The position numbers were made by a program, and so were the translations under genes. From the NCBI RefSeq assembly GCF_054482525.1, contig NZ_CM137006.1: a stretch of DNA of 64,000 bases; one strand, 5' to 3'. Under the pieces are notes generated by a model. It saw nothing but the letters and a program-made list of their open reading frames with translations. It searched no databases and was not told the origin of the DNA. Shown piece by piece: positions 1 to 64,000 of the stretch. Each line of letters starts with the position of its first letter. Positions within the stretch are counted from its first letter, which is position 1.

Positions 1-134
1 CCAAAGTGCTGCGGCCAGAAGCTGATGCGCTGTTCATCAGGGACTATGGTGGCAACCAGCTGAGGCTGGTCATTCCCTGATGCAGCGGTTACGGAAACAG
101 AAGGAGTGGTGGAATTATGCAAGACGGTTGTCAT
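1..134 (-). CDS. Antirestriction protein (KlcA/ArdB-like, YfjX/YafX family), 5-prime part only; gene runs off the left edge
   Basis: A minus-strand ATG at 134-132 opens a frame reading MTTVLHNSTTPSVSVTAASGNDQPQLVATIVPDEQRISFWPQHF to the window edge. The PDEQR-SFWPQHF N-terminus and the position after the DUF932 gene match CP4-type island antirestriction genes as I recall them. Confidence 0.55.
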   Translation of the reverse strand, partial: MTTVLHNSTTPSVSVTAASGNDQPQLVATIVPDEQRISFWPQHF

Positions 135-225
135 GAGATTATTCCTTATAAAAAGTAAATGAATGGAAGAAATCCCGGGGGAAGGGACAGACGTGAGTCA
201 GAACTGCGCTTTCAGGGAAACGGCA

Positions 226-1044
226 TCAGCGCATACTCTCCAGCAGCGTTTCAGCCATCACCCACAATGCGCGGTTGAGCTTAATGTCGGTGTCGATGCT
301 GTGAATGGCACGGGTATGGATACGTTTTCCTCTGGCACTGCGACCGGAAATCCCGCCTTTCAGCATATTCTCCTGAATGGTCTGATAAGCACTCCACAGG
401 TCCTTACCGTAATCCTCCCGGCGTCGTGGCGTCAGAATGTCGGCGGTGGTGACGGGCCGATGTTCGTCACCATAACGGTAAGTCAGTGCCGCCTGTGCCA
501 GCGCCTGGCGTGCCGGTGGCGGCAGAATCAGCGACTGCATGGCATCACGCTTTTCCTCAATCCGGTCAAAAACCCCCACCACCTCGTAAGCCCCTTCAAT
601 AACTTTCTCCACCACATTTCCCCGGTGCGGAACACGCACTTCCCCCAGAGACTGACCACAGACGCATCCGTTCTGACAGACGAACCTGAAGTAACCCGGC
701 AGCATCTGGTAGCTGGAGGTACCGTCATGGGAGTTGAGCAGAATGATTTCAGGGACATGTTCTCCGTTTATCTCTCCGGCCCGCCGCAGACGCAGCATAT
801 GTTTTGTGTATCCCCGGCGGCCCGGGTCGCGCACACGGGTCTGGCAGGCGAAGAATGGCTGAAAGCCTTCCCGCTGCAGGCTTTCCAGTACGGTGATGGT
901 GGGAATGTACGCATATCGTTTACTGCGGGAAGTATGCCGGTCTTCACCGAAAATACTGGGAACATAGTGCATCAGTTCTTCGTGTGTCAGCGGACGGTCA
1001 CGGCGTATCTGGTTCGTATAACCAAAACGACTGGCTAGTCGCAT
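226..1044 (-). CDS. DUF932 family protein (YafZ/YfjQ-like) of CP4-type islands
   Basis: A 272-aa ORF (…LMHYVPSIFGEDRHTSRSKRYAYIPTITVLESLQREGFQPF…) recognised as the YafZ/YfjQ family. It is same-strand with its backbone neighbours. The 291-aa plus-strand ORF over it is an antisense shadow. Confidence 0.75.
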   Translation of the reverse strand: MRLASRFGYTNQIRRDRPLTHEELMHYVPSIFGEDRHTSRSKRYAYIPTITVLESLQREGFQPFFACQTRVRDPGRRGYTKHMLRLRRAGEINGEHVPEIILLNSHDGTSSYQMLPGYFRFVCQNGCVCGQSLGEVRVPHRGNVVEKVIEGAYEVVGVFDRIEEKRDAMQSLILPPPARQALAQAALTYRYGDEHRPVTTADILTPRRREDYGKDLWSAYQTIQENMLKGGISGRSARGKRIHTRAIHSIDTDIKLNRALWVMAETLLESMR

Positions 1045-1143
1045 AATTTGCTCCTTATCGGTGGTTAAGATTTACTGGTGTAATAAATGAAAAAGCCACG
1101 TCTCCCGGAGAAGACGCGGCCTGATGGGTGAAATGAATGACGT

Positions 1144-1377
1144 TTATTGTCTGAGAAGACCGTCACTGGCGAGCCGCGTATTAAGCACCTTTCCGGCATC
1201 GGGTTCAGAATTCCGGCAGCGCCAGCGTCGCTGACCTTCCGTGTTGCGGATAATCCGACGGAAATGCATTCCCGGGTCATCCTGGATAAACACATTGCGG
1301 TAAGCTGTTATGACAGCAACCGCCTGCCCGTATGAGAAAGATCCTTCAGCCAGGACATACTCTGTGTAACCCGGCAT
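1144..1377 (-). CDS. DUF905 small protein (YkfF-like)
   Basis: A 77-aa ORF sharing the pattern HFR..(I/V)R.TEG...W...N.EPDAG..LN with K-12 YkfF as I recall it. It lies between the DUF932 gene and the lipoprotein-like pseudogene, as in CP4 islands. Confidence 0.6.
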
Positions 1378-1455
1378 ATCTGTTTTCTCCTGATAAATAA
1401 AAAGCCTCTGCCACGCGTTGTGACAGAGGCTGAAGCATGAAACTGACTTCAGGGA

Positions 1456-1910
1456 TCAGTTAACGTTTTTTCCGGAAACGGTAATTAGCAGTGGATGGTA
1501 GTCCTGGGGATCGAAAACCGATAACGGCAGACTGACACGATGGCCGTTACTTTCTTCAGTTGCTTTAATGATTTCGGTTGTGGCGACATTTTCCACGCAC
1601 TCCGTTTCCAGAAATGCGTCTGTGGTTCGCGTGGCATTACTGTCACCAAAAGCTTCCGTTTCCATTTTTCTGGTCACCAGCGTCTGACCATATTTGTCTT
1701 TGAGTTGCAGAGTGATGGTGAGGGGCCAAATCCTTCACCGTTTCCGCCATTATCCAGCCGGAACTGGTAAGCACAAATATTTCCCGGGAGCCATATCGTA
1801 TCTGTATTGCGTATACCGATGTAACGTTGATCCTGTGCCCGGAGTGGGGCAGACCACGTTAACCCCAGAATAACGCCAGTAATAATGCAGGTTTTGAACA
1901 GGTGAATCAT
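1456..1910 (-). pseudogene. YafY/YfjT-like prophage lipoprotein gene split by a frameshift
   Basis: Two consecutive minus-strand ORFs overlap by 4 nt in different frames. One is 1674-1910, with a signal-peptide-like N-terminus MIHLFKTCIITGVILGLTWSAPLRA; the other is 1456-1677. Together they read like one ~150-aa protein. Confidence 0.6.
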
Positions 1911-1985
1911 GGTATTTACCTCTCTGAGTCATGACGATGACACTGGCAAATCAGGTGATAAAACCTAAAAGGAGCAGAACACACG

Positions 1986-4508
1986 TTATGCCGGGAGCTC
2001 CGGGGGGAATGCTTCTTCCAGTCGGTTAACCATATTGCCGAGATGGGATGCATCATATTCCATGACGGGGCGTTGCCTGATGATACTGACCACCAGTGGT
2101 TTGATTAACATATTGGTCGCGGCCCGTTGTTGTATACCGGCGGCGAAAATGATCTCCAGAGCATTCTGATCGATAACACGGGCCAGATTCTCGTTCAGAT
2201 TTTCAATCTCATGTCCGGTCAGCAGGAAACTGCCGGCAAGCCATGTCACCTGCTCCTGAATCATTGCCAGAATTTTGACGCGATCTTCTTCAACCAGCGC
2301 TCCGGCAATTTTTCCTGATACAGCGGAGGCAATCATTCCCCCCAGAACACCGCCAACCACACGTCCTGTCAGTGCACCAAATGGTCCCAGTGGACTGAAC
2401 AATATCCCGCCCGCCACTGACCCGACAGCACCACCTGCCACACCGGAAGATGCCACGGCAAGATTCCTGATGAACTGCGCACCGGAGATCCGTCCCCGCA
2501 ACATTTTGATCATGTCAGGGCCGGTTGTGACAGCTACCAGTGCCAGAGATGTTACCAGCGTACCCTTCATTACTTTGTTCAGGGCACTGATATTTCCTGC
2601 ACCGGTCCCCTTCTGAAGAGCCAGTCGGACAGTCGGGCTGGCAGTCGAAAAATCAATGTGCTTCAGCATACCCTGAACAACACTGAGCCGGTGGAGTTGC
2701 TGGGTTGTGACGTAGACAGCCAGTGTGCGGGTGAAGGTTTTTCCTGCCTGGACAGCAGCTGTCTGCAGGGCAGCATCGCGATCGCCGGTGCTGAGCCAGA
2801 AGACCGATGCCGTCAGGGCAAAACTGATCCCTCCGGCCGCCAGACTGACAACCGAACCCTCGGCAATATCATAAGTGACCGATTCGATGGTCCCGAACCG
2901 GGTGATATTACGGGCCTGAGTATAAGTCAGATGTCCCCGACGAATCAGCCGGGACGCTTCTGCGGGATCGGTTACACCGGGTACTTTACCTTCGCGGATC
3001 TTATTCCTCATGGTTTCAACAGCGCCGGCATACTGATCACGGGGGACTTCCAGTTGCATGGGGCCATTATTTCCCATGTAACGATACTGTCCGTTTTGTC
3101 CGTCGAATGCCGCACCGACGCTACGGGCTGCAGTTGAACAATATTTCGTCTGGATTTCTGTTCCGCTGACCAGTCTGTCTGCTCCATTTCTGGCATTATT
3201 ATCACCGAGGATCCGTGCGTTTTTCAGACGGACTCTGTCGACAATATGGTTTCCCCGTTCAGCGGCAAACCCATGTCCCTGCCCTCCGGAAGCAAACATT
3301 TTCTCATTTGTACTCCAGGTTTCCGGCAGTTTCATGAGAATCAGACCATTCGCCGTTGCATCGGAAATAAAGCTGTTGTAAGGGCGTTCATAAATTTCCT
3401 GACACAGTGTTTCTGTTTCGCGACAAAGAGAGGTGCAGTACCATTCCGGATCCAGCTTATGATTTTCCGGGGCATGATGTACTTCTGTCAGCCCGCAGGA
3501 GGCACAGATACGAAGCTCATCCACGTGATGGAATGATACAAAACGGCGACCTTCTGAAAAGGGATACCAGTCACCGCCGTCCAGGCAACGATCGAGAAAA
3601 TCGTCATTCGCTTCCGGTGATAAATTCAGGCGGTTCCGGAAGAGCGTTTTCAGTTCATCAGGTGTGAATGACAGGTTCTCTTTCAACTGTTCGTTAAACC
3701 CTGCCATGTTTCTTTCATACCAGGCATTGTTCAGTAACCAGTTTCCGTCTGCCAGTTCAAATTCCCTCAGCTCTCCCCGGGAAATCCGTTGAGAAATGAG
3801 CGTCAGCCAGATGCGCTCCGTCAGTGAGTCAGGAAGGCTGTAATCGTTTTGCAAACTGGTCAGCCACGATTTACTGTTGAGCACCGGTTGTTCTTCCAGT
3901 GTCTGGCTGATGGCACAGGTCAGTTTTTTCAGCGCCTGGATCTGGCTGGCCGCCCATAGCAGCGTCACTAATGCAGCCAGCCAGTACAACAACCCGCCCC
4001 ACCACATCAGTGACGGTGAAATATCGTACTGTAACGCGATCAATGGTGCGCATGCAGAACACGCCATAAGGAAAAAGGCAGTATAAAAACAGCAGTAATA
4101 CCCGTTAATTTCCTTGCTGATATCTTCTGGTGTGATCCCGTTCTGCTGAATGTTTTTGATCTGCAGGGGAACAGCCAGCAGACCACCGGCGAGAGCGGTG
4201 GTCAGAATAAATTTCACAGAGTCAAAGGTGTGAGCCTCCAGCGCGATATGTTTACCATCAAGTCCCCACATGAAGCTGATGATCATTCCGGCAATCGTCA
4301 GAAATACGCCTGCCAGCCAGCGAATATGGAACAACCGGGTTATGCGTTCGGTGATATAGCCAGCCAGTAAGGCCGGGCCGAACAGACACAGCAATATGAG
4401 CCCTGCCAGCGCAGAAGCCGTGCTGATTAATGCTCTGAACAAAAGGCGAAGAATGGCAAATCCTGCGATCAGCAGGATCAGCGCGCCGACTATCTGTAAC
4501 ATAGTCAC
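1986..4508 (-). CDS. yeeR: YeeR-like inner-membrane protein (long form, 840 aa)
   Basis: The N-terminal ~200 aa contain several hydrophobic helices. There is a Cys/His cluster (ICASCGLTEVHH…WYCTSLC) and a Gly-rich hydrophobic C-terminal region. The first ~500 aa read like K-12 YeeR, and the gene sits directly downstream of the Ag43 gene as yeeR does. Confidence 0.7.
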   Translation of the reverse strand: MTMLQIVGALILLIAGFAILRLLFRALISTASALAGLILLCLFGPALLAGYITERITRLFHIRWLAGVFLTIAGMIISFMWGLDGKHIALEAHTFDSVKFILTTALAGGLLAVPLQIKNIQQNGITPEDISKEINGYYCCFYTAFFLMACSACAPLIALQYDISPSLMWWGGLLYWLAALVTLLWAASQIQALKKLTCAISQTLEEQPVLNSKSWLTSLQNDYSLPDSLTERIWLTLISQRISRGELREFELADGNWLLNNAWYERNMAGFNEQLKENLSFTPDELKTLFRNRLNLSPEANDDFLDRCLDGGDWYPFSEGRRFVSFHHVDELRICASCGLTEVHHAPENHKLDPEWYCTSLCRETETLCQEIYERPYNSFISDATANGLILMKLPETWSTNEKMFASGGQGHGFAAERGNHIVDRVRLKNARILGDNNARNGADRLVSGTEIQTKYCSTAARSVGAAFDGQNGQYRYMGNNGPMQLEVPRDQYAGAVETMRNKIREGKVPGVTDPAEASRLIRRGHLTYTQARNITRFGTIESVTYDIAEGSVVSLAAGGISFALTASVFWLSTGDRDAALQTAAVQAGKTFTRTLAVYVTTQQLHRLSVVQGMLKHIDFSTASPTVRLALQKGTGAGNISALNKVMKGTLVTSLALVAVTTGPDMIKMLRGRISGAQFIRNLAVASSGVAGGAVGSVAGGILFSPLGPFGALTGRVVGGVLGGMIASAVSGKIAGALVEEDRVKILAMIQEQVTWLAGSFLLTGHEIENLNENLARVIDQNALEIIFAAGIQQRAATNMLIKPLVVSIIRQRPVMEYDASHLGNMVNRLEEAFPPELPA

Positions 4509-4622
4509 TCCGTGATGAATATCATGTTATTGTTAATGCCAGCGAATGTGGCGTTGAAGATCCGTTGCGCCGGTCCGGGTCCCGGTCATGATGACCGGGA
4601 CCACAGAGAGGCGATGGTTCTG

Positions 4623-7469
4623 TCAGAAGGTCACATTCAGTGTGGCCTGACCGTTATACCCTTCAGCGCTGCTGCCGCTGACGCTGTGGGCATAACCGGC
4701 CTGAACGCCCAGGGTGATATTTTCCCGGACACGGGCTTCCAGTCCGGCCTGCAGGTCCAGTGACGTGCCATTCCGGGACGGTGAGAACGTCATGTTACTG
4801 CCGGCTGCGGCTGTACCCATGCTCATGTCTCCCCGGGAGCTGAAGGTGCGGATAACAGAAGGCTGTACCCACCAGTTCACAGGCAGTTCACTCACACCGT
4901 GTTTTGTACTGTCGCGCAGGGTGTCACGGGATGAGGTGCCTTCACCAAAGGTCATATCGTTGTGGCTGCCCAGACGGAAACCGGCACGCACATGTTGTGC
5001 ACTGCCATGCCCGAACTTCACATAACCGGCGTTATCCTGGCCGTCATCCAGGGAAAGTCCCTGCCAGGTATAGTGCAGTTGTGGCTCCAGCATCAGGTTG
5101 TCAGTGATACTGAAGGGCAGACCGGTTTCCAGTGAGCCCAGCCAGCCCCAGCCCCGGGCGCGGAAGTCGTTATTGTCCGATGACGCTTTCATGCTGTGGC
5201 GGGTTCCCTGTGCCACAATGTCAGCCCACAGGCCGGAGGACGTGTGTGTCAGATTCAGGTATCCGCCCAGGCTGCCGGCATCATCCCGGACCGTGCCGGC
5301 GCGGGAACCGTCATCATCCTTAACATCAACGGAAGAATGGCCTGCGGCACCATACACCCCTGTCGTCAGAGACATACCGGCAACCTCTGTTCTCAGCAGG
5401 TCACCCTCCAGACGGACGAAGCCATAGCTGCCGCTGCTTTCCGGCGTGGCTCCACGGGCAATACCGCCGTTGTTATCGTGACCGAGATGACCGCCCTGAA
5501 TGCTGAGACGGACGCTGTTATTTTCACCGTTTACACCGGTCTGATGGCTGCGGGAGCCTGCCAGAATCCGATCATGGTCCATTGCCTGTGTCAGCATGGA
5601 TGTATACAGGGGGACTTCAGCACGATAAGCATTTTCACTGCGCAGGTACCAGTCTTCATCGCTGTCACGGTTCAGGGTGTAGTTAAAGGCGCCGGCCTGA
5701 AGCGGGCGACTCAGGGCAAACGCACCTTCTTCTGTGGTGGCGCCATTCTGTGCATCCACAACCCGGATACCCTGTCCGGAGGTTGCCACCCCGAGGTTAC
5801 TGTTTCCGACATTTGTAAACGCAAGCCAGGTTTTGCCGGTTGCCTGACCACCATTAATCACCAGCTGGTCAGAGGTATTGCTGCCATCAAGGCGAACACG
5901 CATATTGATGGTGCCACCCTGACCGGTGAGGTTACTGGTGGTCAGTTTATGGAACGTTACCGGGGAGTCGCCTTTTGCAACAGCACGGCTCAGCGCGGCA
6001 TCCGGTGTCGTCTGATTATCAAAGCGAATCTCCCCTGCGTTAACAATATCGCCGGTACTGACCACATCGCCATTCAGTACCATGCTGGCACCTTTACTGA
6101 GCTGTGTTCTGCCACTCAGACTTCCCCCGGCAGCCAGCGTCAGTGTTCCACGATGTCCGACAGTGGTGTTGCTGGCCAGTCCTCCGGCATTAACCGTAAA
6201 GCTGCCGCCATTTTCCAGCAGCAGTCCGCTGGCCTGACCGGATGTGCCATCAATACTGAACTTACCGCTGGCATTGGTCCCCTCAACAGTGGCACCACTG
6301 TCTGCAATCAGGGCACTACCGGATGTCATGGTGACATCTGTTGCCTTACCACCGGCAGACACTGCCAGGGTTCCGCCGTCATCCACCCGTGTTTTCCAGG
6401 CTGAATGGCCCTCCAGTACATCCAGGCGACCACCGGACTCCAGAACAACACCGTCAGCATTACCGTTTTCCACAGTGAAATTGCCCAGACGGTTGCTGCC
6501 GGTGACGGTTGCCGCCGTACTGGTGACCAGTGCGCCTCCCTGCTTCAGCGTGACATTCGTGGCTGTACCACCGGCGTTCACCTGCAGTTTGCCTTTCTGG
6601 TTAACGGTGGTGAAATCCGCCAGACCACCTTCCTTGACAATCTGCCAGCCGTCACTGTTCACAACAGTGTCAGAGGCTGTACCGCCGTTGTGCACATACT
6701 GGTTACCGCCGTTCAGTGTGGTATCCAGCGCGTAGCCATGTACAGTCTGGTCGCCGCCGGCATAAACCACAGTGGTATTTGCTGTTCCTTCAGCAGCCAC
6801 AATCTGACGACCATTTTCATTGATAGTGGTACGTACGGCATTTCCGCGAACAAACTGCCCGGTATCACCATTTTCTGCATCCGGTCCCCCTTCCGCGCCG
6901 GTATTCACAACCGTGTCGGTTGCCACTGCGCCGGATTTGATGGCCTGCCAGCCCTTCTCATTAATGACGGTACCCGTTGCAATCCCGCCTTCATGTACCC
7001 ACTGCTCACCGCCGTTCAGAGTGGTATTCACTGCCTGCCCCTGAAGGCTCTGTCCGCCTCCGGCACTGATAACCGTGTCTGAAACGCTTCCTCCGGCATT
7101 CACTCTCTGAAGACCACCACCGGTGACAGTAGTGTTGTTGGCGATACCGCCATTTTGTATCCATTGTCCGCCGGTATTGGCCTCGTTATCCGGCCCATAC
7201 TCCAGACCGGTACTGATGGTCATTCCGTTGGCCGTACCGAAGACAATCTGGTTGTCATGATTTGTCAGTGTTCCGCCGCTCACGGTTTCTCCCGCCTGTA
7301 CGACCGTGTCAGCAGCCAGTACCGGGACTGACGTGACAGCAGCAAGAGACAGCGCAACCGCCACACCGGTGCGTTTTCCCCGTGAGCGCGCCAGTTCGGA
7401 AGCCACCACCAGGGTGCCCGTAATGTGATTCCATACCAGCCTGTAGCTGGTGTTCAGATGTCGTTTCAT
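4623..7469 (-). CDS. flu: Antigen 43-family self-associating autotransporter adhesin (948 aa)
   Basis: The track ORF is 4623-7544, but the recognisable Ag43 signal sequence MKRHLNTSYRLVWNH begins at the ATG at 7469. The passenger is Gly/Thr/Asn-rich and repetitive. The C-terminal beta-barrel ends GYNGQATLNVTF. It is shorter than my recollection of K-12 Ag43 (1039 aa), closer to Cah-type variants. Confidence 0.9.
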   Translation of the reverse strand: MKRHLNTSYRLVWNHITGTLVVASELARSRGKRTGVAVALSLAAVTSVPVLAADTVVQAGETVSGGTLTNHDNQIVFGTANGMTISTGLEYGPDNEANTGGQWIQNGGIANNTTVTGGGLQRVNAGGSVSDTVISAGGGQSLQGQAVNTTLNGGEQWVHEGGIATGTVINEKGWQAIKSGAVATDTVVNTGAEGGPDAENGDTGQFVRGNAVRTTINENGRQIVAAEGTANTTVVYAGGDQTVHGYALDTTLNGGNQYVHNGGTASDTVVNSDGWQIVKEGGLADFTTVNQKGKLQVNAGGTATNVTLKQGGALVTSTAATVTGSNRLGNFTVENGNADGVVLESGGRLDVLEGHSAWKTRVDDGGTLAVSAGGKATDVTMTSGSALIADSGATVEGTNASGKFSIDGTSGQASGLLLENGGSFTVNAGGLASNTTVGHRGTLTLAAGGSLSGRTQLSKGASMVLNGDVVSTGDIVNAGEIRFDNQTTPDAALSRAVAKGDSPVTFHKLTTSNLTGQGGTINMRVRLDGSNTSDQLVINGGQATGKTWLAFTNVGNSNLGVATSGQGIRVVDAQNGATTEEGAFALSRPLQAGAFNYTLNRDSDEDWYLRSENAYRAEVPLYTSMLTQAMDHDRILAGSRSHQTGVNGENNSVRLSIQGGHLGHDNNGGIARGATPESSGSYGFVRLEGDLLRTEVAGMSLTTGVYGAAGHSSVDVKDDDGSRAGTVRDDAGSLGGYLNLTHTSSGLWADIVAQGTRHSMKASSDNNDFRARGWGWLGSLETGLPFSITDNLMLEPQLHYTWQGLSLDDGQDNAGYVKFGHGSAQHVRAGFRLGSHNDMTFGEGTSSRDTLRDSTKHGVSELPVNWWVQPSVIRTFSSRGDMSMGTAAAGSNMTFSPSRNGTSLDLQAGLEARVRENITLGVQAGYAHSVSGSSAEGYNGQATLNVTF

Positions 7470-7686
7470 CAGCTTTTCCTTACAGAGGGTGAATAAAAAA
7501 GCCGGTACCCACAAATGTGGATACCGGCAGGTACAAAACAGCATGGTCAGATAAAGTGGTTTTTCCCGGACATAAATGCTTCCCCTCTCTCATCCGCCAG
7601 AGAAGTATCAGTCCGTTGTGTGCAATTCCGTTCTGCATGATGAAGAGATTCAGCTGCCTTTTCGCAGACCATTAACCACTATAAAC

Positions 7687-7722
7687 GATCGATAGCAACG
7701 ATCGATACCTGTTTTATCGATC
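7687..7722 (-). promoter_or_regulatory. Ag43 phase-variation switch: three GATC (Dam) sites in the presumed OxyR operator
   Basis: GATC occurs at 7687, 7700 and 7719 within ataaacGATCgatagcaacGATCgatacctgttttatcGATCgtttta, ~220-250 bp upstream of the Ag43 ATG. A three-GATC Dam/OxyR switch is the described agn43 regulator. Confidence 0.75.
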
Positions 7723-7840
7723 GTTTTATTCTATTAACGACAAGGCGGTCACGCAAGAGAAACAGGAGGAGTATGAGGGGTTTGTGTCATGTTTTCAGTT
7801 GGTTAACGTAATGTTATCAGGCATTTCCCTGGCAGACTGT

Positions 7841-8713
7841 TCAGAAGAAAATCCAGTTCCATACAGCGCGGGCAACAGAGACCACCGTGTCACGGACGGC
7901 ACGCAGAACCGTACGGGCAACAGAGGCAACACAGACGCTCTCCGCCGTGTCAAATATCCGGTCCACCGCACCGGTAAACTGTTCACGGGCCTGAGCGCGG
8001 ACAGATTCCGTGCGCAGCTCGTCCTGCAGGCGGGTCATCAGGGGACTGGCGGCATGGTCGGGAAGTGCTGTCATTAGCGCACTGACCAGCGTATCCAGTT
8101 CCCAGCCGGTGCGGGCCGATACGGCAACAACCGGATGTACGGGCCGGAACAGACGGAATACCGCCTCCGTTTTCTCCCGAATGTTCTGTGCCTGTGCGGG
8201 AGAAGGCTGAATGCCGGCCATATCCCATTCATGGCAGGGCTCCGTTTTGTCGGCCTGCGTCACCACAAACAGCACCTGCTGATGTCCCCGGTGCAGGATG
8301 TGTCGCCAGAAATACTCATCCACAGACAGGGCGCGGTCATCGGCTTTAATCAGCCACAGCACCAGGTCCAGTTCGGGCAGAATGTCACGGTACAGGGCTT
8401 CATACTCTGCATCCCTGTCCCGGCTCTCGCCCACCCCGGGCAGGTCAGTGATAACCATGCTGTGACCATGGCCACTCAGACGGAAGCGCCGTACTTCCCG
8501 GGTGCCGGCGTGAACATCACTGACCGGGGTGACCTCCCCCTGAAACAGTGCATTACAGAGTGAGGATTTACCGGCCCCGCTTTTACCCATAATGCCAATC
8601 ACGGGTTCGTGACTGGTGAGTTTGCGCAGATGTTCCAGGATGTGACGGGAAAGCGAGTAAGGCAGGGAGGAGAGCGGTTTTTCAATTGCCTCAATGGCAT
8701 CAGACGGATTCAT
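7841..8713 (-). CDS. yeeP: YeeP/YkfA/YfjP-family island GTPase
   Basis: Family-like start MNPSDAIEAIEK at the ATG at 8713 (the track ORF extends to 8752). Motifs: G1 GIMGKSGAGKSSL, G3 DLPGVGE, and a G4-like VVTQADK. It lies immediately upstream of the Ag43 regulatory region, as yeeP does in CP4-44. Confidence 0.8.
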   Translation of the reverse strand: MNPSDAIEAIEKPLSSLPYSLSRHILEHLRKLTSHEPVIGIMGKSGAGKSSLCNALFQGEVTPVSDVHAGTREVRRFRLSGHGHSMVITDLPGVGESRDRDAEYEALYRDILPELDLVLWLIKADDRALSVDEYFWRHILHRGHQQVLFVVTQADKTEPCHEWDMAGIQPSPAQAQNIREKTEAVFRLFRPVHPVVAVSARTGWELDTLVSALMTALPDHAASPLMTRLQDELRTESVRAQAREQFTGAVDRIFDTAESVCVASVARTVLRAVRDTVVSVARAVWNWIFF

Positions 8714-8870
8714 ACATGTATTCCCGGTGAAAAAAGACAAAACCCCGCGCACCGGAAAAGTGGCGGGGGACTCACGGAGATAATATCTGCCTAAAATTAT
8801 TTGGAATGCAGGTATATGCAGCTAATTTGTATCGGCTCATTAGTACAGAACTAAACCTCATCTGACAGTC

Positions 8871-8903
8871 CGCTCTGTGCCAGGAGCAGACATTGCCAAC
8901 GTT
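8871..8903 (+). repeat. 33-bp imperfect direct repeat, copy 1 (partner at 10235-10267)
   Basis: cgctctgtgccaggagcagacattgccaacgtt versus cgctttgtgccaggagcggacgttgccagcatt gives 28/33 identical by hand alignment. Both copies are preceded by ctgacag. Confidence 0.7.
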
Positions 8904-9284
8904 ATGACCCTCGATTACATCAAAGAGCCCTATAGCCGAAACCTGCACCATAGCCATCTCTGTAGAATTCGTCCTAGGGGCTTTTAACAGACCTAGTTGT
9001 ATGGAGCGGAAGGAAATATTAAAGCTCAAGGCGTCAGTCCAGTGCTGTCCTGTTTGCTTACCACACGAAAGAGTGCTGCTTGTACCTGCTAACTAATGGT
9101 ATGCGGAGTGAGGGGGGCGGGTAGAACCAAAAGCACTTACTACGTGTGGCGCTCTCCTGGAAGAGGAGACGTCGAAGTGATAACGCTAACAACAGTCTTA
9201 CTGGTGATGCAAATAATGCTAGCTGGTCTGGTTGCCATCAAGCAACTGACTGGACGCCCGTAAGGGATGGAGGAACTTGATTAA

Positions 9285-9315
9285 AGGCAGGGGGGTTACC
9301 TCCCCTGCCTTTTTT
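9285..9315 (+). terminator. Rho-independent terminator
   Basis: GC hairpin aggcagggg…cccctgcct followed by tttttt. It ends a ~300-nt plus-strand stretch with no ORF of 60 aa or more and lies 64 nt before the next ATG. Confidence 0.7.
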
Positions 9316-9378
9316 CGTTTCTGCGCAAGTTAGCTCTGTTATTATAATCCTTACTCACACTGTAAGGACATAGTTCAA

Positions 9379-18898: not shown

Positions 18899-21800
18899 TT
18901 GAGTACCGTGGGCCAGCGCGAACGCGCCACACAGCAGCGTCTGATTCAGTTTTTTGTTGAAGATTTAGGTTACCGCCATCTGAGTCACCGCACCGGGTAC
19001 ACCGGGAACAGCAACATCGACACTAATATACTGAGCGCGTGGCTAAAACGGCGCGGCGTTAATGATACGTTGATCACCCGGGCGTTGCGGCAACTGGATT
19101 CCGCCGCCGCTCTGGGCGAAGGCAAAAAACTCTATTACGCCAATAAAGAGGTCTATCGCCTGCTGCGTTACGGCGTGAAAGACAAAGAAGGCGCAGGCGA
19201 GCAGAACCAAACCGTGTGGCTGATTGACTGGGCCAACCCACAAGCCAATGATTTCGCCATCGCCGATGAGGTGACGGTCAAAGGCGAGTACTGCAAGCGC
19301 CCGGATCTGGTGCTGTACGTTAACGGCATTGCGCTGGGCGTGATTGAACTTAAGCGTTCGTCAGTGCACGTCAGCGAAGGCATCCGGCAGAATCTCGATA
19401 ATCAAAAGAAAACCTTTATCCGCGATTTCTTCACCACTATGCAGTTAGTGATGGCGGGCAACGATACGCAGGGCCTGCGCTACGGCACCATCGAAACCCC
19501 GGAAAAATACTATCTGGAGTGGAAAGAAGATAATCCAGGCGACTATACACATAAACTCGACTTTCATTTAAGTCGTCTGTGTAGCAAATCCAGGCTGTTG
19601 GATATCGTCCATAATTACATTGCCTTTGATGTCGGGGTGAAAAAACTCTGCCGCCATAATCAGTTCTTCGGCGTCGAGGCGGCTAAACAACATATTGCCC
19701 GTCGTGAAGGCGGTATTATCTGGCACACACAGGGATCGGGTAAAAGCCTGACGATGGTCTGGCTGGCGAAGTGGATCCGTGAAAATGTGCCAAACTCCCG
19801 CGTGTTGATTGTGACTGACCGCACCGAACTGGATGAACAGATCGAAAGCGTGTTTATGGGCGTGAATGAAGATATTTATCGCACCTCCAGCGGCAACGAT
19901 CTTATCGCAACGCTCAATCATCCTAACCCGTGGCTCATTTGCTCGCTGGTGCATAAATTTGGTCGTCGCAGCGAAGCTGAAGACAATGCGGCTACCGACG
20001 CCTTTATCACCGAATTACAGCAGTCCCTGACGAAAACATTCCGCGCCAAAGGCGATCTGTTTGTTTTTGTGGACGAGTGCCACCGCACACAATCCGGCAA
20101 GCTGCATAACGCCATGACTGCCATTCTGCCGGACGCCCTGTTTATCGGTTTTACCGGCACACCGCTGATGAAGAAAGATAAGAAGAAGTCGGTTGAGGTG
20201 TTCGGCCCTTATATCCATACCTATAAATTTGATGAAGCGGTGGCCGACGGTGTGGTGCTGGATCTGCGCTACGAGGCACGCGATATTGACCAGTATCTGA
20301 CATCAGAGAAAAAGGTCGATGACTGGTTTGAAGCCAAGACTCGCGGTTTGTCGAATTTAGCCAGGACCCAGCTTAAGCAAAAGTGGGGATCAATGCAGAA
20401 GCTGCTCTCCAGCAAGTCGCGGCTGGAGCAGATCGTTAACGACATTTTGCTGGATATGGATACCCGTCCACGCCTGATGGACGGGCGCGGCAACGCCATG
20501 CTGGTATGCAGCAGTATCTATCAAGCCTGCAAGGTTTACGAGATGTTCAGCCAGACCGAGCTGGCAGGAAAAGTAGCGATTGTGACCAGCTATCGCCCCG
20601 ATGCCGCCAGCATCAAAGGCGAAGAAACGGGCGAAGGGTTAACGGAGAAACTCTCTAAACACGCCACCTATCGTAAAATGTTGGCTGACTATTTTGAACA
20701 AAGTGAAGAGAAGGCCGCCGCACGCATTACCGAGTTCGAGCGGGAAATGAAACAGCGTTTTATTGAAGAGCCGGGGCAAATGCGCCTGCTTATCGTGGTG
20801 GATAAGCTGCTGACTGGCTTTGACGCGCCGTCCGCCACCTATCTCTACATTGATAAAACCATGACCGACCATACGCTGTTTCAGGCGATTTGTCGGGTGA
20901 ACCGGCTGGACGGTGAGGATAAAGAGTATGGCTATATTATCGATTATAAAGATCTGTTCCGTTCGCTGGATAAAGCGATTACCGATTACACCACGGGCGC
21001 GTTTGATGATTACGATCGGGACGATGTGGCCGGGTTGCTGAAAGACAGGCTGGAGCAGGCGCAACTGGATCTCGACAGCGCGCTGGAGATGGTTCGCAGC
21101 TTATGTGAACCCGTCAAAACCCCGCGCAGCCTGCTGGACTATCAGCACTATTTTTGCGGTGAATCAGGAGAGAATCAGACTTCGTTAAACGAAAAAGAGG
21201 CGCTGCGCCTGACATTTTACCAGTGCGTCGCCCGTCTGCTACGCGCTTATGCCAGCATCGCCAATGAAATGCCGGAAGCAGGCTACACTGCCGAAGAGGT
21301 AGAGAGCATTCGCGCCGAAGTCGCTGAATTCGAAAAACTGCGCTATGAGATTAAGCTGACCAGCGGCGATCTTCTGGATATGAAGCGCTTTGAACCCGCT
21401 ATGCGTCATTTACTGGATATGTATGTTCGCGCCGATGGTAGCGAAGTGCTGATGGATTTTGAAGAGTTAAGTCTGATTGAACTGATTGTCGAGAAAGGCT
21501 TGGCGGCGACCGTCGCCCTGCCGGATGATATCCGTAATAATCAGGATGCGATGGCGGAAACCATCGAAAACAACGTGCGCAAAACCATCGTGGATGAAAA
21601 CCCGGTTAACCCAAAATACTATGGACGCATGTCGCAGCTGCTGGATGAACTGATTACCCTTCGCCGACAAAATGCGCTCAATTATCAGCAGTATCTGGAA
21701 CGTATCCGCGATTTGTGTAAACAGGTCATCCGCCCGGAGCAAACCGCCGGAGCGTGCTACCCTGCCACCATGGATACACAAGCAAAGCGCGCCTTCTATG

Positions 21801-21994
21801 ATAACTTCGGCCACGACGAGGTACTGGCGACCCGCATAGATACGACGATTCGCTATACCAAAAGGGCAGAGTGGATTGGCGATCGTTTTAAAGAACGGGA
21901 AATTGCCAACGCATTACGTGAAGAGACCGCCAGCTATAATATTGATATTGATGAGGTGATAGCGCTTGCCCGTCAGCAGAAGGAATATCACTGA
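18899..21994 (+). CDS. hsdR: Type I restriction enzyme R subunit (1031 aa)
   Basis: N-terminal PD-(D/E)xK-like PDLVLYVNGIALGVIELKRS. Helicase motifs are TQGSGKSLTMV, FVDECHRTQ (DEAH-type) and QAICRVNR. A TTG start at 18899 lies 18 nt after the darG stop (alternative GTG at 18908). Confidence 0.9.
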   Translation: MSTVGQRERATQQRLIQFFVEDLGYRHLSHRTGYTGNSNIDTNILSAWLKRRGVNDTLITRALRQLDSAAALGEGKKLYYANKEVYRLLRYGVKDKEGAGEQNQTVWLIDWANPQANDFAIADEVTVKGEYCKRPDLVLYVNGIALGVIELKRSSVHVSEGIRQNLDNQKKTFIRDFFTTMQLVMAGNDTQGLRYGTIETPEKYYLEWKEDNPGDYTHKLDFHLSRLCSKSRLLDIVHNYIAFDVGVKKLCRHNQFFGVEAAKQHIARREGGIIWHTQGSGKSLTMVWLAKWIRENVPNSRVLIVTDRTELDEQIESVFMGVNEDIYRTSSGNDLIATLNHPNPWLICSLVHKFGRRSEAEDNAATDAFITELQQSLTKTFRAKGDLFVFVDECHRTQSGKLHNAMTAILPDALFIGFTGTPLMKKDKKKSVEVFGPYIHTYKFDEAVADGVVLDLRYEARDIDQYLTSEKKVDDWFEAKTRGLSNLARTQLKQKWGSMQKLLSSKSRLEQIVNDILLDMDTRPRLMDGRGNAMLVCSSIYQACKVYEMFSQTELAGKVAIVTSYRPDAASIKGEETGEGLTEKLSKHATYRKMLADYFEQSEEKAAARITEFEREMKQRFIEEPGQMRLLIVVDKLLTGFDAPSATYLYIDKTMTDHTLFQAICRVNRLDGEDKEYGYIIDYKDLFRSLDKAITDYTTGAFDDYDRDDVAGLLKDRLEQAQLDLDSALEMVRSLCEPVKTPRSLLDYQHYFCGESGENQTSLNEKEALRLTFYQCVARLLRAYASIANEMPEAGYTAEEVESIRAEVAEFEKLRYEIKLTSGDLLDMKRFEPAMRHLLDMYVRADGSEVLMDFEELSLIELIVEKGLAATVALPDDIRNNQDAMAETIENNVRKTIVDENPVNPKYYGRMSQLLDELITLRRQNALNYQQYLERIRDLCKQVIRPEQTAGACYPATMDTQAKRAFYDNFGHDEVLATRIDTTIRYTKRAEWIGDRFKEREIANALREETASYNIDIDEVIALARQQKEYH

Positions 21995-22710
21995 TGCCAA
22001 TCATGCAAATAGGCTCGTTACACTTGCTGGTCAACCGTAAGGCGATTAAGAATCTGCATATCAGCGTGCTGCCGCCTGATGGCAAAGTACGCGTTTCAGC
22101 GCCGGAACATATGACGGAGACGGCGATTCGTATGGCGGTTGCTTCACGCTTTCGCTGGATCAGAAAACAGCAGCAGGATTTCGCCAGACAGCCTCGTCAA
22201 TCAGAGAGGGAAATGGTCAGCGGAGAGTGCCACTATCTTTGGGGCCGAAGATATCGCCTACTTGTGATTGAGCGTCACGGGCGTCACGAAGTAAAAGTTG
22301 CAGGAAATAATAAGCTCCAGCTTTATGTTCAACCAGGAACCCGTGATGAAAATAAGGCATTGGCGTTAAGTGAATTTTATCGACATGAACTAAAACAGCA
22401 GGTGGCTAAGCTTCTACCTGAATGGCAGGACCGAATCGGTGTTCCCCTAACATTCTGGGGCATCAAAAAGATGAAAACCTTTTGGGGCACCTGTAACACT
22501 ACAACAAAACGAATCTGGCTCAATCTGGAGCTAATTAAGAAGCCGCCGGAGTGTCTGGAGTATATTCTGGTGCATGAACTGGTTCATCTTCTGGAACGTC
22601 ACCATAATGCTCGCTTCCGGTTGCATATGGATCGGTTTATTCCTGACTGGCGTGAGCGTCGGGATTTGTTAAATAATATGCCGTTAGCGTTTGAGGCATG
22701 GGAGTATTGA
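21994..22710 (+). CDS. Zinc metallopeptidase-like protein (YgjP/DUF45, HExxH) coupled to hsdR
   Basis: HELVHLLERHH motif near the C-terminus. Its ATG overlaps the hsdR stop (TGATG at 21992-21996). Confidence 0.8.
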   Translation: MPIMQIGSLHLLVNRKAIKNLHISVLPPDGKVRVSAPEHMTETAIRMAVASRFRWIRKQQQDFARQPRQSEREMVSGECHYLWGRRYRLLVIERHGRHEVKVAGNNKLQLYVQPGTRDENKALALSEFYRHELKQQVAKLLPEWQDRIGVPLTFWGIKKMKTFWGTCNTTTKRIWLNLELIKKPPECLEYILVHELVHLLERHHNARFRLHMDRFIPDWRERRDLLNNMPLAFEAWEY

Positions 22711-22799
22711 TTGAGCCTGTAACTGTTTTTTGTCCATAAATTAACCTTCATTTGATGCTGGATTGAACATATCAAAATCAGACAATTACACAAATCTAT

Positions 22800-23027
22800 G
22801 TACAGGCTCTTCAATTTGTTTTTGATCGCTGATGTGACTGACAACAAACGCTCACGGAACACTAAATCCCGCTCTTCAGACGTTAACTCGCCTCGCTCAA
22901 TAAGCTCTCTGATAGAATCTCGTGGCGTTGGCGTGACTACTTCAAAACAAAAAGTCTCACCATTTTTCTCGGCGACAAAGTCTGGTCCAGCATCCTTGCT
23001 TTTAATGTCGCTAAAGCCCATCTCCAT
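22800..23027 (-). pseudogene. Truncated gene fragment (about 75 plausible codons) abutting the IS3-family remnant
   Basis: The 142-aa track ORF (22599-23027) starts MEMGFSDIKSKDAGPDFVAEKNGETFCFEVV…. Below ~22800 it degenerates into low-complexity sequence and runs antisense into the preceding gene. No family is recognised. Confidence 0.3.
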
Positions 23028-23036
23028 AAGGTAGCC

Positions 23037-23691
23037 TGAGTTTAACGGACACTCCTTCGTAAGGACGCTGTAAGCAGAAACGCAAGTTCAGAGCGACTAC
23101 GAACTCGAACCACAATCTGCCAGTTGCGCCAAATCTGCTGAACCAGACGTTCGCTCCTACAGCACCAAATCAGGTCTGGGTGGCGGACCTGACGTATGTT
23201 GCCACACAGGAGGGATGGTTGTACCTCGCTGGCATCAAAGATGTTTATACGTGCGAAATTGTCGGCTACGCCATGGGAGAGCGCATGACAAAAGAGCTGA
23301 CAGGTAAAGCCCTGTTTATGGCGCTCAGGAGCCAGCGCCCACCTGCCGGGCTAATCCATCACTCTGATCGAGGTTCACAGTACTGCGCATACGATTACCG
23401 GATCATACAGGAGCAGTTTGGTCTGAAAACGTCAATGTCGCGTAAAGGTAACTGTTACGACAACGCTCCGATGGAAAGCTTCTGGGGAACGCTGAAAAAT
23501 GAGAGCCTGAGCCACTATCGTTTTAATAACCGGGATGAAGCCATCTCAGTAATACGGGAATACATTGAGATTTTCTACAATCGTCAGCGTCGTCACTCTC
23601 GTCTGGGGAATATCTCCCCGGCAGCCTTCAGGGAAAAATATCATCAGATGACTGCTTAAAAAAGAACAAATGGTAGTGTCCGCTATTGCCA
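23037..23691 (+). mobile_element. IS3-family insertion sequence remnant with both ends but an internal deletion (~655 bp)
   Basis: The left end tgagtttaacggacactcc and the reverse complement of the right end tggcaatagcggacactacc share TG…CGGACACT (about 14/19). Only the C-terminal half of orfB is present. Confidence 0.7.
23180..23659 (+). pseudogene. IS3-family transposase OrfB, C-terminal (integrase-core) fragment
   Basis: …ADLTYV…HHSDRGSQYCA…CYDNAPMESFWGTLKNE… is the DDE core of IS3-family OrfB. The N-terminal part and orfA are missing. Confidence 0.75.
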
Positions 23692-23901
23692 GTACACCTC
23701 AGGTATCAAAAAGCGATAGATGCAGCTAATACACGACATAACCAAGAAATAAATCATTAAACGACAACACTTAATACCATATTGTGAAGATGTTCAGACA
23801 TGGCGGAATTCCCCTATTCTTTGTTGGCACTTACAACAGACTATATTCCGCCATATCTGTCTTTATTGTGTATAAACCATCGATACTGATGTTTGATAGT
23901 G

Positions 23902-25200
23902 CTAAATAATCATTGGCGCAATCACAAAGCCTAATGCCACTCCAGCAATAATTCCCCCCAACCCAGGCAGCATAAATGGATGATTCAGCACATATTTGCC
24001 TACACGAGTTGTGCCGGTAGTATCAAATTCCATGGCAGCCAGTGATGTTGGATACGTTGGCAGTACAAATACTCCGGTGACGGCCACATAGGACGCCAGA
24101 ATTGCCCAGGTGGGCACGTCAAGCGCGACGGCAAGCGGGATAATTAACGGCGTGGTCGCACCTTGCGAGTAGAGCAGCGCGCAAGTGCCAAAAAGAACCA
24201 GCGCCAACAACATCGGATACGCCTGCAAAATATCACCAGCAATATCTTTAATCTCAGTTAAATGCGCATCAATAAAAGTGGTGCCTAACGTTACAATGCC
24301 GAGAATTACCGCCAGCGAACTCATCCCCGCACGGAATGTGGAGGTGAGAATAATGGCATCGGTCGCCGTCTTACACAGCACCACCATCAGGCAGGCGGCA
24401 GAGAGCATACAGATAATAATGATATCGCGTGTTTCCATCGGTTTACCGATATCAAAACCCGGACGCAGTTGGGGGAAGGCAGCAAGAATAACAATAGCGA
24501 CCGTCGCCAGCAGGAACAATCCGACGGAGAGCGTCGCACCTGGCTTGATGCTGCTATTATTCTCGTATTTTTGCACCAGTCCTTTTTGCAGGCGCTCAAG
24601 GTAGACCTCGTCATCCTGCAACTCACATCCCTGTCGGGAAGCAATAAAAGCGGCGACCATCGCGGCAGCAAAAGAGGTGGGAAGACATACCGACATCACT
24701 TGAATAAAACTGACACCGTTTACCTCCATAATAGTGAGCATAGCCGCCATTGCGGCGCTGATCGGCGAACCGGAAATCGCAACCTGCGAAGCGACAACCG
24801 AACCGGCAAGCGTGCGGGAAGGACGGATACCGGACTCTTTCGCCACTTCAGCAATCACCGGCAGCGTGGAAAAAACAATAAACCCAGTACCGGCCATAAT
24901 GGTCATAGACCAGGTGATAATCGGCGCGATTATGTTGATATATTTCGGGTTACGCCGCATAAAATTACCAGCGACGCATACCAGATAATCCATTCCGCCT
25001 GCGGCCTGTAAGGCTGAGGCCGCCACAACAACGGTCATAATAATCAGGATCACGTCGACTGGCGGCGACCCCATAGGCAGACCAAATCCCAGAGTCAGAA
25101 TGGCAAGCCCAAGCCCGCCACATAAACCAATACCGATTCCCCCCTGGCGAATACCAAAAAATATTGCACCAAGTACTACGATAATTTCCAGCCAAACCAT
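23902..25200 (-). CDS. Anaerobic C4-dicarboxylate transporter, DcuA/DcuB family (432 aa)
   Basis: A polytopic membrane protein collinear with my recollection of E. coli DcuA (…LPVIAEVAKE…, …FNHPF(M/F)(L/I)PG… near the C-terminus). Confidence 0.85.
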   Translation of the reverse strand: MVWLEIIVVLGAIFFGIRQGGIGIGLCGGLGLAILTLGFGLPMGSPPVDVILIIMTVVVAASALQAAGGMDYLVCVAGNFMRRNPKYINIIAPIITWSMTIMAGTGFIVFSTLPVIAEVAKESGIRPSRTLAGSVVASQVAISGSPISAAMAAMLTIMEVNGVSFIQVMSVCLPTSFAAAMVAAFIASRQGCELQDDEVYLERLQKGLVQKYENNSSIKPGATLSVGLFLLATVAIVILAAFPQLRPGFDIGKPMETRDIIIICMLSAACLMVVLCKTATDAIILTSTFRAGMSSLAVILGIVTLGTTFIDAHLTEIKDIAGDILQAYPMLLALVLFGTCALLYSQGATTPLIIPLAVALDVPTWAILASYVAVTGVFVLPTYPTSLAAMEFDTTGTTRVGKYVLNHPFMLPGLGGIIAGVALGFVIAPMII

Positions 25201-25265
25201 AATGTTCTCCGTTATAAATATAATTCAGTTAAAAGCGAATAACTTTCTGGCTGCGATTTAAATGA

Positions 25266-25985
25266 TTATTGGGTTAAAAGATAATGTTTACCGACACGAT
25301 TTTCGTACCATTTTATTCCGGCACGAACGAGTGACGCCGTTGAGTCAATATAGCGGGAAGGCTGCTCTTTAACGGCTTGCGCCAGAATAACCGGAATTTC
25401 TGTACAACCAAGAACAAGGATTTCTGCACCGCGAGAAAATAATATTTCAGCCTGCTCATTCATCAACTTTTGTGCGTGCGCTATATTGCCAGCTTTCAAG
25501 GAATAAATACTTTCCATCACTTTTTTCTGACCGTCGGCATCGGGGCTGACACAGGTAAATCCCAGCGACTCAATTCCTTTTTGGTATAAACCCATATATA
25601 GCGTGGCATTGGTGGCTAACAAGCCAATTCGGGTTTTACCACAGGCGCGAACTTCATTGATCGTAGTTTCTACGATACTTAATATATCAATATGACAAGC
25701 ATCTTTTAATTCTTTGAACCAGTAATGCGCGGTATTACAGGGAATAACAATACATTCTGCCCCGGCATCTTCCAGCTTATGCATATAATCACGCATAACG
25801 GGTAATGGTGAACGCCCATGATGCATTAATGCATCGGTACGGTCAGGAATATCCGGGATCGAAGAAATAATTAAAGGAATATGTTCCTGATCACATTGTG
25901 CAGCGGTAAAAGTTACAAATTTATTAAACAGGTCGACGGTAGCTGCCGGCCCCATTCCACCGAGTACACCAATTAAACCTTTCAC
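25266..25985 (-). CDS. Asp/Glu racemase family protein (aspartate racemase-like)
   Basis: GVLGGMGPAAT N-terminus and the two catalytic-Cys motifs VIPCNTAHYW and LVLGCTEIPV. Co-oriented upstream of the dcuA-like gene. Confidence 0.8.
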   Translation of the reverse strand: MKGLIGVLGGMGPAATVDLFNKFVTFTAAQCDQEHIPLIISSIPDIPDRTDALMHHGRSPLPVMRDYMHKLEDAGAECIVIPCNTAHYWFKELKDACHIDILSIVETTINEVRACGKTRIGLLATNATLYMGLYQKGIESLGFTCVSPDADGQKKVMESIYSLKAGNIAHAQKLMNEQAEILFSRGAEILVLGCTEIPVILAQAVKEQPSRYIDSTASLVRAGIKWYENRVGKHYLLTQ

Positions 25986-26335
25986 AATACCTGCCTCTCA
26001 AAACGTTAATGACAATACGCGGTAAATAACTGCTGCTCTCTTTTTTAACAGTCGAAATGGGCGATGAGAAATGCAAGGTTGTACAAGGCGATGCAAGACA
26101 CGCATGATGCAGCTATGGAACATTCCGCTTATTCACCATAGTGATGATGTATTCTGGTTATCTGACGGAAAAATTTCGTTTTTTTGGCGAAATGTGATAT
26201 CAACGTCAATACCGGAAATGAAGGAGTTATGCACAAAACGAATGATAAAGGCCAGGTTGTGCTAATTGAGAACATTATTTTTATTGCCGGGATGTTTTAT
26301 TATGTCTTTGGATTGAAAATACAGGTGCCATGGTA

Positions 26336-27274
26336 ATGAAGAATATCGAGACAAAATGGTTATACGATTTCCTGACACTGGAAGCCTGTCGCCATTTTTC
26401 TCAGGCGGCAAAAGAGCGTAATCTTTCGCAACCCGCATTCAGCCGACGAATTAAGGCGCTGGAGGCAGCGATCGGCGTTGTTTTATTCGATCGCACGACC
26501 ACCCCTTTACAATTAACCGAAGAGGGCAAGCTCTTTCATTCCCAGACTCGCAGCTTATTACAGCAGCTTGAATGCAATTTGGGGGAGTTAAACGGCCAGA
26601 GTTTACTCGGCGTTCCCAACATTAAAATTGCAGCCGCGCACTCACTATCCCTGAGCGTATTACCCAAACTGGTGCATTCACTTACCGCCTATGGCGGAGA
26701 ATTTGTCTATCATGTTGAAGCAATTGATGTTGTCCAGGCCGTAAATACGTTACGCGAAGGCAAGAGTGACTTTATTATTTCGTTTCGCGATGAAGATCTT
26801 ATGCAATCGCCTTTTTGCTGCCTGAAACTGTTTGAATCTGAGTTGTACCCGGTATGTGCCGCCGACGCACAGGGGCACCCTGTATTCGATATCACTCAGC
26901 CCCAGGTTCCTTTGCTCAACTATACCGCCACATCTTATATGGGCAGGTTGGTCAATCGTCATCTGGCAGAGGTTGGAGGTATTACCGGGCGCACGATATT
27001 TATCTCTTCGATGAGCGAGTTATTAAAGAATATGGCGCTCAACGGATACGGCATTGCCTGGTTACCGATCTGGTCGATCGTCGATGAACTACAGACCAAA
27101 CGTCTGATATGCCTTGATGCTGCTAAATTGACAGTCCCCATTCAGGCTTATATTTACCGAATGAACACCCGACTGAATAGAACCGCCGAGAACCTCTGGC
27201 GTATTTTACAGGAACATATGCCAGACGATTTAATCCAGCAGATATCAATGGAAGAGCCAGCACGCCGCAATTGA
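26336..27274 (+). CDS. LysR-family transcriptional regulator
   Basis: N-terminal wHTH (…FLTLEACRHFSQAAKERNLSQPAFSRRIKALE…) plus a substrate-binding domain. Divergent from the racemase/transporter pair. Confidence 0.85.
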   Translation: MKNIETKWLYDFLTLEACRHFSQAAKERNLSQPAFSRRIKALEAAIGVVLFDRTTTPLQLTEEGKLFHSQTRSLLQQLECNLGELNGQSLLGVPNIKIAAAHSLSLSVLPKLVHSLTAYGGEFVYHVEAIDVVQAVNTLREGKSDFIISFRDEDLMQSPFCCLKLFESELYPVCAADAQGHPVFDITQPQVPLLNYTATSYMGRLVNRHLAEVGGITGRTIFISSMSELLKNMALNGYGIAWLPIWSIVDELQTKRLICLDAAKLTVPIQAYIYRMNTRLNRTAENLWRILQEHMPDDLIQQISMEEPARRN

Positions 27275-27339
27275 CGACGTGCAATAAATATCCTCCGGCA
27301 TAGCCGGAGGTTTTTCAAATGCGCCTATAAGGCTCTCTT

Positions 27340-28045
27340 ACCAGCCGCGCCCTAACAGGCGCACACGATCTGACATTTGCATCCAACTTCGTTACTTACG
27401 GTCCGTAAACGGGCTGCCCGGACAGGGAATCGATAACTGCTCTCCCATTTTATCCTCTTCAAGCTGGTGCTTTATGTAATCCTGTATCTTCGCCGTGTTC
27501 TTACCCACTGTATCGACGTAGTCCCCCCTGCACCAGAACTCCCTGTTCCTGTATTTGAATTTCAAATCACCAAACTGCTCGTAAAGCATCAGACTGCTTT
27601 TCCCTTTCAGATATCCCATAAACCCGGATACGCTCATTTTGGGCGGGATCTCCACAAGCATATGGATATGATCTGCACAGCATTCAGCTTCCAGAATCCG
27701 TACGCTTTTCCACTCACACAGCTTTCTCAAAATACTGCCTGTTGCTCTACGCTTCTCTCTGTAGAACACCTGTCTTCGGTATTTTGGCGCAAAAAACTAT
27801 GTGATATTTACAGTTCCATCGGGTGTGCGCTAAGCTCTTTTCGTTCCCCATTGGGACCCCCTTTTGATTTCTTGTTTGACACTTGCAGTTGCCAGACCGC
27901 AAGGTGTTTTAACAAATCAAAAGGGGTTTTAATAACTGGCTCAAAGCTGAAAGCTTTCCGGAACCCCCAGCCTAGCTGGGAGTTTTCTGTGCACAAAAAA
28001 ACCCTGTAAAAAACTTACAGGGGTATAAGGCTTAGCCTAACTTGC
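27340..28045 (-). mobile_element. IS200 (IS200/IS605 family); ends approximate
   Basis: Contains the Y1 transposase gene. Upstream (plus coordinates 27852-28040) lie long hairpins (ccccttttgattt…aaatcaaaagggg, and ccctgtaa…ttacaggg) typical of the IS200 left end. The length is about 0.7 kb. Confidence 0.7.
27392..27851 (-). pseudogene. tnpA: IS200 tnpA (Y1 transposase) with +1 frameshift
   Basis: ATG at 27851 reads MGNEKSLAHTRWNCKYHIVF and then leaves the frame. The rest (…FYREKRRATGSILRKLCEWKSVRILEAECCADHIHMLVEIPPK…) is in another frame. The span is 460 nt rather than a multiple of 3, and the extra base lies in the A6 run at 27793-27798. Confidence 0.8.
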
Positions 28046-28620
28046 GTCTGTTGCATGGTGCCGGGTGCCTCCCGGTGAATTCAGTCGGTGTCACTGAACC
28101 CGCGTAGGCTTCGCTCATAACATAATAAATGCTATGTACACCAGTCGCCCCACCGCACAGGGGGATTCACCACACGGCGCACTTTTTAACAAATATCCCT
28201 CCGGCCAGACAATAATAAACATAATGAATTGTGATCTTCTTAACAGTTTTAAAGTGTTACAGATAACATGCCAAGTAATTGCTTGTTTTTTCATCAATAG
28301 GAAGACCACACCAACAACCCCAGCTATCAGCCAGAACCGACATTATCCGGCTGATAAAATCTACCATCACTCCAACACCAATCACCGCCTGTGCCAGATC
28401 GCGTTTCTCAAACTTTTTAATCTCTGTTGCCACTCTGCGGGTTTTCTTTTTGAATTTTGAAAATACCAAATATCGTGACGTTTCTTTGGGGGATGAGCTA
28501 TCAAGCGGGAACGATCTGCCTACAGAGAAAGTCAGCCAGACCACTCTGCAAATTATCCCCGAAAGGCTCTGTGGCTGATATGCGCCGGGCATGGCGCAAT
28601 GGGCCAGTGGCAGTGTGTGA

Positions 28621-28691
28621 TGGTGGCCCTTACTGGATTTGAACCAGCGACCAAGCGATTATGAGTCCTCTTACCACTGAGCTAAAGGGTT
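28621..28691 (-). pseudogene. Degenerate tRNA-Ile2/Met(CAU)-like gene (ileX/ileY-like), probable fossil attachment site
   Basis: The minus strand reads aacccttTAGCTCAGTGGTAAGAGGACTCATAATCGCTTGGTCGCTGGTTCAAATCCAGTAAGGGCCACCA. The T-arm, CAU anticodon loop and CCA are intact. However, the element is 71 nt, the 5-prime strand of the anticodon stem is missing, and the first two acceptor pairs are mismatched. Confidence 0.6.
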
Positions 28692-29028
28692 GGAGAACGC
28701 AATATCACCTGTCTTATATGATTACACCCAGAATTTCCCGGACTGTCTTGTCAAAACATTCAGTCTCCAATTCCCACCAATAGCAAGACGGTCACTATGA
28801 CAGCATCTCCGGAATGAGCTCAGGGCACGGGGGTTTACCGAGGTTACTTTTCCAACGAAGTTTCTCAAACGCAGGCGTGATAACATTCAAACTTAGGATC
28901 TCAGTTGCTATCTTTTCCCATGTCTTACGGATTAATGTCATCGGTTGCATACAAATCGCTACAAGCTGCATCAAGGCACATGCTTCATATGTACAGTACA
29001 CCAAGATGGATAGGTGTTTCACCTAATC

Positions 29029-29437
29029 CTAGCTCATTTCAGGCAGGCTCAACAGGCTGCAGCCCGCATGTTTAAGGGCGCAGGTTATCAGCAGGTTATA
29101 AGCTGACCGGATACATTCCGGCAAAGAAAAACCTTGCAGCGATGAAAGCCGTTTCGGTAATGCAATGACGATAAAGCTGTCCTGTATATATGTGCTTCGC
29201 CTCAAACGCTTGCCGTTTTGGTATTGTGCACATGCCGTCTGAACGATGTGGAGCCAGAAAAATGGATGCGTTATGTCATTGAGCATATCTAGGACTGGCC
29301 GGCAAACCGGGTACACGATCTGTTGCTCTAAATAGTTGAGCTGGCCTCTCAGTAAATATCAATACGGTTTTGGTGAGCCGCTTACCACTGAAGCATCACT
29401 TCGGCAGGTAGATTTCTGCAGGCAGAATGGCGCTTAC
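29029..29437 (+). mobile_element. IS66-family remnant (3-prime end of transposase plus terminal repeat); left limit uncertain
   Basis: The plus frame at ~29225-29330 reads …LVLCTCRLNDVEPEKWMRYVIEHI*DWPANRVHDLLL*, the C-terminal signature of IS66-family TnpC with an in-frame stop. A GTAAGCGCC-type end (ggcgcttac) lies at 29429-29437. Confidence 0.55.
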
Positions 29438-29462
29438 CTTAGCGATAAGCGCGTAAATGTGG

Positions 29463-30476
29463 TTATTCAATACCTGTGGTGACTGTAAAAGTGCGCGTTT
29501 GCTGCGGTGCAACCTGAATCAGCGTGCCATTACGTTGCGCGGCAAGATACCCCTCAGGTCGACAGGTTGCTGGTAATGCAAAGGCGGCTACCTGTTGCTC
29601 GCCGTTATAAAGGATCCAGCGTGTCACATAATTTAGTTCAGCACTGGAGAAACGAGTAACAAACGTAGTGCCATCGGGAGCGATCATGCGAAACTCTGGC
29701 TGATCTGTGTAAGCGTCCAGTTTGTCTGCAAAGAAGACTATTTCTGGATCATAAAATTCCGGTTGATTCAGCGTCGACAGAGAGGCTTCTCCCTGCATAA
29801 TCCGTTGATTAAACGCCAGCCACTGGGCGGTGGGATTAACATGCGAAGGTACTGATTCACGCAACCTTAATATTTCGTCCGGTATATTCTGGCTGAACGT
29901 AGCATTTGGTATATATGCATAATTCATGTGGCACATATATTGTAGTGGCATATCTACAGAAGCCAGATTGGTTACGGCCATCTTAATATCGAACAATGTA
30001 GAGGATTTGTGAAGGACCACTGTTGGCTGAGCCAGATAATGATGCCCGAACCCCATTACATACTCGTAACGCCCGGTAAGGCGTAACATATCTCCCTCTA
30101 ATTCCATCCATGCTTCATCCATCGCGGCACAGGCCATTTCACCGTGTAGCAGATGAGTATCTTCCGCAGATGGGCAGCCATTAGCCAGCAAACCTGAATG
30201 AAAGGCAAAACAGCCATAGGTCTCTATCACCTCTGTCGCCGGTTTAGGCTGGCGAAACATATTGCACATGGTGAGACTGTGTCCATCAAATTGCGCATCC
30301 CAAATCATCTGCCCCATCCAGGGAAGAATAATTAAATGTCCACGACTGTTTGCAATTTTAAGCCCCTCGACACCACTGTCATAGCGAAAAGACGTGACAG
30401 TAAAATCACTATTTTCCAGCAAGATACGAGGTTTTTCGCCAAAAAGCGCCCGCCACAAATAAATACGCGTACTCAT
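29463..30476 (-). CDS. deoX: Aldose-1-epimerase-family protein of the deoxyribose cluster
   Basis: A 337-aa ORF, last gene of the co-oriented kinase-permease-epimerase trio. The assignment follows the described deoQKPX organisation and my recognition of the neighbours. Confidence 0.7.
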   Translation of the reverse strand: MSTRIYLWRALFGEKPRILLENSDFTVTSFRYDSGVEGLKIANSRGHLIILPWMGQMIWDAQFDGHSLTMCNMFRQPKPATEVIETYGCFAFHSGLLANGCPSAEDTHLLHGEMACAAMDEAWMELEGDMLRLTGRYEYVMGFGHHYLAQPTVVLHKSSTLFDIKMAVTNLASVDMPLQYMCHMNYAYIPNATFSQNIPDEILRLRESVPSHVNPTAQWLAFNQRIMQGEASLSTLNQPEFYDPEIVFFADKLDAYTDQPEFRMIAPDGTTFVTRFSSAELNYVTRWILYNGEQQVAAFALPATCRPEGYLAAQRNGTLIQVAPQQTRTFTVTTGIE

Positions 30477-30487
30477 AACGATTCTCC

Positions 30488-31804
30488 TCAGGACTCTGTG
30501 ACTTCAGCCAGTGCATTACGTACTTTGCTTTCACGCCAGAAGTAGACACCGACATAGACAAAACAGAGCATAGAAACCAGGAATGAAAGCTGTAGTGAGT
30601 GGAACATATCTGCAATATACCCCTGAATTGCCGGAACCACCGCTGCGCCAACAATAGCCATAACAATGACTGCTCCTGCCATTTCTGTATGTTGGTTATC
30701 AACTGTATCCAGTGTTCCTGCATAGATCGTCGCCCAGCAAGGGCCAAACAAAACACTTACCAGGACGGCGACATAGACCGCGCTGAAACTTGGAGCCAGT
30801 GCAACATATGCCAGAAACAGCGCCCCTATAACGGAATAGAGAATTAGGACTTTTTCCGGATTAAAACGTGTCATAAGGATGTTGGCTATAAACTTGCCAA
30901 TAAAGAAGCAGGCAAAGCTGTAGACCATGAAGTTTGAAGCATCACGTTCGTTGATATCGCCCAACTCCAGTGCCAGACGGATGGTAAATGACCATACTGC
31001 GACCTGCATACCCACATAAAGGAATTGAGCCACAATACCACGACGAAAGCGCGAATTTTTAGCCAGATAGCGCAGCGTATCCATTGCTGACGGGCGTTTA
31101 TGGTGACTTGTCTGTGCCACTTTACAGGTTGGGAAGCGGGTTAAAAGGAACAACACCATGACCACAACAAGAATCATAATCATATACTTATACGGTTCAA
31201 GGGTGTTCTCTAACATCAGCACCTTAAAGTTGTGAATTTGCTCGGCGTTCATTCCGGACATCTGCTTCTCAAGGCTTTCCCCCTCGGAGAAAACCAGATA
31301 TTTGCCCAATAAAATACCAGACGCAGCACCAATCGGATAAAAGGTCTGGCTGATATTGAGCCGCAATGTGGCATAGGCTTTTGGACCGATCATTGAACTG
31401 TATGTGTTCGCTGCAGTTTCAAGGAAACTCAGGCCAATCGCAATCGCAAAAATAGCTGCAAGGAACATAGTGTAGGTTGCCATATGCGAGGCAGGGAAAA
31501 AAAGTGTACAACCACCAATATACAGCGTCAGGCCAATTAAAATTGCCACCTTATAACTGGTCTTTTTAATCACAAGGGATGCTGGTATTGCAATTAAAAA
31601 ATAACCTCCATAAAATGCGCTCTGCACCAATGCTGAAGCAAAGTTACTTAGCGAAAATACACTTTTGAATTGAGTGATTAATATGTCATTTAATGCAGCT
31701 GCGCATCCCCATAGCGGGAATAAACACGATAACAAAATAAACTGGAACAAGGGAGTCTTATTCAGATACCCATCAGGCATCTGAATGATGTTTTTATCGT
31801 TCAT
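30488..31804 (-). CDS. deoP: MFS sugar permease (fucose-permease-like), deoxyribose permease
   Basis: A 438-aa polytopic membrane protein with 12-TM-like hydrophobic periodicity, lying between the kinase and epimerase genes. Confidence 0.8.
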   Translation of the reverse strand: MNDKNIIQMPDGYLNKTPLFQFILLSCLFPLWGCAAALNDILITQFKSVFSLSNFASALVQSAFYGGYFLIAIPASLVIKKTSYKVAILIGLTLYIGGCTLFFPASHMATYTMFLAAIFAIAIGLSFLETAANTYSSMIGPKAYATLRLNISQTFYPIGAASGILLGKYLVFSEGESLEKQMSGMNAEQIHNFKVLMLENTLEPYKYMIMILVVVMVLFLLTRFPTCKVAQTSHHKRPSAMDTLRYLAKNSRFRRGIVAQFLYVGMQVAVWSFTIRLALELGDINERDASNFMVYSFACFFIGKFIANILMTRFNPEKVLILYSVIGALFLAYVALAPSFSAVYVAVLVSVLFGPCWATIYAGTLDTVDNQHTEMAGAVIVMAIVGAAVVPAIQGYIADMFHSLQLSFLVSMLCFVYVGVYFWRESKVRNALAEVTES

Positions 31805-31831
31805 AGTGCTACCTTTAACTGTGCAGGATGA

Positions 31832-32752
31832 TTATTCGTTTAAGGTTAAAAATTCATTAAATTGTTCAATACTCGGATAAGATGATTGCGTACCTTTCCC
31901 TGTGACGCTGAAAGCGGCAAAGAGAGCGGCTTTTTTCAAAGCGGCTTCAACATCACCGCTTTGAACATAATAATGGGAAAAGCAACCAATAAATGCGTCA
32001 CCAGCGCCACTAGTATCAACAGCATTTACTTTGAATGCAGGAACATGGACTTCCTGATCGCGGGTCATCCATAATGCGCCTTTTTCGCTCATGGTAACAA
32101 TAATATTGTTCAGCCCTTTATCAACTAACGAACGTGCGGCCAAACGAATATGATCATAAGTATCAACCGACATACCGGTTAATATTTCCAGTTCTGTTTC
32201 ATTCGGGATAAAGAAATCACATTTGCAGGCATAAGACATATCTAACTCACGCAATGCCGGAGCCGGATTTAATAACACTTCAATACCATTTTTCTTACCA
32301 AACTCAATCGCGTGGTAAACTGTTTCCAGTTGAACTTCCAGTTGTAAAACGATCAATTTGCATTTTTTCAGATCTTCTGCAGCTCGATCGATATCTTCCG
32401 GGGAAAGAAATTTATTCGCTCCCTTAATTATTAATATACTATTGCTCGAGTTGGCATTAACAAAGATCGGTGCAACACCACTGCTGGTACAGGGGACCTT
32501 CTCAACATAAGTGATATTAATTCCCCATGATTCGAGATTACGAATAGTATTATCCGCAAAAATATCATCACCTACTTTAGTCAGCATCAGGACTTTTGAA
32601 TTCAATTTAGCCGCCGCCACCGCTTGATTAGCACCTTTCCCACCACATCCGATTTTGAAGGCAGGTGCTTCCAGAGTTTCTCCTTCTTTAGGCATCTGAT
32701 TAGTGTAAGTAATGAGATCCACCATATTGGAACCAATAACTGCAATGTCCAT
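31832..32752 (-). CDS. deoK: Deoxyribokinase (ribokinase/PfkB family)
   Basis: Start MDIAVIGSNMVDLITY at the ATG at 32752. Motifs: GGKGANQAVAAAKL and C-terminal DTSGAGDAFIG (PfkB signatures). It reads like Salmonella/E. coli DeoK as I recall it. Confidence 0.85.
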   Translation of the reverse strand: MDIAVIGSNMVDLITYTNQMPKEGETLEAPAFKIGCGGKGANQAVAAAKLNSKVLMLTKVGDDIFADNTIRNLESWGINITYVEKVPCTSSGVAPIFVNANSSNSILIIKGANKFLSPEDIDRAAEDLKKCKLIVLQLEVQLETVYHAIEFGKKNGIEVLLNPAPALRELDMSYACKCDFFIPNETELEILTGMSVDTYDHIRLAARSLVDKGLNNIIVTMSEKGALWMTRDQEVHVPAFKVNAVDTSGAGDAFIGCFSHYYVQSGDVEAALKKAALFAAFSVTGKGTQSSYPSIEQFNEFLTLNE

Positions 32753-33057
32753 TTCACTACCTCTTATAAACTTTCGCATAACAATGGTATTTAAATAACA
32801 TTAGCATGTTACTTTTGCATCATTTGTGACTGAGATCGCGATTAGCACATCAACCCGATGTTTATTTAATAGACTTCCAGTCTCATCACTCAGGCCAACA
32901 CGATCTAATCATAAGCAACCTAACAGGATTAATACCGAAAACTCAGCAGCCTATACCCTTTTCATTTCAAAGGGGCGGTCGTATAGTATGGTAATGAAAA
33001 CAATGTTTACTAACGCCAAAATGTTATTTTTATAACATTCTTACGGAGAGAGAGTTG

Positions 33058-33840
33058 ATGGAAACGAAGCAAAAAGAGCGTATCCGACGTTTGATGGAAC
33101 TGCTTAAGAAAACCGACAGAATCCATTTGAAAGACGCAGCGCGAATGCTGGAAGTTTCTGTAATGACTATTCGTCGCGATCTCCATCAGGAAGATGAACC
33201 TCTGCCACTGACCCTACTGGGTGGCTATATTGTAATGGTGAATAAACCCGCGCCATCCATGCCAGTAATCCATGACGTTCCAAAAAATCATCGTGATGAC
33301 TTACCTATTGCAATTCTGGCTGCCGGAATGGTTAATGAAAATGATCTGATCTTCTTTGATAATGGTCAGGAGATACCACTCGTTATAAGCATGATCCCGG
33401 ATGCAATCACCTTCACCGGTATCTGTTACTCACATCGCGTCTTTGTTGCGTTGAATGAAAAGCCTAATGTAACAGCAATACTTTGTGGTGGTACGTATCG
33501 TGCCAGAAGTGATGCTTTTTACGATGCCAGTAACTCTTCGCCATTAGACTCTCTCAATCCGCGAAAAATATTTATTTCCGCCAGCGGTGTGCATAATCAC
33601 TTTGGCGTCAGCTGGTTTAACCCTGAAGATCTTGCCACTAAGCGTAAAGCGATGAACCGTGGACTACGGAAAATTTTGCTCGCCCGCCACGCGTTGTTCG
33701 ATGAAGTGGCCTCTGCCAGCCTCGCACCGATCTCTGCATTTGACGTTCTGATTAGCGATCGTCCGTTACCGGCAGATTATGTTACGCACTGCCAGAATGG
33801 TTCTGTAAAGATCATTACACCTGATTCAGAAGACGAATGA
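33058..33840 (+). CDS. deoQ: DeoR-family repressor of the deoxyribose cluster
   Basis: N-terminal DeoR HTH (…RIHLKDAARMLEVSVMTIRRDL…) plus a sugar-phosphate-binding-type C-terminal domain. Divergent from deoK. Confidence 0.8.
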   Translation: METKQKERIRRLMELLKKTDRIHLKDAARMLEVSVMTIRRDLHQEDEPLPLTLLGGYIVMVNKPAPSMPVIHDVPKNHRDDLPIAILAAGMVNENDLIFFDNGQEIPLVISMIPDAITFTGICYSHRVFVALNEKPNVTAILCGGTYRARSDAFYDASNSSPLDSLNPRKIFISASGVHNHFGVSWFNPEDLATKRKAMNRGLRKILLARHALFDEVASASLAPISAFDVLISDRPLPADYVTHCQNGSVKIITPDSEDE

Positions 33841-34951
33841 CTTACTGAAAAAACACCACAATCTTGTTAAACATCGTCGGATTGGACTGATTACGTTGCA
33901 CTTTCACCACATATTCCAGCTTATCTATTTGGCTTATCACCTACTCCAGACGCTGGTCATCCTTGACCAGTAGCCAGATATGGCTTTTGTCGCAGTCCTG
34001 AATCGGCAGGCAGAGAATGTCTTCAACGTTAAGAGCGCGACGGGCAAAAGCCCACAAAGGTGAGTCATTACACCCGGATGGTAAACAGGCACTTCCTTGT
34101 TGTAGAAGCCGTTATATTGTCCATAATGTCTGGGTTTTTAATGCATACTGGGTAACAACCGGACGAATCTTCGAATATCACTGGCGCTGCCAGCCGGTTT
34201 GAATTCATCTCACAACCCTGCATAGAGCGAATCTCCTGCCTGCACGTCACTCCACTCCATGGTATCAACTTCACACTCTTTATCTGCGGCTAGTTTCAGC
34301 CACCAGATAAGCATCGACTATGAAAGATGAGCCATGACAACATAACGTTGGTAACGCTCTGACGCCTTAATGGAAGATGCCTGCCACCATAGGGAATGTA
34401 AACGACTGAAGTGTGGCCTTTAATGCCGTGAACGGCTCATGGTCTCCTGGCACGGTTGCCGCCCCAACCTGTAACAACATTCCACAGTACAATGTCTGTC
34501 AGAGTCAGAGCCTCCCATGCTTGTTGTAGTAACTCTACCAGTTACGAACATCCTTCCTCAAAATTGTTGTCATATCTCGCATGGAAGAAAAGATCCTGGC
34601 TAAGGAGCAACACACAACGTATTGCGGAACTTGCATATTTTTCCTGTAACTAGTGTATTACCACATATGGTAATAGCTACCTGTGTGGTTTCGCTGGATA
34701 GCAAGGGGATTTATTCGCAAGTAAAATGCCTGATAAAATACACGAATCTAGTAATCATCAATATTTACTCTGGTCGAATGACGCGTGAAGTGGACTGCCA
34801 GCAGACGCGGCCAGTGGTCCACCGCCTGCTGAACAAAACGCCAGATATCTCCCGGCTCTGAAAGTAACGCTTCGGTTATTTGCACGGAATACTACTCCTT
34901 CAGACTCTGTTAAGTTTTGTTTGTTAAACCGGTGCAGACCTGCAGGAAAGC

Positions 34952-36204
34952 ATGCCAGCACCGGCACTGTACGATATAAACATCCGGTACCGGGGATACG
35001 AATGGAATGACGAATACGCCAGAAAAGGGATAACAACCTTCCTCATAATGGTGAAATCATTCGCTATCGGTTACACGGTACGCGATGTCGCCAAAGGCAG
35101 CTGGATCGACGAATCCACGGTCACGCTACCGAAAGCGCCGCCGCTTAACACCCTGCCTCGGGCGACCAAAGTGCCGGAGCCGCAGCCGCCGCAGGAAGAT
35201 TACACCTTTGAAGGTTACCGCAACGCCGACGGCAGCGTGGGCACCAAAAACCTGTTGGGTATTACCACCAGCGTGCACTGCATGGCAGACGTTGAGGACT
35301 ACGTGGTTAAAATTATCGAACGCGACCTGCTGCCGAAATACCTGAGCATCGACGGCGTGGTCGACTTGAACCACCTCTACGGCTGTGGCGTAGCGATTAA
35401 TGTACCGGCCGCCGTGGTGCCAATTCGCACCATCCATAATATTGCGCTGAACCCAAACTTCGGTGGCGAAGTGATGGTGGTGGGCATGCAGTGCGGTGGC
35501 AGCGACGCGTTCTCCGGCGTTACCACTAACCCCGCGCTGTCGGCTACGACTCTGACCTGCTGGTGCGCTGCGGCGCAACGGTGATGTTCTCCGAAGTCAC
35601 TGAAGTACGCGACGCCATTCATCTGTTAACGCCACGCGCCATCAATGAAGAAGTGGGCAGGCGTCTGCTCGAAGAGATGGCCTGATACGATAACTATCCC
35701 GATATGGGCAAAACCGACCGCAGCGCCAACCCTTCGCCGGGCAACAAAAAGGGCGGCCTCGCCAACGTGGTAAAGAAAGCACTCGGCTCCATTGCTAAAT
35801 CGGGTAAAACCGCAATTGTTGAAGTGCTGTCGCCCGGTCAACACCCGACTAAACGCGGATTAATTTACGCCGCGACGCCAGCCAGCGATTTTGTCTGTGG
35901 CACGCAACAGGTGGCTTCGGGTATCACCGTGCAAGTGTTTACGACCGGCCGTGGTACGCCGTACGGCCTGATGGAGGTACCCGTCATTAAAATGGCGACC
36001 CGCACCGGGCTGGCGAACCACTGGTTTGATTTAATGGATATTAACGCAGGCACTATCGCTACCGGCGAAGAAACCATTGAAGAGGTGGGCTGGAAGTTGT
36101 TCCACTTTATTCTCGACGTCGCCAGCGGGAAGAAGAAAACCCTCTCGGATCAATGGGGATTGCATAACCAACTGGCAGTGTTTAACCCGGCACCGGTGGC
36201 CTGA
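34952..36204 (+). pseudogene. garD: Galactarate dehydratase gene remnant (5-prime truncated, frameshifts, internal deletion)
   Basis: Pieces in different frames read …EGYRNADGSVGTKNLLGITTSVHC…, …GGEVMVVGMQCGGSDAFSGVT…, …[20 protein letters not shown]…, …[22 protein letters not shown]…[13 protein letters not shown]. Relative to GarD as I recall it, the first ~70 codons and ~95 internal codons are missing. Confidence 0.8.
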
Positions 36205-36266
36205 TATTCTCTTCATACATTAAGTTGTATTATGCCCGATAACGCTTGTTTATCGGGCATAGTGAA

Positions 36267-37091
36267 TCACAGCGAAGACGCGAGCTCCCCGACCAGAATC
36301 ACTTCAACCCCAGCCTTTCGCAAGCCTTCCAGACTATCCGCAGGAATGCCTTCATCAACAATGATCATGTCGATACGTTGAGTATCAATGATCTTATGTA
36401 AACTGGAACGATTGAACTTACTGGAATCGGTGACCACGATGATCCGTTCCGCAACTTCGCACATCCGGCGGTTTAAACGGGCTTCATCTTCATTATGCGT
36501 GCTGACGCCGCGCTCCAGATCGATCGCATCTACACCAAGAAACAGCATATCGAAGTGGTAATTTTGCAGCGATTGCTCAGCCTGATCGCCGTAAAAAGAT
36601 TGCGACTGACGGCGCAAATGCCCGCCGGTCATCAGCAGCTCAACGCCTTCCGCTTCCAGCAACGCATTAGCCACGTTCATACCGTTGGTCATCGCAATTA
36701 CGTCAGTGTGCTTGCGCATCAGACGAGCAATCTCAAAAGTGGTGGTCCCGGAATCGAGGAGCACCCGATGACCTGGCTGAATCAACTCAACGGCAGCTTT
36801 CGCAACGCTGCGTTTCATCGCGGTGTTCAGTGCGCTTTTGTCTTCCACTGATGGCTCGACTGACGGCGTCGTGCTATCGCAGATCAACGCGCCACCATAG
36901 GCACGCACAGCGATCCCCTGCTTTTCCAGAAACGCCAGATCGTTGCGGATCGTCACAGTAGATACGCCATACAATGCCGACAGATCGTTAACCTGCACAC
37001 TCCCTTGCTGTCGCAGACGCTGAATGATCTGTTCTCGTCGCTCGCTGGTGCCTGTCACTCGCTTCTCACCTGAAGCGTCGGTATTACTCAT
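36267..37091 (-). CDS. agaR: DeoR-family repressor AgaR
   Basis: [52 protein letters not shown]… is essentially the E. coli AgaR sequence as I recall it, with a short C-terminal extension. Confidence 0.9.
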
Positions 37092-37100
37092 AGTAAGTCC

Positions 37101-37305
37101 TTTCGTAAAACTTTCGTTTCATTTCGTTTTGCCTATTAACGCCTTTCTATTAAGCAAATGCAAGCCCACCTTGCCCATTGGCGCAAGCTACTCTCGTTTC
37201 ACTGACTTTCATTATGTTTCTTTTGTGAATCAGATCAGAAAACTATTATCTTTCGTTTTATTTTTATCTCACCATGACGCAGTATCAACTGAAACAAAAC
37301 GAAAG
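37101..37305. promoter_or_regulatory. agaR-kbaZ intergenic control region with repeated TTTCGTTT operator-like motifs
   Basis: tttcgtttc (37112), tttcgtttt (37122 and 37251), the variant tttcgtaaa (37101) and the inverted aaaacgaaa (37297-37305). The AgaR operator core is TTTCRTTT as I recall it. Confidence 0.55.
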
Positions 37306-37339
37306 ATTAATATCGCAGCAATCTGAACTGGAGAGGAAA

Positions 37340-37678
37340 GTGAAACATCTGACAGAAATGGTGAGGCAGCACAAAGCGGGCAAAACAAATGGAATTTATG
37401 CCGTTTGTTTTGCCCGCTTTGTGCTGCATGGGGCGAGCGATGTGCCGGATGAGTATGTTCGTCGCACCATTGGGCCAGGCGTCTGCAAAGTCAACGTTGC
37501 AACCGAGTTGAAGATCGCCTTCTCTGACGCTATCAAAGCTTGGTTTGCTGAAAATCAGCAGAGCAACGATCCGCGCTTTTACATGCGGGTTGGCATGGAC
37601 GCCATGAAAGAGGTGGTCAGAAGCAAAATCGCCGTCTGCGGCTCGGCAAATCGATTACGGCTACCGGCGGAGGCCTGA
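37340..37678 (+). pseudogene. In-frame kbaZ(5-prime)-kbaY(3-prime) deletion fusion
   Basis: GTG at 37340 with upstream gagaggaaa. It reads (M)[22 protein letters not shown], the KbaZ N-terminus. It then continues directly …[35 protein letters not shown]…[30 protein letters not shown], the KbaY/GatY C-terminus. Confidence 0.7.
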
Positions 37679-37791
37679 TCCAACAGCGTATTACCTCAAT
37701 ATTTCAAAATAATTATAAGTCCCACAAATATGAAGGCGCGTCCTTAAACCGGGTAGTGCCTTCCATTATCCTAAAATTCGAGGAGCCCTAT

Positions 37792-39363
37792 ATGACACAA
37801 AAAAAATCTTTTAAATCAAAATTATGGGAATTTTTACAAAGTCTGGGGAAAACCTTTATGTTCCCGGTTTCGCTTCTTGCCTTTATGGGATTGCTGCTGG
37901 GTATCGGTAGTTCAGTCACCAGCCCTTCCACCATTACTAGTTTTCCCTTTCTGGGCGGCGAATTTACCCAGTTGACCTTTGGCTTTATCGCTATGGTCGG
38001 TGGCTTTGCTTTTACCTATCTGCCGCTGATGTTTGCCATGGCGATCCCCATGGGGCTTGCCAAGCGCAACAAAGCGGTCGCTGCCTTTGCCGGGTTCGTT
38101 GGCTACATGCTGATGAACATGAGCATTAATTATTACCTGACGGCTACCCACCAGCTTGCCGACCCCGCCACCATGAAACAGGTAGGACAATCGATCGTGC
38201 TGGGCATTCAAACCCTGGAGATGGGGGTATTAGGTGGCATTGTGGTTGGGGTTATCACCTATTTTCTGCATGACCGTTTTCAGGACACGGTTCTGCATGA
38301 CGCCTTCGCCTTCTTTAGCGGCATTCGTTTCGTGCCGATTATTACCGCGCTCACCCTGTCGCTGGTGGGTCTGTTCATTCCCATGCTGTGGGAATACGTC
38401 GCGCTGGGCATCGCGGGCATTGGGCATATCATCCAGAGCACCAGCGTTTTCGGCCCCTTCCTCTACGGCGTAGGCGTGCTGCTGCTTAAACCTTTTGGTC
38501 TGCACCACATCCTGCTGGCGATGGTGCGTTTTACCCCAGCAGGCGGCATTGAAATGGTAAATGGCCATGAGGTCGCCGGGGCGCTGAATATCTTCTACGC
38601 CGAGCTCAAAGCCGGCCTGCCGTTTAGCCCGCACGTTACCGCGTTTCTGTCACAAGGGTTTATGCCGACCTTTATCTTCGGTTTACCCGCCGTGGCTTAC
38701 GCCATCTACCGCACCGCGCGTCCGGAAAATCGGCCGGTCATTAAGGGGTTGCTGCTTTCCGGCGTGCTGGTTTCCGTCGTCACCGGTATTTCAGAGCCGA
38801 TTGAGTTCCTGTTCCTGTTTATCGCCCCCGCGCTTTACGCCTTCCATATCGTCATGTCTGGCCTGGCGCTGATGGTAATGGCCCTGCTGGGAGTGACCAT
38901 CGGCAATACCGACGGCGGCATTCTGGATCTGCTGATTTTCGGCGTGATGCAGGGAATGTCGACCAAATGGTATCTGCTGTTCCCGGTTGGTATTGCCTGG
39001 TTTGCCATCTACTTCTTTGTCTTCCGCTGGTACATCCTCAAACACAACATCAAAACGCCGGGCCGCGAGGTGGATGTTCAGGGGGCACAGCAAGCCGTCG
39101 AGGCGAACACCCGCGCGCGCGGAAAATCAAAATACGATCACGAGCTTATCCTACGTGCGCTCGGAGGTAAAGAGAACATTGAGTCGCTTGATAACTGTAT
39201 TACCCGCTTGCGTCTGGTGGTGAAAGATATGGGCCTTATCGATCAGCAGGCGCTGAAAGCGGCAGGCGCGTTGTCAGTGGTGATGCTTGATGCGCATAGC
39301 GTGCAGGTGATCATCGGACCGCAGGTACAGAGCGTCAAAACCGGCATTGAAGCCTTAATTTAA
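37792..39363 (+). CDS. PTS EIICB component, glucose/maltose (MalX-like) family
   Basis: ATG at 37792 after gaggag. There is a polytopic EIIC domain followed by an EIIB domain with the phosphocysteine motif NCITRLRLVV. Confidence 0.85.
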   Translation: MTQKKSFKSKLWEFLQSLGKTFMFPVSLLAFMGLLLGIGSSVTSPSTITSFPFLGGEFTQLTFGFIAMVGGFAFTYLPLMFAMAIPMGLAKRNKAVAAFAGFVGYMLMNMSINYYLTATHQLADPATMKQVGQSIVLGIQTLEMGVLGGIVVGVITYFLHDRFQDTVLHDAFAFFSGIRFVPIITALTLSLVGLFIPMLWEYVALGIAGIGHIIQSTSVFGPFLYGVGVLLLKPFGLHHILLAMVRFTPAGGIEMVNGHEVAGALNIFYAELKAGLPFSPHVTAFLSQGFMPTFIFGLPAVAYAIYRTARPENRPVIKGLLLSGVLVSVVTGISEPIEFLFLFIAPALYAFHIVMSGLALMVMALLGVTIGNTDGGILDLLIFGVMQGMSTKWYLLFPVGIAWFAIYFFVFRWYILKHNIKTPGREVDVQGAQQAVEANTRARGKSKYDHELILRALGGKENIESLDNCITRLRLVVKDMGLIDQQALKAAGALSVVMLDAHSVQVIIGPQVQSVKTGIEALI

Positions 39364-39374
39364 CAGGAGGAGTG

Positions 39375-40550
39375 ATGTTTGATTTCGACAAAATCATTGA
39401 GCGTCAAAGTGATAAGTGCCGTAAATGGGACCATACCTTTGTTTGCTCGCGTTTCGGTGACGTCCCGGAGTCCTTTATCCCCCTATGGATAGCCGATATG
39501 GATTTCACCTCACCACCTGCGGTGATTGACGGTTTCCGGCGCATCGTGGAGCACGGCACCTTTGGTTATACCTGGTGCTTTGACGAATTCTACGACGCGG
39601 TCATTGCCTTCCAGCGCAAACGTCATCAGGTTGAGGTGGAAAAGTCGTGGATCACGTTGACCTACGGCACCGTATCCACGCTGCACTACACGGTTCAGGC
39701 ATTCTGCAAACCGGGTGACAGCGTGATGATGAACACGCCGGTCTACGATCCTTTTGCGATGGCGGCACAGCGCCAGGGCGTGCAGGTACTGGCTAACCCG
39801 CTGCGCGTGGAGGAAAACCGCTATCAGCTTGATTTTAATCTGATAGAAGAACAGCTCAAAACCCACCGTCCAACGCTGTGGTTCTTCTGCTCGCCACATA
39901 ACCCGTCCGGCAGGATCTGGCGCGAGGAAGAAATACGCCAGGTGTCCGATCTCTGTCAACGCTACGGCACGATTCTGGTGGTCGATGAGGTTCACGCTGA
40001 ACACATTCTGGATGGCAAATTCGCCAGTTGTCTCACCTCTGGCTGTGCCGCCCAGGACAACCTGATCGTGCTCACATCGCCCAACAAAGCGTTCAATTTG
40101 GGCGGGCTGAAAACCTCCTACTCCATGATTCCAGACGACTCGCTGCGCCAGCGCTTCCGCCAGCAGCTCGAGAAGAACTCCATTACCTCGCCCAATTTGT
40201 TCGGGGTATGGGGAATCATTCTGGCCTATCAACACGGTCTGCCCTGGCTCGACGCGCTGAACGGTTATCTGCAAGGCAACGCCCGGTATCTGGCGGATGC
40301 CCTCCAGACCCACTTCCCGGCGTGGAAGATGATGAACCCGGAATCGTCGTATCTGGCGTGGATAGACGTAAGCGCGGATGAGCGTAGCGCAACGCAGCTA
40401 ACCCAACATTTCGCACGGCAGGCAGGCGTGGTCATAGAAGACGGCAGCCACTATGTACAAAACGGCGAAAACTACCTGCGGATTAATTTTGGCACCCAGC
40501 GCTACTGGCTGGAGCAGTCCATTAACCGAATGCTGAAAAATGACAAATAA
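39375..40550 (+). CDS. MalY/PatB-type PLP-dependent C-S lyase (aminotransferase class I/II fold)
   Basis: MFDFDKIIERQSDKCRKWD N-terminus typical of MalY/PatB, with PLP-lysine context TSPNKAFNLGGLK. It starts 12 nt after the PTS gene. Confidence 0.8.
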   Translation: MFDFDKIIERQSDKCRKWDHTFVCSRFGDVPESFIPLWIADMDFTSPPAVIDGFRRIVEHGTFGYTWCFDEFYDAVIAFQRKRHQVEVEKSWITLTYGTVSTLHYTVQAFCKPGDSVMMNTPVYDPFAMAAQRQGVQVLANPLRVEENRYQLDFNLIEEQLKTHRPTLWFFCSPHNPSGRIWREEEIRQVSDLCQRYGTILVVDEVHAEHILDGKFASCLTSGCAAQDNLIVLTSPNKAFNLGGLKTSYSMIPDDSLRQRFRQQLEKNSITSPNLFGVWGIILAYQHGLPWLDALNGYLQGNARYLADALQTHFPAWKMMNPESSYLAWIDVSADERSATQLTQHFARQAGVVIEDGSHYVQNGENYLRINFGTQRYWLEQSINRMLKNDK

Positions 40551-40563
40551 GGATCTTACCCCG

Positions 40564-42453
40564 ATGAAGAAAGTGCTCACTCTCTCACTGCTGGCTCTCT
40601 GCGTTTCTCATGGTGCAGCGGCAGCAAACTACGCGCTCAATAACGACAATATTGCCCTCTTGTTTGATGATACAAACTCAACGGTCGTGGTGAAGGACAA
40701 CAAGGCTAACCATCCGCTCACGCCGCAGGAGTTGTTCTTTCTGACGCTGCCGGATGAGAGTAAAATCCACACCGCGGATTTCAAAATCAAGCACGTCGAA
40801 AAGCAGGATAACGCGATTGTCATCGACTTTACGCACCCGGATTTTAACGTCACGGTGAAGCTGAACCTGGTGAAGGGAAAATACGCCAACATCGGCTACA
40901 CCATTGCCGCCGTGGGGCAGCCGCGCGACGTCGCTAAAATCACCTTCTTCCCGACCCAAAAACAGTCTCAGGCCCCTTACGTAGACGGCGCAATCAATAG
41001 CTCTCCGATCGTTGCGGACTCGTTCTTTATCCTGCCGGATAAACCGATCGTGAATACCTACGCCTATGAAGCCACCACCAATCTCAACGTAGAGCTGAAA
41101 ACGCCGATTCAGCCAGAGGCGCCGGTCAGCTTTACTACCTGGTTCGGCACTTTCCCGGAAACCAGCCAGCTGCGCCGCAGCGTGAACCAGTTTATTAATG
41201 ACGTACGTCCACGCCCATACAAGCCTTATCTGCACTACAACAGCTGGATGGATATCGGCTTTTTCACTCCCTACACTGAACAGGATGTGCTGGGGCGTAT
41301 GGACGAGTGGAACAAGGAGTTCATTACGGGCCGCGGCGTGGCGCTGGACGCCTTCCTGCTGGATGATGGCTGGGACGATCTGACCGGACGCTGGCTATTT
41401 GGCACGGCATTCAGAAACGGTTTTAGCAAAGTACGGGAGAAAGCCGACAGCCTGCACAGCTCCGTTGGGCTATGGCTTTCACCGTGGGGTGGCTACAACA
41501 AACCGCGCGACGTTCGCGTTTCGCATGCAAAAGAGTATGGGTTCGAAACCGTGGACGGCAAACTGGCGCTGTCGGGAGCGAACTACTTTAAAAACTTCAA
41601 TGAGCGGATCATCAAGCTTATCAAAAACGAGCACATCACCTCATTTAAACTCGACGGGATGGGTAACGCCAGTTCGCATATCAAAGGCAGCTCGTTCGCC
41701 TCAGATTTCGATGCATCAATCGCCCTGCTGCACAATATGCGCAGCGCAACCCCGAATCTGTTTATCAACCTGACCACCGGCACCGACGCCAGCCCGTCCT
41801 GGCTGTTCTACGCTGATTCTATCTGGCGTCAGGGAGATGACATTAACCTGTATGGTTCCGGTACGCCGGTGCAGCAGTGGATGACCTACCGCGATGCCGA
41901 GACGTACCGCTCCATTGTCCGTAAAGGCCCTCTGTTCCCGCTGAACTCGCTGATGTACCACGGGATAGTCAGCGCCGAGAATGCCTATTACGGGTTAGAG
42001 AAGGTGCAAACGGACAGCGACTTTGCCGATCAGGTCTGGAGCTACTTCGCGACCGGCACCCAGCTGCAGGAGCTGTATATTACCCCGTCCATGCTGAACA
42101 AGGTGAAGTGGGATACGCTGGCGAAGGCTGCAAAATGGTCGAAGGAAAATGCCAGCGTGCTGGTTGATACCCACTGGATTGGCGGCGACCCAACGGCGCT
42201 TGCCGTGTACGGCTGGGCATCCTGGAGCAAAGACAAAGCCATTCTCGGTTTGCGCAACCCATCGGATAAGCCACAGGCCTACTATCTGGATTTGGCTAAG
42301 GATTTCGAAATACCGACAGGAGACGTGGCGCAGTTTAGTCTGAAAGCGGTATACGGCAGCAATAAAACCGTGCCCGTTGAGTATAAAAACGCGACGGTGA
42401 TTACGTTGCAGCCGCTGGAAACGCTGGTGTTTGAGGCGGTGCCCGTTAACTAA
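40564..42453 (+). CDS. Secreted glycoside hydrolase, alpha-galactosidase-like (clan GH-D)
   Basis: Signal peptide MKKVLTLSLLALCVSHGAAAA from the ATG at 40564. FLLDDGWDD and SFKLDGMG motifs resemble the melibiase-type catalytic core. Confidence 0.65.
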   Translation: MKKVLTLSLLALCVSHGAAAANYALNNDNIALLFDDTNSTVVVKDNKANHPLTPQELFFLTLPDESKIHTADFKIKHVEKQDNAIVIDFTHPDFNVTVKLNLVKGKYANIGYTIAAVGQPRDVAKITFFPTQKQSQAPYVDGAINSSPIVADSFFILPDKPIVNTYAYEATTNLNVELKTPIQPEAPVSFTTWFGTFPETSQLRRSVNQFINDVRPRPYKPYLHYNSWMDIGFFTPYTEQDVLGRMDEWNKEFITGRGVALDAFLLDDGWDDLTGRWLFGTAFRNGFSKVREKADSLHSSVGLWLSPWGGYNKPRDVRVSHAKEYGFETVDGKLALSGANYFKNFNERIIKLIKNEHITSFKLDGMGNASSHIKGSSFASDFDASIALLHNMRSATPNLFINLTTGTDASPSWLFYADSIWRQGDDINLYGSGTPVQQWMTYRDAETYRSIVRKGPLFPLNSLMYHGIVSAENAYYGLEKVQTDSDFADQVWSYFATGTQLQELYITPSMLNKVKWDTLAKAAKWSKENASVLVDTHWIGGDPTALAVYGWASWSKDKAILGLRNPSDKPQAYYLDLAKDFEIPTGDVAQFSLKAVYGSNKTVPVEYKNATVITLQPLETLVFEAVPVN

Positions 42454-42519
42454 ACGCTTGTCCCAATGAGCAGACCGGGTAAGGCGCAAGCGCCACCCGG
42501 CAAAACCGGCAGCAGGGGC

Positions 42520-42900
42520 TTATTCCCCCTGCTGTTCCAGCGCATACTTATACAACGCATTCTTCTTCACTCCGTGGATTTCTGCCGCCAACGCCGCCGC
42601 TTGCTTCAACGGCAGCTCAGCCTACAACAGCGCCAGCGTACGCAGCGCATCGGCGGGCAGTTCGTCATCCTGGGCTTTATGGCCTTCAATAATCAGCACC
42701 ATCTCGCCTTTGCGAGGGTTTTCATCTTCTTTGATCCACGCCAGCAGTTCGCCGACCGACGTGCCGTGGATGGTTCCCAGGCGGGTGTTCATCACATAAC
42801 GGTATAGGGCATCATTCAGCGGAGCCATTAACAGGCAGCACGCGTCAACCCAGTTGGAGAGTAACGCCGTCATTGGGTTATTTCTTTCCATAAAAATACG
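42520..42900 (-). pseudogene. rsmI: 3-prime fragment of a 16S rRNA 2-prime-O-methyltransferase gene (rsmI/yraL-like) with an in-frame stop
   Basis: The minus frame reads …[83 protein letters not shown]. There is a TAG at 42622-42624. It matches the RsmI C-terminus as I recall it, and the N-terminal ~160 codons are absent. Confidence 0.7.
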
Positions 42901-42932
42901 CAAACATGCCCCATACCTCCTGTTCCAACAGC

Positions 42933-44369
42933 TCAACCTTTCTTAATCATTGCCGAAATTGCGCCACAGTCATGAAACTTATCAAAACCAGTGGTGCCTT
43001 TGATATATTCAGTAACCAGAGTACCAATAATCTTAACCGTTTCTTTGTTCGTTGTGATAAAGCCCAGTGGCATCGTTACAGGCAATATTTCGGGTTGAGA
43101 AATATGATAGATAACGGCAGATAACTCATCCTCAAGATGAAGGATCTCAACATTACCATCTAACAGCCCCTCAACTAGTCCTTTAGCGTACTCATGGAAT
43201 TGCCCAAGTTCATACTTCCACTGTCTGGCAACCCGAGCATCAGCTGCATCCCGGACAGGTACGTACAGCACCGGTTTATACAGCTGCTTATCCTTCGTAG
43301 CCGACTTGCTAAGAAAATTGCTCAGGCTTGAGATAAATCGAATGCTTTTTGACCAGTAGGGATCTGATGGTGCCACCCAGATGAACGGGCTACCTCCATA
43401 ATCAGTTTTATCTCTGATACGCTGATTGAGCGCTGGTGCCAGAGCTTTCTGCAGCTTTTCCCAGTTGTTTTTAGAATAAACCGGACCTAAAAAAGTCGTT
43501 CTGCCTGAGGACGAGTATTCTTCCAGTGCTTGCATATCTTTGATAAACAACGGATTAAGTCGATTCGTTTTAGAGTCAAACAGCTTAAGCGTAAGGTCAT
43601 CGTTAATGGATTGCATGGCCTTAAAAATACTCATGGTATTGTTATGCCGTGATAACCTGGCTATCTCAACAGCCATTAACTCATGAACACATTCCGAACT
43701 ATTTAACTGTTCATAGTCTTCACGCTCGACAGCCTTACCATCGCTATCCATTTTAAATTCCGTTGTTAAACGGAGTGGTATTTGCCGCAGCTTATTAACA
43801 GAATTAACGGTATAGATAGAAGGTTGTTCTTTTCCGACCTGAACCTGCAGGTGAGACAGGTAACCTTTATCCAGGATTTGATTAAACTGGTATTGAAAGT
43901 GCTTCTCAACCAGTTTCTCACTTTGAGAAATGTTGTTGTCATCAACCTTTAATGTTACCCCTCCCCTCCAGTGGTCCTGAAAAGCCTGGTTGCTGAAGCA
44001 ACTAAATGTGGCTAAATCAAAGGATAAGGTACAGCCACTGTCCTGAATAGTTGAAAGATGCGGTATCTCGCCAACCTCTGAAAAATAGCCATTTGATTTG
44101 TCTGTTAAGGCCAGTCTGCCGTCTGAGGAGAGCGTCAATTCGCCACGCTGCACAAGATCGGAAATCGCCTCCTCTGTCTCACGGTGGGTCAGGCCGAAAT
44201 AGGTTGCTATTTGTGCTTTGCTCATCGAAGCTACATGAACAAGTCTCAGCACAAACTCCCGGATAAATGGCAGCCCCTTCTGGGAAACATAGGAAAACTG
44301 AATGTTAAACCTCTGTGCTGGCAGCAGGAAGTCAACCTCATGATAGGTAACTTTGTTATCAGATATCAT
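42933..44369 (-). CDS. Hypothetical 478-aa protein with N-terminal winged-helix-like domain; partner of the NERD-kinase-helicase gene
   Basis: Its ATG (44369) overlaps the upstream gene's TGA (ATGA at 44366-44369). Residues ~45-95 ([41 protein letters not shown]) look like a MarR-type wHTH. The rest is unassigned. Confidence 0.75.
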
Positions 44370-47300
44370 TTCTTTTTGCCTCCCTGCTGAGCAGAGAGGA
44401 ACCTGTATCCAGCTTCCTGACCTCGCTCAGCCATATAACTTACAACGTAGCCTAATGGCAATTCTTTATTGTTTCCCTTCCAGATATCGGCATTACCCAC
44501 AATCAACAGTCGATCCATTGCGCGTGACATCGCGACATTTATACGGTTTGGAACGCGTAAGAAACCTGGGCTATGCTGCTTATCCGAACGCGTCAGTGAC
44601 AGGATAATGATCCGATTTTCCTTTCCCTGATAACTGTCAACAGTGTCAATTTTAACAATGTCCTTAAATCCCTCGCTCCAGATTTCCTGATTGAATTTCT
44701 GACGGAGTAACCGCTTTTGTTCGGCATACATACATATCACGCCGATAGCGGCTTCATCTTTGCTAACAAGTTTTGAAAGCTTAGCGACAAATTCTTCATT
44801 CTCTGACACCTGTTTAAGAACAGAAATAATCTCGTCAGCTTCACATCGGTTGTAAATGCTTGTTCCGCGATCTTCAAGATGATGTGCTCGGTGGCCCTGA
44901 TTAGCAGTATCAAGCCAGGTTACAACGCTACGTAACGCTTCCGGAGCTTGCTGATAGACATCCGGAATTGCCCGTACTCCATTCAGAAGCTTCCCGTCAT
45001 AAAACGTCTTCGATACGAGATTACCAATCGGTGGAGCCATACGATACTGGGTCATCAAAGCTGCACTCGTCTGCGCACCATAAGCAGAGTTGAAGGCTCG
45101 GGCAAAGTCACTTCGTAATACCTCGTCAATTTCAGTGCGGGAGTTATTGATACCCAGCTTCCTCGCTAATGCCGCCTTGTGGGCATCTGAGTACAATGGA
45201 GGAAGCTGCATGTGGTCACCCACCAACAGGACACGCCGGGCTGACTGCATTGCAATGGCCAGCTCACTTGAAATCGAGCGCGCCGCCTCATCAATAATCA
45301 CCCAGTCATAGATATTCTCCTGAATGCCAATGTGCCCTTGTCCAATACCAACGCATGTGCCAGCCACTAACTGCCTGGAGCGCGAATAAAACTCGTCCAG
45401 GTTCACTCGCTCTCCCGACATAGCATCCTGCATATCACGGGATATTTTAGCTAATGCTTTTACTCGTCTTGCCTCATCAGGTCTGACACCATACTCTGTA
45501 CATAGCTTGGAAATCAGAATGTCTTTTGCTGCTGAGACCTTCACGCCATTGTCCAAGTTAATCCCATACTCCTGACTCAGCTTAGAGCGGATGGAAAAAT
45601 CGAGTTCGACTGCAATATCTTTCAGTTCATTGCTCTCATTTGAATCCGTTAAATTGTTAACCTGATAGAGCAATTTCTCAAGGTGATCGATTTGTCTGAA
45701 CAAATTGAGCTCTGCAAGAACAACACCCGAAATAAATCCCGGCTCAAGACCAATAGCTTCACTCAATGCTTCAACACGGTACTTAATTTCAGCATTGAAG
45801 AGTTCGCGCTTCTCTGTTGTGATTGCGTGTGAGTACACATCTTTTAAGCCAGGGGAAACGGCTCCCTCTCGGTTGCTGAACCTGACAACGTCCAACTCTG
45901 TACCAAGCCGGGAACAATGCTTTCTGATACGCTCGGCCGCTGTATTCACAGCCTCGTGTGACTGGCTGACCAGTAAAATGCGTTTGGTATTCTGTTTCTC
46001 GATCAGGTAGTGAACAAAGGCCGCGATGAACTCGGTTTTACCGGTCCCCGGTGGCCCCTGAAGCAGGGAGAGAGGGCCATTATTGACCAGTTTGTTAAAC
46101 GCCTTTCTTTGCTGTTCATTCAGACTGATCTTGTTTCCGTGCTGATCTTCACGGTCGTATCTGGCAAAATCGGTATCGCTGAGAGTGATACCATAATTTT
46201 GAGCCGCCTGTTTGCAGGATGGATCGAACAAGTCAATTAAGTCAGGCAGCACACTTTCTCGATCTAGGAGACGTTCCAGTGCGCGTTTACGTTTCTGATA
46301 AGATGCACGAGTCGGCCTTGTACGGAAGAAGACAATATCAGAATCCTTCAGCTTGAAGGCTGCTGAACTAACTTTGACAAGACGAATCTCTTTGAGCTCT
46401 GACTTCTTAAGTGACACTTCACCAATAAATCGCTCAACACCTTCCTGATCGACCTGTAAGGCTTCGACTTCATCACTACTTCTGAAAGCACCGAGTGGAT
46501 CAACATCAGCAGAGTAAGGGAGAAGAAGCTCTCCATGAGCATCTGCAACCGGGACCACTTCACCGCTGATTTCAATGTTTGGATAAGATTCTGTTTCAGT
46601 ATCCAGAATGGCGCGCCACAGTTTCACTGTTGGGATTTCCAGCACTTCTCTTAAAGAAGGTTCAAGCGTCTGCTTATCAAGCCTTGCAAAGGTATCTTTT
46701 AGCTGAAGCGTAAGTGGCTCTTGTACCTGAACATCTTCAGTTGCGGCAATCAACTCGATTGCCCGCGCAAAAGATTCTTCTTCATTAAGCAATACTGTCA
46801 ACGCCGACAGATCCTGCGGACTGCCGGGAATAATCTTGATGCCAGTATCAATTTCGAACTGGCTTTCATCAATATCTTGCTTACGAATTGTGACGCGAGC
46901 CCGTGGCCTGAAGCCATGAACCAGCGTCTTCTGATCTTTGTTGAACACCGCAGTAAAACTGCCACCAATCCCAGAGAAAGTCACATTTACTTCAGCTGGC
47001 GCTTTAGGATTTGACTTAACTTTGACATACAGATGCCCGTTATCAGGCAGAATAGAGATTATTTCATCGGCATTTCCTGCAGTAATCTCTATCAGGTCTT
47101 GTTCTGGCACCAGGTCATTACTATCTATCGCTTTTTTAAAGCGGCCTAAATCCTTAAACCCAAAAACCGGATCTTCCAGCTCTGCTCGGATAGCATTCGC
47201 GATTGTCGGATAAATGTCTGATTCCAGCCCCCATGACATGCCTAGCAACTCGCAGGACATCTTCATCACTGCATAGTTGTCACGTTCAAAAGAAGTACAA

Positions 47301-47682
47301 TTATCAATGTATTCAGGGCTGTAACTGTGATTTTTAGGTTCGTCACCGGACGGTGAAAAATCGGGGATATCGATGAGAAAAAGCAAACGGCTCTGTGTCT
47401 CAAATATCACATTGCCAGGGTGGATGTCCCCGTGAGAAACACCCAGACCATGTAAGTGCTCAACGGCGGCGACAAACTTACCAATGAGGTCGATTTTTTC
47501 ATCATCGGGGACCGCTATTTTATCCCAGGTTTCTCCCTGTACCTGATCCGTGACCATATATAGGCTTGATGATTTTGATGCGATACCGAATTCACGAATT
47601 TGAGGTAGATACGTTGTTTTAACTGAAGAAAGCCGCTCAACCTGCTTTAAAAACTTCAGAACCTGGAAATTAATTGACGGAT
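44366..47682 (-). pseudogene. C-terminal 1105 codons of an IS-split NERD / kinase-like / APH-type kinase / SF1 helicase gene
   Basis: The frame is open from the IS629 boundary. It holds the kinase catalytic segment VSHGDIHPGNVIF…LFLIDIPDF. Helicase motifs follow: LLQGPPGTGKTEF, VIIDEAARS, LVGDHMQLPP, TQYRMAPPIGN, TVDSYQGKENRIIILSLTRS and NVAMSRAMDRLLIVGN (Upf1/DNA2-like). Confidence 0.85.
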
Positions 47683-47736
47683 TGAACCGCCCCGGGAATC
47701 CTGGAGACTAAACTCCCTGAGAAAGAGGTAAACAGG

Positions 47737-48063
47737 ATGACTAAAAATACTCGTTTTTCCCCCGAAGTCCGTCAGAGGGCGATTCGTATGGTTCTGGAAA
47801 GTCAGGGCGAATATGACTCACAGTGGGCGGCAATTTGTTCCATTGCCCCAAAGATTGGCTGTACACCGGAGACTCTGCGTGTCTGGGTACGCCAGCATGA
47901 GCGGGATACCGGAGGCGGTGATGGCGGGCTCACCACCGCTGAACGTCAGCGTCTGAAAGAGCTGGAACGTGAAAATCGTGAACTGCGCCGCAGTAACGAT
48001 ATCCTTCGCCAGGCTTCCGCTTATTTTGCGAAGGCGGAGTTCGACCGCCTCTGGAAAAAATGA
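47737..48063 (+). CDS. IS629 OrfA (HTH transposase subunit)
   Basis: A 108-aa ORF ([26 protein letters not shown]…) with a leucine-zipper-like C-terminus. It overlaps orfB (ATGA at 48060-48063). Confidence 0.9.
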
Positions 48064-48950
48064 TGCCACTGCTGGATAAGCTGCGTGAGCAGTACGGGGT
48101 CGGACCGCTATGCAGCGAACTGCATATTGCCCCGTCAACGTATTACCACTGTCAGCAACAGCGACATCATCCGGATAAACGCAGTGCCCGTGCGCAGCGC
48201 GATGACTGGCTGAAGAAAGAGATACAGCGCGTATACGATGAAAATCATCAGGTGTACGGTGTGCGTAAAGTCTGGCGTCAGTTGTTACGGGAAGGTATCA
48301 GAGTGGCCAGATGCACTGTGGCACGTCTCATGGCGGTTATGGGACTTGCCGGTGTTCTCCGGGGTAAAAAGGTCCGTACGACCATCAGCCGGAAAGCCGT
48401 TGCCGCAGGCGACCGCGTAAACCGTCAGTTCGTGGCAGAACGACCTGACCAGCTGTGGGTGGCTGATTTTACTTACGTCAGCACATGGCGGGGCTTCGTC
48501 TATGTGGCGTTCATCATTGATGTGTTTGCCGGATACATCGTGGGGTGGCGGGTCTCATCGTCTATGGAAACGACATTCGTGCTGGATGCTCTGGAGCAGG
48601 CGTTATGGGCCCGTCAACCGTCCGGCACAGTCCATCACAGTGATAAAGGTTCTCAGTATGTATCGCTGGCCTACACACAGCGGCTTAAGGAAGCCGGATT
48701 ACTGGCATCAACAGGAAGTACTGGTGACTCGTATGACAACGCGATGGCGGAGAGCATCAATGGCCTTTACAAAGCGGAGGTAATACACCGTAAGAGCTGG
48801 AAAAACCGGACAGAAGTGGAGCTGGCCACACTCACGTGGGTGGACTGGTATAACAATCGACGATTGCTGGAAAGGCTGGGCCATATCCCACCGGCAGAAG
48901 CAGAAAAAGCTTATTATGCTTCCATCGGAAACGATGATCTGGCAGCCTGA
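48060..48950 (+). CDS. IS629 OrfB (DDE integrase-core transposase)
   Basis: A 296-aa ORF with …WVADFTYV…[11 protein letters not shown]…[17 protein letters not shown]…. Confidence 0.9.
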
Positions 48951-48992
48951 GTTCACAGATAAAACACTCTCCAGGAAACCCGGGGCGGTTCA

Positions 48993-50649
48993 GATCGTAT
49001 CCCTGTCCCCCAACATTCAGCCAAGCCTTCACGAGCCTTCCTTTCGAGATATAGACTTCTTTGTCGACTGTTTCGACCTGAAACTGAAAGCCATCGTCTT
49101 CCGGGTATTGACGAGCGTGATTGATAGCATGTCGGTAAGGGTCAAGCTCAGTATCATCAAATGTTGGAATATCCTTGCCAGCAGGTTCGGCTTGTTTCAG
49201 GGCATCAAAGAATTCTGTTGCAGAAGTGAATTTTGCGGCAACGGCATCCCGTAATACAGATGAATACCAGTGCTGGCTGTTTAGCATGTTGTCCTGTACT
49301 TTCTCCAGACTCTTTGGCGACATGCGCATACCGCTAAATAAGTGCCAGGCGACAAGGCCCAGAGTATGAACATCTTGCTGAAAAGGCGTAAGCTCGCCCT
49401 TATCAAGCATGTCTTTTACGTGGACTGCACCTACGGATAAAAGCTTACGGTAATCGCCAACCGTTCCGGCTGGCTGGTGGTAAGCCGAAATAAAGTTCGA
49501 AAGAGCAACTTCTTTTGAAGGTGAAATCCACAGACTGTGATCGGCGACATCCCTGTGCGCAATTTTCATCTCATGGAGATCACTAAACTTTGCAATGAGC
49601 AGTTTCACCACATTCAAGCGGTCCATATCAGAAAAGTTCTTACCATATTTTCCGATAAACTCATTAAACCGGACATGACCCGGCGGAACTTCGTAGACTT
49701 CGCTATACTCGGCCGTCACCTCGTCTTTCTGAAAACTCGTCAAAGACCTGAGACAGTGGTTATACAGGTCACGATTCTGGTGATTGATGTGCTGTAACAC
49801 TTCGCGCTCACGTGAAACAATCTGAGCTCGTCCTTCCGGGGTATTCGCTTTCGTTCCCGTTATATTTCTAAAATTCCATACTCTGAGTAGCGCTTCGCTG
49901 TTCGTTGATATCTCAGATTTTGCCAGATATTCTCGATACACCTTTTTAGGATGTTCGAAAATCATATCATTAGCTTCATAGCCATTAACTCTCAAGGCTT
50001 TTGGTGCCGTCTGAGGCCCTAGGAACAAATCATCGAAAAGATGGAAATCCTTGTTAAGAACCTTGGTAGCTGGGTGCGGTTTGAAATAGTTATTGAAGCT
50101 CCCGCGATCGGCAAACTTCAGGAAATCTTTTAACGAGATCGTATGGCGCCGTTGTTCCTCCGGCAGCGCGCTGAAATCTGCATTGCCGGTCATCACAACA
50201 AAAAAATGAACAATCGGGATATAGCCTTTGTTCGTAAAACGGTCTACCAGACGCTTGAGTTTTTTGTCCAGCATGAATTTTTTGCTACGAGTCACGCTTA
50301 CTGGCGAGCGCCCCATGTTCTTATCACCTTTAAACCAAGTATCTCCGCGTGCGGTTACAGGCTGATGGTTCCAGTCTTTCAGTTCAACAATGATCACGTT
50401 GCAGTGTGTTACAATAACTAAATCGAATTCCCCCTCTTTTTTTGCCTCAACAAATCGAAAACCTGCATAACCTTTCCAAGGGAACATTTCATTGCCGATA
50501 AAACCATAGCTTTTTAGCTGCTCACTAATTGAACCGCTACGGAAAGGCTTGTCAGGCTTAGATACGTTGACTGAAAAAGCAGCTTTTATTTTCTCGATAG
50601 CCAATACTTCCTGTTCTTGTAAGCCACCATCCCACATTTCTACTTCCAA
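48993..50649 (-). pseudogene. N-terminal 552 codons of the IS-split gene: NERD domain plus degenerate kinase-like domain plus start of second kinase domain
   Basis: TTG start at 50649, 7 nt after aaggag (alternative ATG at 50637). NERD signature EGEFDLVIVTHCNVIIVELKDW…GRSPV. The kinase-like segment IAHRDVADHSLWI lacks the usual Asn and DFG Asp. The frame runs into IS629 after …LNVGGQGYD. Confidence 0.85.
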
Positions 50650-51311
50650 CGGTGTTCTCCTTAAATTTCAGTAAAAATAAGGTCATTTATTCTGGTCAAT
50701 ATGGCAGGTTTCGATGTTTATAGTTCTGAATACTATGGTGTTTTACACGTTCATTCTGGTTATTATACGTAGAAAAGAATTTATCGGGCAACGCCGAGAT
50801 GACGCGGCCCCGTTAAACCGTGTAGTGGTAGATGATGAGATCAGATACAGGGATCAACTGACGGTGAGCGCAGTCCCCACATTTTATCCGGAGTTTACCG
50901 CTATTCCCGGCTGCCATTCGTTAGCACAGGCCCGCAAGTACCCTGATTTGCCGCTGGTTTTGCTTTCCCATCGAAGGGCCCATACATCATCACGCCCGCG
51001 AAACAGTCGACAAAATAACGCAACTTTCTCATCCGTGGATAATACGGAAACGCACTGCACAGGACTCTGCGGTTTACGTCACCATTCAATCCCATAAGCT
51101 TCAAGTTATGTTTGCCCTCAGTGCAGCTAATTCATCACTGTCAGATTTATGAACCATATTCGTTACCTGTATCCGATCCACTGAGGCACCACGGCAGAAA
51201 TTCGGGTCCCCTACACTGATGACAAAGCGCCCCGCCCTCTTCTGCCTATTAACTCAAGCACCTCCCAACAACTTACAGAAACTTAATTCTAATACCTAAT
51301 ACAACTGTAAT

Positions 51312-51875
51312 TCAGTTATGTCGTGGTCGGCCCCGGTTGCTTTTTTCGGGAAGCCTGCTACGGCCCAGAATAATACCGTGTTCTTTCTGATCCTGTTTAG
51401 CCAGGTAGCTAAGGGCGTAACGTAAACCGTCTACCGCAGACTTATCACTATAGTGAATCACGTGATCGATACGCACCGGGTATTTGTCTTTAGTACTGCA
51501 CAGGTGAAAATAACCCTCCCCTTCCGTGATCCGACTCCAGATATCTCCCAGTTGCCTGGATATCCGATAAAATTTCTTGTGACGTTGCCCATCCAAGTAG
51601 CCGATAAAATGAATATGAAGTCCCTTGTTTGACGTATATTCCATTACCCAGTAATATCCCGCCAGCATCGTTTGGGTTTCACTAAGTAAGCGGTGCATTT
51701 CAATACACATACTGTGCCTACAGGAATGACCAAAACTGGGCGTGTCTTTCCTGTAGGCAAAATCAATTCTGAAAGGTAACAGTTTAGAAAAACGTTGAAA
51801 CAGACCTTCCATGTGTTCATTCACGTCTTTCAGAATCATGAAGTCCATTTCGTAATTGGGATTAGCATTATACAT
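51312..51875 (-). CDS. YagK/YfjJ-family (inovirus Gp2-like) island protein
   Basis: A 187-aa ORF. GLHIHFIGYL (HUH-like) and LRYALSYLAKQDQKE resemble the HYHVILLL and YRLSYLAK motifs of K-12 YfjJ/YagK as I recall them. The position after the yfjI-like gene is as in CP4-57. Confidence 0.65.
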   Translation of the reverse strand: MYNANPNYEMDFMILKDVNEHMEGLFQRFSKLLPFRIDFAYRKDTPSFGHSCRHSMCIEMHRLLSETQTMLAGYYWVMEYTSNKGLHIHFIGYLDGQRHKKFYRISRQLGDIWSRITEGEGYFHLCSTKDKYPVRIDHVIHYSDKSAVDGLRYALSYLAKQDQKEHGIILGRSRLPEKSNRGRPRHN

Positions 51876-52695
51876 TTTATAGTCCTTACTTTATAAAAGT
51901 TACAGGAAGGTGGAATTACATAAATACTGAGAGTACAGAAACGCCGTACCGCGGCATTAATAAACGAGGTAACCAGCAGCACAGACAACCTGATAAAACT
52001 GTTTCGTATTACCTCATTACTCCAAAGAGGTAATATTTCAGAGTACAGTAAGACTCACTTAAACTGAGGACCAGTACGAATTACAATGGTAAAAACACAC
52101 CTCATAGAATTGAGTTTAAGGAAGTACCATTCAATCACTTACAGGAAGTAATCTGACATTCACAAAAGCCAGTATCGGGTAGCCACAGGCAACACCGCTA
52201 TTAATACTTCTGTACCATTAAGTAAAAACAGCGACCCAGCTTAAGGCCTCTACAGATATTTAACTTCACCATAAAAATGATGGTATACAGACCATACCCC
52301 ACACACCATAAGAATATTATTTCATACAGGAAAGATTATATTTTTTCATACCTATAAACTGTAACAGAGCCATAACATACTCTAATAGTGTTCCGGTACG
52401 TAACCAGTGTTAAGTGCGTACAAGACAACATAACAGATCACATAACTTCCACTAATAATACTAATTAACCTAAATTATTTATTGAACACGAAAACAATGA
52501 AGGCCCCACCTCACCTCAGACTAAAGCCGACAATATCCTGAGCAACACTCTATCCAATAGTAAATAGTGGTTACACCAGTTATATTTACTGACTGACCTG
52601 TACCAGAGTTTTCTAATACAACGCTGACATGGTAAAGACATTAGTCTCCTCCGCAAGTAGCAGAGGAGACTATATGTACTCAACGATTAAGTCGT

Positions 52696-54147
52696 TCAGA
52701 GGTCAAAGTTAGGTGCGACACACAACGTTTTTCCCTCAATAACCGGTACAACTCTGTTTTGTTCATACAGTAAATCCAGTAACCAGTTGATTTTATCCTT
52801 TTTCCGGAAACGGTTCGGACCACGCTGTAAAATGTCATTTTTTTTCATACAGAGGATCCCCTTCTCAATACAATAGCTTTTTATCCAGTTGAAAAGTTCA
52901 AGCTCCTCTGGAATGAGTCGCACAGGTACGGTCAGGGCAGAGTTGTCAAAAGTTAACGGATTAGACAACCGCACATACTCATTACCGTACCATATTGCTA
53001 ATTCTCTCGCCATTTCTGCAGTGTAAGGGGAAATCTCCCCCTCTTCACCGCTCGAATGGTAAATAAGTCCTGCCAATCTTGCCATATACTCTGCATTTTT
53101 AGCAGCATATTCCCGGCAATGTCTTAAAGGCCCCAATCCCCCCAGCTTCGATTCCACATCATTGTAATAATCCGTCCAGATTCTGGCAGCCTGAGGAGAA
53201 AAGTGAAGGCAACGTCGTTCACCACTCATCGCCAGACTTTCATCAATAAGCTCATTGATCCTCTCTTCAAACAAATCCTGATACTGTGATGAATAATTAT
53301 CTCCGGTTATTATCCTTGTCCCCTGCGTTGATGTTGGTTGACACATCAAAAACCTTGCATGATGTCCTGACGTTTTCACAATTTCTTTTTTTCGCGTACA
53401 AAAACCTTTGTGGTAAACATCAGGCTGAATCATCACCGATATCGTCAGTCTTGGCTCCTTCAAATTAATTCCGGGAGATGATTTCCTGTCGATGAAAAGA
53501 GAACCTCCATCCCACAAAGTGTTAATAATTCCCAGTTTACTCATGGCCCGGCTGTCAAAAATTACCCCCCCTTCACTGGATACAAGAGCAAAAGAGCGAT
53601 TGCTATCGGAGTAATATTTTAACATTCCCTCTATCGTTGTCTCATTAAAAATTGTTCGACGTATCTGCGGCGGAACAGGAGGTTTATTCAGATGCGTTTC
53701 AAGCTCTGATTCTGTTGCCTTGTAATCTTTACCGGCACGAATCTCTTTATGAAATTTTGATTCCAGCGCTTTTTGTTTTTGCTCCCATATTTCCTTTTCT
53801 GTACTGTAATTCTCAACCAGTTTCGCGTATTCTTCCGCCAGGGCTTCATCCCTGAGATAAAATGCTTTCATAAACACTTTATCCACGGTCGTTTTCCTTT
53901 CACCGGAATCAGCCAGAATCAGAGAGTAAAGATTAACAGGCCCATGTAAATTTCCAGGTCTGCATACGTCAATCTGATTCTGACAGGCAATTGAGATCGC
54001 TGTTAATGCGGATGTTGCCACCATAGCCAAAGGTGCCTGTGTATTTTTTTGAGTTTCAATTATTGCATTTCTCACCAGCGGTGGTAGTGCATATATCGGA
54101 TAAGGATTTTCTGGTGCAAGTAAGCACATAAAAGCCTCTCTTTTCAT
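52696..54147 (-). CDS. YfjI-like (DUF3987) island protein, 483 aa
   Basis: The N-terminus …YPIYALPPLVRNAIIETQKNTQAPLAMVATSALTAISIACQ…ADSGERKTTVDK… reads like the YfjI/DUF3987 family. It is followed by a hairpin terminator (~52640-52672). Confidence 0.65.
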   Translation of the reverse strand: MKREAFMCLLAPENPYPIYALPPLVRNAIIETQKNTQAPLAMVATSALTAISIACQNQIDVCRPGNLHGPVNLYSLILADSGERKTTVDKVFMKAFYLRDEALAEEYAKLVENYSTEKEIWEQKQKALESKFHKEIRAGKDYKATESELETHLNKPPVPPQIRRTIFNETTIEGMLKYYSDSNRSFALVSSEGGVIFDSRAMSKLGIINTLWDGGSLFIDRKSSPGINLKEPRLTISVMIQPDVYHKGFCTRKKEIVKTSGHHARFLMCQPTSTQGTRIITGDNYSSQYQDLFEERINELIDESLAMSGERRCLHFSPQAARIWTDYYNDVESKLGGLGPLRHCREYAAKNAEYMARLAGLIYHSSGEEGEISPYTAEMARELAIWYGNEYVRLSNPLTFDNSALTVPVRLIPEELELFNWIKSYCIEKGILCMKKNDILQRGPNRFRKKDKINWLLDLLYEQNRVVPVIEGKTLCVAPNFDL

Positions 54148-54162
54148 TAATGGGTTAGTAAA

Positions 54163-54203
54163 ATAGCAGCAAATCCCGCTACAATAGCGAAAATAGCTGC
54201 TAT
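54163..54203. promoter_or_regulatory. Nested palindromic operator-like motif upstream of the yfjI-like gene (copy A)
   Basis: In atagcagcaaatcccgctacaatagcgaaaatagctgctat, the outer arms atagcagc/gctgctat enclose an inner palindrome cgcta-caa-tagcg. It lies 16 nt upstream of the ORF start at 54147. Confidence 0.4.
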
Positions 54204-54347
54204 TCAGACCTGATGCTCTGAGAAATACAGAGCATTTGTAGATCTGATGTTTAATAAACCGATAAGGTTAATTCAGTGAAGACTGTATTATTCACCACGA
54301 AATATCATTCATATTTCTCATTCTTAATACCTCCAGAAATTATTTCA

Positions 54348-54545
54348 CTAATACCTTTCCCCCGGTCTTTTCCCTTTCTCCAGAACCATAGTGTAAATAT
54401 TAACGGCCCCACGTAAATTTCCGGGACTGCATACGTCAACCTGATTCTGACAGGCAATTGACATCGCTGTTAATACTGACATTGCAACCAGAGTCAGAGG
54501 TACTTGTTTATTGTATTGAACTTTAATTATTGCATTCCCTATCAT
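54348..54545 (-). pseudogene. 5-prime fragment of a second yfjI-like gene (paralogous partial duplication)
   Basis: The 65-aa ORF …QYNKQVPLTLVAMSVLTAMSIACQNQVDVCSPGNLRGAVNIY… parallels residues ~30-95 of the 483-aa protein and then breaks off. The DNA at ~54391-54690 parallels ~53921-54215. Confidence 0.55.
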
Positions 54546-54628
54546 TGATGGTCATGCATATACTGAATACGGCATATCCGGTTTGATGTAAGGCATAAAT
54601 GCTTCCTTTTTCGTAATACGTTTCGGTT

Positions 54629-54667
54629 ATAGCAGCAATTACCGCTACAATAGCGACAATAGCTGCT
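54629..54667. promoter_or_regulatory. Nested palindromic operator-like motif (copy B) upstream of the yfjI-like fragment
   Basis: atagcagcaattaccgctacaatagcgacaatagctgct has the same architecture as copy A and conserves the inner cgctacaatagcg exactly. Confidence 0.4.
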
Positions 54668-54771
54668 CTTTCAACAATGAATGCTGGAAATTCTGTTTAT
54701 CAATTAAACTTCTGGCTAAATTGTTCTTATGCTTCTTTTTCCTCCTGAGGTGATCACGTGATGACAAAAAC

Positions 54772-55068
54772 TTATCTGCTCATGGTCATATCTGAAGAAA
54801 GCGTATGTCTCACTTCGTCATTAACACCTTTGACTGCTGATCTGGCAGGTACAGTATGTAAAGTAAGCCATTCGTCAATAGCTGATGAACGCCAGCCCAC
54901 AGAACCACTACCAAGACGTACCGGCCTGGGGAAGGTTGCATCGTAGTATTTCGATAACGGATTCATTTTTTCGTAAATTGTCGAACGAGATATACCTAAC
55001 AATTGGCTCAGTTCAGGCATCCGTAAGATGCGTGAAGGAGTCCTGCAGTGTCCGGATTGATCTGGCAT
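54772..55068 (-). CDS. alpA: AlpA-family (MerR-type HTH, excisionase-like) regulator
   Basis: RILRMPELSQLLGISRSTIYEKMNP…FPRPVRLGSGSVGWRSSAIDEWL matches the AlpA/phage regulatory protein pattern. The start is uncertain: ATG 55068 follows ggggga, with alternatives at 55080 and 55152. Confidence 0.7.
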   Translation of the reverse strand: MPDQSGHCRTPSRILRMPELSQLLGISRSTIYEKMNPLSKYYDATFPRPVRLGSGSVGWRSSAIDEWLTLHTVPARSAVKGVNDEVRHTLSSDMTMSR

Positions 55069-55276
55069 TTTATCCCCCATAGTGTGGTGAACTGTCGTTA
55101 CAGTTTGTATTCCCCGGGTAAATTTGTCTGCGTAAAAAAATGGGTTGAGCAAAAAGACAATAAATAATTAAAAATCAATATGATAGAAAACGACAGCATT
55201 AGTGTTATTTTACTTTTCCCTTATCGCTGTCGATTCTCATTATCATTCATGGCAAAAAAACAGCAAAAGAGGCCCT

Positions 55277-56039
55277 GGTAATGACTCCTGTCAGTAGTAC
55301 ATGTGTTTTCGATAAATGAACCAATGGCTTTTCGTGAATTTCCAGGGAGCGTAAAAAGTAAATCGTTTTCCGGGCAGGTCGTTTGATGTGAGTACGAAGT
55401 GTCAGATTGTTGCGCTCAATGCGCCGGGTAAATATCTTGCCGACAAGATGCTTATCCTGTGGCATTTCTCTGGTATAACTGCTCCGGTTGTCTCTGGTTA
55501 TCATGCCTGCGGAGAATGGCTTCAGGAATTCCGGCAACTCACGGCATGTTTCATCAGTGCGAGGACCAAAAGTGTAAGCCAGCACACCGTCAGCTTTGGT
55601 CTTATACGCGTACCAGTGCCACTGCTGACGAGCTTTGTTTTCGACAAAACTCCATTGTTCATCAAGTTCACAGATAAGTGCCACATCGACACTGGCGGCT
55701 GGAGATATGGTTACTTTACGTGGTGAGCGTTTTTTAAAGTGAGAATGACGGTGTTGATATCCACCTTCAGCGTTCTGGAGCTATCGCGAACCCCGGCTCC
55801 GTTATGAACCATTTCAACAATTTGCTCTTTAATGCCTGGTTTTCGGGTTTCGTAGATGTAATTCAGTTGAAATACACGTTTGCAGGATTAGCACTGGAAA
55901 CGCTCATGATCTGAGGTGCTGTGATCATAACGGTACACTTTATAGGAATTACAGCGGGGAGAATATACTGTAACTGTTGCCATATGGTCTCCAGATACCA
56001 ATAGAATACAACATTAATCTATCGTCAGAAGGCATCACC
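55277..56039 (-). mobile_element. Degenerate IS1-family element (~763 bp) with inactivated insA/insB
   Basis: The ends ggtaatgactcc (55277) and …ggcatcacc (56039) resemble IS1 terminal repeats. The insA-like frame MATVTVYSPRCNSYKVYRYDHSTSDHERFQC*S… has an in-frame stop. The insB-like ORF (55247-55684) reads …ICELDEQWSFV…FTRRIERNNLTLR…. Confidence 0.7.
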
Positions 56040-56179
56040 GGGGCCTTCTGACATAATCTGTTAATACGTGTACTATTACCCTGTTCAGAAAACATTGATT
56101 CAAAAATGAAAACCAGTTAACAGAAAAGCAAAATGATATAATGTTAAAATTTTATATAGTGCAATAAAAGGAGAATGTT

Positions 56180-57997
56180 ATGTATAATTTTATCACTATA
56201 ATGTATGATGTCTTTTCATGTTTTGGTGTTCTGGCTAAAAACCAGAATAGCCGTGACATCCGAAATATTAAAAATTTTTCCTCACATCAACATTCACTGG
56301 GCGACATGTTTGATGAATTAATAAACATTATTGATAAAGAACAAGTATTGAGTAAAGAACAACGAAAAGTTATATTTAGGAGATATGAAGATCTCTATGT
56401 TAAGCTAATGCACTATTCTGTTTTTACAGACAAAACACATCAAATAATAAAACAAAAATATTTTAATGACATTGTACCAATGATTCTCGCACTCGACATC
56501 AGGAACACATATCGCCCGGATAATGAGATGGCATTTTACTATCATATTCATTCTTTTCTCACTCAGATACCGGATAATGAGGATGATATATATCATGCTG
56601 CAAGGACATATCTGCGAAATTACGTTAAGTTATGTTTATCCGGATACACGCCAGCGAATGCGCATTTCAAAGATATCTTTGATGGCGTATATGAATTCAT
56701 TCGTAATATTCGCAAAAACAGTACACCAGGAAAAACAAAACTTATCGCAACTATCAACACATGCAAAGAAACCTGTAAACATCTGCTTTATTTAAGTAAT
56801 GAAGACAAGGAAAAAATAATTTCTGACTTAGATAAAGTTCAGGTTGCATGTTATTATCTCACTATATTACTGGCTTTCGAAAGACGAACTTCATTAACAA
56901 GCACCCTGGCAACTTTATATAAAATGCTGATAAGCGAAAGAGAAGTTTCAGAATATGAATGCCAGTTATTATATTTAACCAACCCAATAGATGTAATGAA
57001 TATACTGAACAAATACATATATTACTTTCCTAATGAGAACTCACCATTTTATACACTGAAAATTGACAGTGCATTATCGTGGGATGCCATTGACGCAATA
57101 CGAGACTATAGTATTTCTGATATTTATCTTTATCCTGAACAAAAAACAATAAATTGTGTCGTTGAGATTGAAAACATTGTCTTTGGCGGTTACATTTATA
57201 CATTGAACAACGGCGTCACATTACAAAACATAGAAAACTCTTTAAAAGATTCTTCATGCCATTATGTCTTAAATGGCTATACAGAATTTGTTAACTGTTT
57301 GAGACAACTTACTTCAGGAAAGACTGAAAGTGTTCATCGCACCATCAATAAACTGAACTATGAGAAATTACCTTTTGGATTTATCATTGCCGCGTTTGCT
57401 ATACTAAAGATAGCATTTAAAATAAAATTCAGTAAAAATCATGTAAATATCCGAGCATTATTAAATGACATCAATTATTTTATGACTTATCAGGGCGAGT
57501 CCATTAACCTTATTTCACTGGATCACGAATACCCAGAGTCCTGTCTTCAAAATGACACAAACACATATTTATTAGGAAGAGTAATATTTCTGTATAACTC
57601 AATGATTTATAAGTTCATAAACTGTCAGGAACATGAAACCAATAACATTCACTCAGCTATGATAAATAACCTATTACAGGAAGTTGATATAGCCCTTGGT
57701 AAAATAAATGACATTATAGACAGCAGAAACATATCAACCCCCCATGAACTGGCAAATATTCTTACCCGCGAAAAAATACTTACAACACGGGAAAAAAAAG
57801 GAAACCTGATAAGCCTGTTTGATGGATTCACTTTATTCCATTGTGTTGGAATGATAACCTTTCTTATCCATTATCTCAGAACACCTGAAGAAAAAGTTGA
57901 AAATATATTTATGTTATATGGTGCAGATAAAAACAATAAACTACGCAGAAGACTGATTTATGACGCACTAGGAATAATTCAGTCTCAGCAGGAGTGA
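56180..57997 (+). CDS. Hypothetical 605-aa protein, very AT-rich, no recognised family
   Basis: An uninterrupted 1.8-kb ORF in strongly AT-rich DNA with aaaaggagaatgtt SD-like sequence upstream. It is predicted to be largely helical, with one hydrophobic segment (LPFGFIIAAFAILKIAF). It is convergent with int. Confidence 0.7.
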   Translation: MYNFITIMYDVFSCFGVLAKNQNSRDIRNIKNFSSHQHSLGDMFDELINIIDKEQVLSKEQRKVIFRRYEDLYVKLMHYSVFTDKTHQIIKQKYFNDIVPMILALDIRNTYRPDNEMAFYYHIHSFLTQIPDNEDDIYHAARTYLRNYVKLCLSGYTPANAHFKDIFDGVYEFIRNIRKNSTPGKTKLIATINTCKETCKHLLYLSNEDKEKIISDLDKVQVACYYLTILLAFERRTSLTSTLATLYKMLISEREVSEYECQLLYLTNPIDVMNILNKYIYYFPNENSPFYTLKIDSALSWDAIDAIRDYSISDIYLYPEQKTINCVVEIENIVFGGYIYTLNNGVTLQNIENSLKDSSCHYVLNGYTEFVNCLRQLTSGKTESVHRTINKLNYEKLPFGFIIAAFAILKIAFKIKFSKNHVNIRALLNDINYFMTYQGESINLISLDHEYPESCLQNDTNTYLLGRVIFLYNSMIYKFINCQEHETNNIHSAMINNLLQEVDIALGKINDIIDSRNISTPHELANILTREKILTTREKKGNLISLFDGFTLFHCVGMITFLIHYLRTPEEKVENIFMLYGADKNNKLRRRLIYDALGIIQSQQE

Positions 57998-58029
57998 AGA
58001 GTTAAACAGGCAAATTATTTTTTATAAAA

Positions 58030-58052
58030 AGGGGATTGTTAAGTAATCCCCT
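58030..58052. terminator. Hairpin between the convergent 605-aa gene and int
   Basis: aggggatt-gttaagt-aatcccct, flanked by A/T runs on both sides. Confidence 0.5.
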
Positions 58053-58183
58053 GTTAATCAAAATACGCTTTCCTGACGATCTGATAATTATCAGCTCAAT
58101 ACATTTGACATAAAAGCGGTTTCTTAATTACTACTGCTACGATCACATATCAAATCATGATCGTACAATATACATTTTCACTA

Positions 58184-59386
58184 TTATTTATTCACAATTT
58201 GAGACATCACATAATCCGCCCATGCCTGCATCATCGGTACACGCTGCTCCAGTAGATCAGTACGATGATATGCCGCCTCAACCTTATTTTTCAGCGTATG
58301 AGCGAGCGCCCTTTCCGCCAGATCCCGCGAATACCCCTGTTCGCTACACCAGTCCCTGAATGTTGAGCGAAAACCATGTGCCGTGGCAACTCGCCCCGGA
58401 ATGTCACTGACGGCTTTCTTTTTACGCAGAAAACTTGTCAACACCATATCGGAAAGGATCTGCTGCTTTCTGGGTGAAGGGAACACCAGTTCATCATGCA
58501 GGCCACGTATATTTTCCAGAATGTAAATAGCCTGCCGGGATAAAGGAACACGATGCTGTAGCCTAGCTTTCATTCTTTCTGCAGGTATAGTCCATACCCG
58601 CTTATGAAAATCAATTTCAGCCCAGCGCATTCCCCTGGCTTCGCCCGAGCGAGTTGCTGTAAGTATCACCATTAATAACAGTGCGCGGGTAACATTATAA
58701 GGTTCATCGGTATACACACTGGTCGCCACAAAAAGCGGTAACTGCCTCCAGGGCATTGCGGGTTGGTGTTCATCACGTCCTCTTGTCTGCTGAGGAAGCA
58801 AATGGTCAACCACATCAACAGGATTTGCTACACAAAAACCGTGCGCCCATCCCCACTGCATAACAACATGAATGCGCTGTTTAACCCGGCTTGCCGTTTC
58901 TGACAAGGTTAACCAGACTGGACGCAGTGTTTCTGCCACGTCCGCAGCCGTAATCGAATCCAGCGTTTTTGCTCCCAGTTGAGGAAACGCGTAATTCTCA
59001 AGCGTCGATAACCACTGCCTTACATGCTTTGGATTTTCCCATCCAGGAGACAGTTCTGCATGTACACGCCTGGCTGCATCGGCAAATGTTGGGATAGCGA
59101 CTTTCTCAGATTCAGCCTTTTTAATCTCCAGAGGATCATCACCTGCAGCAAGTTGCTCTCGCATTATCCGGGCAGTACGTGCAGCTTCAGCAATACTGAC
59201 CTCTGGGTAAGTTCCCAATCCAGCATTACGTCTTTTTTGTGTCACCGGACTTACATAACGAAAAACCCATTTCCCCCGCCCCTTTACTGAAGAAGGATGA
59301 AGGGTCAGTCCGGTAATTCCCCCATGGGGCAATGGTTTGTCATCAGGTTTGATATGTCTTGCTTTCGTATCCGTCAATACTGCCAT
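58184..59386 (-). CDS. int: P4-type tyrosine recombinase (island integrase), apparently intact
   Basis: 400 aa. The N-terminal arm-binding region reads MAVLTDTKARHIKPDDKPLPHGG…. The catalytic region carries TATRSGEAR, AHGFRSTFRDW and HTLKNKVEAAYHRTDLLEQR (R…HxxR…Y). Its 5-prime end faces the att repeats. Confidence 0.9.
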   Translation of the reverse strand: MAVLTDTKARHIKPDDKPLPHGGITGLTLHPSSVKGRGKWVFRYVSPVTQKRRNAGLGTYPEVSIAEAARTARIMREQLAAGDDPLEIKKAESEKVAIPTFADAARRVHAELSPGWENPKHVRQWLSTLENYAFPQLGAKTLDSITAADVAETLRPVWLTLSETASRVKQRIHVVMQWGWAHGFCVANPVDVVDHLLPQQTRGRDEHQPAMPWRQLPLFVATSVYTDEPYNVTRALLLMVILTATRSGEARGMRWAEIDFHKRVWTIPAERMKARLQHRVPLSRQAIYILENIRGLHDELVFPSPRKQQILSDMVLTSFLRKKKAVSDIPGRVATAHGFRSTFRDWCSEQGYSRDLAERALAHTLKNKVEAAYHRTDLLEQRVPMMQAWADYVMSQIVNK

Positions 59387-59545
59387 ACGCTAATTCCCGT
59401 CACTCTGGTATGCCATCCAGTATGCCATTAGTCTCTCGCTTCACTAAGAATACATTAGATAATATCGGACAACAAAAAGTGTAATACATTGTTTATAATG
59501 AAATTATATAACACCCCTGGATTAAGTCAGATTTATTTCAGGCGG

Positions 59546-59606
59546 TCCCCCTCACCGCCATATTCAAAGAAGAGCTCGTACGAAAGTGCGAGCTTTTTTT
59601 TCGCAT
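59546..59606 (+). repeat. att-type direct repeat copy 1: tRNA-Ser 3-prime end (…ccctcaccgcca) plus terminator hairpin
   Basis: tccccctcaccgccatattcaaagaagagctcgtacgaaagtgcgagcttttttttcgcat. Positions 59547-59587 are identical to 59727-59767. No tRNA body lies upstream. Confidence 0.7.
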
Positions 59607-59725
59607 ATTGCACTCCAGGGGGGATGAGAAGCCCCGACCGGGGTTCGACAACTGGCGCAGCCAGTTGGACAGACCACGAACGCAGTGAGTGGGCTGCCCG
59701 CAGGGCGAGCGAAGCGAGTCAATCC

Positions 59726-59785
59726 CCCCCCTCACCGCCATATTCAAAGAAGAGCTCGTACGAAAGTACGAGTTTTTTTTCGCAT
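59726..59785 (+). repeat. att-type direct repeat copy 2: tRNA-Ser (serW) 3-prime end plus its terminator
   Basis: aatccccccctcaccgcca followed by the ctcgtac-gaaa-gtacgag hairpin and T8. It lies exactly 180 bp from copy 1, and there is again no complete tRNA upstream. Confidence 0.7.

Positions 59786-64000: not shown

Follow-up and report, generated by a model that had tools for sequence, protein, structure and literature searches.

Mokosh type I is represented in the collection of Millman et al. (2022, Tables S2 and S8) by system SG199 of E. coli SEC470, which is marked as verified and consists of a 1652-aa 'Kinase-Helicase' protein, MkoA (IMG 2720391838), and a 478-aa 'HTH' protein, MkoB (IMG 2720391839). 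Another verified Mokosh type I system, SG202 of H10407, pairs an MkoA of 1215 aa with an HTH-PLD MkoB of 602 aa. The main text reports defence of E. coli by three Mokosh systems and its loss in helicase ATP-binding mutants, for which no particular Mokosh system is named there (Millman et al., 2022). The NERD domain (PF08378) was tabulated for Mokosh type I in a 2023 review (PMC10952713). Mokosh type II (MkoC, for example the YjhR-like helicase-PLD fusion of E. coli) is a single protein with a catalytic PLD at the C-terminus and neither kinase nor NERD, and its defence spectrum is narrow (ssDNA phage SECphi17).

The locus described here lies on the minus strand of the window, the whole stretch of 64,000 nucleotides that was analysed, and comprises the same two genes as SG199 in the same order and of matching length (1652/1656 and 478 aa). 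Judged from its sequence, it is a real locus and not a new one, being a copy of Mokosh type I, which was named and tested in 2022. We put the probability at about 95% that it is an mkoA-mkoB pair of the long SEC470 subtype, carried as cargo of an integrase-bearing island and predicted to be inactivated by an insertion of the IS3 family within codon 552 of mkoA. The features are as follows:

42933..44369, minus strand: mkoB, intact, 478 aa (ORF list)
44366..47682, minus strand: mkoA 3' fragment, bases 2-3 of codon 552, codons 553-1656 and stop (Pfam, NCBIfam, PADLOC)
44366..47557, minus strand: ORF, 3' part of mkoA (ORF list)
47680..47682 and 48993-48995, no strand assigned: target-site duplication GAT, left and right copy (read from sequence)
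47683..48992, plus strand: IS3-family insertion sequence (IS629-like), 1310 bp (sequence ends, ORFs, Rfam ALIL)
48832..50649, minus strand: ORF, 5' part of mkoA, extending into the insertion sequence (ORF list)
48996..50649, minus strand: mkoA 5' fragment, codons 1-551 and base 1 of codon 552 (Asp) (ORF list, in-silico repair, Pfam, PADLOC/NCBIfam)
50650..50921, minus strand: upstream region carrying the native promoter, which was also part of the cloned SEC470 system (94.7% identical to the SG199 insert at its 5' end; Millman et al., 2022)

Reconstruction of mkoA and the insertion sequence

Deletion of 47683-48995 in silico rejoined the two parts of mkoA in frame, as the original prediction had proposed, giving a single minus-strand ORF of 1656 codons (1656 aa) whose junction reads ...GGQGYD and then PSINFQVLKFLKQVERL..., with the remaining two bases of codon 552 (Asp) supplied by 47681-47682. 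The 5' fragment encodes the NERD domain and kinase-like module 1 and runs into the N-lobe of kinase 2; the 3' fragment encodes the remainder of kinase 2 (HGDIHPGN...IDIPDFS), a middle region with no domain call, and the Upf1-like SF1B helicase. Translation starts at a TTG (50649) 7 nt after AAGGAG, and PGAP places the start of the intact orthologues at an ATG four codons downstream, which yields 1652 aa. mkoA ends at 44366 and mkoB starts at 44369, and the anticipated two-gene operon is supported by a 4-nt ATGA overlap (44366-44369) between the mkoA stop and the mkoB ATG. A promoter-like TTGCCC-18-TATAAT occurs upstream at 50791-50762; such matches are no more numerous in this region than in shuffles.

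The inserted element has the ends TGAACCGCCCCGGG... and ...CCCGGGGCGGTTCA, two overlapping transposase ORFs on the plus strand (47737-48063 and 48060-48950), and an Rfam ALIL pseudoknot, the frameshift signal of the IS3 family (48018-48134, 120 bits). Identical copies are annotated as 'IS3 family transposase'. The earlier naming of the element as IS629 is supported at the level of the IS3 family and the length of 1310 bp. To search for the empty site, the 800-bp repaired junction was compared with 5426 complete E. coli genomes, a full-length match being required. An uninterrupted junction was found in 331 of them, with at least 99% identity in 319 of those 331, and the uninterrupted alleles carry one GAT (100% identity over the repaired junction). 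Because this empty-site allele exists, the locus is a true insertion into an intact gene. Apart from carrying the element, the window copy differs slightly from the SEC470 allele; many E. coli genomes have its version, with 100% identity across the repaired junction. The junction containing the element occurs in none of the 5426 genomes; on this sample the insertion is private. The observations lend no weight for or against the idea that the element marks selection against a costly system; the insertion was seen in this genome alone, and the intact allele is frequent.

Since the break separates the NERD/pseudokinase part of MkoA from the kinase/helicase part, the split system is predicted to be non-functional in this genome. 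Against this prediction, expression may persist from the mkoA 3' fragment and from mkoB, which is intact. It is very improbable that the locus still works as a three-part system, made up of a NERD-pseudokinase fragment, a kinase-helicase fragment produced from an internal ATG or an outward promoter of the insertion sequence, and MkoB. mkoB is indeed intact, and an ORF of 1063 codons that begins with ATG lies downstream of the element (44366-47557), but the insertion breaks the N-lobe of kinase 2, whose catalytic residues are intact, just past the putative beta3 Lys, and use of the internal ATG at 47557 would cost about 40 further residues. Moreover, no natural split version was found among the MkoA orthologues examined (E. 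coli, Cupriavidus and Hahella), all of which have 1652-1655 aa, and the absence of the interrupted junction from the 5426 genomes gives no sign that the split is selectively retained. The locus is best annotated as 'Mokosh type I, mkoA::IS3-family element, inactive'.

Identity and conservation of the gene pair

Both proteins match their PADLOC models end to end. Repaired MkoA matches PDLC03921 (E=0, 2212 bits) with residues 1-1652 on profile positions 1-1603 of 1607, and MkoB matches PDLC03923 (E=1.9e-151, 503 bits) with residues 3-472 on positions 4-452 of 454. Over the first 399 residues compared for each protein, the identity to SEC470 is 92.5% for MkoA (369/399) and 98.2% for MkoB (392/399). 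The features that define Mokosh type I were found as adjacent mkoA and mkoB genes in one operon, a COG1112/Upf1-like SF1 helicase domain in MkoA, a Ser/Thr-kinase domain fused to the helicase protein, and a PLD-family fold in MkoB; the catalytic HxK(x)4D of a PLD nuclease was not found in MkoB.

The intact allele of E. coli strain 503025 encodes a 1652-aa protein followed by a 478-aa protein, and the order and sizes of mkoA and mkoB are conserved in Cupriavidus and Hahella, where the Hahella pair adjoins DndB and an N6-methyltransferase gene; the expected co-occurrence of the two genes elsewhere was thus observed in all three. At overall identities of 66-82%, MkoA retains the NERD D...ExK, HRD, HGDIHPGN, IPDFS, GPPGTGKT and DEAA motifs. 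The genes neighbouring the window pair are island backbone genes and pseudogenes, in support of the proposed island context.

The original prediction regarded the pair as an undescribed defence system, in which a four-module protein acts with a novel partner. In its favour, the RefSeq labels of the intact orthologues, 'AAA domain-containing protein' and 'hypothetical protein', name no system, MkoB lacks an NCBIfam model, and no Pfam family reaches its threshold on MkoB, PLD included. Against this stand the end-to-end PADLOC matches, the 92-98% identity (first 399 residues per protein) to the operon of verified SG199, and the published occurrence of NERD in Mokosh type I (PMC10952713), and novelty is therefore next to inconceivable. 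The original prediction had itself named a match to a known system as a reason to drop the idea, and that match was found. The anti-phage role that had been proposed is supported, as the near-identical SEC470 operon was cloned and verified as Mokosh type I (Millman et al., 2022).

Other named systems were considered, and two of them fell far short of their family thresholds. The BREX type 2 PglW model (NF033442) gave 84 bits (cut-off 990) and covered residues 57-441 only, and the MADS MAD6 model (NF047741) scored 109 bits against a cut-off of 460. No pglX, pglZ or brxC was found among the neighbouring genes, and no BREX or MADS partners are adjacent. No Nhi model was present among the best 25 of 60 PADLOC matches, which are led by MkoA.

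Domains of MkoA and MkoB

The Pfam and NCBIfam matches agree with the predicted N-to-C order of NERD, two kinase-like modules and Upf1-like SF1B helicase. NERD occupies residues 57-139 (Pfam). Kinase-like module 1 (~300-440) aligns weakly to PknB-type kinases; its HRD is present without the catalytic-loop Asn, and SNF replaces DFG, as had been read from the sequence, and both deviations recur in the Cupriavidus and Hahella orthologues. Kinase 2 is matched by Pkinase (residues 581-661, 41.1 bits against a cut-off of 31.7), its HGDIHPGN aligning to HRDLKPEN and its IPDFS to DFG of solved kinases. Its earlier description as an APH/Kdo/RIO-type kinase holds for the kinase domain, with Pkinase as the best match; the narrower type is weakly supported, APH matching at E=0.071 and Bud32 at 2.9e-5. 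The helicase comprises AAA_11 (residues 1072-1381, 1.1e-37) and AAA_12 (residues 1408-1616, 5.1e-42; both Pfam), matches the IGHMBP2-family model TIGR00376 (6.2e-50), and conserves the Walker A GPPGTGKT and DEAA. A Upf1-like core is shared with Mokosh type II MkoC (PDLC03924, E=6.6e-36, MkoA residues 1341-1639).

Residues 57-460 of MkoA form a PglW/MAD6-like N-terminal module (PADLOC and NCBIfam profiles), the NERD and kinase-like module being homologous to BREX type 2 PglW (4.1e-27 and 5.7e-24) and MADS MAD6 (2.3e-31). The Upf1-like helicase is not common to these proteins, because neither matches past the N-terminal ~460 residues.

In MkoB, an N-terminal winged helix (~30-95) is connected through a linker that models poorly (100-232) to a C-terminal PLD-like domain (~240-478) without HKD. 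The earlier view that nothing beyond the winged helix could be assigned is superseded by the PLD-like fold of the C-terminal half. HxK(x)4D is absent from both window proteins, and no HxK occurs anywhere in MkoB. Since SEC470 MkoB is likewise described as 'HTH' only (Millman et al., 2022), the missing motif is a trait of the subtype and is not specific to this copy. Non-canonical catalysis by the PLD-like domain is conceivable, since it holds an invariant His (H422) and several acidic residues that are likewise invariant. The best structural matches of MkoB include TrmB and TrmBL2. These are archaeal transcription or chromatin proteins and not helicase partners, they have no detectable sequence similarity to MkoB, and the likeness is one of fold and not of membership.

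Subtypes and a possible mechanism

The H10407 system and the window pair share a kinase and Upf1-like helicase protein and an HTH-bearing partner, but H10407 MkoA is ~440 aa shorter, and no NERD was detected in its first 399 aa. H10407 MkoB carries a canonical HxK(x)4D (HAKIIVCD; PLDc_2, E=3e-9), whereas window MkoB retains the fold only, and the profile of the window MkoB family finds no match in the first 399 aa of H10407 MkoB. Together with the PglW and MAD6 matches and the TrmB-like structure of the HKD-less MkoB, these differences could indicate a mechanistically separate system filed under Mokosh type I, in which a PglW/MAD6-type kinase-nuclease sensor is joined to a helicase motor, the partner is a TrmB-like regulator and not a nuclease, and the PLD-nuclease/piRNA analogy is inapplicable. 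This is possible but doubtful: the helicase halves are clearly homologous between the subtypes (the H10407-type model PDLC03920 matches window MkoA at 2e-130), the N-terminal half of window MkoB matches the H10407-type model PDLC03922 (1.2e-13, residues 12-248), and gene order and pairing are identical in both.

For the intact Mokosh type I system of the SEC470 subtype, we infer that MkoA may combine sensor and effector. Its Upf1-like SF1B helicase would engage phage nucleic acid using ATP, and kinase 2, with intact catalytic Asp/Asn/DF, and the conserved pseudokinase would link sensing to activation. The NERD-kinase module has its closest relative in the N-terminal part of PglW and MAD6. A nuclease would then carry out defence, most likely the conserved PD-(D/E)xK NERD of MkoA, given that HxK(x)4D has been lost from the PLD-like domain of MkoB. 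MkoB, with its winged helix and non-canonical PLD-like domain in a TrmB/TrmBL2 architecture, is more likely a nucleic-acid-binding or regulatory partner. Purification of the Mokosh type I complex failed in a recent survey (10.1101/2025.07.10.664194). To evade a UPEC Mokosh type I system (CFE331, which may belong to either subtype) fully, T-even phages require both DNA glucosylation and the Alt ADP-ribosyltransferase (bioRxiv 10.1101/2025.11.20.689424), which fits recognition or attack at the DNA level.

It is possible, though less likely than not, that the SEC470-type systems are a mechanistically distinct subtype of Mokosh type I, in which the nuclease role has moved from the partner PLD to the sensor-fused NERD and MkoB acts as a TrmB-like wHTH and pseudo-PLD sensor of nucleic acid or ligand; this reading was not found stated in the literature searched. 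If it is true, the analogy drawn for Mokosh with PLD nucleases and the piRNA pathway (Zucchini/MOV10L1) would not fit the SEC470 subtype. The two verified Mokosh type I systems differ in the site of the credible nuclease active site, which is the HKD PLD of MkoB in the H10407 subtype and the NERD of MkoA in the SEC470 subtype, window copy included, where the PLD-like MkoB lacks HKD. Work on the Mokosh mechanism should treat the H10407 and SEC470 subtypes as separate cases.

An IS-split copy of Mokosh type I

The operon belongs to Mokosh type I, a defense system already named and verified by experiment, but this copy is disrupted by an IS: the large gene, mkoA, is parted by the element and followed by a smaller partner gene, mkoB. 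The ORF list and the element are arranged as follows:

42933-44369, minus strand, mkoB ORF (478 aa)
44366-47557, minus strand, ORF of the 3' part of mkoA
47683-48992, insertion element of 1310 bp, between the two mkoA ORFs
48832-50649, minus strand, ORF of the 5' part of mkoA

The element has terminal inverted repeats (TGAACCGCCCCGGG... and ...CCCGGGGCGGTTCA), is flanked at both ends by GAT (47680-47682 and 48993-48995), and carries two overlapping transposase ORFs on the plus strand and an ALIL pseudoknot at 48018-48134 (Rfam, 120 bits). The ALIL pseudoknot is a programmed-frameshift signal of IS3-family elements, and E. coli genomes contain identical copies of 1310 bp under the annotation "IS3 family transposase". 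In-silico removal of 47683-48995 produced one ORF of 1656 codons, joining ...GGQGYD to PSINFQVLKF..., which is exactly the junction put forward in the original prediction; the ATGA overlap between the end of mkoA (44366) and the start of mkoB (44369) was likewise borne out. Among 5426 complete E. coli genomes, 331 have the uninterrupted junction (800 bp), with an identity of at least 99% in 319, and the reconstruction is therefore the real ancestral state of mkoA. The IS-mkoA junction was found in none of the 5426 genomes, which makes the insertion private to the source strain; nothing indicates that it was selected.

The PADLOC library settles the sequence-based identity of the system as Mokosh type I. 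The MkoA model PDLC03921 matched the repaired protein with E=0 and 2212 bits (residues 1-1652, profile 1-1603 of 1607), and the MkoB model PDLC03923 matched the small protein with E=1.9e-151 (residues 3-472, profile 4-452 of 454). The name Mokosh comes from Millman et al. (2022), where type I comprises a kinase and Upf1-like-helicase protein with a separate partner and three Mokosh systems protected E. coli. In Table S2 of that study, SG199 of E. coli SEC470 is entered as "Mokosh type I" and marked verified, with a "Kinase-Helicase" MkoA of 1652 aa and an MkoB of 478 aa labeled "HTH" only, and the pair is also "Verified" in Table S8 (Millman et al., 2022). The SEC470 proteins have the IMG numbers 2720391838 (MkoA) and 2720391839 (MkoB). 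Within residues 1-399, identity to SG199 is 92.5% for the window MkoA and 98.2% for the window MkoB, and the cloned upstream region of SG199 is 94.7% identical to window 50921-50527. The NERD domain (PF08378) is tabulated for Mokosh type I in a 2023 review (PMC10952713). The original prediction was right about defense and about an IS-split two-gene operon, but it also proposed an undescribed system that a match to a named one would refute; because of the PADLOC matches, the near-identity to SG199, and the published NERD listing, that proposal is abandoned.

Domain architecture and the two type I subtypes

Pfam assigned the following domains to the repaired MkoA:

residues 57-139, NERD
residues 581-661, Pkinase (41.1 bits vs. 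a gathering score of 31.7)
residues 1072-1381, AAA_11
residues 1408-1616, AAA_12

NCBIfam added an IGHMBP2/Upf1-type helicase match, and no domain was assigned to residues ~720-1050. Against solved structures, the HGDIHPGN of the second kinase module aligned to HRDLKPEN and its IPDF to DFG, and the first kinase-like module aligned weakly to PknB-type kinases. When MkoA was aligned with its orthologues from Cupriavidus (66% identity) and Hahella (82% identity), all three kept the NERD D...ExK, GPPGTGKT, and DEAA motifs and shared the oddities of the first module, an HRD without Asn and SNF replacing DFG. The conserved pattern fits the earlier suggestion of a putative pseudokinase beside a kinase with intact catalytic residues; for the latter, the intact residues stand, but with an APH match of E=0.071 the narrower "APH/Kdo/RIO" label has weak support. 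MkoA ~57-460 (NERD and the first kinase-like module) resembles the N-terminal parts of both BREX PglW and MADS MAD6, with NCBIfam scores far under the cut-off, and both BREX/PglW and MADS/MAD6 were ruled out as a home for MkoA by the curated score cut-offs and absent partner genes. Nhi was a further candidate home; the best 25 of 60 PADLOC matches, headed by MkoA, include no Nhi model.

Sequence methods revealed a weak wHTH in MkoB and nothing more, and its family profile gave only chance-level matches against PDB sequences. Structural comparison matched MkoB to TrmB (9.8), TrmBL2 (9.7), FAM83B (9.5), vaccinia F13 (9.4), Zucchini (9.0), and Nuc (8.9), also to BfiI, SauUSI, and others, in agreement with Foldseek. 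Archaeal TrmB and TrmBL2 have the same architecture of a wHTH and a non-catalytic PLD-like part, which is a likeness of fold, not membership. No HxK tripeptide is present anywhere in MkoB, and HxK(x)4D was found in neither MkoA nor MkoB of the window. The 507 MkoB homologues at E<=0.001 are nearly all ~478 aa long and without Pfam domains.

In contrast to the window MkoB, that of the other verified type I system, from H10407, contains HAKIIVCD...GSCN and a PLDc_2 match (E=3e-9), while no NERD lies within the first 399 residues of H10407 MkoA. The MkoB family showed no relationship to the first 399 aa of H10407 MkoB in hhalign, their kinship being visible only via the PADLOC model and the fold. 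Because H10407 MkoB has the PLD motif and H10407 MkoA no NERD in its first 399 residues, the credible nuclease active site would sit in a different protein in each verified type I subtype.

Conservation and island context

Mobile elements excepted, window 35281-59782 matches E. coli strain 503025 at 99.5-99.8% identity. In 503025 the pair is intact at 953359-959750 of NZ_CP025892.1 and consists of WP_001333439.1 (1652 aa, annotated as "AAA domain-containing protein") and WP_000622487.1 (annotated as "hypothetical protein"). Its upstream neighbors are a tyrosine integrase, an HTH regulator, a YfjI-family gene, and an inovirus-Gp2/YfjJ-like gene, which fit the proposed island-cargo setting. Co-occurrence of the two genes holds well beyond Enterobacteria, since both Cupriavidus and Hahella have, immediately ahead of the MkoB gene, a gene of 1654-1655 aa with NERD, Pkinase, AAA_11, and AAA_12; the Hahella pair adjoins DndB and an N6-methyltransferase gene.

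Directly upstream of mkoA, orthologous RefSeq annotation places a frameshifted pseudogene of a TOTE conflict system archaeo-eukaryotic primase domain (~50822-51157, minus strand), possibly left over from cargo that once occupied this slot. Directly downstream of mkoB, a 637-aa ORF (40540-42453, plus strand), annotated as "enterotoxin" in the orthologous locus, adjoins malX/malY-like genes, and virulence and defense cargo are mixed in the island. The island is mosaic, rich in IS elements, and quick to change: window 23060-35683 is without the ISEc22 (IS66-family) and IS100 (IS21-family) copies of 503025, and upstream of ~23060 the two are wholly different. The sRNAs STnc490 (143 bits) and STnc100 (136 bits) are adjacent within it (27861-28205, minus strand; Rfam). 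ARAGORN found no tRNA genes in the whole window, and Rfam gave a marginal tRNA match at 28624-28691 (30.7 bits).

A second defense cluster lies ~25 kb from the Mokosh operon (~13375-22710, plus strand). As inferred from the annotated E. coli AH65 (99.9% identity), it comprises type I restriction-modification hsdM, hsdS, and hsdR, with a DarT/DarG toxin-antitoxin pair between hsdS and hsdR and an M48 metallopeptidase gene following. Two tandem repeats of ~137 nt (59547-59782; RefSeq "RtT sRNA" in 503025) adjoin the integrase (58184-59386, minus strand). Between the integrase and clpA/clpS (60084-62711, minus strand), vestigial type I-F CRISPR repeats occupy 59787-59870, namely a CRISPR-DR4 match (59843-59870, 50 bits; Rfam) and a second, partial copy (ctgcctgtacggcagtgaac) ~50 bp upstream; no cas genes were seen nearby.

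Proposed working of the system

Under its native promoter, the operon of SEC470 protects E. coli, and helicase ATP binding is required for Mokosh defense (Millman et al., 2022). Defense was lost in Mokosh mutants of the helicase ATP-binding site and of the PLD active site (Millman et al., 2022). T-even phages fully escape a UPEC Mokosh type I system only with DNA glucosylation and the Alt ADP-ribosyltransferase (10.1101/2025.11.20.689424), which suggests that DNA is what is recognized or attacked in that system, maybe of another subtype than the window copy. Purification of the Mokosh type I complex did not succeed in a survey of 2025 (10.1101/2025.07.10.664194). The Upf1-like helicase of MkoA may sense phage nucleic acid or translocate on it, and the kinase/pseudokinase pair could link this step to activation. 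The NERD PD-(D/E)xK domain would be the likely nuclease in the SEC470 subtype, with MkoB as a putative regulatory or nucleic-acid-binding partner. The window copy is predicted to be dead, since the IS parts the NERD and pseudokinase from the kinase and helicase. The remaining interest of the system lies in its HKD-less PLD-like MkoB and in the NERD domain, which is possibly the effector in the SEC470 subtype.

Follow-up and report, generated by a model that had tools for sequence, protein, structure and literature searches.

A divergent partner of alpA in CP4-57/SRL-PAI/OI-43/48-type islands of Enterobacterales belongs to an unnamed protein family

Switch regions in which two genes face away from each other are known from several mobile elements, with stl opposite str in SaPIs and cI opposite cro in lambdoid phages. 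PIME1 islands encode a luxR regulator divergently from alpA, both genes being needed for excision (bioRxiv 10.64898/2026.01.12.698999), and by analogy such islands give a precedent for the placing of another regulator opposite alpA. [quoted passage not shown] The window analyzed here (the whole stretch of 64,000 nucleotides from contig NZ_CM137006.1 of RefSeq assembly GCF_054482525.1) contains the integrase end of an island with alpA, yfjI and yfjJ genes and an open reading frame of 605 codons which, together with its homologues, we label X (Table 1). Genes for tellurite resistance, urease, adhesins, toxins and many defence functions are found in islands bearing X. Little is understood of how these islands control their excision and transfer, and an unannotated gene that is conserved as the partner of an excision-factor gene offers a concrete handle on the matter.

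The gene, its surroundings and its family

The first-pass annotation of the window had described X as a 605-aa ORF, and it is present exactly so. As that annotation had also stated, X is more AT-rich than its surroundings, with a GC content of 0.324 (0.39, 0.28 and 0.30 at codon positions 1, 2 and 3) against 0.42–0.55 in the flanks. A chance origin had been judged unlikely for so long a frame in such DNA, and the calculation agrees: because a stop is expected every 13 codons at the composition of X, a stop-free run of 605 codons has P ~1e-21, and the longest ORF in 2000 shuffles of positions 56000–58100 was 161 codons, against the 609 observed from stop to stop. With purifying selection, full-length relatives and a confident AlphaFold model (see below) added to this, X is a real protein-coding gene and not a chance ORF. 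Its ribosome-binding site and two promoter-like sites are given in Table 1; promoter-like sites are in excess, numbering 23 versus 12.9 ± 3.3, which is the one result with a bearing on the H-NS silencing that had been suggested.

Table 1. Features of the X locus, with positions counted from the first letter of the window
Feature	Position	Strand	Remarks
yfjJ (YagK_YfjJ_C, inovirus Gp2-type)	51312-51875	-	third gene of the alpA operon
yfjI (DUF3987)	52696-54147	-	second gene of the alpA operon
65-aa DUF3987 fragment	54348-54545		
alpA (AlpA/Rox-type HTH excision factor, activator)	54772-55068	-	conserved divergent partner of X
Dead IS1	55247-56042	-	within the alpA|X divergent control region, against the -35 of X; also in L052
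alpA|X control region remnant, diverged	56047-56125	.	CTGACATAATCTGTTAATAC ... AAAAATGAAAACCAG
Promoter-like site CTGACA-N17-TACTAT	56048-56076		consensus match only
Second promoter-like site	56133-56160		consensus match only
Ribosome-binding site AAGGAG of X	56168-56173	+	6 nt before ATG; read directly from the sequence
X (605-aa ORF)	56180-57997	+	ATG to TGA; RefSeq WP_023356228.1, 'hypothetical protein'; unnamed family, predicted all-alpha
A8 homopolymer in X	57792-57799	+	one base lost in the L052 allele, truncated to 542 aa
Hairpin with 8-bp stem, X/int convergent gap	58030-58052	.	AGGGGATT-GTTAAGT-AATCCCCT; terminator-like on the int strand
P4-type tyrosine integrase gene	58184-59386	-	Arm-DNA-bind_3, Phage_int_M, Phage_integrase; convergent with X
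Island end	59547-59780	+	two 54-nt direct repeats, 59547-59600 and 59727-59780

The dead IS1 and the convergent integrase gene that had been named as the neighbours of X are both real, the latter by its three integrase domains and the former by the annotation of the identical region of strain AH62, which reads 'IS1 family transposase; frameshifted; internal stop' and corresponds to window positions 55291–55983. Some 5 bp separate one end of the IS1 from CTGACA, the −35-like element of X. On the other side, in the gap between X and int, the hairpin that had been proposed to serve both genes does exist, 33 nt past the X stop and 132 nt past the int stop (fold z-score −1.4, not an unusual value), but its T-run is found on the int strand only, and the proposal thus holds in part. 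At the island end each of the 54-nt repeats starts with CCCCCTCACCGCCA, the 14-bp 3′ end of serW/serX and the att core. ARAGORN found no tRNA in the window, and a tRNA beside int was rejected, with only the 3′ fragments of serW/serX persisting as att repeats.

That X has no recognizable motif was confirmed, as Pfam, NCBIfam, PHROGs and PADLOC returned no family match for the window protein. Every database annotation for X is 'hypothetical', with no functional name among them, and a literature search found no study of the 605-aa gene. A word-indexed protein search, with single sequence and with profile, returned E. coli copies only, at at least 91% identity, and a GTDB scan with the X protein gave no match. 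The family became visible only to an exhaustive HMMER scan of 1.84 billion representatives, which yielded 34 matches, about 14 of these being full-length proteins of 568–663 aa with 24–35% identity. Family members mostly measure 570–680 aa, with one remote member (P0051) of 866 aa. The full-length relatives align end to end, with 12–16 invariant residues (the tyrosines Y69, Y120 and Y367 included), conserved N- and C-terminal ends and a variable centre at about residues 241–360, and length and motifs are kept down to 24% identity. Pfam scans of the weak outlier matches for a fusion partner gave nothing informative. AlphaFold predicts an all-alpha protein (pLDDT 83.8, pTM 0.84), the model of which has no significant Foldseek match in the PDB or in the viral structures of BFVD, and a PDB sequence profile search with X returned nothing below E 0.06. 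Remote homology searches and structure prediction, which the first-pass annotation had put forward as the way to proceed, thus recovered an unnamed family with a confident model and a fold without match; a clear match to a known family of unrelated function, which it had held would speak against its idea, was not found. Judged by sequence and by its predicted fold, the X family is new.

Pairing with the alpA operon

In each of the eight distant relatives looked up, the remote P0051 included, X stands head to head with an AlpA–DUF3987 operon, in which alpA is followed by the DUF3987 gene (yfjI) and usually by a YagK/YfjJ Gp2-type gene. The gap between alpA and X measures 59–146 bp in the loci of seven relatives, with about 100 bp being typical, and 205 bp in the remote locus of P0051 (L056), the layout of which is unchanged. 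As an independent test of the pairing, loci of GTDB species representatives were fetched by AlpA alignment, using patterns derived from X-linked AlpAs and one genome per species, and then scored with an X-family HMM. All 13 Enterobacterales loci fetched in this way (from Kluyvera, Leclercia, Xenorhabdus, Pseudescherichia, Salmonella diarizonae, Enterobacter, Morganella, Providencia and two further taxa) carry X on the opposite strand, 60–110 bp upstream of alpA, and none of the 23 loci fetched from other orders does, even at an AlpA identity of 55–63%. The divergent arrangement of X and alpA is thus found in 21 out of 21 loci overall (8 relatives and 13 AlpA-fetched loci), with the same family always in the slot, in contrast to a hotspot for cargo, and X is a fixed divergent partner of the alpA(rox)-yfjI-yfjJ operon in CP4-57/SRL-PAI/OI-43/48-type islands of Enterobacterales. 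The X-linked AlpAs form a subfamily, being 51–99% identical to one another and 42–52% to the AlpA of CP4-57, and the YfjI proteins encoded next to them range from 23% to 98% identity. Divergent ORFs beside alpA in Halomonas and Acinetobacter were tested for homology to X and rejected. Several X-bearing elements are inserted at the tmRNA gene, as is CP4-57. Being fixed back to back with alpA, X is therefore probably part of the island's own machinery.

Mapping of the homologues, which had been suggested with integrases and defence islands in mind, has in this way identified the gene for the Rox-type excision factor AlpA, and not int, as the conserved neighbour. The emphasis that the first-pass annotation had placed on integrase proximity is not upheld: alpA always adjoins X, and in the loci of the relatives the integrase gene is not adjacent to X, being placed at the opposite end of the operon or outside the contig. 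Window-type alleles, the one in the window and all others in E. coli, have the region between alpA and X split by the old IS1, and an inversion of the entire alpA-X module has turned X towards int, which makes the closeness of X to the integrase gene an accident of this lineage.

The control region between the two genes contains the motifs CTGCCATAGCATCTGAGATACTGTCC and GGAAACCAACYGGAG, the second of which runs into the ribosome-binding site, and both are kept across loci whose X proteins are about 30% identical. With respect to base composition, X has a GC content of 0.28–0.39, against 0.35–0.45 for its own alpA operon, and is 4–9 points lower in eight out of eight loci. Low GC relative to the neighbours is thus a trait of the X family, and for this reason the AT-richness of X is no mark of recent import, contrary to what had initially been supposed. 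Recent import is also countered by the IS1-split layout, which is common to the window and to an E. coli allele (L052) that has diverged from it to dS 0.20.

Most non-E. coli loci further contain a 34-bp perfect palindrome, CTGCTACAGCTGCTAC-NN-GTAGCAGCTGTAGCAG, which is almost invariant, occurs once per locus and is located 10–130 bp after the X stop. It is absent from the window and from the E. coli lineage, which retains X, and the hairpin at 58030–58052 is unrelated to it. In metagenomes, 17 of 21 occurrences adjoin X, the remaining four being situated after yfjJ, between an alpA-like gene and a DUF3987 gene, after a GAP1-N1 gene and at a contig edge. Homology of X to the 871-aa GAP1-N1 protein beside one copy was tested and rejected. 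Among the roles that the palindrome might have are those of a terminator, of a boundary for recombination and of a site resembling ori or oriT. In the last of these cases X might be a mobility accessory that, with YfjI and the Gp2-type initiator YfjJ as its partners, acts on the palindrome in replication, mobilisation or helper exploitation, as would suit the fixed, backbone-like position of X, the close association of palindrome and X stop, in genomes as well as in metagenomes, and the three invariant tyrosines. We consider such a role improbable, given that the palindrome also occurs without X at the three gene-flanked sites just listed, that the E. coli lineage keeps X without it, that an enzyme acting on a conserved DNA site would not be expected to have dropped to 38% identity where the adjoining backbone is 90% identical (see below), and that X gave no match to a relaxase, Rep or recombinase fold.

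Distribution, selection and exchange of alleles

Of 5426 complete E. coli genomes, 1036 contain the window-type allele of X, in most cases with an identity of at least 99%, and O157:H7, O111, O121 and the uropathogenic 'clone D i2' are among the carriers. A second allele is found in 170 further E. coli genomes, and relatives of X reside in islands of at least 10 enterobacterial genera. About 55 genomes hold two copies of X of the same allele class, and because of these, allele-specific exclusion of a second island is not favoured as a function of X.

Comparison of X in the window with the L052 allele gives a dN/dS of 0.20 at dS 0.20, and the corresponding values for yfjI and int are 0.22 and 0.05, with the constraint on X thus being similar to that on yfjI and weaker than that on int. 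Across 92 pairs of X alleles of 80–96% identity, taken from genomes and metagenomes and not mutually independent, dN/dS is 0.16–0.33. No region of X lies consistently above neutrality across these pairs, and with most dN/dS values in the variable centre between 0.1 and 0.3, the idea that positive selection acts pervasively there was rejected. X is under purifying selection. At the same time, 3 of the 13 copies from species representatives have a disrupted frame, frameshifts or truncations affect a minority of the E. coli alleles, that of L052 through loss of one base from a homopolymer (Table 1), and some copies are interrupted by IS elements, while all 14 complete metagenomic copies are intact. 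X is, in other words, dispensable though selected. Frame disruptions among homologues, or a lack of purifying selection, had been proposed as observations that would undo the idea of a functional gene; of the two, frame disruption was encountered in the minority of copies just described, and the dN/dS values speak for selection.

These data also bear on the effector role that the first-pass annotation had named as one possibility. X occurs in pathogen islands, namely OI-43/48 of O157:H7 and an island with an enterotoxin gene, and this, its AT-richness and the frameshifted or IS-interrupted copies would fit with a host-directed virulence effector or else with a decaying gene without function. 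The alpA pairing, however, spans islands of Kluyvera, Leclercia, Enterobacter, Xenorhabdus, Morganella and Providencia, which makes an effector role unlikely, and when examined as expected for a secreted effector, the distribution of X proved not to be restricted to pathogens possessing a cognate secretion system, with the same six genera and Pseudescherichia among its hosts. Since alpA linkage is strict in non-pathogens and in insect or nematode symbionts, since the 92 allele pairs and the 14 metagenomic copies argue against decay, and since length and motifs persist in the most distant relatives, we regard effector and decaying gene alike as very improbable.

Allele classes of X are exchanged between islands. 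Two loci (L010 and L014) with AlpA, YfjI and YfjJ proteins of 93%, 92% and 92% identity have X proteins of 39% identity, and a second pair of loci (L019 and L021), with AlpA 87% and YfjI 93% identical, has X proteins of 38% identity. In blastn alignments a block of 90–92% identity comprises yfjJ, yfjI, alpA, the intergenic region and about the first 100 nt of X, and then ends. The control region thus lies inside this block while X falls to 38–39%, and it does not co-vary with the allele. As alleles of 38–39% identity adjoin backbones of about 90% identity, deeply divergent X alleles have been swapped by recombination between near-identical backbones. Closer X alleles are mosaic, with an N-terminal part at 83% identity next to a centre at 99%, or an N-terminal part at 98% next to a C-terminal part at 81%. 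From the end of the block within X and from these mosaics it follows that the diversity of X represents old allele classes being shuffled, not fast recent evolution.

Candidate functions and comparison with known systems

We tentatively favour a role for X at the AlpA switch, as a sensor or regulator that the island itself encodes, on the grounds that one family fills the slot, that the control region is shared with the operon and that only the body of X varies. In such a role the conserved N- and C-terminal scaffold of X would couple it to the AlpA module, probably by protein–protein contact, as no DNA-binding domain is detectable in X. The divergent centre would give each allele its signal specificity, candidate signals being a helper or invading phage, or a plasmid, and the signal would determine the choice between continued integration of the island and its excision and replication. 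In the E. coli lineage represented by the window, X has been uncoupled from alpA by the dead IS1 and retains its own promoter-like sites and ribosome-binding site. A bolder version, which we hold to be rather unlikely, is that X is a new kind of master sensor, with an unmatched fold and without a DNA-binding domain, that gates AlpA/Rox-driven excision and replication of CP4-57/SRL/OI-43/48-type islands, its exchangeable alleles being tuned to different phage or plasmid signals. If true, the island itself would be the induced response, and X would explain when common 'cryptic' islands move.

Several observations stand against a regulator. No DNA-binding (HTH) or other known domain was found in 19 members of the family, the control region remains about 90% identical while the allele changes, unlike what would be expected of an operator-specific repressor, and X is dispensable, as evident from the 3 of 13 disrupted copies, the frameshifts and the IS insertions. 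Selection on X moreover persists in E. coli after the IS1 split, and an autonomous function fits this at least as well.

Such an autonomous function is the essence of the main rival to the regulator reading, in which X is a stand-alone immunity protein, Abi-like and directed against phages or other mobile elements, expressed autonomously, from a promoter of its own, beside the backbone. Recognition of proteins of the invader would fall to its variable centre, and the conserved scaffold would exert an effect of a kind not recognizable so far. We hold this to be possible, though a little less likely than the regulator. X is monocistronic and has a ribosome-binding site, promoter-like sites and a downstream hairpin or palindrome to itself, its AT content exceeds that of the backbone in every case, its alleles are deeply divergent and recombining, and it is occasionally lost, all of which would suit an immunity gene, as would the purifying selection that continues in E. 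coli after uncoupling from alpA, the lack of a DNA-binding domain in X and a control region that does not co-vary with the X allele. The host islands, too, are rich in defence genes (CHAT, type I RM, SLATT, GAP1-N1 with DO-GTPase, and Abi_alpha with Abi_C), and CP4-57 carries AbpAB and RnlAB. However, a search of PADLOC-DB v2 (5027 models) with the 19 members produced a single stray match, to Cas6b at E 0.005 in one member, none of the Abi families in Pfam matched X or its relatives, and X shows neither an effector domain nor a nuclease motif nor a clear transmembrane segment, with the motifs and folds of all-alpha nucleases (HEPN Rx4-6H; HD domain) also being absent. Defence hotspots, furthermore, normally hold unrelated systems, and here the X family occupies the slot in 21 out of 21 loci, with no sign of positive selection in its variable centre. 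X is also absent from 50,697 phage records searched by tblastn and, as judged with the palindrome as proxy, from IMG/VR; among plasmids, tblastn matched four E. coli records only, which resemble mis-filed chromosomal DNA. Should X nevertheless be a defence protein, it would add to the single-gene systems a new one with a wide spread among pathogens.

With the regulator reading still in first place, X can be set against the systems that it most resembles. In its position, divergent from an excision and replication operon across a short common control region, X is like the switch regulators LuxR of PIME1, Stl of SaPIs and cI of lambdoid phages, and in its conserved flanks and deeply divergent, recombining alleles it is like a phage immunity region. 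It differs from Stl, cI, SetR and the PIME1 LuxR in having no HTH, in its size of about 600 aa, in its predicted all-alpha and unmatched fold, and in the lack of co-variation with the control region. Single-gene defence proteins at P4-like and P2-like hotspots share with X that they are autonomous, AT-rich genes beside an integrase or backbone in a defence-rich island; those hotspots, in contrast, house many unrelated systems, and every X slot holds one family without PADLOC match or effector domain. YfjH of the E. coli K-12 prophage CP4-57, itself uncharacterised, is encoded in the same slot as X, between intA and alpA and divergently from alpA-yfjI-yfjJ, but it is a protein of 318 aa without Pfam family, next to an AlpA that is distant from the X-linked ones (42–52% identity), and homology between YfjH and X was rejected (hhalign probability 0.06, E 0.77). 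The order int, yfjI, rox(alpA), orf4, Gp2 of the SRL PAI equals that of two E. coli loci (L005 and L079) with a 33%-identical X allele (P0026), and from gene order only we infer that SRL orf4 is a member of the X family; relative to the SRL PAI, the module in the window is inverted with respect to int and split by the IS1. The layout of X thus resembles that of immunity and switch regions, yet X itself fails the tests for a regulator, for a defence protein, for a relative of YfjH and for the all-alpha nuclease families.

Conserved DNA flanking gene X and a Cys-rich insertion in some X proteins

Downstream of gene X, the family to which the window's 605-aa ORF belongs, most loci outside E. coli have a 34-bp perfect palindrome, CTGCTACAGCTGCTAC-NN-GTAGCAGCTGTAGCAG, which is composed of four CTGCTAC heptamers, is almost invariant, and occurs as one copy per locus, 10–130 bp 3' of the X stop codon. 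It is far more strongly conserved than the X protein, and in 4 of the 21 metagenomic cases it is present without X. The palindrome was found neither in the window nor in IMG/VR. On the other side of the gene, in the intergenic DNA shared with alpA, the divergently transcribed excision-factor gene, the motifs CTGCCATAGCATCTGAGATACTGTCC and GGAAACCAACYGGAG are kept across loci with X proteins that are about 30% identical, with a small TGCCA/TGGCA inverted repeat contained within CTGCCATAGCATCTGAGATACTGTCC. The motifs probably represent divergent promoters, or operators, that overlap one another. In the window, the region has about 55 additional AT-rich nucleotides ahead of the X ATG. Within the protein, the alleles of Morganella and Providencia carry a Cys-rich insertion in the variable centre, for instance CNCDFDCGKKTKCECAPDY, which may be a metal-binding loop.

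Coordinates of the features discussed (window positions unless a locus, L, is named)
Feature	Location	Strand or remark
34-bp palindrome	L003 5685-5702	
34-bp palindrome	L010 11935-11952	
34-bp palindrome	L014 12029-12046	
34-bp palindrome	L016-L018, L020, L022-L024, L026, L027, about 3800-4070	
34-bp palindrome	L058-L078	metagenome loci
alpA-X conserved motifs	56047-56125; intergenic regions of L003-L005, L008, L014-L017, L019, L024	
Cys-rich insertion	residues about 330-370, L024, L026, L014 proteins	Morganella and Providencia alleles
att-core repeats	59547-59600 and 59727-59780	
RtT RNA match	59604-59740	
CRISPR-DR4-like repeats	59783-59810 and 59843-59870	- strand; Rfam match
1310-bp insertion	47683-48992	
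296-aa ORF	48060-48950	
478-aa gene	42933-44369	
65-aa fragment duplicating YfjI (DUF3987) N-terminus	54348-54545	- strand
Intact 786-aa primase gene	L002 4666-7026	O157:H7
Remnant of 786-aa primase gene	about 50650-51200 (L001 14823-15158)	

The integrase end of the island and its chromosomal position

The att core CCCCCTCACCGCCA, identical to the last 14 bp of serW/serX, is duplicated next to the P4-type integrase gene together with downstream terminator-like sequence, the two copies being 180 bp apart. Between them lies a match to RtT RNA at 41.3 bits, just under the Rfam threshold of 45; an intact tRNA was not found anywhere within the 64-kb window. Two 28-nt repeats, separated by a single 32-nt spacer, match Rfam CRISPR-DR4 with 50.1 and 29.7 bits against a gathering score of 35, and they look like the vestigial CRISPR array known from the E. 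coli clpA-infA region. Window 34687-59782 and E. coli AH62 (L001) hold the same island DNA at 99.8–100% identity. In the window this DNA adjoins clpA (serW side). In AH62 its neighbours are phoH and a DUF2726 gene, and in O157:H7 it lies beside ycdU (serX side). The island (or else its flank) has shifted or undergone rearrangement between the two identical tRNA-Ser sites.

Interrupted genes and a duplicated gene fragment within the island

Relative to AH62, the window carries a 1310-bp insertion, presumably an IS, that contains a 296-aa ORF and splits a gene whose product is an AAA-domain protein of 1652 aa. In AH62 that gene is intact. Its partner is a 478-aa gene of unassigned function, and at metagenome locus L075 this gene pair follows a copy of the 34-bp palindrome. 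Between alpA and the full yfjI, the second gene of the alpA operon, lies a 65-aa fragment repeating the YfjI N-terminus, which RefSeq genomes annotate as a small CDS of its own. Adjoining yfjJ, the third gene, O157:H7 has an intact 786-aa archaeo-eukaryotic primase protein annotated as 'TOTE conflict system', of which the window's island type retains only a frameshifted remnant. The 786-aa protein is the IS-excision enhancer IEE of SpLE1.

Follow-up and report, generated by a model that had tools for sequence, protein, structure and literature searches.

A duplicated tRNA-Ser 3' end beside a genomic island, read as a native RtT repeat of the serW–clpA spacer

Introduction

Why should the 3' end of a tRNA-Ser gene, together with its terminator, occur twice within 180 bp beside an integrase gene? 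The question is raised by a stretch of 64,000 nucleotides, which was analysed as a whole and is called the window below. A reading made from its letters alone (the sequence-only reading) had taken both copies for att-like sites and had offered three origins for them: tandem integration with a second element reduced to about 120 bp, a miniature non-autonomous element using the same integrase site, or an uncharacterised small repeat inserted in an att fragment.

We conclude, with a probability of roughly 90%, that the 180-bp period represents 1.33 copies of the RtT tRNA-linked tandem repeat, native to the serW–clpA spacer, with the attR of an island at its left edge. On this reading serW holds no second or miniature island, and a single island whose attR adjoins a native, annotated RtT element takes the place of a false lead. 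Membership of RtT is already known here, the family being described and routinely annotated, and the island attachment site is published; the finding is therefore already known. Beyond the locus itself, RtT segments that track the T-stem and acceptor strand of their cognate tRNA-Tyr or tRNA-Ser across many genera are a modest lead on a poorly understood RNA.

The repeat and its filler

Positions 59547-59600 and 59727-59780 form a direct repeat of 54 nt with 96% identity and a spacing of 180 bp. Its first 41 bases (59547-59587) are identical between the copies, well above chance expectation, and the copies can be followed through T8-CGCAT to 59606 and 59785, which gives a repeat length of 54-60 nt. 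Both open with CCCCCTCACCGCCA, followed by a hairpin and a T-run, and alignment with RM14723 and K-12 bears out the earlier view that each consists of the serW 3' end and a terminator-bearing trailer.

Between the copies lies a GC-rich, structured filler of 120 nt (59607-59726). At 59638-59648 it holds CCGGGGTTCGA, taken in the sequence-only reading for one half of a split tRNA-Ser T-arm. The serW T-arm proper, as found in the island-free RM14723 and K-12 loci, is GGGGG-TTCGAAT-CCCCC, so that GGGGTTCGA is an exact 9-mer match. The T-arm sequence picks up again at 59721 with AATCCCCCC...TCACCGCCA, and AATCCCCCCCC-TCACCGCCA is present in the filler from that position. The closing helix and the 7-bp hairpin proposed for the filler both appear in the minimum-free-energy fold, which pairs GGGGGGAT (59618-59625) with ATCCCCCC (59722-59729) and 59649-59656 with 59660-59667; two 14-mers noted as similar agree at 11 of 14 positions. 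The features of the locus are collected in Table 1.

Table 1. Coordinates of the island end, the RtT unit and the neighbouring chromosome in the window
Feature	Position	Strand	Basis or remark
Island integrase gene, tyrosine recombinase, 400 aa	58184..59386	-	Last island gene, adjoins attR; ORF and Pfam
Island attR, with 14-bp core CCCCCTCACCGCCA (59547-59560, last 14 nt of serW)	59541..59560	+	Identity to island-free chromosome begins at 59547
serW trailer copy 1, native chromosome	59561..59606	+	Aligns with sequence directly 3' of serW in RM14723 and K-12
Intrinsic-terminator hairpin in trailer copy 1	59566-59581 paired with 59586-59601, into T8	+	Computed fold
RtT element: GC-rich core and serW pseudo-3' end	59604..59740	+	Rfam RF00391 and RefSeq annotation
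RtT closing helix, 59618-59627 paired with 59719-59729	59618..59729	+	Fold, RNAalifold
Hairpin P1: AGCCCC (59630-59635) with GGGGTT (59640-59645), loop GACC (59636-59639)	59630..59645	+	Folds
Hairpin P2: CAACTGGC-GCA-GCCAGTTG	59649..59667	+	Fold; compensatory changes
Hairpins P3 (59674-59692) and P4 (59693-59710)	59674..59710	+	Ser-type units; P3 holds the first of the similar 14-mers
Second 14-bp core copy, the serW pseudo-3' end closing the RtT unit; not an island junction	59727..59740	+	Occupies the equivalent position in island-free RM14723
serW trailer copy 2 with intrinsic terminator	59741..59785	+	Terminator-like site 59747-59780; collinear with the K-12 serW trailer beside the CRISPR remnant
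Remnant CRISPR type I-F array, 2 repeats and 1 spacer; neighbour outside the repeat	59783..59870	-	Rfam CRISPR-DR4
clpA, chromosomal flank	60084..62375	-	ORF; named clpA in homologous loci

In the folds, the closing helix is formed by base-pairing of the 5' G-run with the T-stem 3' strand copy and the first part of the acceptor 3' strand, and hairpin P1 includes the T-arm 5' half named above. A terminator scan flags trailer copy 2 only, and copy 1 has the same hairpin in the fold; we put this difference down to the tail rule of the scan. Weak Rfam matches to MicC (59505-59609), Thr_leader and Leu_leader were rejected as terminator look-alikes far below threshold. On the minus strand, at the attR-proximal island end and upstream of the integrase start at 59386, a sigma-70-like promoter (CTGACT-16-TATAAT, 10/12) lies at 59503-59530.

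The CRISPR remnant consists of an intact repeat at 59843-59870 and a degenerate one at 59783-59810 (Rfam CRISPR-DR4, 50.1 and 29.7 bits). The repeats themselves are the same in K-12 and RM14723; the 32-nt spacer between them (59811-59842) is unlike the one found at the same place in those two genomes.

The filler belongs to the RtT family

The Rfam model RtT (RF00391) matches 59604-59740 over its full length (model positions 1-130) with 41.3 bits and an E value of 4.4e-06, just below the gathering score of 45. The filler (59607-59726) is 100% identical to a region of RM14723 that RefSeq/PGAP annotates as 'RtT sRNA'. A blastn search with its 120 nt hit 3,677 of the 5,426 complete E. coli genomes searched, with a best-match identity of at least 99% in 941, and among the matches listed the best one carries the RefSeq label 'RtT sRNA' in most of 40 genomes. 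The filler and the 3' end copy that follows it are thus an RtT element, and a repeat that RefSeq annotates on the identical sequence does not deserve the name uncharacterised. One unit is made up of a serW trailer of ~46 nt with an intrinsic terminator, a structured GC-rich core of ~120 nt and a repeat of the final 14-20 nt of serW.

Island-free loci and the number of units

In RM14723, which has no island at this place, the order is cydC-aat-infA-tRNA-Ser-RtT-clpA. From 59547 rightwards the window is collinear with it through the trailer, the filler (100% identity), the second 3' end copy, the second trailer, the two CRISPR repeats and clpA; to the left of 59547 the window holds island DNA, whereas RM14723 holds the body of serW. 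The unit of RM14723 begins after serW and ends ...CCCCCCCTCACCGCCA, and that of the window is the same, but the island separates it from serW.

The number of units at a locus varies. K-12 serW is followed by a single trailer and 0 RtT units, serW of RM14723 by 1, as in the window, and the island-free ESBLEC_MG32 has 2 between serW and clpA. Elsewhere in K-12, 3 units of 181 bp stand behind serX (ghrA-serX-RtTx3-ycdU), and the 178-bp units of tyrT/tyrV occur once in the tyrT-tyrV spacer and 3 times after tyrV. The classical description of tyrT gives ~3.14 repeats of 178-bp units, and this repeated sequence reportedly yields the rttR/RtT RNA (Bosl and Kersten 1991, as cited by others). The K-12 annotation of rttR (b4425), 171 nt long, begins 7 nt downstream of tyrV, and its 3' boundary coincides exactly with the CCA of the first pseudo-3' end. 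A junction query running from the RtT end through the trailer into the CRISPR repeat is covered in 1,028 of the 5,426 complete E. coli genomes, and the serW–clpA spacer carries RtT natively in about 19% of them. Unequal homologous recombination between the 60-bp segments of trailer and 3' end, or conversion between them, would change the number of units.

Compared with the RtT/rttR units of tyrT-tyrV, the window has the same kind of tandem unit (tRNA trailer, GC-rich core and copy of the tRNA 3' end) with a period of 178-181 bp. Ser and Tyr units align over common motifs, GATGAGAAGC...GACC...GTTCGA ... CCCG.AGGGCGAG ... AATCC, and share the closing helix and a full-length Rfam match. Unlike them, the window unit is tied to tRNA-Ser(GGA) and not to tRNA-Tyr, its T-stem-related segments read GGGG/CCCC instead of AAGG/CTTC, its central hairpins are dissimilar with an extra one of ~10 nt, its trailer contains an intrinsic terminator, a feature absent from the Tyr units, and it falls just under the Rfam gathering threshold. 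The serX array of K-12 is much closer: the tRNA is identical, the trailer nearly so, the core is 94% identical and the RefSeq annotation is the same. It differs in its locus, in having 3 units against 1, and in ~6% substitutions, some of them in the P3 stem.

Small differences were also seen between copies. At 59565 and 59745 both trailers of the window read TATTCAAAG, whereas RM14723, K-12 serW and the K-12 serX units have a T at that position (TATTTAAAG) and the second RM14723 copy reads TCTTTAAAG; ETEC1738 has one trailer copy of each version there. The variant shared by the two window copies hints at conversion between them. The C-run of the pseudo-3' end (59724-59731 in the window) counts 8 C here and 6 in ETEC1738, while RM14723 and the K-12 serX units have 7, like the real tRNA (compared at about 3120-3126 of locus L001 and about 49264-49269 of locus L006). 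Its variable length indicates, therefore, that the pseudo-3' end is a copy without the length constraint of a tRNA.

The island and its junctions

The ORF at 58184-59386 contains the Pfam domains Arm-DNA-bind_3, Phage_int_M and Phage_integrase, and its near-identical counterpart in ETEC1738 bears the annotation tyrosine-type recombinase/integrase; the integrases of OI-43/48 have been described as putative members of the P4 family (PMC3064760). ETEC1738 is the nearest complete genome, with 98.6% identity over 59300-60100. Its island extends for ~91 kb from serW to the integrase gene and carries ter, ure and iha genes, IS elements and a CbtA/YeeU module. At the left junction it reads ...GAATCC-CCCCCTCACCGCCA-GATTATAAGC..., and at and around the right junction it equals the window. 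Since CCCCCTCACCGCCA is found at both junctions, the direct repeat of the island is these 14 bp. ARAGORN found no tRNA gene across the whole window, and the intact serW must therefore lie outside it; as had been anticipated, it would stand at the far end of the island, and in ETEC1738 serW is found ~91 kb leftward.

The same 14-bp direct repeat, TGGCGGTGAGGGGG, has been published for OI-43/OI-48 and for SRL-PAI, and no integration sites other than serW and serX are published for this family of islands (PMC3064760). The resemblance to the att sites of OI-43/OI-48 (SpLE1) and SRL is close: 59547-59560 equals the published repeat exactly and adjoins a tyrosine-recombinase integrase gene, and the island of the near-identical ETEC1738 has the ter, ure and iha content. 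The second copy departs from them, 59727-59740 sharing only the 14-bp core and the right flank, with RtT and not a tRNA T-arm on its left.

Only 59547-59560 unites a tRNA 3' end repeated at both island ends with an adjacent integrase gene. It is the attR core of an OI-43/SpLE1-type island, and the DNA from 59561 on is native. An island of this type, ~90 kb long and carrying tellurite resistance, urease and iha, has integrated site-specifically into the true serW 3' end; as a consequence the first 3' end copy is the attR core, and all DNA to its right is unchanged chromosome. Around CCCCCTC (7 nt), attR has a perfect inverted repeat formed by GGCGGT of the island (59541-59546) and ACCGCC (59554-59559), which, judged from sequence, may represent the core-type integrase sites of attP.

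The layout of island end, attR, trailer and RtT occurs in 717 of the 5,426 genomes, at serW or serX. A chimeric query that joins RtT and the 14-bp core to the island left end was covered to at least 80% in none of the 5,426 complete E. coli genomes, and among the matches listed the island left end adjoins a real tRNA-Ser every time. Of the two att-like copies first proposed, the left one stands as attR; the right one, 59727-59740, is nowhere an island junction in these genomes.

Origin of the second tRNA 3' end

The three origins first proposed all involve integration, and they do not survive comparison with island-free genomes, as the arrangement is present in RM14723, with a filler that is 100% identical, and in ESBLEC_MG32, with two units. 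The sequence-only reading had itself named an unchanged arrangement in an island-free genome as the finding that would count against it, and the alignment it proposed, run with RM14723, shows exactly that. This architecture also recurs after serX and tyrT/tyrV in K-12 and behind tRNA-Tyr and tRNA-Ser in about 100 other species. That a second island once lay between the att copies and decayed to ~120 bp deserves next to no credence, even though two copies of the 14-bp att core stand in direct orientation beside an integrase gene: the identical unit occurs in island-free genomes with the intact serW immediately upstream, its filler is a conserved structured family spread behind tRNA-Tyr and tRNA-Ser, the repeat spans 60 bp including the trailer and so reaches beyond the core, and in none of the 5,426 complete E. 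coli genomes did the chimeric query find the second copy fused to an island left end. It is also very improbable that the 180-bp unit is a miniature non-autonomous CIME-like element, mobilised by the island integrase via the serW att core. Units occur at tRNA-Tyr and Ser(GCT) too, outside the serW/serX sites published for the island (PMC3064760), their ends are fitted to whichever tRNA they follow, many of the genomes that carry them lack an island at the tRNA concerned, and the arrays are perfectly periodic including the trailer, as unequal crossing-over predicts. These points outweigh the direct att core copies on either side of the unit, its clean presence/absence polymorphism between K-12 and RM14723 and the frequency with which integrative elements adjoin RtT arrays. 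A CIME-like element would have the core only as its flanking repeat and would use only the sites of the integrase; the repeat found here is 54-60 bp long and includes the trailer. Since no island sits at the second copy in the 5,426 complete E. coli genomes, the RtT core matches none of 50,697 phage records, the 15 matching records in a plasmid collection are mostly Mb-sized or mislabelled chromosomes, and the RtT arrays on 13 IMG/VR contigs lie, in 12 cases, close to an end of the sequence examined, neither tandem integration nor a mini-element is supported.

If the serW 3' flank had simply been duplicated locally, without function and with arbitrary DNA as filler, no mobility would be needed at all. 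Copy number is free between 0 and 3, the C-run of the pseudo-3' end ranges from 6 to 8 and a terminator precedes the unit, all of which agree with such an origin. We nevertheless regard it as highly unlikely, because the core is kept across Enterobacterales and Pseudoalteromonas with compensatory changes and with segments matched to the tRNA, and because the tyrT-linked member is a detected RNA according to the rttR annotation and to Bosl and Kersten (1991) as cited by others. A native RtT repeat, into whose cognate tRNA gene one island has integrated, remains our preferred reading.

The split T-arm follows the cognate tRNA

The split T-arm was compared with the true serW T-arm above and recurs in the family as a whole. 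One genome per species was scanned with the pattern GRTGAGAASCNNNGACYNNNGTTCRA, which fixes RtT-specific motifs and may miss other branches; at least 120 loci with at least 182 RtT-like hits were found in about 100 species. Among the 182 hits listed, 81 lie downstream of a Tyr(GTA) gene, 59 of a Ser(GGA) gene and 13 of a Ser(GCT) gene on the same strand, so that a cognate tRNA precedes 153 of them; 29 have none within the locus. As 23 of these 29 lie within ~460 nt of the start of the 8-kb block, their upstream context was cut off. The first unit begins ~60 nt after the tRNA and later ones follow at ~165-180 nt, again among the hits listed. Within the same set, Tyr(GTA) and Ser(GGA) are linked to RtT in Enterobacterales and Ser(GCT) in Pseudoalteromonas, the ten Ser(GCT) loci listed being all from that genus (L012, L014, L017, L026, L042, L047, L078, L082, L109 and L126), and all the tRNAs concerned (Tyr, Ser) are class II. 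In the literature we found no description of the restriction to Tyr and Ser or of the Pseudoalteromonas Ser(GCT) branch, a restriction to be read with the reach of the scan pattern in mind.

Where the pattern leaves positions free, and in the 8 nt that precede it, the sequence tracks the T-stem of the upstream tRNA. Behind tRNA-Tyr with the T-stem GAAGG/CCTTC, the 5' segment is GGGAAGG, the second CTTC and the third AAGG; the corresponding segments are GGGGGG, CCCC and GGGG for the Ser T-stem GGGGG/CCCCC, and GGCGGG, CCCG and CGGG for the Ser T-stem CGGGG/CCCCG. In a Ser(GCT) unit of L109 (Pseudoalteromonas), CCCTCCTTCTC, which comprises the 3' strands of T-stem and acceptor stem, has its complement in the 5' segment GAGAAGGAGGG, with 11 of 11 positions agreeing. 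The split T-arm is a real property of RtT, found throughout the family.

Structure and a possible role as RNA

The window unit folds with -77.1 kcal/mol (z = -4.76). In an RNAalifold analysis of 48 units, 20-22 sequences carry GC<->AU double changes at two pairs of the closing helix and P1 (GAA-S-CNN/NNG-G-TTC) has 19-21 double changes, those of the two helices being GC<->AU or CG<->UA, raw counts in both cases that ignore kinship. The paired triplets of P1 switch together, from TTC/AAG in Tyr-type to CCC/GGG in Ser-type units. Because MAFFT misaligns the variable central hairpins between Tyr and Ser units, the mixed alignment gave the outer helices only, and the inner ones were tested on Ser-type units alone. 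P2 has compensatory changes at four pairs in 32 Ser(GGA)-type units from different species, and P3 has 6, 21 and 15 double changes at its pairs in 32 Ser-type units, kinship being ignored for both; P4 is almost invariant and thus uninformative on covariation. Conserved structure with covariation, counted in this way regardless of kinship, is accordingly found in the closing helix, P1, P2 and P3, and covariation support for RtT helices has been reported with R-scape/CaCoFold (PMC8250186; bioRxiv 10.1101/2020.02.04.933952). Repeated copying out of the tRNA gene, and not selection for a helix in RNA, could account for part of this covariation with the tRNA.

In an RtT transcript, the 5' G-run would pair with the copied T-stem 3' and acceptor 3' strands to give a continuous helix with a free NCCA tail, much like the minihelix of a tRNA acceptor and T-arm. 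Both have a continuous helix of 8-11 bp on the T-stem 3' and acceptor 3' strands, followed by the discriminator base and CCA, and the RtT helix co-varies with the cognate tRNA. They differ in what the helix encloses, an insert of ~95 nt with several hairpins in RtT against a T-loop of 7 nt. Enzymes that process tRNA ends would trim such an RNA at the CCA of the pseudo-3' end, as the coordinates of K-12 rttR suggest. RtT units might then be pseudo-tRNA 3' domains maintained by selection, each co-evolving with its own tRNA and standing only behind class II (long-variable-arm) tRNAs, the split T-arm mimicking an acceptor/T-arm minihelix; we put this forward tentatively and consider it rather less probable than not. 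If true, it would mean that RtT could recruit, or compete for, enzymes of tRNA end processing or modification and is not a by-product of duplication.

Release of a stable RNA from a tRNA precursor is reportedly known for the tyrT-linked unit only, as far as the rttR annotation and the literature as cited extend. For the serW-linked unit an RNA function is extrapolated from tyrT, because the strong upstream terminator and the island argue that little RNA is made here. Cut off from the serW promoter by the island and placed behind a terminator, the unit is probably poorly expressed in this strain, if it is expressed at all.

RtT arrays and the calling of island boundaries

RtT arrays place extra tRNA 3' ends beside real att sites and can pass for tandem att sites or degraded islands when boundaries are called. 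Provirus calls in IMG/VR likewise extend into RtT arrays. In the IMG/VR provirus L130 (6152-8200) the array lies just beyond the integrase gene and attR, the same layout as in the window. There the call takes in four RtT units of 166 bp, which probably belong to the host. The 13 IMG/VR contigs with RtT arrays contain no tRNA genes. An attR-like junction, with a tRNA-Ser 3' end lacking the tRNA body and followed by the trailer and RtT, was seen in L028 (Klebsiella sp., about 6360-6700), L118 (Kluyvera, about 780-900) and L130; it is preceded by an intact integrase gene in L130 and by an integrase fragment in L028.
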